A stretch of DNA of 32,000 nucleotides. It comes from Telmatocola sphagniphila. GTDB taxonomy: Bacteria > Planctomycetota > Planctomycetia > Gemmatales > Gemmataceae. The notes below the pieces were generated by a model, which saw only the letters and a program-made list of their open reading frames with translations, searched no databases and had not been told where the DNA came from. The stretch covers positions 2,700,001 through 2,732,000 of the forward strand of contig NZ_CP074694.1 in assembly GCF_018398935.1 (NCBI RefSeq), given 5' to 3'. Positions within the stretch are counted from its first letter, which is position 1; each line of letters starts with the position of its first letter. Positions 1 through 32,000 of the stretch are shown in pieces. A program made the position numbers and the translations under genes.

Positions 1-446
1 GTTTTGACGAGATTCTTCAGACCGGCGGGTGTTCCGGGCAGGTGCAGATCAGAGTGGACCTGCTCCAACATATCCGGATCTTTCATCATTTGAAGAACGC
101 TCTGGATATTCGCGGGAGTAGTCAACGAACGAAACACTTTGCGATAGCTCGGTTCATGCCGCAGCTTCCCTTCGGCCCGCCAGACCGGTTTACCAAACGC
201 GACAATCACAGCAGCCGCGAGGGCAGCCGACACCACGCACCAGGCGATGAACAGCTTTTGCCGTTTCAGGACCAGACGCATCAAGATCTGGAGGAAGGAG
301 GGCTGGACTTCCGCGGAAGTGGCGGCTTGCGCATTGTTGACGTAGACAGTCTGCGTATTGACCCGGTAGTTGCTCCACCCGTTGAGCCGTGCGGCAACCT
401 GAGTGGTCGTCGAACCGGTGGTGGCAATCGGTAATTCAGAAGGCAT
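1..446 (-). CDS. 5' part of a membrane protein gene that runs out of the window; possible Wzz/GumC-type chain-length-determinant N-terminus
   Basis: Absent from the ORF track because it has no stop inside the window. Reading the minus strand from ATG at 446..444 gives an open frame to base 1 (MPSELPIATTGSTTTQVAARLNGW...LKRQKLFIAWCVVSAALAAAVIVAFGKPVWRAEGKL...). It has one clear TM helix followed by a P-x-W/Y-x-A segment, as in Wzz-domain proteins. The family call rests on pattern only. Confidence 0.45.
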   Translation of the reverse strand, partial: MPSELPIATTGSTTTQVAARLNGWSNYRVNTQTVYVNNAQAATSAEVQPSFLQILMRLVLKRQKLFIAWCVVSAALAAAVIVAFGKPVWRAEGKLRHEPSYRKVFRSLTTPANIQSVLQMMKDPDMLEQVHSDLHLPGTPAGLKNLVK

Positions 447-926
447 AGTCAATCCAATGGTTAGCCGTCTATGAGGGTAACACTCCTCAGAATCTGAAGA
501 GTCGCGATATTTTATCCGAAACACCCTACTTGCTAGAAGAGCAGTTCAAGTATACTTCAAATTGCCCAAGCTGCACAATCGGTGTCTTCTATTTAATGTT
601 CGCAACCCAAAGCCTGTGATTTTTCCAAGCTAGGGATTTGGCCGAATTTAACGGTTTTGCCCGAGTTTACTGACCGAAATCCCCCGTTGGAAAAATCGCT
701 ATTATTTGGCTCTTTCAGCGGTATCACATTCGGGGAACGCGCTGGGAGCGCCACTTTGCGGAGAGTGATAAAAATACTCCAAGGCTGTAACTCCCGAGTG
801 GAACCGCGGCGGTATCCTCAAGAAGATTGACACGAAACGACTCCGACTTCGGAGCTGGTCAGATTCGAGATCGGACTCTCTGCCTTTAGAGCTTATGACC
901 CAGTGATACTCGAGTGGTGAAACTCA

Positions 927-960
927 ATGCGCTTAGGAATTCTGTCAGATACACATAACG
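927..960 (+). pseudogene. 5' fragment of a YfcE/MJ0936-type metallophosphoesterase gene, cut off by the IS insertion
   Basis: ATG at 927 encodes MRLGILSDTHN, the canonical motif I (D-x-H) of calcineurin-like phosphoesterases. The frame continues exactly into 2432.. once the IS and one copy of the duplication are removed. Confidence 0.8.
952..960. repeat. Left copy of the target-site duplication (CACATAACG)
   Basis: The identical 9-mer recurs at 2423..2431, directly abutting the other IS end. IS66-family elements classically make 8-bp duplications, so the ninth base may be coincidental. Confidence 0.8.
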
Positions 961-2422
961 GTATCAATTCACAGTCTGTCCAGTCGTAGCGACTTGCTCT
1001 TGCGCTTTAGCGGAGTTTTTGCCATACTCTGGTCATGGATATCGTAACTGAAGAATTGATCGCTCGCCAACCCGCCGAAGCTCAGGCGATCATTCGTTTG
1101 CTTTTGGCCGAGGTTGCCAAACTGAAAGAGCAGTTGGCGCGAAATCCGGGCAATTCTTCGAAGCCGCCTTCGACGCAACATCCCCACGCCAAGCTTTCGA
1201 AGCAAGCGCTTAAGAAGGCCAAGCGGAAAGCGGGCGGTCAACCGGGACATACCAAGCACGAACGCTCTTTGGTATCGGTCGATCGCTGTATCGAAATGAT
1301 CTCCTGCAAGCCGACCGAATGCCGTCGGTGCGGCGAAGCGTTGAGCGGAACTGACCCCCAACCCCTGCGGCATCAAGTGTGGGAGATTCCCGAAATCCAG
1401 CCTTCGATCACCGAATATCAACTGCATCGGCTGCCTTGTTCCTGCGGCAAGACGACCTGCGGCGAATTGCCGGCGGGCGTTCCTTCCGGAGCGGCCGGAC
1501 CTCGATTGATCGCTTTGTCGTCTCTTTTAATGGTCTGTTTCCGACTCTCCAAGCGACGCTGCGCTCTGTTTCTGGAACAGATCCTGGGTCAGGAAGCTTC
1601 CGCCGCCTGGATGGTCAAACTTCAGAACCGGGCGTCCGAAGCTTTACAGCAGCCGTACCGGGAATTACAGCAGGCCTTGCCTGGGCAAGCGGTGGTTCAG
1701 GGCGACGAATCTCCCACCAAAGAAGGTCCGATCAAGGCTTGGACCTGGACTTTTGTCGCTCCCCGATTCACTCTGTTCGCCTGTCGGACCAGTCGCAAGG
1801 CCGAAGTAGTTCGCGAATTTCTCGGCCCAGCGTACTCGGGCATCTTGAACTGCGACCGGGCCAAAATGTACTGGGCTTTCGGACGCCTGCAATGGTGCTG
1901 GGCCCATCTGATCCGCGACTTCCAGAGCCTGATCGACCGGCCTTGTTCTGTGTCGAAGCGGTTGGGCCGGGACTTGCAACGGCAAACTCGAGCGATGTTC
2001 GAACTCTGGAAACGCATTCGAGACGGGAGCCTGGAACGCCCGGAATTCCAAAAGCGGATGGTTCCGATTCGCTCGCAAATCGAAGCCTTACTCCTTCGAG
2101 GAAAATGCGACCGGAAAACGCGAGGCCTGTGCGCCGAACTCTGGAAGTACCGCACTCGACTTTGGACGTTCGTCGAAGTGGAGGGAGTCGAACCGACCAA
2201 CAACGCGGCCGAGCGGGCCTTGCGGCCGTTCGTCATTTGGCGAAAAATCTGCTTCGGCACGCAATCCGCTGCCGGAAGCCGTTTCCTCGAGAGAATGCTC
2301 ACGGTCATCGAAACCTGCCGACAGCAAAAACGCAACTGCCTCGCATTTATCAAAGAGGCTGTCCAGGCTCACTTCAACAACAAAACGCCCCGCTCACTCC
2401 TGGCCGGGGCGTGAAGGGGTAC
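961..2422 (+). mobile_element. IS66-family insertion sequence, single-ORF type (no tnpA/tnpB)
   Basis: The termini are imperfect inverted repeats: GTATCAATTCACAGTCTGTCCAG versus the reverse complement of the right end, GTACCCCTTCACGCCCCGGCCAG. They share GTA.C..TTCAC...C.G.CCAG. The element is flanked by the direct repeat CACATAACG, contains one transposase ORF, and interrupts a reconstructable host gene. Confidence 0.85.
1035..2414 (+). CDS. IS66-family transposase (TnpC-like, DDE)
   Basis: 459 aa. Hallmarks: an N-terminal coiled coil, NSSKPPS, GGQPGH, a Cys-rich zinc-ribbon stretch (CRRCG...CSCG), DESP, CWAHLIRDF, and NNAAERALRPFVIWRK. The stop lies inside the right IR. Confidence 0.9.
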   Translation: MDIVTEELIARQPAEAQAIIRLLLAEVAKLKEQLARNPGNSSKPPSTQHPHAKLSKQALKKAKRKAGGQPGHTKHERSLVSVDRCIEMISCKPTECRRCGEALSGTDPQPLRHQVWEIPEIQPSITEYQLHRLPCSCGKTTCGELPAGVPSGAAGPRLIALSSLLMVCFRLSKRRCALFLEQILGQEASAAWMVKLQNRASEALQQPYRELQQALPGQAVVQGDESPTKEGPIKAWTWTFVAPRFTLFACRTSRKAEVVREFLGPAYSGILNCDRAKMYWAFGRLQWCWAHLIRDFQSLIDRPCSVSKRLGRDLQRQTRAMFELWKRIRDGSLERPEFQKRMVPIRSQIEALLLRGKCDRKTRGLCAELWKYRTRLWTFVEVEGVEPTNNAAERALRPFVIWRKICFGTQSAAGSRFLERMLTVIETCRQQKRNCLAFIKEAVQAHFNNKTPRSLLAGA

Positions 2423-2431
2423 CACATAACG
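2423..2431. repeat. Right copy of the target-site duplication (CACATAACG)
   Basis: Identical to 952..960 and adjacent to the right IS terminus. Confidence 0.8.
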
Positions 2432-2886
2432 AGCTAGCAAGGACCAAGAACGCCCTACGGCTATTGCGAGATCAAGGTGCGGAGTCGCTCATACACTGCG
2501 GCGATTTATCGAGTGGCTCCATCGTGGAAGTTCTTTCGGTCCTCCCGTGCTGGTTTGTGTTCGGGAATCACGATGCCGATGAAGTCCCGCAACTCCAGCG
2601 AGCGGCCATGGAATTCGGCCCAGTTTGCCTCGGTTGGGGTGGCCTGATTGAGCTGGGTGGAAAGCGTCTCGGAATCGTTCACGGACATATGAGTTGGGAC
2701 CTGCGACGGCTGCTTGATCGGAAGCCCGATTTTCTATTCTCTGGACACGATCACTTTCCTAGCGACAAGATGTTGCGAAATGGGAGACGAATCAATCAGG
2801 GTGCATTACACCGCACTGATCAATACACGGTCGCTCTCGTCGATTTGGAGACCGACGAAGTCAAGTTTCTACCGTTATCAGAGTGA
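2432..2886 (+). pseudogene. 3' fragment of the YfcE/MJ0936-type metallophosphoesterase; the track ORF 2464..2886 is its in-frame tail
   Basis: Joining 927..960 to 2432.. gives MRLGILSDTHNELARTKNALRLLRDQGAESLIHCGDL...FGNHD...VHGH...GHDH. This carries the full GD / GNHD / GH motif set of the family. The TTG at 2464 is an internal Leu codon of the rebuilt frame. Confidence 0.8.
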
Positions 2887-2934
2887 AATTATCCGGATTT
2901 CGCCATATTTATTCTTTGGTTTACAGCGCTAAAA

Positions 2935-2950
2935 GCGCATTATAATGCAC
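2935..2950. promoter_or_regulatory. Operator-like palindrome 1 upstream of hipB (GCGCATTATAATGCAC)
   Basis: A 16-bp inverted repeat preceded by AAAA. It is one of three related boxes with consensus nCGCAyTnTArTGCrC. It contains a TATAAT hexamer. Confidence 0.55.
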
Positions 2951-2994
2951 TCTTTGCTTGATTATGCTCTGGTTTTCAGGAATAATGGAATAAA

Positions 2995-3010
2995 ACGCAC
3001 TTTAGTGCGC
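2995..3010. promoter_or_regulatory. Operator-like palindrome 2 (ACGCACTTTAGTGCGC)
   Basis: Same architecture, again preceded by AAAA. Its centre lies 60 bp from box 1. Confidence 0.55.
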
Positions 3011-3055
3011 ATATTGGATTTAATAGGTTGATTCTCAAAGGTTCTTGATCAAAAA

Positions 3056-3071
3056 GCGCATTGTAATGCGC
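3056..3071. promoter_or_regulatory. Operator-like palindrome 3 (GCGCATTGTAATGCGC)
   Basis: Perfect 6-bp arms with a 4-bp spacer, preceded by AAAAA. Its centre lies 61 bp from box 2. It ends 11 nt before the hipB ATG, next to a GGAG at 3073..3076. Confidence 0.6.
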
Positions 3072-3082
3072 CGGAGTTTACG

Positions 3083-3310
3083 ATGTCGCCTCAGGAAATC
3101 GGTGTGCAATTCCGCTCGCGCAGAAAATACCTCAAGCTGCGACAACGGGATGTAGCAGAGCTAGCTGGCGTCACACTCCGGGGGCTTACAGCCCTGGAAA
3201 AAGGAACTGCGAATCCCACCCTCAAACAGTTGGTCAAAATCGCCGATGTCCTCGGATTAGCTTTCCACCTCAGCGAGGGAACGAACCATGCAGCAAGCTC
3301 ACGTCTATAG
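3083..3310 (+). CDS. hipB: XRE-family HTH protein, HipB-like component of a tripartite Hip module
   Basis: 75 aa. It has a typical Cro/C1 HTH (LKLRQRDVAELAGVTLRGLTALEKGTANPTLKQLVKIADVLGL). It is first in the operon and overlaps the next gene by 23 nt. Confidence 0.8.
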   Translation: MSPQEIGVQFRSRRKYLKLRQRDVAELAGVTLRGLTALEKGTANPTLKQLVKIADVLGLAFHLSEGTNHAASSRL

Positions 3311-3614
3311 TAGAGGCATCCTCGCGGGGGTTCTTTCCAAGGACTCTACGGGATACCACTTTCAGTACCTCTCCGATTATCTCGCTCAGGACAGCCGGGA
3401 GTACCCGCCTATCAGCCTGAATTTCCCGAAACAGAAATCGGCGTTCAAATCGAACTTCCTTTTCCCGTTTTTCTACGGTCTGCTGGCTGAAGGAGAGGAA
3501 AAAGCTCTGCAGTGCCGATCACTCCGAATCGATGATAAAGACCACTTCGCTCGTCTTCTGAAAACCTGCGAAGCGGAAACCACCAGCGGAGTCACCGTGA
3601 AGGAGATTCCATGA
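3288..3614 (+). CDS. hipS: HipS-like protein (stand-alone HipA N-terminal subdomain)
   Basis: 108 aa. The start (AHVYSRGILAGVLSKDSTGYHFQYLSDYL) matches the HipA N-terminal 'couple_hipA' pattern. Its stop overlaps the next start (ATGA at 3611..3614). Size and position match HipS of HipBST modules. Confidence 0.75.
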   Translation: MQQAHVYSRGILAGVLSKDSTGYHFQYLSDYLAQDSREYPPISLNFPKQKSAFKSNFLFPFFYGLLAEGEEKALQCRSLRIDDKDHFARLLKTCEAETTSGVTVKEIP

Positions 3615-4612
3615 ACGGTTGCCCGTCGTGCTTCAAGTCGGGCCACAACACCTTCTGCACAAGTTGCAGGAAACGTCTCTTCAACGGGAAAAAAGTCTCG
3701 CACATACTTCCCTTCTCCCGACCGGCTTACAATGAGGCCAAGTTAAAAGTCACACCCGAGAGAATGTCGATATCCGGCATTCAGACCAAAATGTCACTGG
3801 TGCTGGAAGGCACGCAACTTAAGATGGTGGAATCCGGGGGACAATATATTCTGAAACCCATCCCTCTGGGGCAATTCCAAAGATTGGAAGTGACACCGCT
3901 AAACGAACACTTAACCATGCAGCTTGCCCGACAAATATTCGATATTGATGTGGCCGATAACACGCTGGTTCAATTCGAGGATGGGCAGCCTGCCTATCTC
4001 GTGCGCCGATTCGACGTGCAAGCCGACGGTCGGAGAAGCCTGAAAGAAGATTTCGCCCAGATCGGCAACTTATCCGAAGAGAACCGCGGGCAAAACTACA
4101 AGTACGACTTCTCATACGAAGAGATTGGTGAACTCATACGGCAGTACGTGGCCGTGCACGCCTTAGATCTCGAGCGATTTTTCACTCTGGTAGTTTTCAA
4201 TTATCTGGTGAATAACGGAGATGCTCATGCGAAGAATTTTTCGCTGATGCGCGATGAGAATACCGGCGAATATCGGCTTTCTCCCGCTTACGACCTTCTC
4301 AACACGCGATTGCACGTTCCCTTGGAATCCCGAACGGCCCTGGATCTTTTCAAGGAAAATTACGAAACAGATAGTTTCAAGGCGAATGGCTTTTATGCAC
4401 ACGATGACTTCGTCGAGTTTGCTCGAAGGCTGAATTTAGTCGAAGGTCGCTACCAGAGAATCCTCAAGAAATCGACCGACCGGATCGGAGAGGTTTTTGA
4501 GTTCATAGATAAGTCGCAACTTCCTGCCGATTGCAAGACTTTGTACAGAGAGCATGTGACCGCCGCAGCGAATGCGATTGGCTATTCCTTGGCCAGATCG
4601 CAAAAAGGTTGA
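3611..4612 (+). CDS. hipT: HipT-like Ser/Thr kinase toxin (HipA C-terminal kinase core) with an N-terminal Cys4 zinc-ribbon
   Basis: 333 aa. It has a Gly-rich-loop region MSISGIQTKM (compare the S-I-S loop of E. coli O127 HipT), the catalytic motif NNGDAHAKNFSL, and the Mg-binding SPAYDLLN. The N-terminus carries CPSC-x9-CTSC. Confidence 0.85.
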   Translation: MNGCPSCFKSGHNTFCTSCRKRLFNGKKVSHILPFSRPAYNEAKLKVTPERMSISGIQTKMSLVLEGTQLKMVESGGQYILKPIPLGQFQRLEVTPLNEHLTMQLARQIFDIDVADNTLVQFEDGQPAYLVRRFDVQADGRRSLKEDFAQIGNLSEENRGQNYKYDFSYEEIGELIRQYVAVHALDLERFFTLVVFNYLVNNGDAHAKNFSLMRDENTGEYRLSPAYDLLNTRLHVPLESRTALDLFKENYETDSFKANGFYAHDDFVEFARRLNLVEGRYQRILKKSTDRIGEVFEFIDKSQLPADCKTLYREHVTAAANAIGYSLARSQKG

Positions 4613-4676
4613 AGGCCACAGTTGTTTTAAGTCACCTTCGAGAGACGAGAACCTTCCAAATTCCTCACGTTGGGTT

Positions 4677-5333
4677 TTACGCCAACAACACCGGGAAAAG
4701 ATGATGGCGGACCGAGTTTAAATCGTTCAGTAACCGGTCGGGATGCGCTTTTTCGAGCGTATCCCAATCGTGCGAGCCGGTGGCAACCAACCAGACTTCC
4801 ACACCGGCGGCCCGAGCCGTTTCCAGATCAATGGTCATATCGCCGACGAAAAGTGTTTCCGACTTCTCTTTTGACAACCGATGCATGGCCGCGAGTAGCA
4901 TATCCGGGGCGGGTTTAGGATGCGGAACATCTTCCGGTCCCATCACCACCGAGAAAAATTCGGCAACGTTCAGCGAGTTAACCAGCTGGCGGGTAATCGC
5001 CTGCGGTTTGTTGCTGCAGACTCCGGATGGAATGCCCTCCTCTTTCAATCTCTGAAGGAGTTCGATCGCTCCCGGTAACAATCGGGTATGCGAGAACATC
5101 ACCGAGGGATGATGTTGCCGATAAATCACGGCGTTTTCCTCCGGATCACTATCCGGGAGCAGGTCCTTCATCAACTGTTGGAGGCCGAAACCGACCTTGG
5201 TCCGCACGATCGATTCCGGCAACTCCGGTTTGCCGCGATAGTGCAGCACGTGATTGACGCTGGCGGTGATGGCGGCGTAACTATCCGCCAAAGTGCCATC
5301 GAAATCAAATAGGACACAACGATAGGGATTCAT
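4677..5333 (-). CDS. HAD-superfamily hydrolase, phosphoglycolate-phosphatase-like
   Basis: 218 aa. It has motif I FDFDGTLADS, motif II SNK, and motifs III/IV K...GDMTIDLETARAAG. Confidence 0.85.
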   Translation of the reverse strand: MNPYRCVLFDFDGTLADSYAAITASVNHVLHYRGKPELPESIVRTKVGFGLQQLMKDLLPDSDPEENAVIYRQHHPSVMFSHTRLLPGAIELLQRLKEEGIPSGVCSNKPQAITRQLVNSLNVAEFFSVVMGPEDVPHPKPAPDMLLAAMHRLSKEKSETLFVGDMTIDLETARAAGVEVWLVATGSHDWDTLEKAHPDRLLNDLNSVRHHLFPVLLA

Positions 5334-5350
5334 GATGCCATTCTAGGAAT

Positions 5351-5387
5351 GAAAAGAGAGACGCTTCCGATGGGAAAGTCGTCTCTC
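5351..5387 (-). terminator. Stem-loop with T-tract after the M50 gene; possible intrinsic terminator or attenuator
   Basis: On the minus strand, GAGAGACG (5386..5379) pairs with CGTCTCTC (5362..5355). An inner imperfect extension (GGGAAAG/CTTCC) adds to the stem, and TTTTCATT follows. It lies only about 17 nt before the HAD ATG, so read-through into that gene is also possible. Confidence 0.4.
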
Positions 5388-5409
5388 CAGAAATAGTTCG
5401 ACAGCGCTA

Positions 5410-7653
5410 TTATCGCAACAGACCCACATCCAGCGCGGTAGCGATATTTCGCCAGATATACCACGCCCCGGTCTTCCAGGCCGTGTGAATTTTCACCGTC
5501 GCCAAAGTGCCCGGCACGACGGCTTCATCGGGATCGAGGAGTTTCACATCGACGAGATAAGTCTGAACCAGTGGTTCAATCTGGTTCTGCTGGCTCGTCG
5601 GCTTGATGGCCAGACTGCCGCCTCCCTTACTCGTCAGACCCACCGGTACATCCTTTGCGGGAGCCTCCGGAAGATGGGTTATGACCCCTTTCATGATCCG
5701 ATCGGCTCGGCCGGCCACGCGGATGGAAACCTCGAGTTCGTGGTACTTCTGCAAATGCTCGGCCAGCAGCTGATAATCGAGCGGGCCGACCGGAACCAGA
5801 ATTCGCAATTTCGAAGGATCGCCAATCTTGCAGAGGGCCTTCTGATCCGACCTCTCCCACATCTTCAGATATTCGTCTTGATGCGGAATCCCCATCACCA
5901 CACCATCGCGCGGGGCTTTGATCGCATTGAGTGCGCCAAGTTGTTCCTTCAGAACCCGGGCCTGATCGCGATATTTCTTCTCATCGTTCGTCGATTGAGT
6001 GAGATTGGAATTCCACTGCGAATAGGCATTTTGCGAGTCGGGAGTTTTCTTGACCGGAGCCGATTTCAAGGCGTTCAAGCGATCGTGATAGACGCTGGCC
6101 TGCGCTTCGGAAATCAGATAATCCTCTTCCATTTTCGGATTGGTGAACTCGGCCAGCAGCTGCCCCTTCAGCACGCGCTGACCATCGAACACCGCGACCC
6201 GTTGCAGAAAGCCCGAATCGGCCGGATAGACCGGTATCAGCGCATCTTCCTGGAACTGAATCAGCCCCTTCTCCCGAATGCGGCTGACGGGCAACGGCAC
6301 CAGGAACAAACCTGCCAAAAGCGATGCACAGACCAGCAGCGTGACGGCCACTCGTTTGCGTTTCATGTCGGGTAACCTCCCTCGCTGACGAATATTTTTT
6401 GCAACCCGGAACATCGGCCAGAAAATCATGGTCGCCACCGCGGCGAAGGCCAGAATTAAACTTAACGATTGCAGTTTGTACGGTTTTAACCATCCGGACA
6501 AAAACCAGATGATGCTAAATGTCACGATCCAACGGTAGATGTAGCTGGTGACAGCATAAGTAACGAACAGCACTTTTCGGCTGGGGGCCATGTAGGGTTC
6601 GGGGGGCACTTCGATACCCAGACAGGTCTCGTTGAAAGCGTTCATCAGATAGCGATTGGAACGCTCGCGAAGATTCGGCACTTCCAGCCAGTCCGCCAGG
6701 ATGTAATAGCCGTCGAACCGCATCAGGGGATTGGCATTGAAGACGAAAGTGCTGATACTGCAGAGCGTCATCAACGACAAAGCCAGATTGTTGACGAAGG
6801 GCCACATCGGCGTGTACCACCAGACGAAGGTCGAGGTGGCCGCGATGATCAACTCCACATAGATTCCGGCGAAGCTGATGATGATGCGTTTCCATTTATC
6901 CGCCAGCGTCCAGGAATCGGTCACGTTGCAATAGAGCGCGGGCGAAAAGCACATTAATAGTGCGCCCATTTCGTGACATTCGCCCCCGAAAGCCTTACAG
7001 CTCAGGCCGTGCCCGAACTCGTGGATGACCTTGACGATCCCCAGCGAGATCCACATGTAAACGACGGTCTTGGCGTTGAAGAACTCGTTCTGAGCCGGCA
7101 ATTTATCCCAGAAAATTGACCACTTCATGGTGATCAGGGCGATCGCGGCCAGCATGTAGGCAATGCTGACGACCAGGAACCATTTGGTGAAAATCCAGGA
7201 GAGGTTTTTGTACAGGACGTTGAGAATGCGATCCGGATCGAAGACGGGCAGCTTGATGTAGAGGATATTCGTGATGCCCATCAGCTTCTTGGTGAGCCGA
7301 TTCTTCCGCCGCTTCTGAAACAGATGCCGACCGGCCAGGGCCGATTCGTGATTGACCAGACCACTGGTCACGAGTTGTCGAGCGAACTGTTCCAGATCTT
7401 CCAGCGTCAGTCGGTGCGGACGAAATTCCGTTTCGAAATTGGTCCGCACATCTTCCAGCGTCCGTTTTCCGTCCAGGAGCTGGAAAACGTAATATTCCTG
7501 ATCGTTGAATCGATAGTATTTCAGACCGACCGGATCTTTAACGACGTGGTAGATTTTGCCTTCGTAGCGTTGTCGGCTATGAACCAGATCGGCCCGGACG
7601 CACAGGCGCACCTGCTTGCGGCGTTCGGCATCTGGCACATATGTGGTATCCAT
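5410..7653 (-). CDS. M50 (site-2 protease family) intramembrane metalloprotease with a PqqD/RRE-like N-terminus and a C-terminal HlyD-type adaptor module
   Basis: The zinc motif IHEFGHG is encoded at about 7006..7026, and the second S2P motif is NPLMRFDGYY. After a late TM helix (VAVTLLVCASLLAGLFLVPLPV) come a lipoyl-like half, a coiled coil, a second half (IKAPRDGVVMG) and a beta-barrel. The track starts at TTG 7656; ATG at 7653 is more likely. Confidence 0.8.
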   Translation of the reverse strand: MDTTYVPDAERRKQVRLCVRADLVHSRQRYEGKIYHVVKDPVGLKYYRFNDQEYYVFQLLDGKRTLEDVRTNFETEFRPHRLTLEDLEQFARQLVTSGLVNHESALAGRHLFQKRRKNRLTKKLMGITNILYIKLPVFDPDRILNVLYKNLSWIFTKWFLVVSIAYMLAAIALITMKWSIFWDKLPAQNEFFNAKTVVYMWISLGIVKVIHEFGHGLSCKAFGGECHEMGALLMCFSPALYCNVTDSWTLADKWKRIIISFAGIYVELIIAATSTFVWWYTPMWPFVNNLALSLMTLCSISTFVFNANPLMRFDGYYILADWLEVPNLRERSNRYLMNAFNETCLGIEVPPEPYMAPSRKVLFVTYAVTSYIYRWIVTFSIIWFLSGWLKPYKLQSLSLILAFAAVATMIFWPMFRVAKNIRQRGRLPDMKRKRVAVTLLVCASLLAGLFLVPLPVSRIREKGLIQFQEDALIPVYPADSGFLQRVAVFDGQRVLKGQLLAEFTNPKMEEDYLISEAQASVYHDRLNALKSAPVKKTPDSQNAYSQWNSNLTQSTNDEKKYRDQARVLKEQLGALNAIKAPRDGVVMGIPHQDEYLKMWERSDQKALCKIGDPSKLRILVPVGPLDYQLLAEHLQKYHELEVSIRVAGRADRIMKGVITHLPEAPAKDVPVGLTSKGGGSLAIKPTSQQNQIEPLVQTYLVDVKLLDPDEAVVPGTLATVKIHTAWKTGAWYIWRNIATALDVGLLR

Positions 7654-7701
7654 CAAATTTCTTCCCGAGTTCCGTCGGCCATCCCTGATCTACTGAGGCA
7701 G

Positions 7702-7729
7702 AGCCCGCAACCGCATTGCGGCGCGGGCT
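7702..7729 (-). other. GC-rich intercistronic hairpin between the WD40-adaptor and M50 genes
   Basis: In AGCCCGC AA CCGC ATT GCGG C GCGGGCT, the outer 7-bp and inner 4-bp arms are perfectly complementary. No T-tract follows on the minus strand, so it is not a classical terminator. Confidence 0.5.
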
Positions 7730-7751
7730 AAACTTGATACTTTCGATGAAA

Positions 7752-9821
7752 TCAGGGCTGGATGATCACGGTCGCCGTATCGCCCGGTAAGAGCTGCCAG
7801 CGTTCTTCGGTCGGATTTTCCAACTCGGCGATGATCCTCACCGTTTTGCCGTTCGGTTCCACCTGGGAACCTTTTTTGGGAATCACCCCTTTATAAACGT
7901 GCGTCAATTCTTCGGTATCGGGCAGTTTCCAGAGATAAACCGATCCCTTCTTGGTACCCGCAACAATGAATCCCCCCACCCCGACGGTCGAGAATGCCGC
8001 GGCGGTGGCCTGAGCGTTGTCATCGCAGATGAGGTTTTCCAGTTCGGCACTCTTCCCGCCCCCGGTCGGAGTTTTCCAGACCTGCAGGCTCCCCTCGGTC
8101 GAACCGGTGGTGACGATGACGCGATCGCCTTTTTCGTTCAGCTTGGGTGACAACAGGGCCAGACCGGCGAACTTGTTGCTTTCGGAAGGAGATTGCAAGG
8201 TGCTTTCAGTCACACCATCTCCCAAGGTCACGATATTCAATCGGGTGGGATCCTGGTCGATCAGCATGCGATTCCCATCGTCGCTGACACCAAGATTGGA
8301 AACTTCACCGCCGCGGTGGTCGAAGCTTCTTTCCACCGTGGCATTCTTGTCTCCCATCTTCCAGACGCAGGCGGCATCATTGTCCTTACCCACGGAAACC
8401 ACACGGCCCTGGGGCAGAAACGCCAGCTTAACTACTGGTTGGACGTGTTTGCGTTCTTCAAACTTGTAGAGTTTCTTCCCCGTCGCGGTTTCCCACAGAT
8501 AAATGTCCCGTTCATCCGACGTCACGCAATATTTGCCATCGGGAGAGATCGCACAAGCGAGAACCCCGCCCACATGGTGACCATCGAATTCTTTGGCTTC
8601 CGACTTGGGGGTACCGATGTACCAGAGTCGAGCTTTACCATCATCGCAACCGGTGACGATGAACTGTTTCGCCACGCTGGGAAGGGTGCAGGCGAGTGTA
8701 CGAACCGGTTCCTTATGCTTGAAAGAAGCTTTGATGGATTTCAAATCCCACATGTGAACCGAGCCATCTTCGCTGGCGACGAAGACCAGATGATCCGGCC
8801 CGAGTCGGGTCGTCGCGATAGCCGTGATTGGCCGGCTACTGGTTCGAGGCATCGTCAAGTATTTGCCCGTCTTACGGGAGGGCTGAATCGTGACGGCCAT
8901 ACCGTCCTGGATTAAGCCCAAGTTCTGAACGTCGACGGCCCCTTCGATTTGAAGGTGCTTAGTATCCTGGATTTGCAGAATGGTTTCGCCGGCCTTGATG
9001 GCATCTCCAGCCTGTTTATTGATTGATTGGACTCGTCCACTGAGTGCGGGCGAAATCGTGTGTCGCGACAGCTTCTCCTGGGCCGTATCAAATTCCACTT
9101 TGGATTTACCCAAAGCAGCCTTCTTAGACTCCGCCTGGGATTCCGCAACCGTGACTTGAGCTTTACTCTTCGCAACTTCGATATCGGGAACTGCGGCCTT
9201 ACCTTCTTTATTGGCTTTCAAATTGGATCTGTATTCGAGATCATAATACTCCACTTGTTTCCTTGCGGATTTTTCATCGGCAACCGCAACATCCATAGCT
9301 CGTAATGCGGAAAGAACATTTAAGATGGACATCTTATCCTCGAGTAAAGCGACGGGCTTGTCCTTCTCAACGTAATCGTTCACTCGCAGGCGGATATAGG
9401 TATAAATTTTCGCAGGTTGACCTTCTTGGGTATAAGGATCTTTCACATCCAAATATTCGAAGGGATCTGAAGGCTTCTGTTCGCCCGGACGCAAGGGACG
9501 CCCGATCCAACGGATCGTCCCTTCGAGTTCGCTCGGCACATCCTGCTTCGCGGGCAGAACAATGTGTCCCTGGGGGACCAGAATCGGATCGGCTTTGATA
9601 ACACCCGTCTTGATATCCGCTTTATCGAAGGCTACCGCTTTGGGATAAAGCAGGTTGCCGATCTCCACCGGGGTACTTGGCTGGTTGGAGGTCACATTCG
9701 TATTGGCCGAAGAAAGACCGTTACCGATGTTCACCGCATCGGACTTGATGGTTACCGGATCGCAAGCGGTCAGGGCCAGCAAGCCCACTCCTAGCAGCGG
9801 TAAAAATCTTCGCATATTCAT
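7752..9821 (-). CDS. Lipoprotein: HlyD-type adaptor with a 7-bladed WD40 beta-propeller inserted in its beta-barrel domain
   Basis: 689 aa. It has a signal peptide with lipobox LLALTAC. Next come a lipoyl half, a long coiled coil, a second half (SPALSGRVQSINKQAGDAIKAGETILQIQD) and the barrel start. Seven WD-like blades follow (VHMWDL, ARLWYI, IYLWET, ACVWKM, LNIVTL, LQVWKT, VYLWKL). The barrel then closes (GKTVRIIAELENPTEERWQLLPGDTATVIIQP). GAGG precedes the ATG. Confidence 0.8.
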   Translation of the reverse strand: MNMRRFLPLLGVGLLALTACDPVTIKSDAVNIGNGLSSANTNVTSNQPSTPVEIGNLLYPKAVAFDKADIKTGVIKADPILVPQGHIVLPAKQDVPSELEGTIRWIGRPLRPGEQKPSDPFEYLDVKDPYTQEGQPAKIYTYIRLRVNDYVEKDKPVALLEDKMSILNVLSALRAMDVAVADEKSARKQVEYYDLEYRSNLKANKEGKAAVPDIEVAKSKAQVTVAESQAESKKAALGKSKVEFDTAQEKLSRHTISPALSGRVQSINKQAGDAIKAGETILQIQDTKHLQIEGAVDVQNLGLIQDGMAVTIQPSRKTGKYLTMPRTSSRPITAIATTRLGPDHLVFVASEDGSVHMWDLKSIKASFKHKEPVRTLACTLPSVAKQFIVTGCDDGKARLWYIGTPKSEAKEFDGHHVGGVLACAISPDGKYCVTSDERDIYLWETATGKKLYKFEERKHVQPVVKLAFLPQGRVVSVGKDNDAACVWKMGDKNATVERSFDHRGGEVSNLGVSDDGNRMLIDQDPTRLNIVTLGDGVTESTLQSPSESNKFAGLALLSPKLNEKGDRVIVTTGSTEGSLQVWKTPTGGGKSAELENLICDDNAQATAAAFSTVGVGGFIVAGTKKGSVYLWKLPDTEELTHVYKGVIPKKGSQVEPNGKTVRIIAELENPTEERWQLLPGDTATVIIQP

Positions 9822-9910
9822 GATACCTCGGAGAATAAGTTTAAGCTAACCCAGCCAGCGCTATACGTGAAATAAACCGGAGCAACTCGTGGCCGCTCCA
9901 GGGAAGTCAT
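9818..9910 (-). CDS. Candidate 30-codon sORF (MTSLERPRVAPVYFTYSAGWVSLNLFSEVS) filling the gap between the GAF-adaptor and WD40-adaptor genes
   Basis: Hand translation of the minus strand: the ATG at 9910 lies 5 nt after the upstream TAA, and the TGA at 9820..9818 overlaps the downstream ATG (ATGA). There is no homology evidence. It is supported only by its exact fit and its coupling at both ends. Confidence 0.25.
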   Translation of the reverse strand: MTSLERPRVAPVYFTYSAGWVSLNLFSEVS

Positions 9911-9915
9911 AATTT

Positions 9916-12060
9916 TTACAACCAGAAAATTACGTGTTCGTGCAGGAAGTCGAACACGCCGTAAAACAGCGAATAGCCCAGAGAGTGATTGCCGCAACGG
10001 ATATTGGTTTTCACTTCCAGGCCCGTTAGCAACAAACCCTGTTGAATGTGTTCATCGAGAGGCATTTCCGGATCGTTCACAGTGACGATTGCCGTGACCA
10101 CCGGCTCGGATTCGTTGTGATCATCCTTATTCGCAACGGCTTCGCTCGTGATATCCTTGCGATAGAGCCGTCCCGCATACTTCACGGTGGTCTGGCTCGA
10201 GAGCATCACGTCCACATTCAAGTACTCGTTCGGATCCTTGGTCTGGAACGCACGAAGAATCTGGCCGATGTGCTTTTGGGGAATCTTCTGTTCGATTTCC
10301 CAAGCGCCGGAGGTGTTCGCGATTCGCAGGATTGGTTCCGTGGGTTTCAGAGGCCGATTCAACAGGGTTTCGCGTTGATCGGGGGAAATTACGTGCCATT
10401 CGGGGATTGCCCCGTTACCTACGCGTGCTCGTTCGAACTGGGGAGCTTGCACTACGATGACGCCAGGTTTATTGATATCCGAGTTAGTCGATTTCAGTTT
10501 CTGATTGAGTTCTTCCGACTTGGCCCGCAAGGTCGTGCGGTATTCTTCCAGCTTAGATGCTCGATCCGCCTTTTGATCGGGAGTCATTTTGTCATCTCCC
10601 AAAGCATTCTGCTGCAGCACGTCGATATTGTTTTTCGCCCCGTCAATTTCCGTTTTCAGCTTCATGATATCGGCTTTAAGCTCATTCGATTCCAGAATGG
10701 CGACGGGAGTTTTCGGCAGCACGACATCGCGCGGTTTAACCCGAATTTCGCGGACCTGCCCTTCCATTTGCGGGAAGATATAACGGCGTTCCTTGGGCAG
10801 CAATTGCCCCTTTGCATCCATTTTCAGCGGGTAAGGAACATAAATCATCGCGCAAGTAATGAGTGCCGCGAGGGCAAGACCAAAAATCGTGTAAAGCCGC
10901 GTCTTCCCCCCAACGCCCTTCTGCACCCAGGAAACCGGTTTCCAGACCACCTTCAAAGGAACGGCCTTCATTTCCGCCGCGTTGTATAAAGCACTAGCGG
11001 CGTGGGGAGCCATCACTTCCAGGCGTTGAATGAGTGGTTCGCTGCGTTCGGGCGGCTCAAAGCATTCCATCAAGATGGCCGAGCGGCAGGGCTTCTCTTT
11101 TTCCTTGTCCTTGGGCCGTTCCCGCTCATCGCGAATCGGTTTGAGGACCAGCAATTTCGAGTTGCTCTCGGCTAAATAGCGATCAAGAGCATTCAAAACA
11201 GCAGGCGGCAACGATTCATCGCGCTGGCCACGATAGGTCAAAGTTTCGTTCCATTCGATCACTTTGTCGAATAGCTTCCGCATCGACCGAACGTGTGTAC
11301 TCGATTTTTCGACGACATCCGCGCCGCTGACGCACTCTACCGTCGTTTTGCGGCCATGCTGCACACCGACCGAAACCCGGTCGCATTGGATGAGTCGTCG
11401 GCCTTCATTGGCGATCTGGAAAGCGACTTCGGCCGGAGAGAGCGAACTGTGGATTTTCTGGGTGAATTTCTCGAGTCCCTGCCAGACTTCTTCCTGCTGC
11501 GTATTTTTTCGGGCCGAGTGATTGCGGTTGTAATTCGACGCATAACCGGCCATCTGCTCGATGTAGCGGTAAAAAGTAGCGTGAATCCGGTTATCGGTAT
11601 AAGGTTCGGTCCAGACTTCGAGCAGTCCGACAATGGCATTCTCGTCCGATACGATCGGCGAGAGAATGACCACATAATCGGTCAGGTTCGCAGCCTGGCT
11701 GCCATCCTCCGCGCTCATGGCCGCGTAAGGTTCGAGCATAATGGGCCGGGCCACCGCGAAGGCCTGCCGTAGCAACTCGTTGTGAATCTGACGTCCCTGC
11801 GGTTTATCGTCGAGGCCGACTTTGGCCATATTCTGCTGGCATTGAATCTGAAGGAAGCCTTGCGGCGTCTTGATCCAGACTGCGCCGGCGAAGCCATCGA
11901 TCCCGGCCAGGACCCGGGCCAGGAAAGTCTCGAAGTAATCGGTGGGAGGGAGGTTGGAACCCGAAAGCTTGGCAACTTCTTCGAATGCAGTGTCTATCTG
12001 ACGGGAGAGACGCTTCATTCCGTCGTTGTCTAAAGACATGGGAGTAACCTTGTTTACCAC
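9916..12060 (-). CDS. Tandem-GAF, single-TM, HlyD-type adaptor fusion protein
   Basis: 714 aa from GTG 12060 (alternative ATG at 12039). It has two GAF-like segments (..VVILSPIVSDENAIVGLLEVWTEP.. and ..RLIQCDRVSVGV...SAILMECFEP..). These are followed by the TM helix LYTIFGLALAALITCAMIYV, a lipoyl-like half (GQVREIRVKPRDVVLPKTPVAILES), a coiled coil, a beta-barrel, and a HlyD-like hydrophobic C-terminal tail. Confidence 0.75.
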   Translation of the reverse strand: MVNKVTPMSLDNDGMKRLSRQIDTAFEEVAKLSGSNLPPTDYFETFLARVLAGIDGFAGAVWIKTPQGFLQIQCQQNMAKVGLDDKPQGRQIHNELLRQAFAVARPIMLEPYAAMSAEDGSQAANLTDYVVILSPIVSDENAIVGLLEVWTEPYTDNRIHATFYRYIEQMAGYASNYNRNHSARKNTQQEEVWQGLEKFTQKIHSSLSPAEVAFQIANEGRRLIQCDRVSVGVQHGRKTTVECVSGADVVEKSSTHVRSMRKLFDKVIEWNETLTYRGQRDESLPPAVLNALDRYLAESNSKLLVLKPIRDERERPKDKEKEKPCRSAILMECFEPPERSEPLIQRLEVMAPHAASALYNAAEMKAVPLKVVWKPVSWVQKGVGGKTRLYTIFGLALAALITCAMIYVPYPLKMDAKGQLLPKERRYIFPQMEGQVREIRVKPRDVVLPKTPVAILESNELKADIMKLKTEIDGAKNNIDVLQQNALGDDKMTPDQKADRASKLEEYRTTLRAKSEELNQKLKSTNSDINKPGVIVVQAPQFERARVGNGAIPEWHVISPDQRETLLNRPLKPTEPILRIANTSGAWEIEQKIPQKHIGQILRAFQTKDPNEYLNVDVMLSSQTTVKYAGRLYRKDITSEAVANKDDHNESEPVVTAIVTVNDPEMPLDEHIQQGLLLTGLEVKTNIRCGNHSLGYSLFYGVFDFLHEHVIFWL

Positions 12061-12320
12061 GGAGGCAACCTCGCTCGTCTGAAAATTAACGAAATAGTCG
12101 AACTACCATTCTATCAGGAAGGTCCAGCGCTGATGCAATCGTTTTTATCGGAAAAATCCCTTTTATTGGACTTATCCAACGTCTGTAGAGTGCCAACCTC
12201 TGGGCGCACAATCCTCATTATCGGATAGACGGTATGATCGGCTAAATCGCTTTAAGTTGATTTCGGGCGATTCAATCGGTGAAATGTATTAAATCGTTAT
12301 AAATCCTACAAAAGTCAAAT

Positions 12321-12674
12321 TCAGAACTGAGCCAGATGATCATTTTCCCATTTTAATATTCGCGCCATGGCTTCATCCGCTTCACATTTTTCTTCCGGTA
12401 TCGGAAATTGGAATCGCTCGGTAGCCGCTAGCTGCAGCGCGCCGGCTTTGGAGTGACCATCCGACCAGAGAACCACGAATTTGCTGATCGCTCGGGCTTT
12501 TTTCTGCAGTTGACCGATTTTTTGATTGGCGTCGCCGACGTCGGGGATTGTTTCTTCGAGCAGTTCCGCCCAATCAACGAGCCACTCCACGAGCATGCGG
12601 GCTTCGATATCCCCCAGTCCGCGCGTCAGAGCTTCGTCATTGATTATGCGACGATACATCGGTTCTACAATCAT
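12321..12674 (-). CDS. Hypothetical small acidic helical protein
   Basis: The track ORF begins at GTG 12689. The ATG at 12674 is preceded by GAGGGGGA at good spacing, so 117 aa (MIVEPMYRRIINDEAL...) is more likely. I recognise no motif. It is co-directional with the adaptor-chimera operon and lies 260 bp upstream of it. Confidence 0.6.
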   Translation of the reverse strand: MIVEPMYRRIINDEALTRGLGDIEARMLVEWLVDWAELLEETIPDVGDANQKIGQLQKKARAISKFVVLWSDGHSKAGALQLAATERFQFPIPEEKCEADEAMARILKWENDHLAQF

Positions 12675-12936
12675 CCAATTCCCCCTCACATCATTGCGGT
12701 CGGTGAAACGAACTTACCCCGGATCGATCTTGGGAGTATTCGAATGAATCGCTCCCCAGGTCCACTGGGATGGAAGAACTTCCCCGCCGCTCTGAATAGC
12801 CGTCAGGCCCCCACTGACAGGCGGGACCATAACGGTCGGCAGCTTTAGAAGCAACCTCAACCTTATCCTGTTGCGTTCAACCCCTTTTCAAGCGTATAAC
12901 AGCATTTCAGCCAACATAAGAAAAACAGGAACAGGT

Positions 12937-15282
12937 ATGTATTCGATCTCGCCGGGATTGTTCGGAATAATCGCCAACTCCTCTCAACTCGAATGGCTGG
13001 ACCTTTTCGCAATCTGCGCAGCTTTCCTGCTTTACCTTTTCGGGCTGATACTTTTCCCCAGATTTTTCGCTCAACCCCTAATCTGGTTGCTCACACACAC
13101 CATCTATAGGGTTCGCATTTTCGACCGCGACAAAGTTCCCGCGGAAGGACCGGCTCTGATCGTTTGTAATCATGTCAGCTATGTCGATTGGCTTTTTGTC
13201 TGGGCGGCTTGCCCGCGCAAGGTGCGATTTGTCGGCTGGGCCGGTTTCGCCAAGTACCGATTGATCTCCTGGGTTTTTCAGATCACCAATACGATCCCCA
13301 TCGATATGCGGGCCAGCCCGAAGGCGATTCTGCGAACGCTGGACAGCATTGCGGAAGCGCTGGACGCCGGAGAGGTCATTTGCATTTTCCCGGAAGCCAC
13401 TCTGACGCGGACGGGAACCATGCTGCCCTTCCATCGCGGCATGGAACGAATTCTGAAAAATACGAAACGCGATGTGCCGATTATCCCCACGTTTCTCAGT
13501 CAGGTCTGGGGATCAATCTTCAGCTACCGGACTGGTAAATTGTTCTGGAAGCTGCCGGAACAGATTCCCTACCCCGTCATGGTCACTTTCGGTTCAGCAT
13601 TACCGAAAACCACACCAGCAGCTGAAGTGAGGCGCGTCCTCGAAGAAGTTTCGGCCGAGGCGGCCATTCGCGAGCAGGCGTATCTGCTCCCCCCCCATCG
13701 CTGCTTCGTTCGAAGGGCGTGCAAATTCCGATTTTTGAACAAGCCCTGCATCATAGACACCAGTACTCCCGTGCACCGCACGCTGAGCTTCGGGAAGACT
13801 CTGGTCGCCAGCATCTGTTTGTCGCGCTGGTTAAAAACCAAATTGGGAAATGAAATCTACGTCGGCATTTGGCTTCCCTCCAGCGCGGGCTGCGCGCTCG
13901 CAAACGTAGCCCTGGGATTACTTGGAAAAACGACCGTTAATCTCAACTACACGGCCGGAAAGGAAGCCAACCTCTCTTCAGCCCGTCACGGTATGAAAGC
14001 CGTTCTGACCTCCCGGAAGTTCCTCGAAAAGATTCCTCTGGAATTAGATGACTCCATCGAGCGAATTTTTCTCGAAGACGGCGTCAAAGCGATCAGCAAG
14101 TACCAGCAAATTTCCACTTTCCTGAAAGTCGTTTTGCTTCCTGGGTGGGTGGTCGATCTTTTCGTACTGCGGTTGGGTAAGCAAAGCGTCAAAGATCAGG
14201 CCACGGTCATCTTCTCGAGCGGCACTACCGGTCAACCCAAGGGAATCGTTCTCAGCCACGGAAATATCACTTCGGAAGTCTCCTCATTCTGTCAGCGGGT
14301 GGGCTTCATTACCTCCGACCGATTTCTGGGCGTTTTGCCGATCTTCCACAGTTTTGGCTACACGGTCACCTTCTGGGCTCCGCTGGTTTCCGGATTTTCG
14401 GTCGTGTTCTATCCCGATCCCCGTCAGGCCCGAGAGATTGGTGAAATCTGCCGGAAACACCGGTGCACACTCCTGGCCAGTACCGCCACTTTTCTGCGCC
14501 TCTACATTCGCCGTACTGAAAAAGCGGACTTCGCAACTTTGCGGATCATCGTCTGCGGCGCCGAGAAATTACCGCCGACTCTCGCCGAGGAATTCCACAA
14601 AACCTTCGACATCTGGCCTCAGGAGGGTTACGGCTGTACCGAACTTTCCCCCGTAGTTTCGGTAAACATCGCGGATGTCGCCCTGGGAGGTTTAACGCAA
14701 CAGAACCAGCGCATCGGCTCGATCGGCCAGCCGATTCCGGGAGTCGCCGCACGCATCGTCAATCCCGATACTTACGAATCGCTCGGCCTAAACAAGGAGG
14801 GGATGCTCCTAATCAAAGGGCCGAACGTCATGCTCGGCTATCTGAACCAACCGGAAATGACGGCCAAGGTCATTCGAGATGGATGGTATGTCACGGGCGA
14901 TATGGGTAAGATCGACGATGATGGCTTCATTTACATCACCGGTCGAATCTCTCGCTTCGCCAAGATTGGCGGCGAAATGGTACCGCTGGAAAAAGTCGAA
15001 GAGGAGATGCTCAATATTGTCGGAACGGCCGATCGCCTTCTGGCTTTAACCGCCATACCAGATGAACGCAAAGGCGAACGCCTGATGGTATTACACCTAT
15101 CGTCCCTGCAGGCCAACAAAAAAGAGATCCTGACGAAATTGAGCGAAAAAGGAATTCCCAATCTCTGGATTCCGGGCGAGCGGGACTTCTTCCAGATCGA
15201 AGAACTGCCCGTGTTAGGTACCGGCAAACTCGACCTCAAGAAACTCAAAGATCTGGCGCTGGAGATAGGTAAAAAATCGTGA
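12937..15282 (+). CDS. aas: Bifunctional lysophospholipid acyltransferase / acyl-ACP (AMP-forming) synthetase, Aas-like
   Basis: It has an N-terminal TM, then the PlsC acyltransferase motifs NHVSYVDW and FPEATLTRTG. An adenylate-forming domain follows (SSGTTGQPKGIVLSHGN, GYGCTE, TGDMG, GGEMV). The track starts at TTG 12871. The ATG at 12937 has an AGGAACAGG upstream and is preferred. Confidence 0.85.
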   Translation: MYSISPGLFGIIANSSQLEWLDLFAICAAFLLYLFGLILFPRFFAQPLIWLLTHTIYRVRIFDRDKVPAEGPALIVCNHVSYVDWLFVWAACPRKVRFVGWAGFAKYRLISWVFQITNTIPIDMRASPKAILRTLDSIAEALDAGEVICIFPEATLTRTGTMLPFHRGMERILKNTKRDVPIIPTFLSQVWGSIFSYRTGKLFWKLPEQIPYPVMVTFGSALPKTTPAAEVRRVLEEVSAEAAIREQAYLLPPHRCFVRRACKFRFLNKPCIIDTSTPVHRTLSFGKTLVASICLSRWLKTKLGNEIYVGIWLPSSAGCALANVALGLLGKTTVNLNYTAGKEANLSSARHGMKAVLTSRKFLEKIPLELDDSIERIFLEDGVKAISKYQQISTFLKVVLLPGWVVDLFVLRLGKQSVKDQATVIFSSGTTGQPKGIVLSHGNITSEVSSFCQRVGFITSDRFLGVLPIFHSFGYTVTFWAPLVSGFSVVFYPDPRQAREIGEICRKHRCTLLASTATFLRLYIRRTEKADFATLRIIVCGAEKLPPTLAEEFHKTFDIWPQEGYGCTELSPVVSVNIADVALGGLTQQNQRIGSIGQPIPGVAARIVNPDTYESLGLNKEGMLLIKGPNVMLGYLNQPEMTAKVIRDGWYVTGDMGKIDDDGFIYITGRISRFAKIGGEMVPLEKVEEEMLNIVGTADRLLALTAIPDERKGERLMVLHLSSLQANKKEILTKLSEKGIPNLWIPGERDFFQIEELPVLGTGKLDLKKLKDLALEIGKKS

Positions 15283-16076
15283 CCGTTCCTTATGATGTCC
15301 GCCGGTGTCGGGTTGTGCTGGTTCAACCTTATTATGAAGGGAATGTCGGTTCGGTTGCCCGGTTGATGCGCAACTTCGGGTTGGAAGAATTGGTCTGCGT
15401 CCGCCCGATTGCCGATATTCTCAGCCCGGAAGCAAGACGGCTCTCCACGCACGCCTGGCCGATCCTGGAGAAAGCCCGCATCGTCGATTCCATTGATGAA
15501 GCGCTTGAGGGCGTGGCCTATGCCCTGTGCACCTCGGCAAAAGTGGCTGGTCTCTATCGCGAACAGCATTATGGCCGGCCGGATGAGCTACTTCCCAAAT
15601 TGGTGCAGGTTCTCCCCTCGGCCTCGACCGCCCTCGTCTTTGGACCGGAACCGCACGGCTTGTCGAATGAGGAAGTGGCCCGCTGCCATGGCGTGATTCG
15701 GATTCTCACCGAGAATCTCGAATCGGCTCTCAATCTGTCGCACGCGGTGGGAATCTGCCTTTACGAATTGCATATGTCGAAGCTGCGGCTGCAAGGAACT
15801 GCTCAAGGGTCGACGCGAAAGATCGCTACTTTCCAGGAGCAGGAGAGAATGTTCCAGCATCTCCAGGAAAGCCTGGAGGCTTTGCATTTTCTTTTTGGCC
15901 AGAGATCGGATTCGTTGATGAATGCTTTTCGGCAACTCATCATTCGCGCCCATCCGACCCACGCGGAGGTAAAGATTCTCCATGGTTTGGCCCGGCAGAT
16001 TCTCTGGCAGGTTCAGCATGGCACTCCGCTCGAACAACCCATAGACCTTGATTCGCCTCCCGAGGAGAACTCCTGA
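15279..16076 (+). CDS. trmJ: SpoU/TrmJ-class RNA 2'-O-methyltransferase
   Basis: 265 aa. It shows SPOUT motifs (VLVQPYYEGNVGSVARLMRNFG, ALVFGPEPHGLSNEEV, ESALNLSHAVGICLYEL). Its GTG start overlaps the aas stop (GTGA). Confidence 0.75.
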   Translation: MTVPYDVRRCRVVLVQPYYEGNVGSVARLMRNFGLEELVCVRPIADILSPEARRLSTHAWPILEKARIVDSIDEALEGVAYALCTSAKVAGLYREQHYGRPDELLPKLVQVLPSASTALVFGPEPHGLSNEEVARCHGVIRILTENLESALNLSHAVGICLYELHMSKLRLQGTAQGSTRKIATFQEQERMFQHLQESLEALHFLFGQRSDSLMNAFRQLIIRAHPTHAEVKILHGLARQILWQVQHGTPLEQPIDLDSPPEENS

Positions 16077-17191
16077 TGACCCGATGGCCCTCACTCCTGT
16101 GTCTATTAACTCTCTCATTCACCGGGTCGAAGGTTCGATCCGAAGAACGCATCGATTGGGACAAGAAGAAAGCGGCGGAGTATCTCGATAGCCGTGCAAA
16201 AACCTGGTTCGAGTTCGACGGCGGGTTTCGAGGGGAAGGTACAACCCGTTCCTCCTGTATCTCCTGCCATACAGGCTTGCCCTATATTCTGGCGCGAGCG
16301 GAATTACGAAAATCGAATTCGGAGGTGGAACCGACCCCATCAGAAGCGAAATTTCTCGCTCAAACCCGAATGCGAGTGAATTCCTGGTCGGAACTGAGCG
16401 ATCCAAAATACTCACTTTTCTACAGCCATTCCGAAGATAAAAAGAGGCAATCGTGGGGTACCGAAGCCGTTATAAATGCGTTGGTTCTGGGTCTGGAAGA
16501 CCGTCGCACCGGCAGAAAATCCCCTTCGTCGGAAACTGAAAAAGCCCTGGCGAATCTTTGGAAAGTTCAGATCCCGGAAGGCAAACAAAAAGGCTCCTGG
16601 GACTGGTTGGATTTCGGACTGCAGCCGTGGGAATCCGAGGAGGGGCACTACTTCGGTTCGGCCCTCGCCGCCGTGGCGCTGGGTCAGGTTCCCGGCTATC
16701 TTGGCTCGGCCAAAGCCGCTCCGGAAATCCAAAAGAAGATTGAGAATTTAAAAGACTACCTTCGCGGGCAATCCGCGAATCAGTCGCTGTTCAACAAGAT
16801 TTGGTTACTTTGGGCGGCAACTCAGTGGCCGGAGTTGCTCACTGCGGCGGAGAAACAAAAAATTTGCTCGGAGGTTCTATCCAAGCAACAAGCCGATGGA
16901 GGATGGAACCTTGCTTCGCTCGGCCATTACTCCCGTCACGACGAAACCCCCGAGGAAAACTCTTCCGACGGGTACGCCACCGGGTTAGTTCTGCATGTCC
17001 TTCAACTAGCCGGTTTCGAGCGATCCGATGCAAAAATTTCGTCGGGTCTGAGGTGGCTAGGCAAAAATCAAAGCCCGACCGGGGAATGGTTGGCCACATC
17101 GCTCAACAAAAAACGCGATCCGAACAGCCACGTAGGGAAGTTCATGTCTGATTCCGCAACAGGCTTTGCGGTGCTCGGGCTGAGCCATTAA
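16076..17191 (+). CDS. Secreted protein with one CxxCH haem-binding motif and prenyltransferase/terpene-cyclase-like repeats
   Basis: 371 aa. It has a signal-like N-terminus (WPSLLCLLTLSFTG), a CISCH motif, and later repeats with DGGW / TGEW signatures typical of alpha/alpha-toroid repeats. Its start shares one base with the upstream stop (TGATG). Confidence 0.65.
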   Translation: MTRWPSLLCLLTLSFTGSKVRSEERIDWDKKKAAEYLDSRAKTWFEFDGGFRGEGTTRSSCISCHTGLPYILARAELRKSNSEVEPTPSEAKFLAQTRMRVNSWSELSDPKYSLFYSHSEDKKRQSWGTEAVINALVLGLEDRRTGRKSPSSETEKALANLWKVQIPEGKQKGSWDWLDFGLQPWESEEGHYFGSALAAVALGQVPGYLGSAKAAPEIQKKIENLKDYLRGQSANQSLFNKIWLLWAATQWPELLTAAEKQKICSEVLSKQQADGGWNLASLGHYSRHDETPEENSSDGYATGLVLHVLQLAGFERSDAKISSGLRWLGKNQSPTGEWLATSLNKKRDPNSHVGKFMSDSATGFAVLGLSH

Positions 17192-17327
17192 AATCCTCAA
17201 AATAAAAATCGGATTATGTTATTTTCACTTAAATTGAGGAGGAGCTTTCGCTCATTTCTCATAACATACGCCCGGTAATTAGTTTAGAACTATTTCGAAT
17301 AGGAATAAAATTAGTACTTGATTCCCC

Positions 17328-17363
17328 TAGTCCAATCAGACTATCTTTAGTATGATCGGACTA
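17328..17363. promoter_or_regulatory. 36-bp near-perfect palindrome, candidate TetR operator
   Basis: TAGTCCAATCAGACTA, a tctt spacer, then TAGTATGATCGGACTA. The reverse complement of the second box matches the first at 14 of 16 positions. It overlaps the first ATG (17352) of the TetR ORF and ends 3 nt before the second ATG (17367). Confidence 0.55.
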
Positions 17364-18092
17364 AATATGACAACGGACATAATTAACGCAGACACGCTGG
17401 ATTCAAAACCCGAGAAATCGTCCCGTCGACTGGATATCGCTTCCATTCGTCGGGAACAGATTATCGAAGCGGCGATTCATATCATCGTGAGTCAGGGTTT
17501 ACAGAATCTTTCGCTCTCCCGGATCGAAGAACGGACCGGCATGAAGCGAGGGCAGCTAACTTACTACTTCCCGGCCAAAGAGGAGATTCTGATAGCGGTC
17601 TTCGACCGCCTCCTGGAGCGGATGCTCGAGAGAATGAATGACGGGGTGAATTTCAAGGAAAAGCACGGGATCCCCTCCGTCTGGGATATGTTTCGAAAGC
17701 GCCTGACGGAGCGTTTGAAGCAAAACGGACCGGAGGAAAGCTCTTTCAGTGCCTTGCAGTTTACGTTTCTGTCTCAAATCGAGCATCGGGAAGATTACCG
17801 TCGGAAATTGGCCACGCAGTATGAGGAATGGCGGCGAATTCTTTCTGTGCACTGGACACTGACCGGGAAACCCGTGGAGAATTTTGCAGAATCGGATCCG
17901 CGAATTGTGGCTTCTTTCCTTCAGTCCTTGATGTTGGGACTGAACGTGCTGCTCACGGCGGATCCGAAAGCCTTTGATATTCAGAAAATGTTTGAATTTT
18001 GTGTCCGTCTTCTGGGACCATTATTCACCAAAGATCCAGAGCCAACGAACGAAGAACCCCAAAATATCGCCGGGGAGGATGTTGCGAAATGA
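17352..18092 (+). CDS. TetR/AcrR-family transcriptional regulator
   Basis: It has an N-terminal HTH (IRREQIIEAAIHIIVSQGLQNLSLSRIEERTGMKRGQLTYYFPAKEEIL). The start may instead be the in-frame ATG at 17367. Its stop overlaps the next start (ATGA). Confidence 0.85.
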   Translation: MIGLNMTTDIINADTLDSKPEKSSRRLDIASIRREQIIEAAIHIIVSQGLQNLSLSRIEERTGMKRGQLTYYFPAKEEILIAVFDRLLERMLERMNDGVNFKEKHGIPSVWDMFRKRLTERLKQNGPEESSFSALQFTFLSQIEHREDYRRKLATQYEEWRRILSVHWTLTGKPVENFAESDPRIVASFLQSLMLGLNVLLTADPKAFDIQKMFEFCVRLLGPLFTKDPEPTNEEPQNIAGEDVAK

Positions 18093-19459
18093 TCGACACG
18101 AATGAAATGCCCAACGGGTCCTCGATGGCCGCGGTGGCGCCCATCCTGTCCGAAAGGGTGAAACAGCTCCAACTCCATGGCCGAATGGAAGGAGACAAGC
18201 GGGGCGGGTCGAACGCCTTTTTGCCCTGGTTGCTTTGCATTTTGATGGCCATTGCCTGGGCCAGCGTGGGCATTCGCTACTACAGGGCGAATCCCAATGC
18301 GAGTAACGCGGCTGCACCCAACGGCCCTTCAACTCCTCCGGGCGAGGCCCCGAAGGATTCCGCCGGTAATCCCATCAAAAAAGAAGCTCCCAAGCAAATT
18401 GCCCGGAATCCGGACGAACCCGTCCTGGACATGAAGGGGTACATCATCCCGGCCCATACCATCTCCGTCAGTCCGATCGAGGTCAGCGGTCGTATCGTCC
18501 GGCTGGAAATTGAGGAAGGAAAATCCTTCAAAAAAGACGACGTTCTCGCCGTCATTGATGACAGCAGCTTCCGGGCGGATCGGGACGAAGCCAAAGCGAA
18601 CTGGGATTCTCTGATCGAAAAAATGCGGGAGATGAAGAACGGCAACCGACCCGAAGAAATCGAGCAAGCTCGAGCCGAGTTACTGGAAGCGGAAGCCAAT
18701 TTGAAGGCGGCCCAACTGGAGTGGGAGCGCTATCAAGGGAAAAAAGTGGATGCCATTGCTCGAAAAGATTTCGACACCGTCGAAAGTTCTTATCGCGGCG
18801 GTCTGGCTCGAGTAGCCAAACTCCGCCAGAGCTTGCGTTTGATGGAACTGGGCCCCCGAGAAGAGAGAGTCAAAGGCGCTATCGCCGATGTGGACGCCGC
18901 GAAAGCCCGGCTCGACCGCGCCGAATGGCGTCTGAAAAATTGCACGATTTTCAGCCCCGTCGATGGGGTCATCCTTGCGAAACGGGCGGAAATCGGCAGC
19001 TTAATCAATCCCGTCGTGGGTGGTGTGGCCACCAGCCTTTGCGACATCGCCGATTTGTCGGACATCGAAGTCGATATGGAAATTCAGGAACGCGACGTTT
19101 CAAAAGTATTCGATGGCCAGTACTGTAAAATCAAGGCCGATGCGTTTCCCGAGCGGAGTTACGACGGTTATGTGGATCGCTCGATGCCGATTGCCAACCG
19201 AGCACGCGGGATCGTTCCCATTCGAATCAAAGTCGTCGTTCCTCCCACGGAAAAACAGGGGAAGTATCTGAAGCCCGACATGGGCGTGGCGGTGACCTTC
19301 TTCAACCAGCGATACGACAAGTGGCCCAACAAGTGGAATGTGCCGGTCGACCCGATCCCCGGTTCATTGGCCCCGGCCCCAGCGGCCGAGCCCAAGAGCA
19401 CTCCGCCAGCCGTCGAGCCCAAGAACCCAACACCTTCTGAATCCAAGAAAGCAGGCTGA
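18089..19459 (+). CDS. HlyD/MacA-type periplasmic adaptor (membrane fusion protein)
   Basis: The track ORF starts at 17999 inside the TetR gene. The ATG at 18089 (MIDTNEMPNG...) is coupled to the TetR stop and preceded by GGGGAGG. It has a TM (FLPWLLCILMAIAWASVGI), lipoyl halves, a coiled coil with RPEEIEQARAEL, a barrel, and a Pro-rich tail. Confidence 0.85.
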   Translation: MIDTNEMPNGSSMAAVAPILSERVKQLQLHGRMEGDKRGGSNAFLPWLLCILMAIAWASVGIRYYRANPNASNAAAPNGPSTPPGEAPKDSAGNPIKKEAPKQIARNPDEPVLDMKGYIIPAHTISVSPIEVSGRIVRLEIEEGKSFKKDDVLAVIDDSSFRADRDEAKANWDSLIEKMREMKNGNRPEEIEQARAELLEAEANLKAAQLEWERYQGKKVDAIARKDFDTVESSYRGGLARVAKLRQSLRLMELGPREERVKGAIADVDAAKARLDRAEWRLKNCTIFSPVDGVILAKRAEIGSLINPVVGGVATSLCDIADLSDIEVDMEIQERDVSKVFDGQYCKIKADAFPERSYDGYVDRSMPIANRARGIVPIRIKVVVPPTEKQGKYLKPDMGVAVTFFNQRYDKWPNKWNVPVDPIPGSLAPAPAAEPKSTPPAVEPKNPTPSESKKAG

Positions 19460-19462
19460 AAC

Positions 19463-20218
19463 GTGTTGTCAGGATCCCCAAACACCCTGGTCCGCGTTCA
19501 GGATTTATACAAGTCCTTCGTACGCGGCAACGAAGAGATCCAGGTTCTCAAGAAACTGACTCTGGAAGTGGCACGCGGCGAATTCCTCGCCTTGATGGGC
19601 CCATCCGGCTCGGGAAAAACGACCCTGCTGAATCTGATTGCCGGGCTCGATCAGCCGACCGGCGGCAGCATTACTGTGGACGGCGAAGTCATTTCAGAAA
19701 TGTCCGAAAGCCAACTGGCCCGATGGCGGACGCGCAACGTCGGCTTCGTGTTCCAGTTCTACTATCTTCTGCCGGTACTCACGGCTTATGAAAATGTGGA
19801 GCTGCCTTTGCTGCTCCTTCCCATGTCCAAGGAACAGCGCCGCAAGCAAGTCCTCACGGCCCTCGATCTCGTAGGGCTGTCCAGTCGCTTGACTCACCGC
19901 CCGGGGATGCTTTCCGGGGGGCAACAGCAGCGTGTCGGCATCGCCCGCGCCATGGTCACCGACCCCGCCCTGATCGTGGCCGACGAACCGACTGGGGACC
20001 TGGATTCCAAATCGGCCGATGAAATTCTGAAGCTGATGCAGATCTTGTGCGAACAGGTGAACAAAACGATCATCATGGTGACGCACGATCCGCACGCCGC
20101 CGAAAAGTCGCAACGGACTTTGCACCTGGATAAGGGCCGGCTAGTGGAAGATGATGACCGCACCCGGGCTTACATGCGGGAAACGCCTCCGAAAACCAAT
20201 CAGGAGGTGTTCACATGA
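19463..20218 (+). CDS. ABC transporter ATP-binding protein, MacB/LolD class
   Basis: Walker A is GPSGSGKTT, the signature is LSGGQQQRVGIARA, and Walker B is IVADEPTGDLD. The H-loop VTHD is also present. Confidence 0.9.
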   Translation: MLSGSPNTLVRVQDLYKSFVRGNEEIQVLKKLTLEVARGEFLALMGPSGSGKTTLLNLIAGLDQPTGGSITVDGEVISEMSESQLARWRTRNVGFVFQFYYLLPVLTAYENVELPLLLLPMSKEQRRKQVLTALDLVGLSSRLTHRPGMLSGGQQQRVGIARAMVTDPALIVADEPTGDLDSKSADEILKLMQILCEQVNKTIIMVTHDPHAAEKSQRTLHLDKGRLVEDDDRTRAYMRETPPKTNQEVFT

Positions 20219-22029
20219 TGCCCTACCCAGAGTTCACTTTCTTCGAAGGGATGCTGATTCTCTTCAAATTCCTGATGTTGGTCGTACTTCTTGCACTACT
20301 TGCAGCAGTCGTGACCATGCCGTTGTTCTTTGCCATCGTCACTTATATCTCGAAGTGGTTGGGTGCCAGAGAAGGCATGGACCGGACAACCGGATCGATC
20401 TTTTCGCGAACTTGCAATTTCCTGATCTGGATCGCGGTACCTTTGCTGAGTCTGTCCGGAACTGTATTCCTCCTGGGCTATTCGGGTGGCCTCGATGCTT
20501 TCAACTCGACGCATCCTCAGAAATCGGTAGCGAATCCGCGGCCCATCAAACGAGAGTTCGTCAACAAATTCGAGGATCTTACTCGTAATCTGACCGGCCA
20601 GGCAGAGTTGATCAGTCAGGCCAATTCAAAGCAGGAACTCACACCGGACGAAGAGCTTGAGAAAATCGGAGCGGAGAACTCGTTGAAAATGATGAGATCG
20701 GCGATTGTCTTTTTCATCTATCAAATCGGCCCTATTCCTCTGATCGTGATTCTCGCCGCGGTGATCTTCGGTCGGCGGAAGCTCCAGCTCATTGTTCGAA
20801 GTCTGAATAGAAATCCGCTGCGCACTTCGCTTATGTATGTGGCCATTTTCGTGCTGTCGTCCGTGCTGGCTTTGGTCTGGACGGTCCTGTCGTTCATCGA
20901 CGAAGTGACTACGGAGCAGGAAGGAACTCTAAAGGCCATTATCACCGAACGCTATCAAATTCCTTCTCAGCTAAAACCTACGCACGTTCGGGAACTGTGG
21001 CGATTGGTGGAACAGCTTCCTCCGGAAAATCGTCCGCAGAACGGCGACGACGACCTGATGACCTGGGCGTTTCTGGCGGGAACTCTCGACCCGAAAAATA
21101 AAACTGCTCAGAACTCCTTCTTCCTATTCTGCATGGAACCCCGAAAAGTTTTGACCATGCTCGACGGCCTGGAGGATCTCACGCAAGAGCAAAGGAAGAT
21201 GCTCGAAAAAGCCGCCGCCGCGATGGAAGAAAACAAGAAAGGTGTAGTGATAGGACTCGAAAAGCTGACGCAACTCGGGAAGCGCGTCGGCGATCGTATT
21301 CAATTGACGGGATTGAACTACACCGATCTGGTTTTCGATATGGAAATCGTTGGCACCTTCCCCGGTGGAACTCGCTACGACCAGAGCGCGGTTATGAATC
21401 GGGATTACCTTTATCAGGCTCTCGACCGGTACAAGGGGGAAAAAGGCAAAGAACATCCCATGGCGGACAAGTGCCTGAATCTGATCTGGCTGCGATTGCC
21501 CAACAAGCAGGCTTTCGATCAACTCGCTGAACTGGTCGACGCTTCGGGTCGCTTCAGCCCTTCCATTAAAATTGAAACCTCCTCGTCCGGGATCAGCACC
21601 TTCCTGGACGCTTACAAAGAAATTCTCTGGGGACTGCGCTGGATTCTGGCGCCCGTTCTGATGGGCACTATGATCCTGATCATTGCGGTAGCCATTAGCA
21701 TCAGCGTGCGCGAAAGGCGGACCGAAATGGCCGTCTTGAAAGTGCTGGGGTATCAACCGGGCACGATCATGCTGTTCGTGCTGGGTGAGGCAATCTTCAT
21801 CGGTATGCTTTCTGGCTTTCTGGCCATGTGTCTGATTGCCGTTCTGGTGAACGTGGGTATGGGTGGGGTGAACTTGAAAATTGCTTTCTTCGGGCGATTC
21901 TTCGTACCGAACGCGGCACTCTGGTGGGGCCCGGCACTCGGAACCTTTGCTTCTTTGGTGGGCAGTATCATACCGGCCCTGTCCGCCCGTTCGGTTAAAG
22001 TGACCGATGTATTTTCTCGAGTGGCTTAA
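20215..22029 (+). CDS. FtsX/MacB-type ABC permease with an extra N-terminal polytopic extension
   Basis: ATGA coupling and a GGAGG RBS. The canonical TM1 (NPLRTSLMYVAIFVLSSVLAL) is followed by a large periplasmic domain and a C-terminal FtsX block (RERRTEMAVLKVLGYQPGTIM...). About 190 aa with three or four hydrophobic helices precede TM1. Confidence 0.8.
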   Translation: MMPYPEFTFFEGMLILFKFLMLVVLLALLAAVVTMPLFFAIVTYISKWLGAREGMDRTTGSIFSRTCNFLIWIAVPLLSLSGTVFLLGYSGGLDAFNSTHPQKSVANPRPIKREFVNKFEDLTRNLTGQAELISQANSKQELTPDEELEKIGAENSLKMMRSAIVFFIYQIGPIPLIVILAAVIFGRRKLQLIVRSLNRNPLRTSLMYVAIFVLSSVLALVWTVLSFIDEVTTEQEGTLKAIITERYQIPSQLKPTHVRELWRLVEQLPPENRPQNGDDDLMTWAFLAGTLDPKNKTAQNSFFLFCMEPRKVLTMLDGLEDLTQEQRKMLEKAAAAMEENKKGVVIGLEKLTQLGKRVGDRIQLTGLNYTDLVFDMEIVGTFPGGTRYDQSAVMNRDYLYQALDRYKGEKGKEHPMADKCLNLIWLRLPNKQAFDQLAELVDASGRFSPSIKIETSSSGISTFLDAYKEILWGLRWILAPVLMGTMILIIAVAISISVRERRTEMAVLKVLGYQPGTIMLFVLGEAIFIGMLSGFLAMCLIAVLVNVGMGGVNLKIAFFGRFFVPNAALWWGPALGTFASLVGSIIPALSARSVKVTDVFSRVA

Positions 22030-22062
22030 TCCTCTTGGTCTAACTCCGATTAAAGGCGAATA

Positions 22063-24243
22063 ATGTCGGCTCTGGAAGAACAGATTGACGTAAAAACTCC
22101 TCCGCTTCCCAAGGGCCTTGAGCCCCTGCAAGACGATGAGGAGTCTTCGTTTTTGACCCGAATTCAAGACAACTTCGTGAAGCTGGCCAGCTTTTTGGCC
22201 AGCTTCATTCCCATGCCCGCAATTTTGCACTTCTGCCGGGCCGTTTCGCCCCGAACAGAATTAGAAATCGAAATGGATCCATTGCTCGGCCGACCGAGAA
22301 TTGTGTCGTTTCTGCTAGGAGTGATTTCCCTTTTCCTGCTGGTTTCCGCTTCGGCGTTCTTGGCATTTATCTCCTGGGGATTGCTCAATTACTTCGGGCG
22401 AAATCCTTTTAATGCAATCGCGGAATTGAGTGCGGACGATCTGAAAGCGGCTATTACGGGTATCGTTCAGGGCACGATCCCGTTTATTTACGCTCTCGAA
22501 TTCCTATCCATTTCGCAGCTCGAACATTTCCCTGATCATTTCCGCCAAATCGCCTGGTTCATCCAGAAACGTACGGCGATCCTGGGGAATCTCCTTTTGT
22601 TCGGACTTTCGCTGATCCCGCTCTCCGTTTTCATCATGGCCTTACCCATGGTTTTCCCGAATGAAGCCGTGCTCAGCGATACGATTCCCACTTATCGCAG
22701 TCGAATCGTCGGCCTGTTTCGTCGACTCATGGGGGCACTGACTGCTCTGGCCGTGCTGGTAATTCTGGTGGCCGTCTCGATTGAATTAGTTTCACTACTG
22801 AAGTTGCAAAAATCGTATGTCAGCCCGATTCCCGCCAAGATCTTCCCGCAGGCTTTTCTCGATCTGCTGCCGACGGTACTCGTGGAACAATGGCATTACG
22901 TGCTGATCTGCGTCTACCTGCTGGATATCGGCCTACTGCTGATCATTGGAAAAGTGCCGCTACGCTACAACATTCGAAACATCTCCGTCCGCTGGCTGAC
23001 GACCGCCATGACCGGACTAGCCTTCACGCTGGTCGTCGGATTGCTGATTCTGATGTTCTCGTTCGTAAACGGTTTGAACAAGGTCAGCAGCGAATCGGGA
23101 ATTCCCGGGAATGTCTTCGTACTCTCCGAGGGCTCCATCGACGAGACTTTCAGCAATCTCGGCTACAGCGACATCAACCAGATGGAGAACGAGCGGGCCG
23201 AGGAGGACCGTAGCGGCAGACCCCTCGCCAAATCGATTGGCATCAAGCAGGTCAACGTTCCCGGTTCCAGTAAGAAAGTTAAGCTAATCAGCAAAGAAAC
23301 TTACATTAGCGTGAACCACGAAGTGGCCGCTCGTCCCGGTTTTCCGATGCGGCATCGCCTATTGCCTGTCCGCGCCATCCAGGATGCCTGGGTCGCCGCC
23401 AAAGTCCATAACATGGAATTAATCGACGGGGAATGGTTCGACGATAAACCGCAACTCTCCGCCGACGGCAAGACGACTCTCACGCCTTGCGTCATGGGGG
23501 AAGCCGCTGCCCGTAAATTCGGTGAGGATGTTGGCAAACCCATCATGAAAATCGGAGACACGGTCAAACTCGGTGAGTTGAATATGGTCGTGGTGGGCAT
23601 CATGAAATCCGAAGGAACCACTTTTGGAAGTGAAGTCTGGACCCGCTGGGAACGGGCCACTCAAGCGTACAACAAAAAAACCTTCACCACCGTAGTGCTC
23701 CGAGTTGAAGACGACAAACCGGAAAGCGCTGAGATTATGGCTTATCACCTCAGCACCAATTTCAAAAATCCCCGAGTTCGCGCGGTGACCGAGACTCAGT
23801 ACTTCGAAGATCTTGCCAAGGGTAGCGCCGCTATCTTCACGGTGATTCTGGTCATTGCCGCCATCATGGCCATCGGCGGCATTTTCGGTGTGATGAATAC
23901 CATGTTTGCTACGGTGGCTCAGCGAGTCAAAGACATCGGCGTCCTTCGCATCCTCGGATTCAAACGCTGGCAGTTACTCATTAGCTTCATGCTGGAGACA
24001 CTATCGATAGCTCTTTTGGGAGGCCTCGTCGGCTGCCTGATCGGCTACTTCGCGGATGGCTTCAAAATGGATAGCACCCTCTCCAGCGGAAACGGTTCGA
24101 ATAAATCGGTCACCATTCGCCTGACCGTGGATATGACCATCATCGTTTGTGCGATTCTATTCACGCTGATTATGGGCCGTCTGGGCGGACTGGTGCCGTC
24201 GCTGTCGGCCATGCGGATGAAGATTCTCGACTCCCTGCGATAA
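22063..24243 (+). CDS. Second FtsX/MacB-type ABC permease with a long N-terminal polytopic extension
   Basis: TM1 (VRWLTTAMTGLAFTLVVGLLILMF), a periplasmic domain, and an FtsX block (AQRVKDIGVLRILGFKRWQLL...). About 300 aa with several TM helices precede TM1. Confidence 0.8.
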   Translation: MSALEEQIDVKTPPLPKGLEPLQDDEESSFLTRIQDNFVKLASFLASFIPMPAILHFCRAVSPRTELEIEMDPLLGRPRIVSFLLGVISLFLLVSASAFLAFISWGLLNYFGRNPFNAIAELSADDLKAAITGIVQGTIPFIYALEFLSISQLEHFPDHFRQIAWFIQKRTAILGNLLLFGLSLIPLSVFIMALPMVFPNEAVLSDTIPTYRSRIVGLFRRLMGALTALAVLVILVAVSIELVSLLKLQKSYVSPIPAKIFPQAFLDLLPTVLVEQWHYVLICVYLLDIGLLLIIGKVPLRYNIRNISVRWLTTAMTGLAFTLVVGLLILMFSFVNGLNKVSSESGIPGNVFVLSEGSIDETFSNLGYSDINQMENERAEEDRSGRPLAKSIGIKQVNVPGSSKKVKLISKETYISVNHEVAARPGFPMRHRLLPVRAIQDAWVAAKVHNMELIDGEWFDDKPQLSADGKTTLTPCVMGEAAARKFGEDVGKPIMKIGDTVKLGELNMVVVGIMKSEGTTFGSEVWTRWERATQAYNKKTFTTVVLRVEDDKPESAEIMAYHLSTNFKNPRVRAVTETQYFEDLAKGSAAIFTVILVIAAIMAIGGIFGVMNTMFATVAQRVKDIGVLRILGFKRWQLLISFMLETLSIALLGGLVGCLIGYFADGFKMDSTLSSGNGSNKSVTIRLTVDMTIIVCAILFTLIMGRLGGLVPSLSAMRMKILDSLR

Positions 24244-25849
24244 AACGCAAGGTCTGCCGGAACAGATCCGGCATGATCTTGCGCAATACCAGCAACATGA
24301 TCAAAGCCAGCACTCCAGCTGTCCCAAACAGATACGGTGGCAGCTTACGAAAATCGTAAGCGGACTTCGTCAGTCGCCCCTCTGGTGCCACCACCAGATG
24401 CTTCACGTTACCAATTCGATATTCCCAGACCGCCACGCGGCTGCCCGGCGTCACCCCGGAATCGATGGTGATGATTAACTGCTCGGCTTCCACCGGTCTA
24501 AAAATTCTCGAAACTACCGAAGCGACTTCTCCCGCTGGCTGACCATATTGAGTGATATTCTCCCCTTCCCCAAGGGTGACTTGAACCGGCCGACCTTCTC
24601 TCAACTCCACCTTCAGAAAGTTCTGGTTGGAAGCGAGTTCCTTCATTGCCACCTCTGGAGCCAGCTCGACCCTTTTCGATACGGCAACGCAACCGAGAAA
24701 GAGTACGGAGGAGAGCACAGCGCCTCCTACGTCCACAAAATTGCTGATCGCGAACATTTCGCCCTTACTGGTCCGTGCCGCGGAGTACTGAAGCAGTGAA
24801 AAGAGCGGCACCAGAAAGAAGCTGGTCGAAAAACCGATGAGCACCGTCGAGAAAATTAACCCACTCAAGGAGGCGGTGAACAGACTGGCCAGCAGGCACC
24901 CGATGGCAATGCCCAGGGCGCCGATCGGGATCAGACCCAGTTCGATTTTCTTACCCGATAGCCACCCCGCCAGCGGACAGCCCAGCCCCAGACCACACGC
25001 GACCGTCCCAACCACGGCACTGGTTTTCAATTCATCCCAGCGCGGGCTCTGGCTTTCGCCAAACATGTAGACGGTGGCCCGCAGAAAGGTCACGACGAAC
25101 GTAAAAAAGGCGATTCCCACGATGGCGAACAGCAAATCTCGGGTGGCCAATACGTGCCGAAAATTCTGAATCAAAGGAAAATAGATATATCTGGGAAATG
25201 GACGTTGGGGATTGGCCGCCGGAATTTTCTGAAGCTGCAGGCTGACGAAAAAGCCGATCAGTGCCAGCGATCCGAGGATGATACCAATTATCCATTCCGA
25301 GCCTTGAAACAGAAACGAAAAGACGCCGCCGCAGATGCTGCCGAGAATCGTTCCGAGGAAAGAAAACGATTCGAGATACCCGTTGCCTCGCGAGAGAAGT
25401 TCAGGTTCCAGGATTTCCGGCATGATGCCGTACTTAGCCGGACCGAAAAAAGCCGCGTGCATCCCCATGAAGAAGACAGTGGATAGAACCAGCGTCACTC
25501 CCTCCGCCTGGCCGAACCAGAATCCCGCTAAAGCGATCGCCGTGATGACAATTTCCGCCAGTTTCCAGAACACCAGCGCGTTGCGCTTGCTGTAGCGGTC
25601 GGCGAAGTAGCCCGCCAAGGTCACGAAGAGGAACCAGGGCGTATAGAACAGGACCGGCATCAGCGAGATCGCCTGTTCCTCGGTCAGTGTGCGGGAGTGA
25701 ATCGCAAAAAACATCGCCGAGGCGTTGATGGCCTGATCGTTGAACGCGGCCAGAAATTGAGAGACGATCAGTGCAAAAAATGTTCGATTTTTGAGCGTTT
25801 TAGAGAGGCTGGTTCGTTCTCGGGATGTCGAGAGAGACTCGTTCAGCAT
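24170..25849 (-). CDS. lplT: MFS transporter, LplT-like (lysophospholipid transporter), with a C-terminal extension of about 150 aa
   Basis: The N-terminus FFALIVSQFLAAFNDQAINASAMFFA...YFADRYSKRNALV resembles LplT-type MFS proteins. After the MFS core come a soluble segment and one more TM. The last 74 nt overlap the convergent permease gene. Confidence 0.65.
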   Translation of the reverse strand: MLNESLSTSRERTSLSKTLKNRTFFALIVSQFLAAFNDQAINASAMFFAIHSRTLTEEQAISLMPVLFYTPWFLFVTLAGYFADRYSKRNALVFWKLAEIVITAIALAGFWFGQAEGVTLVLSTVFFMGMHAAFFGPAKYGIMPEILEPELLSRGNGYLESFSFLGTILGSICGGVFSFLFQGSEWIIGIILGSLALIGFFVSLQLQKIPAANPQRPFPRYIYFPLIQNFRHVLATRDLLFAIVGIAFFTFVVTFLRATVYMFGESQSPRWDELKTSAVVGTVACGLGLGCPLAGWLSGKKIELGLIPIGALGIAIGCLLASLFTASLSGLIFSTVLIGFSTSFFLVPLFSLLQYSAARTSKGEMFAISNFVDVGGAVLSSVLFLGCVAVSKRVELAPEVAMKELASNQNFLKVELREGRPVQVTLGEGENITQYGQPAGEVASVVSRIFRPVEAEQLIITIDSGVTPGSRVAVWEYRIGNVKHLVVAPEGRLTKSAYDFRKLPPYLFGTAGVLALIMLLVLRKIMPDLFRQTLRFIAGSRESSSAWPTATAPVRPDGP

Positions 25850-25910
25850 TCGCAGAGATCCCGTGGAATCAATTCAATCTCTGGGGATGTATTAGCGAGT
25901 TAGTCCGATT

Positions 25911-25948
25911 TTGAAAGAGAGAAGCTACTCTGGGCCAGCCAGAGTAGC
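25911..25948 (-). terminator. Intrinsic terminator after the lipoprotein gene
   Basis: A perfect 10-bp stem, GCTACTCTGG / CCAGAGTAGC (25924..25948), with a 5-nt loop. On the minus strand it is followed by TTCTCTCTTTCAAAATC. Confidence 0.6.
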
Positions 25949-25958
25949 GGCAGGTAGG

Positions 25959-26627
25959 TCAGGATTTCGAATTGGTTTTTACCACTGCGTTTTTCGAATC
26001 GATCAGCTCGGGCTTGGCACCGGTCGAAGGCAAAGCATGATGGCTGTTCGCATACTCTTTCACCGCCGTATGATCAAGCGTTATCAAATCGCTCTGGGTG
26101 AAGTAGACGCTCTTGCCGTCTTTGGAACACCATCTCGCTTGCAATAAAATCTTGGACATATCCGGAGTGTAAGTGCTCCAGGGCAAATACATACTGTAGC
26201 CGGGGCCCACGAAATCCTTCTTCTCAAACTTGGGCAACACGGTTTCATCGAATCGCCATTGTTCCAGATGTCTCGGTTCGGGATTGCCGGGATTAGGAGT
26301 GTGATCGAACAGATCGATCACCAGAAGCCCTTCACTCACGTAGGGAACGCCGTAACCATTCTTAAACAGATAGACGCGACCGAGCAAACCAACGTTGAGC
26401 GTTCCGCCCGAGAGCGGATCAGGAGCCAGCGTGATACGATTGCTCCAGGTTGCGGTCATTCGGCCATCTTCACTCGGCTTTTTGTATTCTGAAGTTGAAG
26501 TGGAAGCCTGAGCCGCTTTTTCCGTCTTCGGAGCAGACAAGCAGCCGGTCATCCAAAGCGGAACGGCAGCCAGGGCCAGGCAGGCGGTTCGTCGATCCAT
26601 CGACTTCAGCTTAACGAGAGGTTCCAT
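25959..26627 (-). CDS. Small lipoprotein of unknown function, immediately downstream of the secretin
   Basis: The ATG at 26627 has an AAGGAGA (26641..26635) 7 nt upstream; the track start at 26657 is less likely. It has a signal peptide with lipobox (ACLALAAVPLWMTGC). The mature part has no motif I recognise. Confidence 0.75.
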   Translation of the reverse strand: MEPLVKLKSMDRRTACLALAAVPLWMTGCLSAPKTEKAAQASTSTSEYKKPSEDGRMTATWSNRITLAPDPLSGGTLNVGLLGRVYLFKNGYGVPYVSEGLLVIDLFDHTPNPGNPEPRHLEQWRFDETVLPKFEKKDFVGPGYSMYLPWSTYTPDMSKILLQARWCSKDGKSVYFTQSDLITLDHTAVKEYANSHHALPSTGAKPELIDSKNAVVKTNSKS

Positions 26628-26657
26628 CCTCTTGTCTCCTTCCAAAGGGCTATGCAT

Positions 26658-26695
26658 TCACAAAAAGTCTCGAGCCTTAGACAAAGCCCGAGACT
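26658..26695 (-). terminator. Terminator/attenuator-like hairpin between the secretin and lipoprotein genes
   Basis: On the minus strand, AGTCTCGGGC...GCTCGAGACT forms a stem of about 10 bp including one G-U pair, followed by TTTTGTGAA. It lies 12 nt after the secretin TAA. Confidence 0.5.
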
Positions 26696-26706
26696 GATGG
26701 GATTAA

Positions 26707-29700
26707 TTACTTGCTACCGGAATCGGTCGCCGATTTACCGTTCGCTCCGATTGTCAGAATCGGAGGCACATCGGCCTTCGTGCTGGATGTCACCGGAATC
26801 TCAGGTTTTGCGGCCGCCGGGGCTTCCAGTTTCGGTGCAGCCGTGTCTGGCTTGGAGGCAGACGGCATCGCTGCCGGATCCGATTGCTTCATATTAATCG
26901 GCAGCATCGTATCCACCGATTCAGCAAAGGTTTCTGGTGGCAGAGGCTTGCCGTGTTTATCCTTACCCAGCGGTCTGACGGGAGCCGCGGAACGCAAGTT
27001 GGTTGCTTCCGGATTCATTGAATAGATATCCTTCAGATTCCAGTTCAGCTTGCTCGTCTCCCGCATGGTTACGCGACGTTGATCTTCCTCACTCCGGATA
27101 ATGGTAGGAGTCAAGATCATGACCAACTCGGTCTTGGCAATCGTCTGAGTTCGGAACCGGAACAGCGTGCCGATATAGGGAAGATCGCCCAGGATTGGCA
27201 CTTTATTCTCGTTACGAGTGTTCGACTTCGAGAGTAAGCCGCCCAGAACGATAGTTTCACCATCGGAAGCCAGAACAGTCGTTTGGATAGCCTGCACATC
27301 GAACGCCGTCGCAAATGTACCGTTCCCCAGGGAGACCAGTGAAGCGACGGGAGACGATATCGACGGCTCAACACGCATCAGGATCTTGCCATCGGGACTG
27401 ATACGTGGCGTCACCTTCAAGTTAACACCCGTATCCGTGGTCGAGAGCAAGGGAGTATAAACTCCCGTTAGGCTGTTGGTCGTAAACCCGGTCACTGTCG
27501 GATACTTCTGACCCACTTGGACTGCAGCGGTCTGATTGTTCACCGTCTGCAGGCTCGGGCAGTTCATGATGTCGATGCGGCCCTGCTGCTTCAGAGCACG
27601 CACCAGAACGTTGAGGGTGTCGCTACCCGCGGAGAAGACGAAGCCACCCACCCCACTGGAGTTGGTTCGCCCCACACCGAGATTGCTCAACCCCTGGAAG
27701 CCGACCGTAGCCGGTTTGTAGAGCGTCGAAACACCCGTGTTACTCGACGATCCCGGCAGGAAGCCCGCGCCACTGCCAAAGTTAAAGCTCCCGACTTGGG
27801 AAGCCGTGTTTACCGTGAGGGTATTGCTGGTGGCCAGGCCGCTATTCCCGTTGATCCCCGTAACACTTGTAGTGCCAGTCGCGGGTATCAAAGATCGATT
27901 GAACAATACGGGGCTTTGCATGCCGATTTCGACACCAAACTCCTCGTTATTATTCAGCGTTACTTCGGCGATCATCACGCTGATGTGCACCGTTTCGGGA
28001 GCGGAATCCAACTCCCGAATAATCGTCATGATCTGTTCATAGTAATCGCGGGTGCAGCTGATCACGAGTTTATTGGTGACCGGTTCCGCTGTAATCACCA
28101 GGTTCCGCTGGAAGACCTGGAAGTTCGAGTAGTAATTCGAACCCTGATAGATGGCCAGTGTGTTGGTCACATAGGTCGTCAGCGTGGTCGCAATATCCGA
28201 GGCCGCGGCATTGCGGCACTCGTAGACGATATCGACCCGTTGCGAAATTTCAGACGCTTCGAGTTTGGCGATGAGGGCCGCAATCGTATCCAAATCGTTC
28301 TGAGTACCGACTGCGACGATCGAGTTGGTTCGATCGTCCACGGCCAGACGCAGGTCGAGCAGGTTCGCACCGTCACCCACCTGACCGGTGATTGTCAACA
28401 ACGGTCGATTCAGGTTCTGAGTAGAACTTCCACTGGTGGTGCCACCAAAGCTAGTACCTGTTCCTACACCCGTCGCGCCGCCACCACCACCGCCGCCACC
28501 ACCGTTAGCACCCCCGGTGCGATTGGCACCGGTAGTTCCGCTCGAAGCAAACATTTGCTGAATCAGCGTGGCCGTGTTGACGGCATCCGCTCTTCGCAGC
28601 GGGAAAACCTTAACATTGGCCTGCACCGCGGAAACCGTGTCCATATCCTGGATCAACTTCATTAGAAGATCCATCGTTTTCGTCGGGGCCGAAATGATAA
28701 TCGTGTTGGTTCGAGGATCGGCGTTCAAGTGAACGTCTTCCAGCAAGCCGGTTTCCAGAGGATTGCCCGGTCCGTTCGGGAAGAAGCGGATCGAGGTCGA
28801 CTTGGTAGTCAGACCCACAAGAGCCGTATCGGTCGCCGCCGAGCTGCCGGTGGTTCCGGTAGTGCCGCCCGCACCCCCCAGCGTTCCGCCGGGTCGATTC
28901 TGAGCGTTTCCACCGAGGGCGTTGCCACCAAATGCTCCGGCAGCACCGCCACCTCCACCGAAGGCGCCGCCAGCTCCCCCAGTAGTCGTCGCCAGGTTCA
29001 ACAGCCCGGTCGGACCATTGGACTGTACGATGCTGGGTGTCAAGGAGCGAATCAACAGGTCGGCCAGGTCGGCAGCGATGGCGTTACGAACCTTGACGAT
29101 TCGCAGATCGTTCACCGCACTCGATACGCTGTTATCCAGTGCATCGATGAGGTTCTTCACTTCCTCCATGTCGGTCGGGCTGGCCTGGACGATCACCTGG
29201 TTACTGCTGCTGTCGTAGGTGATACGAACCTGGTCTTGAGTACCGGTTTCTGCCGGATAGCGCTGATTGAAGAAGTTCTGGATCGTAATAGCCGCGTTCT
29301 GAGCGCTGGCCTTCTTCAGCATGAAGCTGCGCGGCGACATCTGAGGACTACCCGGCTGATCGAGCTGTTCGACTCGCTTCCTGAGCTCCGGGAGGGTCGC
29401 CGCCGGGGCGGAAACCAAAATTGCATTGAAGCGAGGCAGAGCCAGCAGGAAGATCGAGCCGGTCAATTGCTGTTGCTGCTGATTGAAACCACCGAAGGCC
29501 GATCCGCCGCGGTTAACCGTCGGATCGTTCGGCGTATAGCCGTTGAGCCCCAACGGTACGTTCTGAAGCAGCGACTTCAGCGTATTGGTGACCACCGTGG
29601 CATCCCCCACCTTGAGGGGGATGATATCCACTTTCTGCTCAGCCTTCTTGACCTGTTCCTGGATGATCTTGATGACCTCCAGGGCAATGGCCAAGTCCTG

Positions 29701-32000
29701 AGGATTGCCGGCGGTGATGATACCGCCGCCCAACTGAGGCAGCGGTTCGAAGAACACGCTGGATCGAGTTTGGGGAACCGTATTCGGGCTATTCACCAGC
29801 GGTTGGTTGCCCTGTTGGGAGAGCCCGCCTAACTTCGGCTGTGGGTTGAAGTTAGGGTTTGTGTTCTGTTGCGGCCGACCTTGCACTGGGGTTTGGCCAG
29901 ACGTCAGCAGGAATTCCGAGGAACGACCTCCATTGAGGATGAAATCATCGAGTTTTTCGGGTTCGAACTTGGCCACACCTTGCAGCCGTTCGAAAGAAGG
30001 ATCATAAAGGAGCTTGCTCCCCTGGTCTTCCATGACCTGGGAATCAAAAAAATTGGGGCCCTCCGCTCCTGGCCGTTCGGGTTGTCTGCCGCCGGGTCTC
30101 ATGCCGCCGCCGCCGCCACCGGGGCCGCCACGACCTCCGCCGCCTCCGCCGGGACCGCCGCCACCGCCGGGACCACCCCCGCCACCAAAGCCGCCACGAC
30201 CTCCGCCGCCACCGCCGGGACCACCCCCGCCGCCGCCGAAGCCGCCACCACCTTGGCCACCGCCGCCGAAACCGCCACCGCCGCCGCCAAAGCCACCACC
30301 ACCACCGCCAAAGCCGCCACCGCCGAAGCCACCGCCGCCGAAGCCACCGCGGCCGGTCTGAGTATTACGATTCACGTAGCGGCCCTGCATGGCATCAATA
30401 GCCTGCTGGACGACGAACGGATCAATCCCGGAAATTTGCAGGAACTGTACCTGCTTCGTGGCATCCTTCGCCTTGGAGTCGAGGTTTTCGCAGAGCGTGC
30501 GAATGTTCTCGTACATCGGCTGCGAGCAGTTGACGATGATCGAGTTCGATCGGTCGTCGACGCTGATGTTCATCTGATTCTTGAGAATCACGTTCGAGCG
30601 CGGCGTCCCGAAAGGAGACGGGAACAGCGAAGGCGGCTGACTCGAAAGGGTCGATTGAGTGTCCTTATAAATGTCGCGGATAACTGAAGCGACATCGCTG
30701 GCGACCGCATATTTCAGCTCGATGTAATGCGTCTTGAGGAAGCCTTCTTCCTCATTCGGCCCATCGATGGCATCCTTCAAAATCGCTTTGATCGTTAGGA
30801 ATTCGAGTGCGGAAGCGCGAATGAGCAAGCTATTGGTTTCGGGGTAAGCCAGCACTCGCACTTTGTTCTTAGCCGCGGCGGCAGCTGCCGCCGCGGCGGA
30901 TTGGTTCATTGCCGCATTAGCATTGAAGCCACTGAAGGGATTGCCTTGACCTCCGCCAAATCCGCCGCCCCCCTGGCCACCGCCAAAACCGCCGCCGCCG
31001 CGGTTACCGCCCCCACCACCGCCGCCGAAGAAGGGAAAACCTCCACTTTGCTGAGGTGTGTTTTGTTGCGGTCCGGTGACAGGAGTACCGTTGAACCAGC
31101 TATCGATGAACTTGGCCGCTTCAACGGAATTGCCGTTCTTCAGTCGGATGACCCGGAAATCATGCTCTCCGGGAGCCGCCGTCAGCATGCTGACGAGTTC
31201 GCGAACCAATTGCTGAGTCTGCGGATCGTCGGAGGTCACAATGATTTTGGAGCCGACCGGGGTGATTGTCACCGGTGGACCGCTGACCTTCGGCTTCTGC
31301 GTATCGGGCTTCTGGGGATCGACCAGCTGAGGTTGCTGGGAGACCAGATAGAAATTGGCATCAATGGTGTCGCCGGAGCTGATCTTCTTCGGCTGGGGAG
31401 GCATGCTCTGTTTCGGATCGACTTTGGGCATCGGCGGAGCATTTGGCTCTTCGAAGCTCGGCCGAACCAGTTTGGAATCCTTACCCATTTCCTGAAGCAT
31501 CTTGTTCAGGGTTTCGCCCAGTTGGAGCGAACTGCCGCCTTCGATGCTGATGATGCGTACGTTGCCCAGCGAAGCGGGGTTGCCGGAATCACCCCGCAGC
31601 TGCTTCATGGTCAATTCGACTTCCGCAACGAGCTGAGGAGTCCCCTTAGTCAGAATGCCCGTTTCCACGGCCCTGACGACCAGTCCGCCCCCTTTGATCG
31701 CTTCGGGGAAGATGTCCTTCAGCAAGCTTTCCATTTTGCTGAGGTCGTATCCGCCTGCATCGATAATCTTGGTCTGGACCTGCTGCTTTCCTTTCGTCAG
31801 CATCTCGGTAATGTCGAAGTGATCCTGGGTCGAGCCGTAGACCATTAATTGACCGTTGACGGCCGCGACTTTGACGACGGTAGAAGTCTTGTAAATTGTC
31901 GAGAGAGTGCCCGCAAGGGCCTCCGCACTGCCGGCCGGTACATCATAGTACATGACGTACGGATTGGAGCTGTCATTATCGATGAGCTTCTTGGTGCCAA
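26707..32000 (-). CDS. Giant secretin-family outer-membrane channel protein, 5'-truncated by the window edge
   Basis: It has a C-terminal secretin core (VHISVMIAEV..., VLVRALKQQGRIDIMNCPSLQTVNNQTAAVQVG, GVNLKVTPRISPDGKI, NKVPILGDLPYIGTLFRFR...TELVMILTP). Seven clear and about three degenerate secretin N-domain repeats precede it (..DDRTNSIVAVG....IAKLE type). The frame stays open upstream of the track's Met (…GTKKLIDNDSSNPYV-M) to base 32000. Confidence 0.85.
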   Translation of the reverse strand, partial: GTKKLIDNDSSNPYVMYYDVPAGSAEALAGTLSTIYKTSTVVKVAAVNGQLMVYGSTQDHFDITEMLTKGKQQVQTKIIDAGGYDLSKMESLLKDIFPEAIKGGGLVVRAVETGILTKGTPQLVAEVELTMKQLRGDSGNPASLGNVRIISIEGGSSLQLGETLNKMLQEMGKDSKLVRPSFEEPNAPPMPKVDPKQSMPPQPKKISSGDTIDANFYLVSQQPQLVDPQKPDTQKPKVSGPPVTITPVGSKIIVTSDDPQTQQLVRELVSMLTAAPGEHDFRVIRLKNGNSVEAAKFIDSWFNGTPVTGPQQNTPQQSGGFPFFGGGGGGGNRGGGGFGGGQGGGGFGGGQGNPFSGFNANAAMNQSAAAAAAAAAKNKVRVLAYPETNSLLIRASALEFLTIKAILKDAIDGPNEEEGFLKTHYIELKYAVASDVASVIRDIYKDTQSTLSSQPPSLFPSPFGTPRSNVILKNQMNISVDDRSNSIIVNCSQPMYENIRTLCENLDSKAKDATKQVQFLQISGIDPFVVQQAIDAMQGRYVNRNTQTGRGGFGGGGFGGGGFGGGGGGFGGGGGGFGGGGQGGGGFGGGGGGPGGGGGGRGGFGGGGGPGGGGGPGGGGGGRGGPGGGGGGMRPGGRQPERPGAEGPNFFDSQVMEDQGSKLLYDPSFERLQGVAKFEPEKLDDFILNGGRSSEFLLTSGQTPVQGRPQQNTNPNFNPQPKLGGLSQQGNQPLVNSPNTVPQTRSSVFFEPLPQLGGGIITAGNPQDLAIALEVIKIIQEQVKKAEQKVDIIPLKVGDATVVTNTLKSLLQNVPLGLNGYTPNDPTVNRGGSAFGGFNQQQQQLTGSIFLLALPRFNAILVSAPAATLPELRKRVEQLDQPGSPQMSPRSFMLKKASAQNAAITIQNFFNQRYPAETGTQDQVRITYDSSSNQVIVQASPTDMEEVKNLIDALDNSVSSAVNDLRIVKVRNAIAADLADLLIRSLTPSIVQSNGPTGLLNLATTTGGAGGAFGGGGGAAGAFGGNALGGNAQNRPGGTLGGAGGTTGTTGSSAATDTALVGLTTKSTSIRFFPNGPGNPLETGLLEDVHLNADPRTNTIIISAPTKTMDLLMKLIQDMDTVSAVQANVKVFPLRRADAVNTATLIQQMFASSGTTGANRTGGANGGGGGGGGGATGVGTGTSFGGTTSGSSTQNLNRPLLTITGQVGDGANLLDLRLAVDDRTNSIVAVGTQNDLDTIAALIAKLEASEISQRVDIVYECRNAAASDIATTLTTYVTNTLAIYQGSNYYSNFQVFQRNLVITAEPVTNKLVISCTRDYYEQIMTIIRELDSAPETVHISVMIAEVTLNNNEEFGVEIGMQSPVLFNRSLIPATGTTSVTGINGNSGLATSNTLTVNTASQVGSFNFGSGAGFLPGSSSNTGVSTLYKPATVGFQGLSNLGVGRTNSSGVGGFVFSAGSDTLNVLVRALKQQGRIDIMNCPSLQTVNNQTAAVQVGQKYPTVTGFTTNSLTGVYTPLLSTTDTGVNLKVTPRISPDGKILMRVEPSISSPVASLVSLGNGTFATAFDVQAIQTTVLASDGETIVLGGLLSKSNTRNENKVPILGDLPYIGTLFRFRTQTIAKTELVMILTPTIIRSEEDQRRVTMRETSKLNWNLKDIYSMNPEATNLRSAAPVRPLGKDKHGKPLPPETFAESVDTMLPINMKQSDPAAMPSASKPDTAAPKLEAPAAAKPEIPVTSSTKADVPPILTIGANGKSATDSGSK
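30104..30351 (-). repeat. Longest Gly-rich low-complexity tract of the secretin, with internal DNA repeats
   Basis: It encodes (GGF/GGGG/GPGG/GRGG)n over roughly 80 codons. The 33-nt unit gccgccacgacctccgccgccNccgccgggacc occurs at 30124 and again at 30190, 66 nt apart, with one mismatch. Shorter Gly tracts lie at about 28431-28540, 28846-28993 and 30940-31050. Confidence 0.8.

Follow-up and report, generated by a model that had tools for sequence, protein, structure and literature searches.

Three membrane-fusion proteins of Telmatocola sphagniphila as the probable core of a predicted protein-export machine without an ABC transporter

What might three different membrane-fusion proteins, each joined to a further module and encoded side by side with no pump of their own, be doing together in Telmatocola sphagniphila? 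The three genes, here referred to as g1, g2, and g3, are located at positions 5410 to 12060 of a 32,000-nt window (GCF_018398935.1; NZ_CP074694.1, positions 2,700,001 to 2,732,000), which is the whole stretch of DNA that was analyzed. They are co-directional on the minus strand, and rederivation of the coordinates gave intergenic gaps of exactly 94 and 98 nt, as reported in the preliminary description of this locus. The g1 open reading frame starts with a GTG codon at position 12060, and the database protein starts with the ATG at 12039 (707 amino acids); the g2 frame runs from 9821 to 7752. The g3 frame (to 5410) can be read from 7656 or 7653, and the ATG at 7653, which had been chosen previously, is also the start of the database protein (Table 1).

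Table 1. Features of the g1-g2-g3 locus (window coordinates; residues refer to the encoded proteins)
Feature	Coordinates	Strand	Basis or remark
Conserved ORF 5' of g1, 117-aa cytoplasmic product	12321..12674	-	Homologue search
g1 (KIH39_10745), tandem-GAF membrane-fusion protein	9916..12060	-	Database protein; AF2 and Foldseek
g1 cytoplasmic GAF-A (residues 5-145), long linker helix (151-196), GAF-B (202-359)	10963..12027	-	Model secondary structure; Foldseek
g1 transmembrane helix and periplasmic lipoyl/alpha-hairpin (452-518)/beta-barrel adaptor	9928..10908	-	
Terminator-like hairpin (stem of 10 bp, then UUUAUUU)	9877..9901	-	Within the 94-nt g1-g2 gap
g2, 689-aa membrane-fusion protein of lipoprotein type, WD40 propeller inserted	7752..9821	-	Family profiles; lipobox
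g2 seven-blade WD40 beta-propeller (about residues 325-640)	7902..8849	-	Set between strands of the beta-barrel
g3 (KIH39_10735), RRE/PqqD-like domain, M50 intramembrane metalloprotease, and membrane-fusion protein, 747 aa	5410..7653	-	
g3 cytoplasmic PqqD/RRE-like domain (about residues 16-102)	7348..7608	-	Pfam; NF041824; AF2
g3 M50 polytopic membrane domain	6382..7236	-	HEFGH, nt 7023-7009; NPLMRFDG, nt 6732-6709
g3 last transmembrane helix (432-451) and periplasmic lipoyl, alpha-hairpin (506-576), and beta-barrel	5488..6360	-	
Hairpin followed by U-run, directly 3' of the g3 stop	5334..5409	-	Folding versus shuffles

The preliminary description had called for profile-HMM searches, and by these, by fold, or by both, all three proteins were recognized as paralogous membrane-fusion-protein-type adaptors carrying the additional modules ascribed to them. 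For g1, Pfam did not detect a GAF domain in the Telmatocola protein and returned a weak HlyD_3 match (E = 0.059). Among 30 g1 orthologues, GAF and HlyD_3 were each matched in 13, with the GAF matches falling at both GAF positions. In Foldseek searches, the AF2 model of g1 (pLDDT of 84.7) aligned over approximately 400 columns with the tandem GAF domains of PDE5/PDE6 (3lfv, 3mf0, and 6x88; E of about 3e-9), and it also matched the adaptors MacA, ZneB, AcrA, and MexA (E values of 1e-11 to 1e-8). The protein has a single transmembrane helix at about residues 378 to 406 and, within its adaptor region, a conserved C-terminal helix (residues 687 to 704). The proposed cytoplasmic GAF pair fused to an adaptor is borne out.

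For g2, a signal peptide with the lipobox LTAC (residues 17 to 20) can be read directly from the sequence, and profiles for RND_mfp (3.8e-13), HlyD_3 (4.7e-10), and WD40 (3.7e-19) all matched. Seven blades can be discerned by eye. The earlier assignment as a lipoprotein with a seven-blade propeller and an adaptor stands, except that the propeller interrupts the beta-barrel and is not fused to an end. The M50 protease of g3 was correctly described as intact; the protein matches Peptidase_M50 (7e-10), and the motifs HEFGH (residues 211 to 215) and NPLMRFDG (residues 308 to 315) are invariant in 30 orthologues. At the N terminus, the Pfam PqqD profile scores just below its cutoff in the Telmatocola protein (E = 2.3e-4; 21.9 versus 23.4 bits) and is matched in 19 of 30 orthologues (best, 1.4e-8), as well as at equivalent coordinates in alphaproteobacterial homologues; strands and helices occupy this region in the AF2 model. 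The same model matches MexA and MacA (E = 1e-13), and a conserved C-terminal helix (residues 729 to 740) follows the adaptor.

The transcription unit probably ends directly after g3, where the predicted hairpin has a minimum free energy of -23.1 kcal/mol (z = -2.17; 5 of 200 shuffled sequences fold equally well). The hairpin between g1 and g2 may be an internal attenuator, although terminator-like sites are no more common in the region than expected by chance. An internal terminator 3' of the GAF gene was also inferred in M. extorquens, in which the GAF gene alone was clearly expressed (PMC4452313). The 117-amino-acid open reading frame, which is separated from g1 by approximately 260 to 280 nt, has homologues in 31 loci and may encode an accessory part of the module in Gemmatales; family searches gave no match, and it is unrelated to DUF3467. 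This reading frame, the g1-g2 hairpin, and the g3 PqqD/RRE-like domain (residues 36 to 100) had previously been overlooked.

Synteny of the trio extends to related genomes, with the order g1-g2-g3 being retained in 52 planctomycete loci. Isosphaeraceae loci contain g1, a plain adaptor of 320 to 345 amino acids, and g3, the WD40 propeller being absent from this adaptor as well as from the proteobacterial g2 counterparts. Proteobacterial plasmids carry full-length g3 relatives (25 to 27% identity; 91 to 99% coverage), and in reciprocal phmmer searches, the GAF-bearing "mid" adaptors of the proteobacterial loci were the partners of g1, and their "small" adaptors were those of g2. GAF domains were found in the mid adaptors of the alphaproteobacterial loci tested.

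Do these proteins simply serve a conventional pump encoded elsewhere, as ordinary adaptors of a scattered type I secretion or efflux system? Some other ABC or RND pump could be the partner, as could the MacB-type ABC operon (TetR-HlyD-ABC-FtsX-FtsX; 17352 to 24243) located approximately 6 kb from the trio, which has no outer membrane factor; moreover, MacA is what the adaptor domains predicted in g1 and g3 most resemble. We nevertheless consider this very unlikely, as the MacB-type operon has its own 486-amino-acid adaptor and the relatives pair with a SecA-like ATPase. In line with the preliminary description, the homologues are not consistently found beside ABC exporters, and neither the MacB-type operon nor any other ABC gene is syntenic with the trio: 3 of 81 loci have an ABC ATPase within 10 kb, with no MacB or FtsX homologue, and no ABC exporter is listed next to the module for any of the five proteobacterial loci. 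The three proteins do share the lipoyl/alpha-hairpin/beta-barrel architecture with the adaptors of HlyB-HlyD-TolC, MacAB-TolC, and AcrAB-TolC, and, of the five proteobacterial relatives examined, three have a TolC gene in the locus. In contrast to classical type I systems and tripartite pumps, the module has three different adaptors instead of one and no ABC, RND, or MFS protein; its putative signal is N-terminal and not C-terminal as in type I secretion, and its candidate motor is a SecA-like ATPase.

A locus of this kind has been described by comparative genomics, and the earlier view that no characterized system has this module set was, at the bioinformatic level, wrong. Kamneva, Poudel & Ward (PLoS One 2015; PMC4452313) reported a locus with GAF-HlyD, M50-HlyD, and HlyD proteins and a truncated secondary SecA_DEAD protein in Planctomycetes and four other phyla; TolC is sometimes present, an ABC transporter is not, and the parts are sometimes scattered around the genome. 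The Telmatocola trio matches it in its GAF plus HlyD/biotin-lipoyl, Peptidase_M50 plus HlyD, and HlyD/biotin-lipoyl proteins but differs in having no SecA-like or OEP/TolC gene and in the propeller inserted into the small adaptor. The published text names GAF, M50, HlyD, SecA_DEAD, and OEP alone as components, with no PqqD/RRE domain, WD40 domain, or substrate. A secretion-related role was proposed there independently, from the SecA side and from genomics, with no experimental function being reported, and we found no experimental follow-up in the literature searched.

The Telmatocola operon contains no ABC, RND, MFS, or TolC gene, and to this extent it was rightly called pump-less. However, this is true of the operon alone and not of the module, because related loci encode a SecA-like ATPase in truncated form, frequently accompanied in proteobacteria by TolC. 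The SecA-like gene is found in cis in some Gemmataceae loci (within or beside the trio in L003, L005, L033, and L037 and nearby in L073) and in three alphaproteobacterial plasmid loci, whereas no copy adjoins the module in the E. coli and Burkholderia loci. The protein is 68 to 97% conserved across Gemmataceae among the matches listed. The proteobacterial genes are wrongly annotated as "prepilin peptidase" or "DEAD/DEAH helicase"; they match SecA_DEAD (1e-103) and TIGR00963 (4e-178), the latter below its cutoff and over the N-terminal two-thirds alone. No SecA-like gene, TolC, DUF3467, or leader-bearing protein is encoded in the 32,000-nt window, and no Telmatocola protein was among the best 120 SecA-like matches; the motor is presumably encoded outside the window. 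Our best reading is that the outer channel and the substrates are also encoded elsewhere in this genome. In Gram-positive SecA2 accessory systems, a second SecA is reserved for certain surface proteins, which are often very large, and the module would likewise reserve a SecA paralogue for a subset of proteins. Unlike SecA2, this paralogue has no scaffold/wing domain, and its partners are adaptors, an M50 protease, and TolC, in place of SecY2 and Asp proteins.

The neighbors of the module in relatives suggest what is exported. All five proteobacterial loci examined encode a giant repeat protein in which a basic stretch at the N terminus precedes LEPRxLL(S/N)AD or a variant thereof, and the NCBIfam leader model NF012209 matches one of these (2e-7). 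This model does not match the planctomycete leaders, which were called by regular expression and position in loci that were all sampled around the module. In seven Isosphaeraceae loci, an S8-protease-like protein of 1,270 to 1,640 amino acids adjoins g3 and is preceded by a DUF3467 gene; an "LEERKLLAP"-type motif is present wherever the N terminus is readable, although these proteins, being orthologous, represent a single evolutionary event and not seven. A DUF3467 gene also follows g3 in L037, a Gemmataceae locus (2e-18), and such gene neighborhoods point to DUF3467 as a further partner of the module. The likely cargo is large or giant proteins bearing an N-terminal leader, rather than a signaling fragment or a small peptide.

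A small product would be expected if the trio matured and exported a RiPP or bacteriocin, with g3 in the role of a daptide- or YydH-type leader peptidase. Indeed, g3 matches NF041824 (daptide intramembrane metalloprotease; E = 1.3e-50) over residues 40 to 413, its PqqD/RRE-like and M50 domains covering nearly the whole model, as well as NF058609 (YydH/LiaK; 1e-12). HlyD-type adaptors are common among bacteriocin exporters, and NHLM_micro_HlyD gave a weak match. However, at 172.6 bits the NF041824 match falls far short of the 300-bit cutoff, g3 is fused to a 300-amino-acid periplasmic adaptor and has no RiPP genes near it, and the 81 loci show no conservation of a modifying enzyme, a short precursor, or an ABC/C39 exporter; the proteins conserved beside the module in relatives range from 1,300 to about 12,900 amino acids (from gene spans) and have a common leader. 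We therefore regard a RiPP system as improbable. There is a functional analogy with peptidase-containing ABC transporters (C39-ABC with an HlyD-type adaptor), which cut the double-glycine leaders of bacteriocins, in that a protease of the export machine would recognize and cut an N-terminal leader. In contrast to C39-ABC exporters, the g3 protease is an M50 enzyme with an RRE-like domain, is fused to an adaptor and not to an ABC pump, and has very large proteins as candidate cargo.

It is also conceivable that the trio transports nothing and is a self-contained signaling scaffold, without a motor, in which the GAF domains act as sensors of a cytosolic ligand, with the M50 protease performing regulated intramembrane proteolysis of a membrane substrate, the activity for which this family, including RseP and SpoIVFB, is best known. 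Tandem GAF domains are typical sensor modules, the operon has no energizing component, and the clear expression of the GAF gene alone in M. extorquens would fit (PMC4452313). We consider this unlikely, as three adaptors with efflux-pump-type alpha-hairpins would then be purposeless, the RRE-like domain suggests that a peptide leader is recognized, and SecA-like ATPases, TolC, DUF3467, and leader-bearing giants accompany homologous modules. In addition, no sigma or anti-sigma genes were conserved near the trio in the neighborhood survey. A coupling of ligand sensing to proteolysis is pure conjecture.

Taken together, the trio is, with moderate probability, the core, in the inner membrane and periplasm, of a type-I-like secretion apparatus without an ABC transporter, the "secondary SecA_DEAD" module. 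A hetero-oligomeric, periplasm-spanning assembly tied to the export of a processed polypeptide, as envisaged earlier, seems the most plausible arrangement. In such a machine, g1, g2, and g3 would form one periplasmic duct docking onto a TolC-type outer membrane channel, with g3 as the substrate-entry subunit. Its RRE/PqqD-like domain would recognize the N-terminal leader (a basic stretch followed by L-E/D-x-R-x-L-L-S/A) of large exoproteins without a Sec signal, the fused protease would cut this leader off, and the truncated SecA-like ATPase would provide the energy. The tandem GAF domains of g1 may gate or regulate the machine from the cytoplasm, and the g2 propeller may be a Gemmatales-specific periplasmic docking surface.

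In summary, the trio appears to be the membrane-and-periplasm core of a widespread predicted protein-export machine, first noticed in 2015 by comparative genomics. Elsewhere in bacteria, its genes adjoin one for a SecA-like motor, one for a TolC channel, and others for predicted secreted proteins of very large size. To the 2015 description, this work adds the "LEPRxLLSA" leader on the large neighbors, the putative DUF3467 partner, and an equivalent substrate/DUF3467 arrangement in Isosphaeraceae.

In Telmatocola sphagniphila (Gemmataceae, Planctomycetota), the minus-strand trio g1 (KIH39_10745), g2 and g3 (KIH39_10735) encodes three paralogous membrane-fusion proteins of the HlyD type, here referred to as adaptors. 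A tandem GAF region is carried by g1, a WD40 propeller by g2, and a putative RRE-like (RiPP recognition element, PqqD-like) domain with an intact M50 site by g3. Checks of all three proteins by profile HMMs, among orthologues and by fold matches thus confirm the preliminary description of adaptors with GAF, WD40 propeller and M50 modules. The reported gaps were also exact on recheck, at 94 nt between g1 and g2 and 98 nt between g2 and g3, and the ATG preferred for g3 is the start of the database protein. Two of the three proteins (g1 and g3) are 100% identical to their database entries.

Features of the window referred to in the text
Feature	Coordinates	Strand	Remarks
Transposon and toxin genes	1035-4612	+	IS66-family transposase, metallophosphoesterase, HipA toxin
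HAD hydrolase gene	4677-5333		downstream of g3
Hairpin then U-run	5334-5409	-	directly after g3; z -2.2; stronger than that in the g1-g2 gap
g3	7653..5410	-	ORF, ATG start, 747 aa
g2	9821..7752	-	ORF, 689 aa
Terminator-like hairpin	9901-9877	-	g1-g2 gap; 10-bp stem then UUUAUUU
g1	12060..9916	-	ORF; database start ATG 12039, 707 aa
117-aa ORF	12321-12674	-	helical, non-membrane; upstream of g1; homologues in 31 planctomycete loci
Fused acyltransferase/AMP-binding (Aas-like) gene and SpoU methylase gene	12871-16076	+	divergent, upstream of the 117-aa ORF
MacB-type operon	17352-24243	+	TetR, adaptor (486 aa), ABC ATPase, two FtsX/MacB-type permeases (604, 726 aa)
Secretin	26707-31953	-	1,748 aa

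A Pfam search of g1 itself gave no GAF match; among 30 g1 orthologues, GAF was matched by 13 and HlyD_3 likewise by 13. At its N-terminal side, the AF2 model of g1 (pLDDT 84.7) has two GAF-like domains connected by a long helix, followed by one transmembrane helix, a lipoyl domain, an alpha-hairpin, a beta-barrel and a conserved C-terminal helix. Foldseek matched this model to the efflux adaptors MacA, ZneB, AcrA and MexA (E, 1e-11 to 1e-8) and, over approximately 400 columns, to the tandem GAF domains of PDE5/PDE6 (3lfv, 3mf0 and 6x88; E, ~3e-9). The model supports a predicted PDE-like tandem GAF joined to a HlyD-type adaptor. When the g1 and g3 alignments were run as sequence profiles against the PDB, only adaptors and biotinyl domains were retrieved, with no GAF, RRE or M50 entry.

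The g2 protein, whose signal peptide ends in the lipobox LTAC, matched the profiles RND_mfp (3.8e-13), HlyD_3 (4.7e-10) and WD40 (3.7e-19), and whole-propeller families matched it down to 1.8e-19. The propeller, with seven repeat units as counted from sequence alone, spans approximately residues 325 to 640 and lies within the beta-barrel domain, the strands of which continue afterwards at residues 641 to 686. This insertion site was placed by comparison with Isosphaeraceae counterparts of 320 to 345 aa and with the small adaptors of proteobacterial loci, which the Isosphaeraceae counterpart matches at 1e-11 to 3e-16. The WD40 insertion is a lineage-specific feature of this member of the module.

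In g3, Peptidase_M50 was matched at 7e-10, with weak matches to HlyD_D23 and RND_mfp; the two families M50 and HlyD_D23 were found in 30 and 20 of 30 orthologues, respectively, and the adaptor fold of the AF2 model resembles MexA and MacA (1e-13). In site-2 proteases of the M50 type, HExxH and NxxPxxxxDG lie in two different transmembrane helices. The g3 protein fits this pattern, and its HEFGH (residues 211 to 215) and NPLMRFDG (residues 308 to 315) do not vary among the 30 orthologues, so that the site is predicted to be intact. The preliminary description had overlooked a putative N-terminal PqqD/RRE-like domain at residues 36 to 100; an RRE is characterized by a PqqD profile match together with a fold of three strands plus three helices. 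The profile scored 21.9 bits on g3, just under the Pfam cutoff of 23.4, and was matched by 19 of 30 orthologues (best, 1.4e-8) and, at the same coordinates, by the alphaproteobacterial homologues (28.7 bits for that of Methylosinus); the AF2 model places strands at residues 16 to 50 and helices at residues 51 to 97. Residues 40 to 413, covering the RRE and M50 regions, align over nearly the whole daptide leader peptidase model NF041824 (E, 1.3e-50). However, the score of 172.6 bits lies below the curated cutoff of 300 for this intramembrane metalloprotease, and, unlike in daptide clusters, no RiPP genes are conserved near the trio.

The hairpin and U-run after g3 probably mark the end of the transcription unit, so that the HAD hydrolase gene downstream would be a separate unit, and given the hairpin in the g1-g2 gap, cotranscription of g1 with g2 and g3 is plausible rather than certain. 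Together, the two hairpins suggest attenuation after the GAF gene g1 and an operon that stops short of the HAD hydrolase gene. Kamneva et al. (PMC4452313) inferred that the homologous GAF gene of Methylobacterium extorquens is followed by an internal terminator. Just downstream of the trio and the HAD gene, an IS66-family transposase, a metallophosphoesterase and a HipA toxin whose N-terminal and C-terminal domains are encoded by two separate ORFs hint at local rearrangement; the downstream context of the trio varies among the loci compared.

Scanning one genome per GTDB species revealed at least 580 stretches with g3 relatives, the best 80 of which belong to Gemmatales and Isosphaeraceae. When the window proteins were compared by tblastn with these 80 loci and a locus of Limnoglobus roseus (81 in total), the order g1-g2-g3 was kept in 52, establishing that the trio is syntenic in related genomes. 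In Isosphaeraceae, g1 (28% identity) and g3 are accompanied by a plain adaptor that lacks WD40. Nearly all loci without g1 or g2 are on contigs that end just upstream of g3, the exceptions with long upstream flanks being four loci, L004 and L006 (both Zavarzinella), L045 and L075. In L004 and L006, the 117-aa ORF and g3 are present with a 484-aa reverse-strand ORF between them, and g1 and g2 are absent within the flanks; the module appears to be split in Zavarzinella.

Beyond the trio and the 117-aa ORF, no widely conserved neighbor was found in the planctomycete loci, the only other recurring one being the Aas-like/SpoU pair of several Gemmatales loci (L001, L017, L018, L027 and L032), which has no evident functional link to the trio. 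The 117-aa ORF has a conserved stretch, DEALTRGLGDxEARxLVEWLVDWAELL, and no match in Pfam, NCBIfam or PDB families; its identity as a divergent DUF3467 protein was considered and rejected (hhalign probability, 0.1%; no Pfam or PDB relative).

Unlike canonical type I secretion operons, the trio operon lacks a dedicated ABC transporter, and homologues are not consistently located beside an ABC exporter, an ABC ATPase being found within 10 kb in 3 of the 81 loci. The MacB-type operon of the window, which contains no outer membrane factor, was rejected as a partner, as were an MFS gene and the giant secretin, none of them being syntenic with the trio in other loci. The secretin is itself very large; seven Secretin_N stretches were matched in it, and a Secretin domain forms its C-terminal part.

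Full-length g3 relatives are also encoded on plasmids of Alpha-, Beta- and Gammaproteobacteria (tblastn, 25 to 27% identity over 91 to 99% coverage). Five annotated loci were inspected, and all five encode an M50-adaptor fusion together with a giant repeat protein and two further adaptors, one small and one of mid size.

Gene content of the five proteobacterial loci inspected
Locus	Large protein	Other genes
Methylosinus	LamG giant, ~8,800 aa	DUF3467, 629-aa adaptor, M50 fusion, "prepilin peptidase", small adaptor, TolC
Mesorhizobium	Ig-like giant, ~10,500 aa	DUF3467, small adaptor, 516-aa adaptor, M50 fusion, "DEAD/DEAH helicase"
Pseudosulfitobacter	"LEPR-XLL domain" giant, ~12,900 aa	620-aa adaptor, M50 fusion, SapC, "prepilin peptidase", small adaptor
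E. coli IncF plasmid	Ig-like protein, 4,460 aa	TolC, small adaptor, 449-aa adaptor, M50 fusion
Burkholderia	DUF4347 protein	TolC, small adaptor, 482-aa adaptor, M50 fusion

TolC is encoded in three of the five loci, and no ABC exporter is annotated beside the module in any of them. All three alphaproteobacterial mid-size adaptors contain GAF domains, and the best g1 matches outside its own phylum are the GAF-bearing adaptors of these loci. In reciprocal phmmer searches, planctomycete g1 pairs with the mid-size adaptors and g2 with the small adaptors, which argues that the three-adaptor set is one conserved module. Matches to g3 in E. coli and Citrobacter plasmids amount to 26 PLSDB records. 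One of the E. coli loci, L083 (IncFIA/IncFIB plasmid NZ_CP081687.1, positions 44829 to 64580), is a compact module with a giant protein bearing the leader LESRQLFDGA; no SecA-like gene is adjacent in this locus, the one E. coli locus inspected.

The genes annotated as "prepilin peptidase" or "DEAD/DEAH helicase" in these loci are, judging by profile and homology searches, in fact SecA-like ATPases. Two alphaproteobacterial genes scanned matched SecA_DEAD (1e-103), SecA_PP_bind (1e-25) and TIGR00963 (4e-178), the last of these covering the N-terminal two-thirds only; the Mesorhizobium helicase gene was assigned to the set by tblastn. In RefSeq, SecA-like genes are misnamed at L082 (11165-13081), L084 (14138-16099) and L085 (14993-17017), and M50-adaptor fusions are named "PqqD family protein," "hypothetical protein" or "HlyD family efflux transporter"; these names look like systematic misannotations.

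In planctomycetes, a SecA-like gene is located between g2 and g3 in L037, right after g3 in L003, L005 and L033, and within 10 kb of the trio in L073, and the protein is 68 to 97% conserved across Gemmataceae. In Limnoglobus roseus, it is encoded 2 Mb from the trio, which implies that an unlinked motor is normal in this family. Neither a secondary SecA_DEAD gene nor an OEP/TolC gene is present in the 32-kb window, and a Telmatocola SecA-like protein is not among the best 120 matches to the Limnoglobus copy. The gene order in L037 is g1-g2-SecA-like-g3-DUF3467, with DUF3467 directly after g3 (2e-18). L033 and L037, each with the trio and a SecA-like gene in cis, are two contigs of the same metagenome-assembled genome (Gemmataceae CA_2019_TPBF_221), which suggests that this genome holds two copies of the system. 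A 504-aa polytopic membrane protein of L. roseus (L090, 12054-13568), which belongs to no Pfam family and overlaps the SecA-like gene by 11 nt, may be a further partner of the module; no homologue was found in the other compared loci.

Kamneva, Poudel and Ward (PLoS One 2015, PMC4452313) began with secondary SecA_DEAD proteins without the scaffold/wing domain and found them coencoded with exactly these three proteins and, in some cases, with an OEP protein. In their proposal, the SecA-like protein serves as the ATPase and the M50 protein forms the inner membrane pore; they also noted that components may be encoded elsewhere in the genome; the proposal came with no functional test, and their text names no PqqD, WD40 or substrate for the locus (PMC4452313). 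The M50-HlyD fusion, the GAF-HlyD/biotin-lipoyl protein and the third adaptor of that module are all present in the window, whereas the secondary SecA_DEAD protein without SecA_SW and the optional OEP/TolC are not. No experimental follow-up was found in the literature searched. A 2026 Chlorochromatium preprint discusses giant proteins with sapC and tolC on their flanks, along with a secA gained by horizontal transfer, and the module is not described there; SecA_DEAD domains inside giant proteins in an Omnitrophota giant-gene preprint are a different matter. The operon was originally called pump-less and without a characterized counterpart. It indeed contains no ABC gene, but its relatives pair with a SecA-like ATPase and, in proteobacteria, often with TolC, and the module, while uncharacterized experimentally, is known bioinformatically. 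The trio is therefore neither an orphan nor truly pump-less but a member of that module.

The linkage conserved in relatives extends beyond the SecA-like ATPase, TolC and DUF3467 to leader-bearing large proteins. The five proteobacterial giants have no hydrophobic Sec signal; as read by eye, a basic stretch is followed by a leader motif (MEALEPRFLLSAD, FEALEPRLLLSAD, FDTLEPRVLLNAD, LALEPRVVYDAS and FALESRQLFDGA). The NCBIfam LEPR-XLL model NF012209 scored above its cutoff on one of the five. In seven Isosphaeraceae loci, a subtilase-like (S8) protein of 1,270 to 1,640 aa adjoins g3 on the opposite strand with DUF3467 before it, these seven being orthologues that count as one evolutionary event in a set of loci all centered on the module. 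Where the N terminus is readable, they start in a like manner, with the motifs IQELEERKLLAP, VQALESRQLLAP, LLEPRCLLAP and IQRLEERLVLAP. Similar N termini occur in proteins of 435 aa beside g3 in L080 and of 1,055 aa upstream of g1 in L053, in an FG-GAP protein encoded close to the L. roseus SecA-like gene, and in proteins of L064 and L075. The NCBIfam LEPR-8K model gave no match on the planctomycete leaders, so these are recognized by motif (a regular expression) and position, not by an HMM. A 1,580-aa plus-strand ORF in L074 was discarded as an antisense artifact, since it overlaps the minus-strand S8 gene and its N terminus has no leader. In the window, the motif scan gave only internal, spurious matches and no leader-bearing protein.

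It is a real possibility, though in our judgment still short of a probable one, that the three genes encode the core of a distinct, unnamed secretion pathway in diderms, comprising leader, RRE, M50 protease, SecA-like motor, three-adaptor/TolC duct, GAF and DUF3467. The cargo would be large and giant exoproteins with an N-terminal leader in which LEPRxLLSA comes after a basic stretch. By analogy with RiPP leader peptidases and C39-ABC bacteriocin exporters, the RRE-like domain would bind the leader and the adaptor-fused M50 protease would remove it. The three adaptors would form one hetero-oligomeric duct to the outer membrane channel TolC, through which the truncated SecA-like ATPase would drive the threading of cargo. 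The cytoplasmic tandem GAF would gate the machine, DUF3467 would act as a chaperone, and the Gemmatales-specific WD40 propeller would provide a periplasmic docking surface. If this model is right, the motor, outer channel and cargo of the trio in the window are presumably encoded elsewhere in the Telmatocola genome.

We know of no description of the secretion route of "LEPR-XLL" giant proteins, and the pathway proposed here, if real, would supply one. In summary, the link of the module to a leader, DUF3467 and a putative RRE-like domain, added here, makes a 10-year-old comparative-genomics observation directly testable, and the names of SecA-like genes and M50-adaptor fusions in databases call for correction. 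If the model holds, known parts, namely, three adaptors, a SecA-like motor, and an M50 protease that carries a recognition domain of the RiPP type, have been recombined into a machine by which very large surface proteins would be exported without an ABC transporter or a classical Sec signal, a route that would be used by many Planctomycetes, Proteobacteria (including E. coli carrying IncF plasmids), Verrucomicrobia, Nitrospirae and Chlorobi.

Follow-up and report, generated by a model that had tools for sequence, protein, structure and literature searches.

An RRE winged helix on an M50 protease-adaptor protein

We find that in Telmatocola sphagniphila residues ~16-103 of a 747-residue protein encoded in the window (the whole stretch of 32,000 nucleotides that was analysed) form a PqqD-type RRE winged helix, the match to this fold being well above chance, and that the domain is fused to a periplasmic adaptor and to an M50 protease whose motifs are intact. 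We think it probable that the groove of this domain docks a peptide, for which an export tag is our preferred candidate. The protein is read on the reverse strand from the ATG at 7653, the start given in the database record, and a TTG lies one codon 5' of it, at 7656, within ORF 5410-7656. Its parts are as follows.

7609-7653, reverse strand: variable N-terminal tail, residues 1-15 (mean top-residue frequency 0.29, low pLDDT)
7345-7608, reverse strand: PqqD-type RRE winged-helix domain, residues ~16-103 (Pfam, AF2, Foldseek, structural scan)
7237-7344, reverse strand: Lys/Arg-rich linker helix plus short strand that connect the RRE with the first membrane helix, residues 104-139 (AF2 helix 107-128, strand 132-138)
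6364-7236, reverse strand: M50/site-2-protease-type membrane core, residues 140-430 (PF02163, daptide_HExxH, hydrophobic helices)
7009-7023, reverse strand: HEFGH zinc-binding/catalytic motif, residues 211-215, read from sequence
6709-6738, reverse strand: second M50 motif, N-x-N-P-x-x-x-x-D-G, residues 306-315, bearing the third zinc-ligand Asp
6289-6363, reverse strand: last transmembrane helix, residues ~431-455, running from cytoplasm to periplasm (hydropathy peak 435-453, AF2 helix 432-451)
5413-6288, reverse strand: periplasmic membrane-fusion (HlyD/MexA-type adaptor) domain with coiled-coil hairpin, residues 456-747

The original prediction had placed a PqqD/RRE-like fold at 7341-7614 of the reverse strand; these coordinates and the residues quoted for them were correct, corresponding to residues ~15-105 of the ORF, and the fold itself was borne out by profile, model and structural comparison alike. 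When the isolated 120-residue N-terminus was searched, the PF05402 PqqD profile matched with 25.8 bits (E 1.4e-5) over its positions 2-67 of 67, the gathering cut-off being 23.4 bits, while the full-length protein scored 21.9 bits, slightly below that cut-off. In a six-frame scan of the Telmatocola genome with PF05402 the domain was recovered at 26.7 bits, and no other PqqD-type domain was found besides this one. The same profile also matched 14 of 40 diverse homologous N-domains at E<=0.01, and in a protein-language-model comparison PqqD clusters were the nearest neighbours of the domain. The AlphaFold2 model of the N-domain, built on a 40-sequence alignment, had a mean pLDDT of 86.8, with values of 93-97 across residues 21-100, and showed three strands followed by three helices, with an additional N-terminal strand. 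The N-domain model has its strands at residues 25-31, 34-41 and 46-50 and its helices at 52-60, 67-77 and 85-98; the full-length model repeats this topology, with strands at 24-30, 33-40 and 45-49 and helices at 51-59, 66-76 and 84-97.

Comparison of the N-domain with PqqD/RRE structures by Foldseek, the check that had been suggested for this fold, returned RREs as the top matches: TbiB1 (5v1u, 5v1v), lasso B1 (6jx3), PqqD (5sxy), the PbtF RRE (8t19) and TigE, together with TruD and related heterocyclases (4bs9, 4v1t), at a probability of 1.00 and a target TM of 0.72-0.75. An independent structural scan (VIA) of the RRE model against 48,161 chains, for which the tool states a background of Z 7-8, gave TbiB1 at Z 11.4 (83 of 84 residues, rmsd 2.6), 6jx3 at Z 11.0, TigE at Z 10.5, PqqD at Z 9.0 and the PbtF RRE at Z 8.2, and in both searches the best structural matches were leader-bound RREs. 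No RRE was found when PDB sequences were searched with the N-domain, either as a single sequence or as a profile HMM, so that the kinship is visible solely through fold comparison and the Pfam profile. The structural scan also retrieved the winged helices of PKMT2 (Z 9.7) and Rv2067c (Z 9.9), and since these are similar yet not known to bind leader peptides, an RRE fold is by itself no proof of peptide binding.

We followed conservation in a set of 40 homologues with 23-62% identity. R20, P41 and G62 of the RRE were invariant, and D22, L23, K39, D40, L44, Y46, R48, D61, P79 and F90 were at least 90% conserved. The mean top-residue frequency was 0.57 in the RRE, 0.56 in the M50 core and 0.37 in the adaptor; the RRE is conserved to the same degree as the protease core. 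Conservation of the N-domain among M50-adaptor homologues, which had been proposed as a check, thus held, both in this alignment and in the related loci examined, where it was present in 80 of 80. Among the phylum-sample matches listed, 52 of 53 kept it, with alignments beginning at residue 1-34, and the sole exception starts at a contig end.

The protease core, the adaptor and the topology

PF02163 (peptidase M50) matched the protein with 39.1 bits, its cut-off being 27.2. In the 40 homologues E212 is invariant and H211 and H215 are at least 90% conserved in the first motif, whereas in the second N306, N308, P309, D314 and G315 are all invariant, and both motifs fall in predicted helices; the M50 motifs are intact. 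In the full-length model the C-terminal domain was matched by Foldseek to MexA (1vf7, E 5.6e-12), MacA, AcrA and ZneB, and TIGR01730 RND_mfp also matched it (E 7e-8). The fusion of an RRE to an intramembrane protease and an adaptor, as originally proposed, is therefore upheld by the motifs and by the MexA-type adaptor fold. There are 29 K+R and 19 D+E among the N-terminal 157 residues, and a 19-residue loop with 9 K+R precedes the last transmembrane helix. The charge distribution and seven helices give an N-in/C-out topology, with the RRE in the cytoplasm.

Relation to daptide, epipeptide and other RRE systems

Fusion of an RRE to a site-2-type protease is already known from the daptide proteins MpaP/DapP, and MpaP has been described as an 'RRE-dependent intramembrane peptidase' of daptide biosynthesis (Ren et al., bioRxiv 10.1101/2023.03.08.531785). 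Like MpaP/DapP, the Telmatocola protein carries its RRE N-terminally and in direct fusion with an M50 HExxH membrane protease; the presumed logic, in which a peptide docks on the RRE and is thereby offered to the protease, is also shared. The closest NCBIfam model was NF041824 daptide_HExxH, which aligned to residues 40-413 with 172.6 bits (E 1.3e-50), a score that stays below its equivalog cut-off of 300. The M50 core alone gave 158.1 bits, so that the RRE part contributed only ~14 bits, and the RRE part alone gave no match to this model. The Telmatocola protein differs further in that it adds a C-terminal periplasmic adaptor of ~290 residues, which NF041824, having 379 positions and ending near residue 413, leaves uncovered, and in that its host is a planctomycete, whereas those of MpaP/DapP are actinomycetes or Bacillota. 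None of the daptide genes (multiple short Thr-ending precursors, the DUF-RRE protein, the oxidative decarboxylase, the aminotransferase, DapB/C/D, the methyltransferase) was found near the operon. Among the 120 matches listed, the shorter RRE-M50 proteins without an adaptor were apparent fragments of the same family, with no named daptide-type protease, and they are uninformative on stand-alone forms.

The analogy with YydH-type proteases that had been drawn in the original prediction stands in a weak form, MpaP/DapP being the closer relative. The YydH/EpeP/LiaK M50 proteases, which have been linked to the maturation and perhaps the export of peptides (PMC10885120), are likewise HExxH membrane proteases; however, NF058609 scored only 48.2-50.8 bits against an equivalog cut-off of 225, and its 246 positions aligned to M50 core residues 167-341 only, with the RRE and the adaptor outside the match. 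With the stand-alone or fused RREs of lasso-peptide and PQQ pathways (TbiB1 5v1u/5v1v, 6jx3 and PqqD 5sxy) the Telmatocola domain shares the fold, at Z 9.0-11.4 over 83-87 aligned residues with an rmsd of 2.4-2.6, and the Pfam family PF05402, but the sequence identity is only 13-18%. Moreover, those RREs serve cysteine proteases, cyclases and radical-SAM enzymes on small precursors, whereas the Telmatocola domain is tethered to a membrane protease-adaptor with no precursor known.

A conserved three-gene module and its surroundings

The protease-adaptor gene (5410-7653) forms an operon with two upstream genes on the same strand, the gaps between the three being 94-98 nt.

9916-12060, reverse strand: first operon gene, encoding a cytoplasmic domain, one transmembrane helix and an adaptor domain (matches to GAF_3 and HlyD, both weak)
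7752-9821, reverse strand: upstream partner, an adaptor with a WD40 propeller (Pfam HlyD_3, HlyD_D23, WD40)

The GAF_3 match in the 9916-12060 protein is faint (E 0.22), and the domain is the one named GAF in PMC4452313. Among the 62 loci with at least 4 kb of upstream DNA, 55 carried a homologue of this first gene upstream in the same orientation, and the middle adaptor gene held the same position in related loci, with a WD40 match in 17 of 80; the three-gene module of GAF-adaptor, adaptor and M50-adaptor is conserved. Other neighbours are a HAD hydrolase, HipA, an acyltransferase/AMP-ligase and a SpoU methylase. A DUF3467 gene directly adjoins the operon in 18 loci (Pirellulales-type); in the Telmatocola genome DUF3467 is not linked to it.

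The RRE fusion had been taken to imply a dedicated peptide substrate, and the surroundings do not bear this out. No precursor-like conserved small ORF was found in or beside the operon in the window and 80 related loci, and the scanned ORFs of 1035-22029 included no recognisable RiPP tailoring enzyme. We rejected a 30-codon ORF at 9818-9910 as precursor, as it had no counterpart in the equivalent gap of 14 related loci. A 122-residue ORF at 12321-12689 showed upstream conservation in 12 Gemmataceae-type loci, and was not adopted as a ligand because it has neither a family nor a confident fold. The TetR, adaptor, ABC and FtsX genes of the opposite strand (17352-22029) were likewise rejected as a missing transporter, since they resemble an ordinary MacAB-type pump; such genes are rarely beside the module, with matches in 5-6 of 80 loci and best scores of 47-84 bits. 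An RRE is the feature by which peptide natural-product pathways are most often found; one that sits on a protease-adaptor without precursor, tailoring enzymes or transporter would therefore be mis-scored by genome miners as a RiPP cluster.

Association with a truncated SecA across the phylum

A conserved T1SS-related locus combining a secondary SecA_DEAD protein with Peptidase_M50/HlyD, HlyD and GAF/HlyD proteins has been reported (PMC4452313, PLoS One 2015), in a paper with 0 occurrences of PqqD or RRE. Telmatocola has the same trio of GAF-adaptor, adaptor and M50-adaptor; however, its truncated SecA is encoded ~0.93 Mb from the operon (at genome position 3.63 Mb as against 2.705 Mb), with none in the window, and its middle adaptor bears a WD40 propeller. 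In this SecA paralogue of 684 residues, Pfam gave no match for the C-terminal wing/scaffold domain. To define the distribution of the protein we used a sample of 121 Planctomycetota genomes, calling it present at E<=1e-30, and found it in 33 of them, so the module does not occur throughout the phylum. Two or more SecA_DEAD matches were present in 25 of the 33 genomes with the protein but in only 5 of the 88 without it, and in this sample the second SecA_DEAD copy often directly adjoins the M50-adaptor gene. Across the phylum, the protein is statistically linked to a truncated SecA paralogue.

What the RRE may recognise

Since the RRE matches the protease core in conservation, and the operon is not accompanied by a small precursor gene, the ligand of the RRE is probably a conserved sequence common to many unlinked genes, and the setting in a module linked to truncated SecA points to a docking segment of exported proteins rather than to a dedicated small peptide. 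By analogy with other RREs, a short peptide would be captured as an added beta-strand in the groove formed by strand 3 and helix 3, and the docked substrate might be held beside the cytoplasm-facing active site of the protease, as proposed for MpaP. We weighed this docking of an export segment against a classical RiPP leader peptidase, in which the RRE would bind the leader of one dedicated precursor encoded elsewhere or missed, the M50 protease would remove that leader and the adaptor would aid release. RiPP pathways are the best-known setting of RREs, and the nearest characterised relative is a daptide leader peptidase, a weaker one being the YydH/LiaK epipeptide protease. Nevertheless, neither the window nor the 80 loci gave a conserved small ORF in or beside the operon, the ORF at 9818-9910 is unconserved, no tailoring enzyme was recognised among the scanned ORFs nearby, the genome yielded no second PqqD-type domain, and the RRE has changed unusually little between orders, whereas RiPP RREs diverge with their leaders. 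A leader peptidase of this kind is in our judgement unlikely.

The high conservation of the RRE would also suit a fixed protein partner, and one can imagine that the RRE-like helix contacts the cytoplasmic GAF region of the first operon protein, truncated SecA or, in Pirellulales-type loci, the neighbouring DUF3467 protein and so gates or assembles the complex, with no substrate binding at all. The conserved GAF-adaptor gene alongside, the co-occurrence of truncated SecA, the DUF3467 gene adjoining the operon in 18 loci and the non-leader roles of the PKMT2 and Rv2067c winged helices all fit such a module. Still, we regard it as rather unlikely: sequence homology points to the PqqD family of peptide chaperones, the equivalent fusion in MpaP has been assigned to leader recognition, and in the Telmatocola genome neither DUF3467 nor SecA is operon-linked. 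Far less probable is a DNA-binding winged helix, that is, a membrane-tethered transcription factor freed by the fused protease. Although Fur and OmpR/CadC/ToxR-type domains appeared among the structural matches, they did so at Z 5-6.8, whereas RRE-type domains reached Z 9-11.4 and spanned the whole domain, and the profile match is to PqqD; moreover, the RRE precedes the membrane core of the protease itself, which means that self-release is not an obvious mechanism. We rejected the DNA-binding reading on the ranking of structural matches.

An export tag as candidate ligand

Planctomycetes possess a specific N-terminal export signal of the 'RRLxxExLExRxLL' type, first reported in 2004 and carried by many of their largest surface proteins. 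Tentatively, we suggest that the RRE might be the long-missing receptor for this signal, leader recognition having been recruited to an ABC-independent export with truncated SecA and three adaptors, in which the M50 protease would act as signal peptidase; the tag would be docked, and possibly clipped, during export aided by truncated SecA and the adaptors. If the RRE reads this orphan tag, a hitherto undescribed pathway that secretes giant surface proteins would have its recognition step named, the travel of truncated SecA with the module would be explained, and leader-peptide recognition would be shown to have been reused for protein export.

Because the models PF07595 and NF012209, with just 20-24 positions, are too short to serve in six-frame searches of a genome (whole-genome scans with them gave nothing at E<=0.01), tagged genes were sought by a motif scan. 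Within 10 kb of the operon, 5 of the 80 related loci had tags, 6 in all, which is not clearly above background and too few for linkage, and in the Telmatocola genome no tag-bearing genes lie near the operon. On circumstantial grounds, the LExLExR tag is our preferred candidate for the RRE ligand. The motif scan found at least 18 ORFs in the genome with an N-terminal basic stretch followed by LExLExR (for example those whose frames open at genome positions 5060610 and 4726667), a motif that fits the orphan tag reported for Rhodopirellula and for the Gemmataceae member Tuwongella (PMC8567305). When ten of these tag-bearing ORFs were scanned, PF07595 reached E 0.17-0.24 in two and NF012209 gave no match; one had a clear PA14 match and one a clear subtilase match, and three more showed weaker pectate-lyase-like, Ig-like and GDSL-like matches.

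Fold of the N-terminal domain

The RRE-M50-adaptor protein is encoded by the third and last of three co-directional genes, each with an adaptor domain:

9916-12060, minus strand: GAF-TM-adaptor protein, first operon gene
7752-9821, minus strand: adaptor with a WD40 propeller, middle operon gene
5410-7656, minus strand: ORF encoding the RRE-M50-adaptor protein

The identical protein is recorded in the database (P0004; 747 amino acids) from the ATG at 7653, one codon after the ORF start at 7656, and the numbering of that record is used throughout. The original prediction had placed a PqqD-type RiPP recognition element (RRE) at residues about 15-105 (window 7341-7614), a position borne out by the translation of the ORF, which contains the quoted residues. 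In Pfam scans of the whole protein, Peptidase_M50 matched with 39 bits, the C-terminal half gave weak HlyD-type matches, and PqqD scored 21.9 bits, just below its 23.4-bit cut-off, over its complete 67-position profile (residues 37-101). The isolated first 120 residues scored over the cut-off against PF05402 (25.8 bits, E 1.4e-5), and a six-frame PqqD scan gave 26.7 bits for this domain and no second PqqD-type domain in the 6.59-Mb genome. A library-wide phmmer search yielded 1163 cluster representatives related to the N-domain at E<=1e-3, of which 294 passed E<=1e-10; 14 of 40 aligned N-domains matched PqqD individually, and PqqD clusters were protein-language-model neighbours of the domain. 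Searches against PDB sequences alone did not detect the RRE relationship.

Using an alignment of 40 of the phmmer relatives as input, AlphaFold2 predicted three strands followed by three helices, with a mean pLDDT of 86.8 and values of 93-97 over residues 21-100. The top Foldseek matches in the PDB were the lasso-peptide leader-binding proteins TbiB1 (5v1u, 5v1v) and 6jx3, next came PqqD (5sxy), the PbtF RRE (8t19) and TigE, and further matches were RRE-bearing heterocyclases (TruD and relatives, 4bs9 and 4v1t), TbtB and sactisynthases (5wgg, 5why). In an independent scan of 48,161 chains, leader-binding RREs again ranked first, with TbiB1 at Z 11.4 (83 of 84 residues, rmsd 2.6), 6jx3 at 11.0, TigE at 10.5 and PqqD at 9.0, while DNA-binding winged helices reached Z 5-6.8. 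Thus, profile, model and both structural comparisons uphold the proposed PqqD/RRE fold. Similar winged helices also occur in PKMT2 (Z 9.7) and Rv2067c (Z 9.9), proteins not known as leader binders, and the fold is therefore no proof of peptide binding.

Protease core, adaptor and relationship to MpaP

In an alignment of 40 full-length homologues (23-62% identity), R20, P41 and G62 of the RRE were invariant, as were E212 of the HEFGH motif and N306, N308, P309, D314 and G315 of the second M50 motif, so that the protease is predicted to be active. Mean top-residue frequency was 0.57 for the RRE, 0.56 for the M50 core and 0.37 for the adaptor; the N-terminal domain is thus as well conserved among these homologues as the protease core. 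The full-length AlphaFold2 model had a pLDDT of 89.3, and its C-terminal 290 residues resemble the membrane-fusion proteins MexA, MacA, AcrA and ZneB (E down to 5.6e-12). Hydropathy and charge gave a topology with a cytoplasmic N-terminus and a periplasmic adaptor; the N-terminal 157 residues are Lys/Arg-rich, and nine Lys and Arg residues lie in the 19-residue loop preceding the last helix (435-453).

The best NCBIfam model for the protein was the daptide intramembrane metalloprotease NF041824 (172.6 bits, E 1.3e-50, residues 40-413; cut-off 300). The M50 core scanned alone retained 158 bits against it, and the RRE alone gave weak matches to PqqD-type models only (TIGR03859, E 0.0036). [quoted passage not shown] The analogy originally drawn with YydH-type proteases is weak, with 48 bits for the YydH/LiaK model, and MpaP is the better analogue. 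The protein is not a daptide protease, because it falls below the cut-off, no daptide genes lie near its gene, and it carries an additional adaptor. RRE-S2P fusions are known already, and a precomputed PF05402 match is present on many homologues; we found no experimental description in the literature of an RRE-S2P-adaptor triple fusion inside a SecA-associated module.

Association with a truncated SecA

A 2015 paper that nowhere mentions PqqD (PMC4452313) described the module as a "type I secretion-related" locus and associated it with secondary SecA_DEAD proteins. We reproduced this co-occurrence as a strong trend in 121 Planctomycetota genomes: the RRE-M50-adaptor protein was present in 33 (E<=1e-30), of which 25 had at least two SecA_DEAD matches, versus 5 of the 88 without it, some of these five resembling split canonical genes. 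As related genomes are not independent, these counts do not amount to a formal test. The second SecA adjoins the M50 gene in many genomes (e.g. G001, G019, G033, G040, G060, G088, G104, G107 and G111). The Telmatocola paralogue lies about 0.93 Mb from the operon:

C1:3632745-3633947 (L084:799-2853), minus strand: truncated SecA paralogue, 684 aa

It contains the DEAD motor, the preprotein cross-linking domain and the second P-loop domain; the C-terminal wing/scaffold domain gave no Pfam match. Its neighbours are an OmpR-type response regulator and an RraA-like gene.

Candidate ligand of the RRE

The original prediction had inferred a dedicated peptide substrate from the fusion. While the peptide-recognition fold on a protease-adaptor stands, nothing pointed to a small peptide as its dedicated substrate. 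Scanning one genome per species gave at least 571 related stretches, of which the best 80 loci were used, and we compared window ORFs of at least 25 aa with these. Those conserved were the three genes of the module, together with antisense ORFs that shadow them, and an upstream 122-aa ORF in 12 loci; a few larger flanking genes recurred in 1-6 of the 80. Clustering all non-shadow ORFs of the 80 loci gave no short-peptide family, and no linked precursor was found in the window or these loci. A 30-codon ORF between the first two operon genes (9818-9910, minus strand) had no counterpart in the matching gap of 14 related loci, and is therefore probably a chance ORF.

A motif scan of the genome revealed 18 or more open frames, 344-2489 residues long and none in the window, with an N-terminal basic stretch followed by LExLExR, usually then V-L or V-P, and no obvious hydrophobic signal-peptide core (examples begin at C1:5027405, plus strand, and at 5060610, 4298461, 4726667 and 4489034, minus strand). 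In ten tagged proteins scanned, domains of secreted-enzyme type followed the tag: one clear match each to PA14 and subtilase, and weaker ones of pectate-lyase-like, Ig-like and GDSL-lipase-like kind in three more. These tags match an orphan signal already described as RRLxxExLExRxLLA in Rhodopirellula and as LxLExLExRxxP in Tuwongella, a member of the Gemmataceae in which 52 genes have it and 8 of the 10 longest proteins bear it (PMC8567305). Because the RRE is highly conserved, the tag is conserved on many unlinked genes and the envelope module is SecA-associated, we regard the tag as a reasoned candidate for the RRE ligand. It remains a candidate, not a demonstrated ligand, since the short tag family models scarcely register it, PF07595 reaching E 0.17-0.24 in 2 of the 10 proteins and NF012209 matching none, and since only 5 of the 80 loci have tagged genes close to the module.

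Variation of the module and neighbouring DNA

Nearly all of the best 80 of at least 571 loci are labelled Planctomycetota, with a few records labelled otherwise. Of the 62 with sufficient flank, 55 have a GAF-type gene upstream in the same orientation, and the WD40 insertion is confined to the 17 loci closest to this one, which are of Gemmataceae type. Elsewhere in the Planctomycetota, the GAF and M50 genes are only about 1-1.5 kb apart, room for a much shorter gene, and in four non-WD40 loci this gap contains a weak adaptor-only match (q139-332) to the WD40-adaptor protein. The 122-aa ORF (12321-12689, minus strand) precedes the GAF-adaptor gene at a distance of 260 nt. It is conserved in that place in 12 loci of Gemmataceae type (41-114 bits) and may represent a fourth gene of the module, specific to this lineage; it matched no Pfam family, and structure prediction yielded no confident fold. 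In 18 loci of Pirellulales type (L028:12312-12650, L045:12403-12735 and 16 further), the operon has a DUF3467 gene (PF11950, E down to 1e-23) as its direct neighbour, which follows the M50-adaptor gene in 16 of them and precedes the GAF gene in the other 2. The single DUF3467 homologue of Telmatocola (C1:671210-671512, L085) is unlinked to the operon.

The spacer before the M50-adaptor gene (7657-7751, minus strand) holds a GC-rich inverted repeat (GCCCGCGCC...GCGGGC) with no T-run after it. Genes for a TetR regulator, an adaptor, an ABC ATPase and an FtsX permease (17352-22029, plus strand) lie on the opposite strand at a distance of 5 kb from the operon. They form an ordinary MacAB-type efflux cluster, which we did not count as part of the module; two of its genes had only weak matches, in 5-6 of the 80 loci. 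Downstream of the operon lie an IS66-family transposase gene (1035-2414, plus strand) and a HipA-like kinase gene (3611-4612, plus strand).

What the first reader, a model, noticed from the sequence alone, without database searches (positions are those of the whole stretch)
26707..32000. Giant secretin (over 1760 aa) with about ten N-domains whose internal loops are expanded into Gly-rich tracts
Classical T2SS, T4P and T3SS secretins carry 2-4 periplasmic N-domains. Here I count seven clear repeats ending in the D-x-R-T/S-N-S-I-I-V...L-I-x-x-L-D signature, plus about three degenerate ones, and the gene is still open at the window edge. In at least four repeats the beta1-alpha1 half is separated from the beta2-beta3-alpha2 half by long G/F/P/R/T tracts. 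An example is HDFRVIRLKNGNSVEAAKFIDSWF…[Gly tract]…KVRVLAYPETNSLLIRAS. The low-complexity regions are therefore insertions within domains rather than linkers. After the secretin core, a C-terminal tail of about 130 aa rich in Pro, Ala and Lys may be a pilotin or peptidoglycan contact region. No ATPase, pilin or platform genes lie downstream within the window. This implies a very long periplasmic conduit with disordered, possibly gel-like rings. The cargo and function are unknown.
Basis: partly seen in the sequence, partly recalled or inferred. Interest (0 to 1): 0.7.

Follow-up and report, generated by a model that had tools for sequence, protein, structure and literature searches.

The report
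Giant type II secretin, glycine-rich loops
This is the outer-membrane channel protein of a type II secretion system from the planctomycete Telmatocola sphagniphila, stretched to about 2,000 residues by a stack of at least 11 ring-forming domains, seven of which carry long floppy internal loops (four glycine-rich), probably so that the channel can span this group's very wide periplasm.

Summary
The minus-strand ORF 26707-31998 gives 1763 codons and is still open at the window edge.

- **Secretin identity:** it has a C-terminal secretin pore and scores above NCBI's GspD equivalog cut-off.
- **Domain count:** Pfam, AlphaFold2 and profile-profile comparison together resolve 11 beta-alpha-beta-beta-alpha N-domains in the window.
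- **Missing part:** colinear relatives start about 265-340 residues earlier, with an N0-like region and about two more N-domains.
- **Low-complexity tracts:** they lie inside the domains, in the alpha1-beta2 loop. Seven domains have loops of 29-210 aa. Linkers between domains are 2-8 aa and almost invariant in length across 36 homologues.
- **Source:** the downstream lipoprotein is 100% identical to a Telmatocola sphagniphila (Gemmataceae) protein.
- **Partner machinery:** in three of four relatives examined, the orthologous secretin closes a gspE-F-G-H-I-J-K-(L/M-like) operon and, where downstream sequence was available, is followed by the same lipoprotein. The partner is therefore a type II secretion system lying beyond the window edge.
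- **Distribution:** many-N-domain secretins are widespread in Planctomycetota, with up to 45 N-domains in one metagenomic protein. The Gly/Phe-rich loop expansion looks specific to the Gemmataceae family.
- **Open question:** the role of the loops is untested.

I found no paper describing this family. I rate it a new variant of a known kind.

The parts
26707..32000 (-). Giant GspD-type secretin gene, 3' part. It gives 1763 codons plus a stop, and the 5' end lies beyond the window edge.
   Evidence: Translation. Pfam Secretin_N x7 plus Secretin. TIGR02517 GspD scores 383.3 bits against a cut-off of 351.35. Colinear with relatives of 1882-2093 aa starting at their residue 276-342.
31792..31959 (-). 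N-domain A (aa 14-69), with no insert.
   Evidence: AF2 beta-alpha-beta-beta-alpha topology, pLDDT 84-93. Pfam is weak at 13.8 bits. hhalign to domains C and D gives 96%.
31594..31776 (-). N-domain B (aa 75-135), with no insert and invisible to Pfam.
   Evidence: AF2 beta-alpha-beta-beta-alpha topology. hhalign to domains D, G and J gives 94%. No Pfam hit.
31180..31560 (-). N-domain C (aa 147-273), with a 65-aa Pro/Lys/Gln-rich alpha1-beta2 insert (aa 178-242).
   Evidence: Pfam envelope aa 147-272 matches profile positions 1-63. AF2. Composition.
30766..31155 (-). N-domain D (aa 282-411), with a 77-aa Gly/Ala/Phe-rich insert (aa 304-380, nt 30859-31089).
   Evidence: Pfam 28.8 bits spanning the insert. 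AF2. 35% Gly and 7 FG/GF dipeptides.
30466..30735 (-). N-domain E (aa 422-511), with a 29-aa Ser/Pro-rich insert.
   Evidence: Pfam 40 bits. AF2.
29641..30453 (-). N-domain F (aa 516-786), split by a roughly 210-aa insert (aa 538-747, nt 29758-30387). The insert contains the longest poly-Gly/Phe/Arg tract and a conserved PNFFD..VMED..LYDP motif (nt 29995-30057).
   Evidence: AF2 gives E516-521 and H527-537, then a disordered stretch, then E748-753, E758-763 and H766-786. The two halves have pLDDT 80-89. The de-looped profile matches domain G at 85-93% over 62 columns. F651, D666 and P667 are invariant. Imperfect DNA tandem repeats lie at 30107-30355.
29362..29637 (-). N-domain G (aa 788-879), with a 37-aa insert.
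   Evidence: Pfam 35.1 bits. AF2.
29131..29331 (-). N-domain H (aa 890-956), with no insert.
   Evidence: Pfam 42.1 bits. AF2.
28642..29109 (-). N-domain I (aa 964-1119), with a 103-aa Gly/Thr/Ala-rich insert (aa 987-1089).
   Evidence: Pfam envelope aa 966-1120 matches profile positions 2-64. AF2.
28255..28617 (-). N-domain J (aa 1128-1248), with a 65-aa Gly/Thr-rich insert (aa 1152-1216).
   Evidence: Pfam best stretch aa 1129-1247 matches profile positions 1-64. AF2.
28009..28239 (-). N-domain K (aa 1254-1330), the N3-equivalent next to the pore, with a short loop.
   Evidence: Pfam 37.9 bits. It aligns to the N3 domain of E. coli GspD 5wq7, including that domain's roughly 20-aa alpha1-beta2 loop.
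27049..27993 (-). Secretin pore domain (aa 1336-1650), with a low-confidence Gly/Ser/Thr-rich stretch at aa 1353-1472.
   Evidence: PF00263 at aa 1468-1635, E 2.4e-43. The best solved relatives are GspD 5wq7 and 6hcg, E about 1e-40. AF2 long beta-strands.
26710..27048 (-). C-terminal Pro/Ala/Lys-rich tail (aa 1651-1763). It has two short helices and is then disordered.
   Evidence: AF2 pLDDT below 50 from about aa 1683. P14, A14 and K10%. Length is 85-378 aa in relatives.
25959..26627 (-). Conserved lipoprotein gene immediately downstream (222 aa from the NCBI start). It is a candidate pilotin-like partner.
   Evidence: 100% identical to Telmatocola sphagniphila KIH39_10800. Homologous genes (28-36% identity, invariant T-G-C lipobox) follow the giant secretin in Tuwongella, G. 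obscuriglobus and a metagenome contig. No Pfam or NCBIfam hit.

Best explanation

**Shown here:**
- The C-terminal ~315 aa (aa 1336-1650) are a canonical secretin pore domain.
- That domain is preceded in the window by 11 ring-building beta-alpha-beta-beta-alpha N-domains. Linkers between them are 2-8 aa and nearly invariant in length.
- Orthologues have about two further N-domains and an N0-like region upstream.
- Seven of the 11 N-domains have their alpha1-beta2 loop expanded to 29-210 aa of predicted disordered sequence. Four loops are Gly-rich, with Phe as the only enriched hydrophobic residue and almost no Asp, Glu or Lys.

**Inferred from known secretins.** The protein assembles as a ring of about 15 subunits. 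Its N-domains stack into a rigid periplasmic tube, roughly 45-55 nm long. This would let the outer-membrane pore reach the inner-membrane GspE/F/L/M platform and pseudopilus across the enlarged planctomycete periplasm.

**Inferred, low confidence.** The expanded loops occupy the same site as the variable N3 loop of InvG, pIV and GspD. In those proteins that loop is disordered, projects into the lumen as a periplasmic constriction, and is pushed aside by the substrate. Here the loops would form a series of soft seals along the long tube. The seals would yield to, or be extruded between rings by, the pseudopilus and its folded cargo.

**Candidate partner.** The conserved lipoprotein encoded just downstream is a candidate pilotin or accessory protein.
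For: **Secretin and GspD identity**
- Pfam Secretin and Secretin_N hits.
- TIGR02517 scores above its cut-off, while the PilQ and SctC models score below theirs.
- The best solved relatives are GspD chains.
- Foldseek matches the N-terminal model to secretin N-domain arrays.

**Eleven domains with inserts inside them**
-.

**T2SS partner**
- Orthologues in Tuwongella immobilis, a metagenome contig and a MAG lie at the end of gspE-F-G-H-I-J-K-(L/M-like) operons.

**Source organism**
-.

**Loop-site homology**
- The alignment to E. coli GspD N3 places its roughly 20-aa loop at the same alpha1-beta2 position.
- The InvG N3 variable loop is disordered, forms the lumen constriction and moves out between N3 and N1 when the needle is present (PMC6155069).
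- The disordered N3 loop of pIV points into the pore (PMC8563730).
- The D. radiodurans secretin has a 59-aa unresolved gap in N3 (PMC10828601).

**Long stacks that bridge a wide periplasm**
- The precedent is Thermus PilQ, with six rings (PMC5745081).

**Evidence of selection on the loops**
- Their sites, composition and an internal motif are conserved across more than 100 diverged homologues.
Against: - The window does not show the 5' end of the gene or any T2SS gene. Linkage is inferred from relatives. In Gemmata obscuriglobus the orthologue is not next to T2SS genes.
- The T. sphagniphila secretin protein is absent from the protein collection, where only a frameshifted short-read fragment exists. 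I could not confirm that the unseen 5' part is intact.
- Oligomeric state, ring stacking, tube length and loop orientation are not computed here.
- A rough volume estimate assumes a 15-mer, a 7-nm lumen and 3.5-nm rings. Under those assumptions, if all 586 loop residues per subunit were lumenal, they would fill about two thirds of the tube. That is hard to reconcile with passage of folded cargo unless the loops are expelled or many lie outside.
- No GspC or N0 Pfam match was found in the relatives examined.
Confidence: 0.85

Rival explanations
1. The Gly-rich loops lie on the outside of the ring stack rather than in the lumen. There they would act as a flexible coat, spacer or anchor. They might contact peptidoglycan, neighbouring complexes or the invaginated inner membrane, or cushion a long tube in a deformable periplasm.
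For: The volume estimate shows the lumen could barely hold all the loops. In the needle-bound InvG the homologous loop threads out between rings (PMC6155069). Planctomycete periplasm is enlarged and irregular (PMC11131199; PMC8567305).
Against: In the resting state of InvG and in pIV the homologous loop points into the pore. No peptidoglycan-binding domain or motif was detected. Orientation was not computed.
Confidence: 0.3
2. The low-complexity tracts have no specific function. They are slippage-driven expansions of GGN repeats at a permissive surface loop and are merely tolerated.
For: The tracts are imperfect tandem DNA repeats with periods of 12-66. Their length varies two- to three-fold between relatives, and the total of Gly-rich residues per protein ranges from 0 to 434. 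A short-read assembly of the same organism has a frameshift in one tract.
Against: The tracts recur at the same four loops across homologues of only 33-47% identity. Their composition is constrained, with Phe 2.2-fold enriched and D/E/K each below 1%. A nearly invariant motif (F651, D666, P667) sits in the middle of the largest insert. Poly-N secretins of other Planctomycetota lack them entirely, so they are a lineage-specific, retained feature.
Confidence: 0.15
3. It is a type IV pilus secretin (PilQ), or another non-T2SS secretin, rather than GspD.
For: Gemmataceae encode many type IV pilus genes, including PilQ/RcpA (PMC7397252). The secretin core also matches PilQ models and PilQ structures.
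Against: TIGR02515 PilQ scores 204 bits against a cut-off of 284, while TIGR02517 GspD passes its cut-off. There are no AMIN domains. Orthologues follow gspG-H-I-J-K, including the T2SS-specific GspK, and a GspE that scores best as GspE.
Confidence: 0.05
4. The long ORF is a sequencing or assembly artefact or a pseudogene. For example, it could be a chimera of repeats, and it may not encode a functional protein.
For: The exact protein is not in the large protein collection although its neighbour is. Short-read contigs break or shift frame in the Gly tracts.
Against: There are 5.3 kb of uninterrupted frame through four GGN-rich tracts. The ORF is colinear over about 1700 residues with many independent full-length relatives from isolates and metagenomes. 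AF2 models every domain confidently.
Confidence: 0.05

Closest known systems
GspD secretins of proteobacterial type II secretion systems (E. coli 5wq7, Klebsiella PulD 6hcg, Vibrio 5wq8, Pseudomonas XcpQ 5wln)
   Same: It has the same C-terminal pore domain (E about 1e-40) and the same beta-alpha-beta-beta-alpha N-domain fold. The last N-domain aligns to N3, including a loop at the alpha1-beta2 site. It passes the TIGR02517 cut-off. The operon partners gspE-K are present in relatives.
   Different: It is about 2,000 aa against about 650 aa. It has 11 N-domains in the window (about 13 in the full protein) against 3, plus N0. Seven loops are expanded to 29-210 aa. No recognisable N0 or GspC Pfam match was found in relatives. 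It has a long Pro-rich tail, and a different conserved lipoprotein replaces the known pilotins.
Thermus thermophilus PilQ, and the Deinococcus radiodurans secretin DR_0774 (8co1)
   Same: These are secretins whose extra stacked N-domain rings let the complex span an unusually wide periplasm (PMC5745081). 8co1 is the top Foldseek match to the N-terminal model. DR_0774 has a 59-aa unresolved insert in N3.
   Different: Those have six rings (Thermus), or four N-domains plus a flange domain (Deinococcus). Thermus PilQ serves type IV pili and DNA uptake. Neither has Gly/Phe-rich loops repeated in ring after ring.
InvG (T3SS secretin) N3 variable loop
   Same: It is a disordered loop between the two halves of an N-domain. 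It forms a soft constriction in the lumen and is displaced when the substrate fills the channel (PMC6155069).
   Different: InvG has one loop of about 50 aa in one ring, and it is not Gly-rich. Here seven rings carry such loops, totalling 586 aa per subunit. I inferred that the sites are equivalent from residue arithmetic and from the GspD alignment. I did not superpose the structures.
Uncharacterised poly-N-domain secretins of other Planctomycetota
   Same: They have many stacked Secretin_N domains before a secretin core. Examples are 14 in a Planctomycetales MAG and a Phycisphaeraceae MAG, and 45 plus N0 in a 4404-aa metagenomic protein.
   Different: The three loci checked (L013-L015) have about 5-7% Gly and no Gly tracts. 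Some sit next to giant proteins made of N-domains only, with no pore.
Cohesive FG (GLFG-type) domains of nucleoporins
   Same: The resemblance is in composition only. The tracts are disordered and dominated by Gly, with Phe as the enriched hydrophobe, plus Gln/Asn/Thr and very few charged residues. They are anchored on a ring scaffold around a transport channel.
   Different: There is no homology. The tracts here are far richer in Gly (53%) and include RGG-like elements. No phase behaviour or selectivity has been tested, and loop orientation is unknown.

Membership tests
GspD (type II secretion system secretin) | C-terminal secretin pore domain (PF00263) | tested here: met
   PF00263 at aa 1468-1635, E 2.4e-43. 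GspD chains are the best PDB matches.
GspD (type II secretion system secretin) | Periplasmic beta-alpha-beta-beta-alpha N-domains (PF03958) preceding the core | tested here: met
   Seven Pfam stretches. Eleven by AF2 and hhalign.
GspD (type II secretion system secretin) | Score above the curated equivalog cut-off of TIGR02517 | tested here: met
   383.3 bits against a cut-off of 351.35.
GspD (type II secretion system secretin) | N-terminal N0 domain that docks on GspC | tested here: inconclusive
   It lies outside the window. Relatives have a conserved region of about 90 aa after the signal peptide, but it has no Pfam or PDB sequence match. A 4404-aa distant relative does match type_II_gspD_N0.
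GspD (type II secretion system secretin) | Encoded with, and working with, gspE/F and the pseudopilins gspG-K | tested here: inconclusive
   It cannot be seen in the window. It is met in three of four relatives examined and not in G. obscuriglobus.
GspD (type II secretion system secretin) | Forms a gated multimeric (about 15-mer) outer-membrane channel that exports folded proteins | not testable with these tools
   It needs cryo-EM or cryo-ET and secretion assays.
GspD (type II secretion system secretin) | C-terminal S-domain bound by a pilotin lipoprotein (in many but not all GspDs) | tested here: inconclusive
   There are two short helices after the core and then a disordered Pro-rich tail. 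A conserved lipoprotein is encoded downstream, but it matches no known pilotin family.
PilQ (type IV pilus secretin) | Score above the TIGR02515 cut-off, AMIN domains and a pilMNOP context | tested here: not met
   204.2 bits against a cut-off of 284.35. There is no AMIN hit. Relatives have a gsp context, not a pilMNOP context.
SctC (type III secretion secretin) | Score above the TIGR02516 cut-off | tested here: not met
   141.7 bits against a cut-off of 238.45.
FG-nucleoporin-like selective barrier (functional analogy only) | Disordered, cohesive Phe/Gly-rich domains that fill a channel and form a selective phase | tested here: inconclusive
   Composition and predicted disorder are met. Lumenal location, cohesion and selectivity cannot be tested with these tools.

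The most novel reading that the evidence does not exclude
The Gly/Phe/Arg-rich loops, repeated in ring after ring of a roughly 50-nm secretin tube, form a cohesive disordered phase inside the channel. This would be a bacterial, independently evolved analogue of the FG-nucleoporin permeability barrier. It would seal a very long periplasmic conduit while letting the pseudopilus-driven cargo through. A further speculation is that such complexes of about 3 MDa are some of the ring-shaped crateriform or pore-like structures seen in Gemmataceae envelopes.
Probability: 0.15. Interest if true: 0.85.

Novelty: new variant of a known kind. Interest (0 to 1): 0.6.

Why it matters
**Structural extreme.** Secretins are among the best-studied bacterial outer-membrane machines, and their periplasmic part is usually 2-4 rings. 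Six rings in Thermus was called one of the largest such systems characterised. A conserved family with about 13 rings, a third of whose mass is disordered loop inserted into the ring domains, stretches that picture. So do the relatives with 14-45 rings found in passing.

**Planctomycete cell biology.** The family gives a concrete molecular handle on how planctomycetes run trans-envelope machines across an enlarged periplasm.

**Possible new mechanism.** If the loops line the lumen, this would be a new way of gating or sealing a secretion conduit.

**Tractable experiments.** Relatives occur in cultivable species (Tuwongella immobilis, Gemmata obscuriglobus, Fimbriiglobus ruber, Telmatocola sphagniphila).

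**Annotation.** The Gly tracts break short-read assemblies, so these genes are likely under-annotated.

Tried and rejected
1. **Misaligned N-terminus.** My first full-length MAFFT alignment in the sandbox mis-registered the N-terminus. It suggested that only about 53 residues were missing. Pairwise BLASTP, the tool alignments and the exhaustive search show about 265-400 are missing. I rejected the earlier figure.
2. **Half-domain HMMs.** Models for beta1-alpha1 and for beta2-beta3-alpha2 confirmed the alternating pattern for domains D-K. They were too weak for A, B, C and F. The pooled gap statistics were noisy, so I replaced them with anchor-column measurements.
3. **Fetching sequence beyond the window edge.**
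   - An exact look-up of the 232-aa ORF failed because the start codon was wrong.
   - Two genome-contig scans did not find the source genome.
   - Look-ups of the exact lipoprotein returned only a 923-bp short-read contig.
   - A search with the first 300 window residues returned only a frameshifted fragment.
   - The same-organism upstream region therefore remains unseen.
5. **Literature searches.** Searches covered giant or planctomycete secretins, crateriform structures plus secretin, T2SS/GspD in Planctomycetes, and the Gemmata pore-like-structure and Tuwongella proteome papers. None describes this family.
6. **Context of other poly-N secretin loci.** Pfam scans around L014 and L015 found nothing informative except a Tad/VWA protein.
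7. **Linker reading.** I considered the Gly tracts as inter-domain linkers and rejected that reading.
Full report
**1. What is in the sequence**

The minus strand from 31998 to 26707 reads as one frame of 1763 codons ending in a stop. No in-frame stop precedes it, so the gene runs off the window.

The region has 54-62% G+C and the protein is 13.8% Gly. Four tracts exceed 40% Gly over 30-residue windows. At the DNA level these are imperfect tandem repeats of GGN-type codons with periods of 12-66.

**2. It is a GspD-type secretin**

- Pfam gives Secretin_N (7 stretches, E 4e-69) and Secretin (aa 1468-1635, E 2.4e-43).
- NCBIfam's GspD equivalog TIGR02517 scores 383.3 bits, above its cut-off of 351.35. 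The PilQ, SctC, MshL and HofQ models all score below theirs.
- The nearest solved sequences are GspD chains (5wq7, 6hcg, 5wln, 5zdh). The alignment runs through the last two N-domains and the pore.
- Foldseek on the predicted N-terminal half returns secretin N-domain arrays. The first is the Deinococcus secretin 8co1, followed by GspD chains.

**3. How many N-domains, and where the tracts lie**

Pfam scans of single segments gave these results:

| Domain | Pfam result |
|---|---|
| D, E, G, H, I, J, K | at or above the gathering score |
| A, C | weak |
| B, F | nothing |

The envelopes cover profile positions 1-2 to 52-67 while spanning 80-155 residues. The profile itself therefore places the extra sequence inside the domain.

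AlphaFold2 was run with 36 homologues as the alignment. It gives eleven consecutive beta-alpha-beta-beta-alpha units:

| Domain | Residues |
|---|---|
| A | 14-69 |
| B | 75-135 |
| C | 147-273 |
| D | 282-411 |
| E | 422-511 |
| F | 516-786 |
| G | 788-879 |
| H | 890-956 |
| I | 964-1119 |
| J | 1128-1248 |
| K | 1254-1330 |

Structured elements have pLDDT of 80-93. Everything between alpha1 and beta2 in C, D, E, F, G, I and J is below 50.

I removed the loops from the family alignments and compared the domain profiles:
- D, E, G, H, I, J and K recognise each other at 95-99% probability over about 60 columns.
- A matches C and D at 96%.
- B matches D, G and J at 94%.
- F matches G at 85-93% over 62 columns.

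F is therefore a real N-domain split by about 210 residues.

Lengths measured across 36 homologues:

| Element | Length range (aa) | Gly content |
|---|---|---|
| Ten inter-domain linkers | 2-8, several with no length variation | not applicable |
| Loop D | 26-74 | 36% |
| Loop F | 100-238 | 33% |
| Loop I | 56-117 | 27% |
| Loop J | 34-70 | 29% |

In the window protein the seven loops add up to 586 residues, a third of the protein.

I pooled the Gly-rich windows over 121 proteins:
- Gly makes up 53%.
- Phe makes up 7.2%. It is 2.2-fold enriched and is the only other enriched residue.
- Arg makes up 4.7%.
- Asp, Glu and Lys are each below 1%.

A nearly invariant motif (PNFFD..VMED..LYDP; F651, D666 and P667 are invariant) sits in the middle of loop F.

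**4. What is missing from the window**

BLASTP is colinear over about 1700 residues. It aligns window residue 13 to residue 276, 308 and 342 of three full-length relatives. The exhaustive search gives residue 305-430 for most relatives.

The family consensus and one translated relative show what lies there:
- a signal peptide;
- a conserved region of about 90 aa with no Pfam match, possibly N0-like;
- two further N-domains, one of which has its own Gly-containing insert.

The full protein is therefore about 2,050-2,150 aa, with about 13 N-domains plus the N-terminal region.

An earlier sandbox alignment suggested only 53 residues were missing. That alignment was mis-registered and I discarded it.

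**5. Source and partners**

The ORF just downstream (25959-26627, minus strand) is 100% identical to a hypothetical lipoprotein of Telmatocola sphagniphila, locus tag KIH39_10800. This species belongs to Gemmataceae, Gemmatales, Planctomycetota.

The rest of the window holds no T2SS or pilus gene. It holds an MFS transporter, a TetR/HlyD/MacB-type ABC cluster, an acyltransferase/AMP-ligase fusion, a SpoU-type methyltransferase (PF00588), unusual M50/PqqD/HlyD and WD40/HlyD fusion proteins, HipA pieces and an IS66 transposase.

More than 200 homologues of 1,900-2,400 aa were found. Named ones come from Tuwongella, Fimbriiglobus and Gemmata. At 50% clustering there are 191 clusters with E of 1e-30 or better.

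Context of the orthologue in relatives:
- In Tuwongella immobilis, a metagenome contig and a MAG, it is preceded by GspE, GspF, GspG, GspH, GspI, GspJ, GspK and two L/M-like proteins.
- In Gemmata obscuriglobus it stands apart from such genes.
- In all three relatives with downstream sequence, the next gene is a homologue of the window's lipoprotein, with an invariant T-G-C lipobox.

I could not fetch that DNA for T. sphagniphila itself.

**6. Mechanism**

*Shown:* the domain architecture, the loop positions, predicted disorder, conservation of the sites and composition, and T2SS linkage in relatives.

*Inferred from established secretin biology:*
- The pore domain forms a multimeric gated double barrel.
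- N-domains joined by short, fixed linkers stack as rings.
- The f1 pIV secretin measures 96 Å from its extracellular face to the N-terminus of its N3 domain (PMC8563730). I assume about 3-3.5 nm per further ring from general knowledge. The tube would then be roughly 45-55 nm long.
- That length fits the enlarged periplasm of planctomycetes (PMC11131199). Thermus PilQ is the precedent: its six rings span a wide periplasm (PMC5745081).

*The loop site corresponds to the alpha1-beta2 loop of N3:*
- In E. coli GspD it is about 20 aa and aligns to the loop of domain K.
- In pIV a disordered N3 loop points into the pore.
- In InvG the variable loop (residues 217-265) forms the periplasmic constriction. 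When the needle is present it threads out between N3 and N1.
- In the Deinococcus secretin 59 residues of N3 are unresolved.

My preferred reading (about 35-40%) is a series of soft lumenal seals that yield to the pseudopilus and cargo.

A rough volume estimate assumes a 15-mer, a 7-nm lumen and 11 rings of 3.5 nm. Under these assumptions the loops would fill about two thirds of the lumen. They would have to be expelled on transport, or many of them lie outside. The external coat or anchor model is therefore nearly as likely (about 30%). Neutral repeat expansion is less likely, given the conservation described above.

**7. Comparison and novelty**

The protein is a member of the secretin superfamily and, by the curated model and the synteny in relatives, a GspD.

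It differs from described GspDs in several ways:
- It is about three times longer.
- It has about four times as many ring domains.
- Its variable loop is expanded in seven rings.
- It has a Pro-rich tail.
- It has a distinct conserved downstream lipoprotein.

Secretins of other Planctomycetota have 14 Secretin_N domains. One metagenomic protein has 45 plus N0. The many-ring design is therefore a wider, apparently undescribed theme. The three other Planctomycetota loci checked (L013-L015) have about 5-7% Gly and no Gly tracts. The Gly/Phe loops thus mark the Gemmataceae family.

Databases label these proteins as GspD or as secretin N-terminal domain-containing proteins. I found no paper that analyses them. 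A Planctopirus essential-gene study highlights a T2SS-like operon with planctomycete-specific genes (PMC10632474).

**Verdict.** The object is a new variant of a known kind, of moderate to high interest.

Noticed in passing
window 25959-26627 (-): A conserved lipoprotein gene follows the giant secretin here. The same holds in Tuwongella, G. obscuriglobus and a metagenome contig (28-36% identity, invariant T-G-C lipobox). It matches no Pfam or NCBIfam family and is a candidate new pilotin or accessory protein. It identified the source as Telmatocola sphagniphila.
   Followed up: partly
L014 2-6817 and 6857-12301; L015 2558-10801 and 11039-16006: In a Planctomycetales MAG and a Phycisphaeraceae MAG, a secretin with 14 Secretin_N domains is preceded by a giant protein (at least 2271 aa and 2747 aa). 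That protein has 19 Secretin_N domains and no pore domain. A pore-less stack of ring domains next to a secretin is unexplained.
   Followed up: partly
P0233 (4404 aa) and P0231 (5131 aa), metagenomic proteins: P0233 has 45 Pfam Secretin_N stretches plus a GspD N0 domain and a secretin core. P0231 matched the query in 32 stretches. These are far more extreme than the window protein. No taxon names were available.
   Followed up: partly
window about 30950-31030 (Gly tract of domain D); P0123: A short-read (Logan) assembly of the same organism yields a 233-aa fragment. It is identical to the window protein until it shifts frame inside the Gly tract. The contig carrying the lipoprotein is only 923 bp. 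The full secretin protein is absent from the protein collection. GGN tracts evidently break assembly or annotation of this gene.
   Followed up: partly
window 29995-30057 (-), aa 648-668: A conserved motif, PNFFD..VMED..LYDP, sits in the middle of the otherwise disordered 210-aa insert of domain F. F651, D666 and P667 are invariant in 36-76 homologues. AF2 predicts only a short helix next to it, and its role is unknown.
   Followed up: no
window 26666-26695 (-) and 25924-25948 (-): Terminator-like hairpins with T-runs lie directly after the secretin stop and after the lipoprotein stop. The first lies in the 79-nt gap before the lipoprotein start, so the two genes may not be strictly co-transcribed.
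   Followed up: no
window 5410-12060 (-): Three large consecutive genes. The first is a 748-aa fusion of PqqD, peptidase M50 and HlyD-like parts. The second is a 689-aa fusion of an HlyD barrel-sandwich with a WD40 propeller. The third is a 714-aa protein with no family match. The combination is unusual and may be a peptide-processing or export module.
   Followed up: no
window 17352-24243 (+) and 24170-25849 (-): A cluster of TetR, an HlyD-family adaptor, an ABC ATPase and two long FtsX/MacB-type permeases (604 and 726 aa). The last permease overlaps the 3' end of a convergent 559-aa MFS gene by 74 bp.
   Followed up: no
window 1035-2414 (+) and 3288-4612 (+): An IS66-family transposase, and a HipA toxin split into an N-terminal (108 aa) and a C-terminal (333 aa) ORF that overlap by 4 nt.
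   Followed up: no
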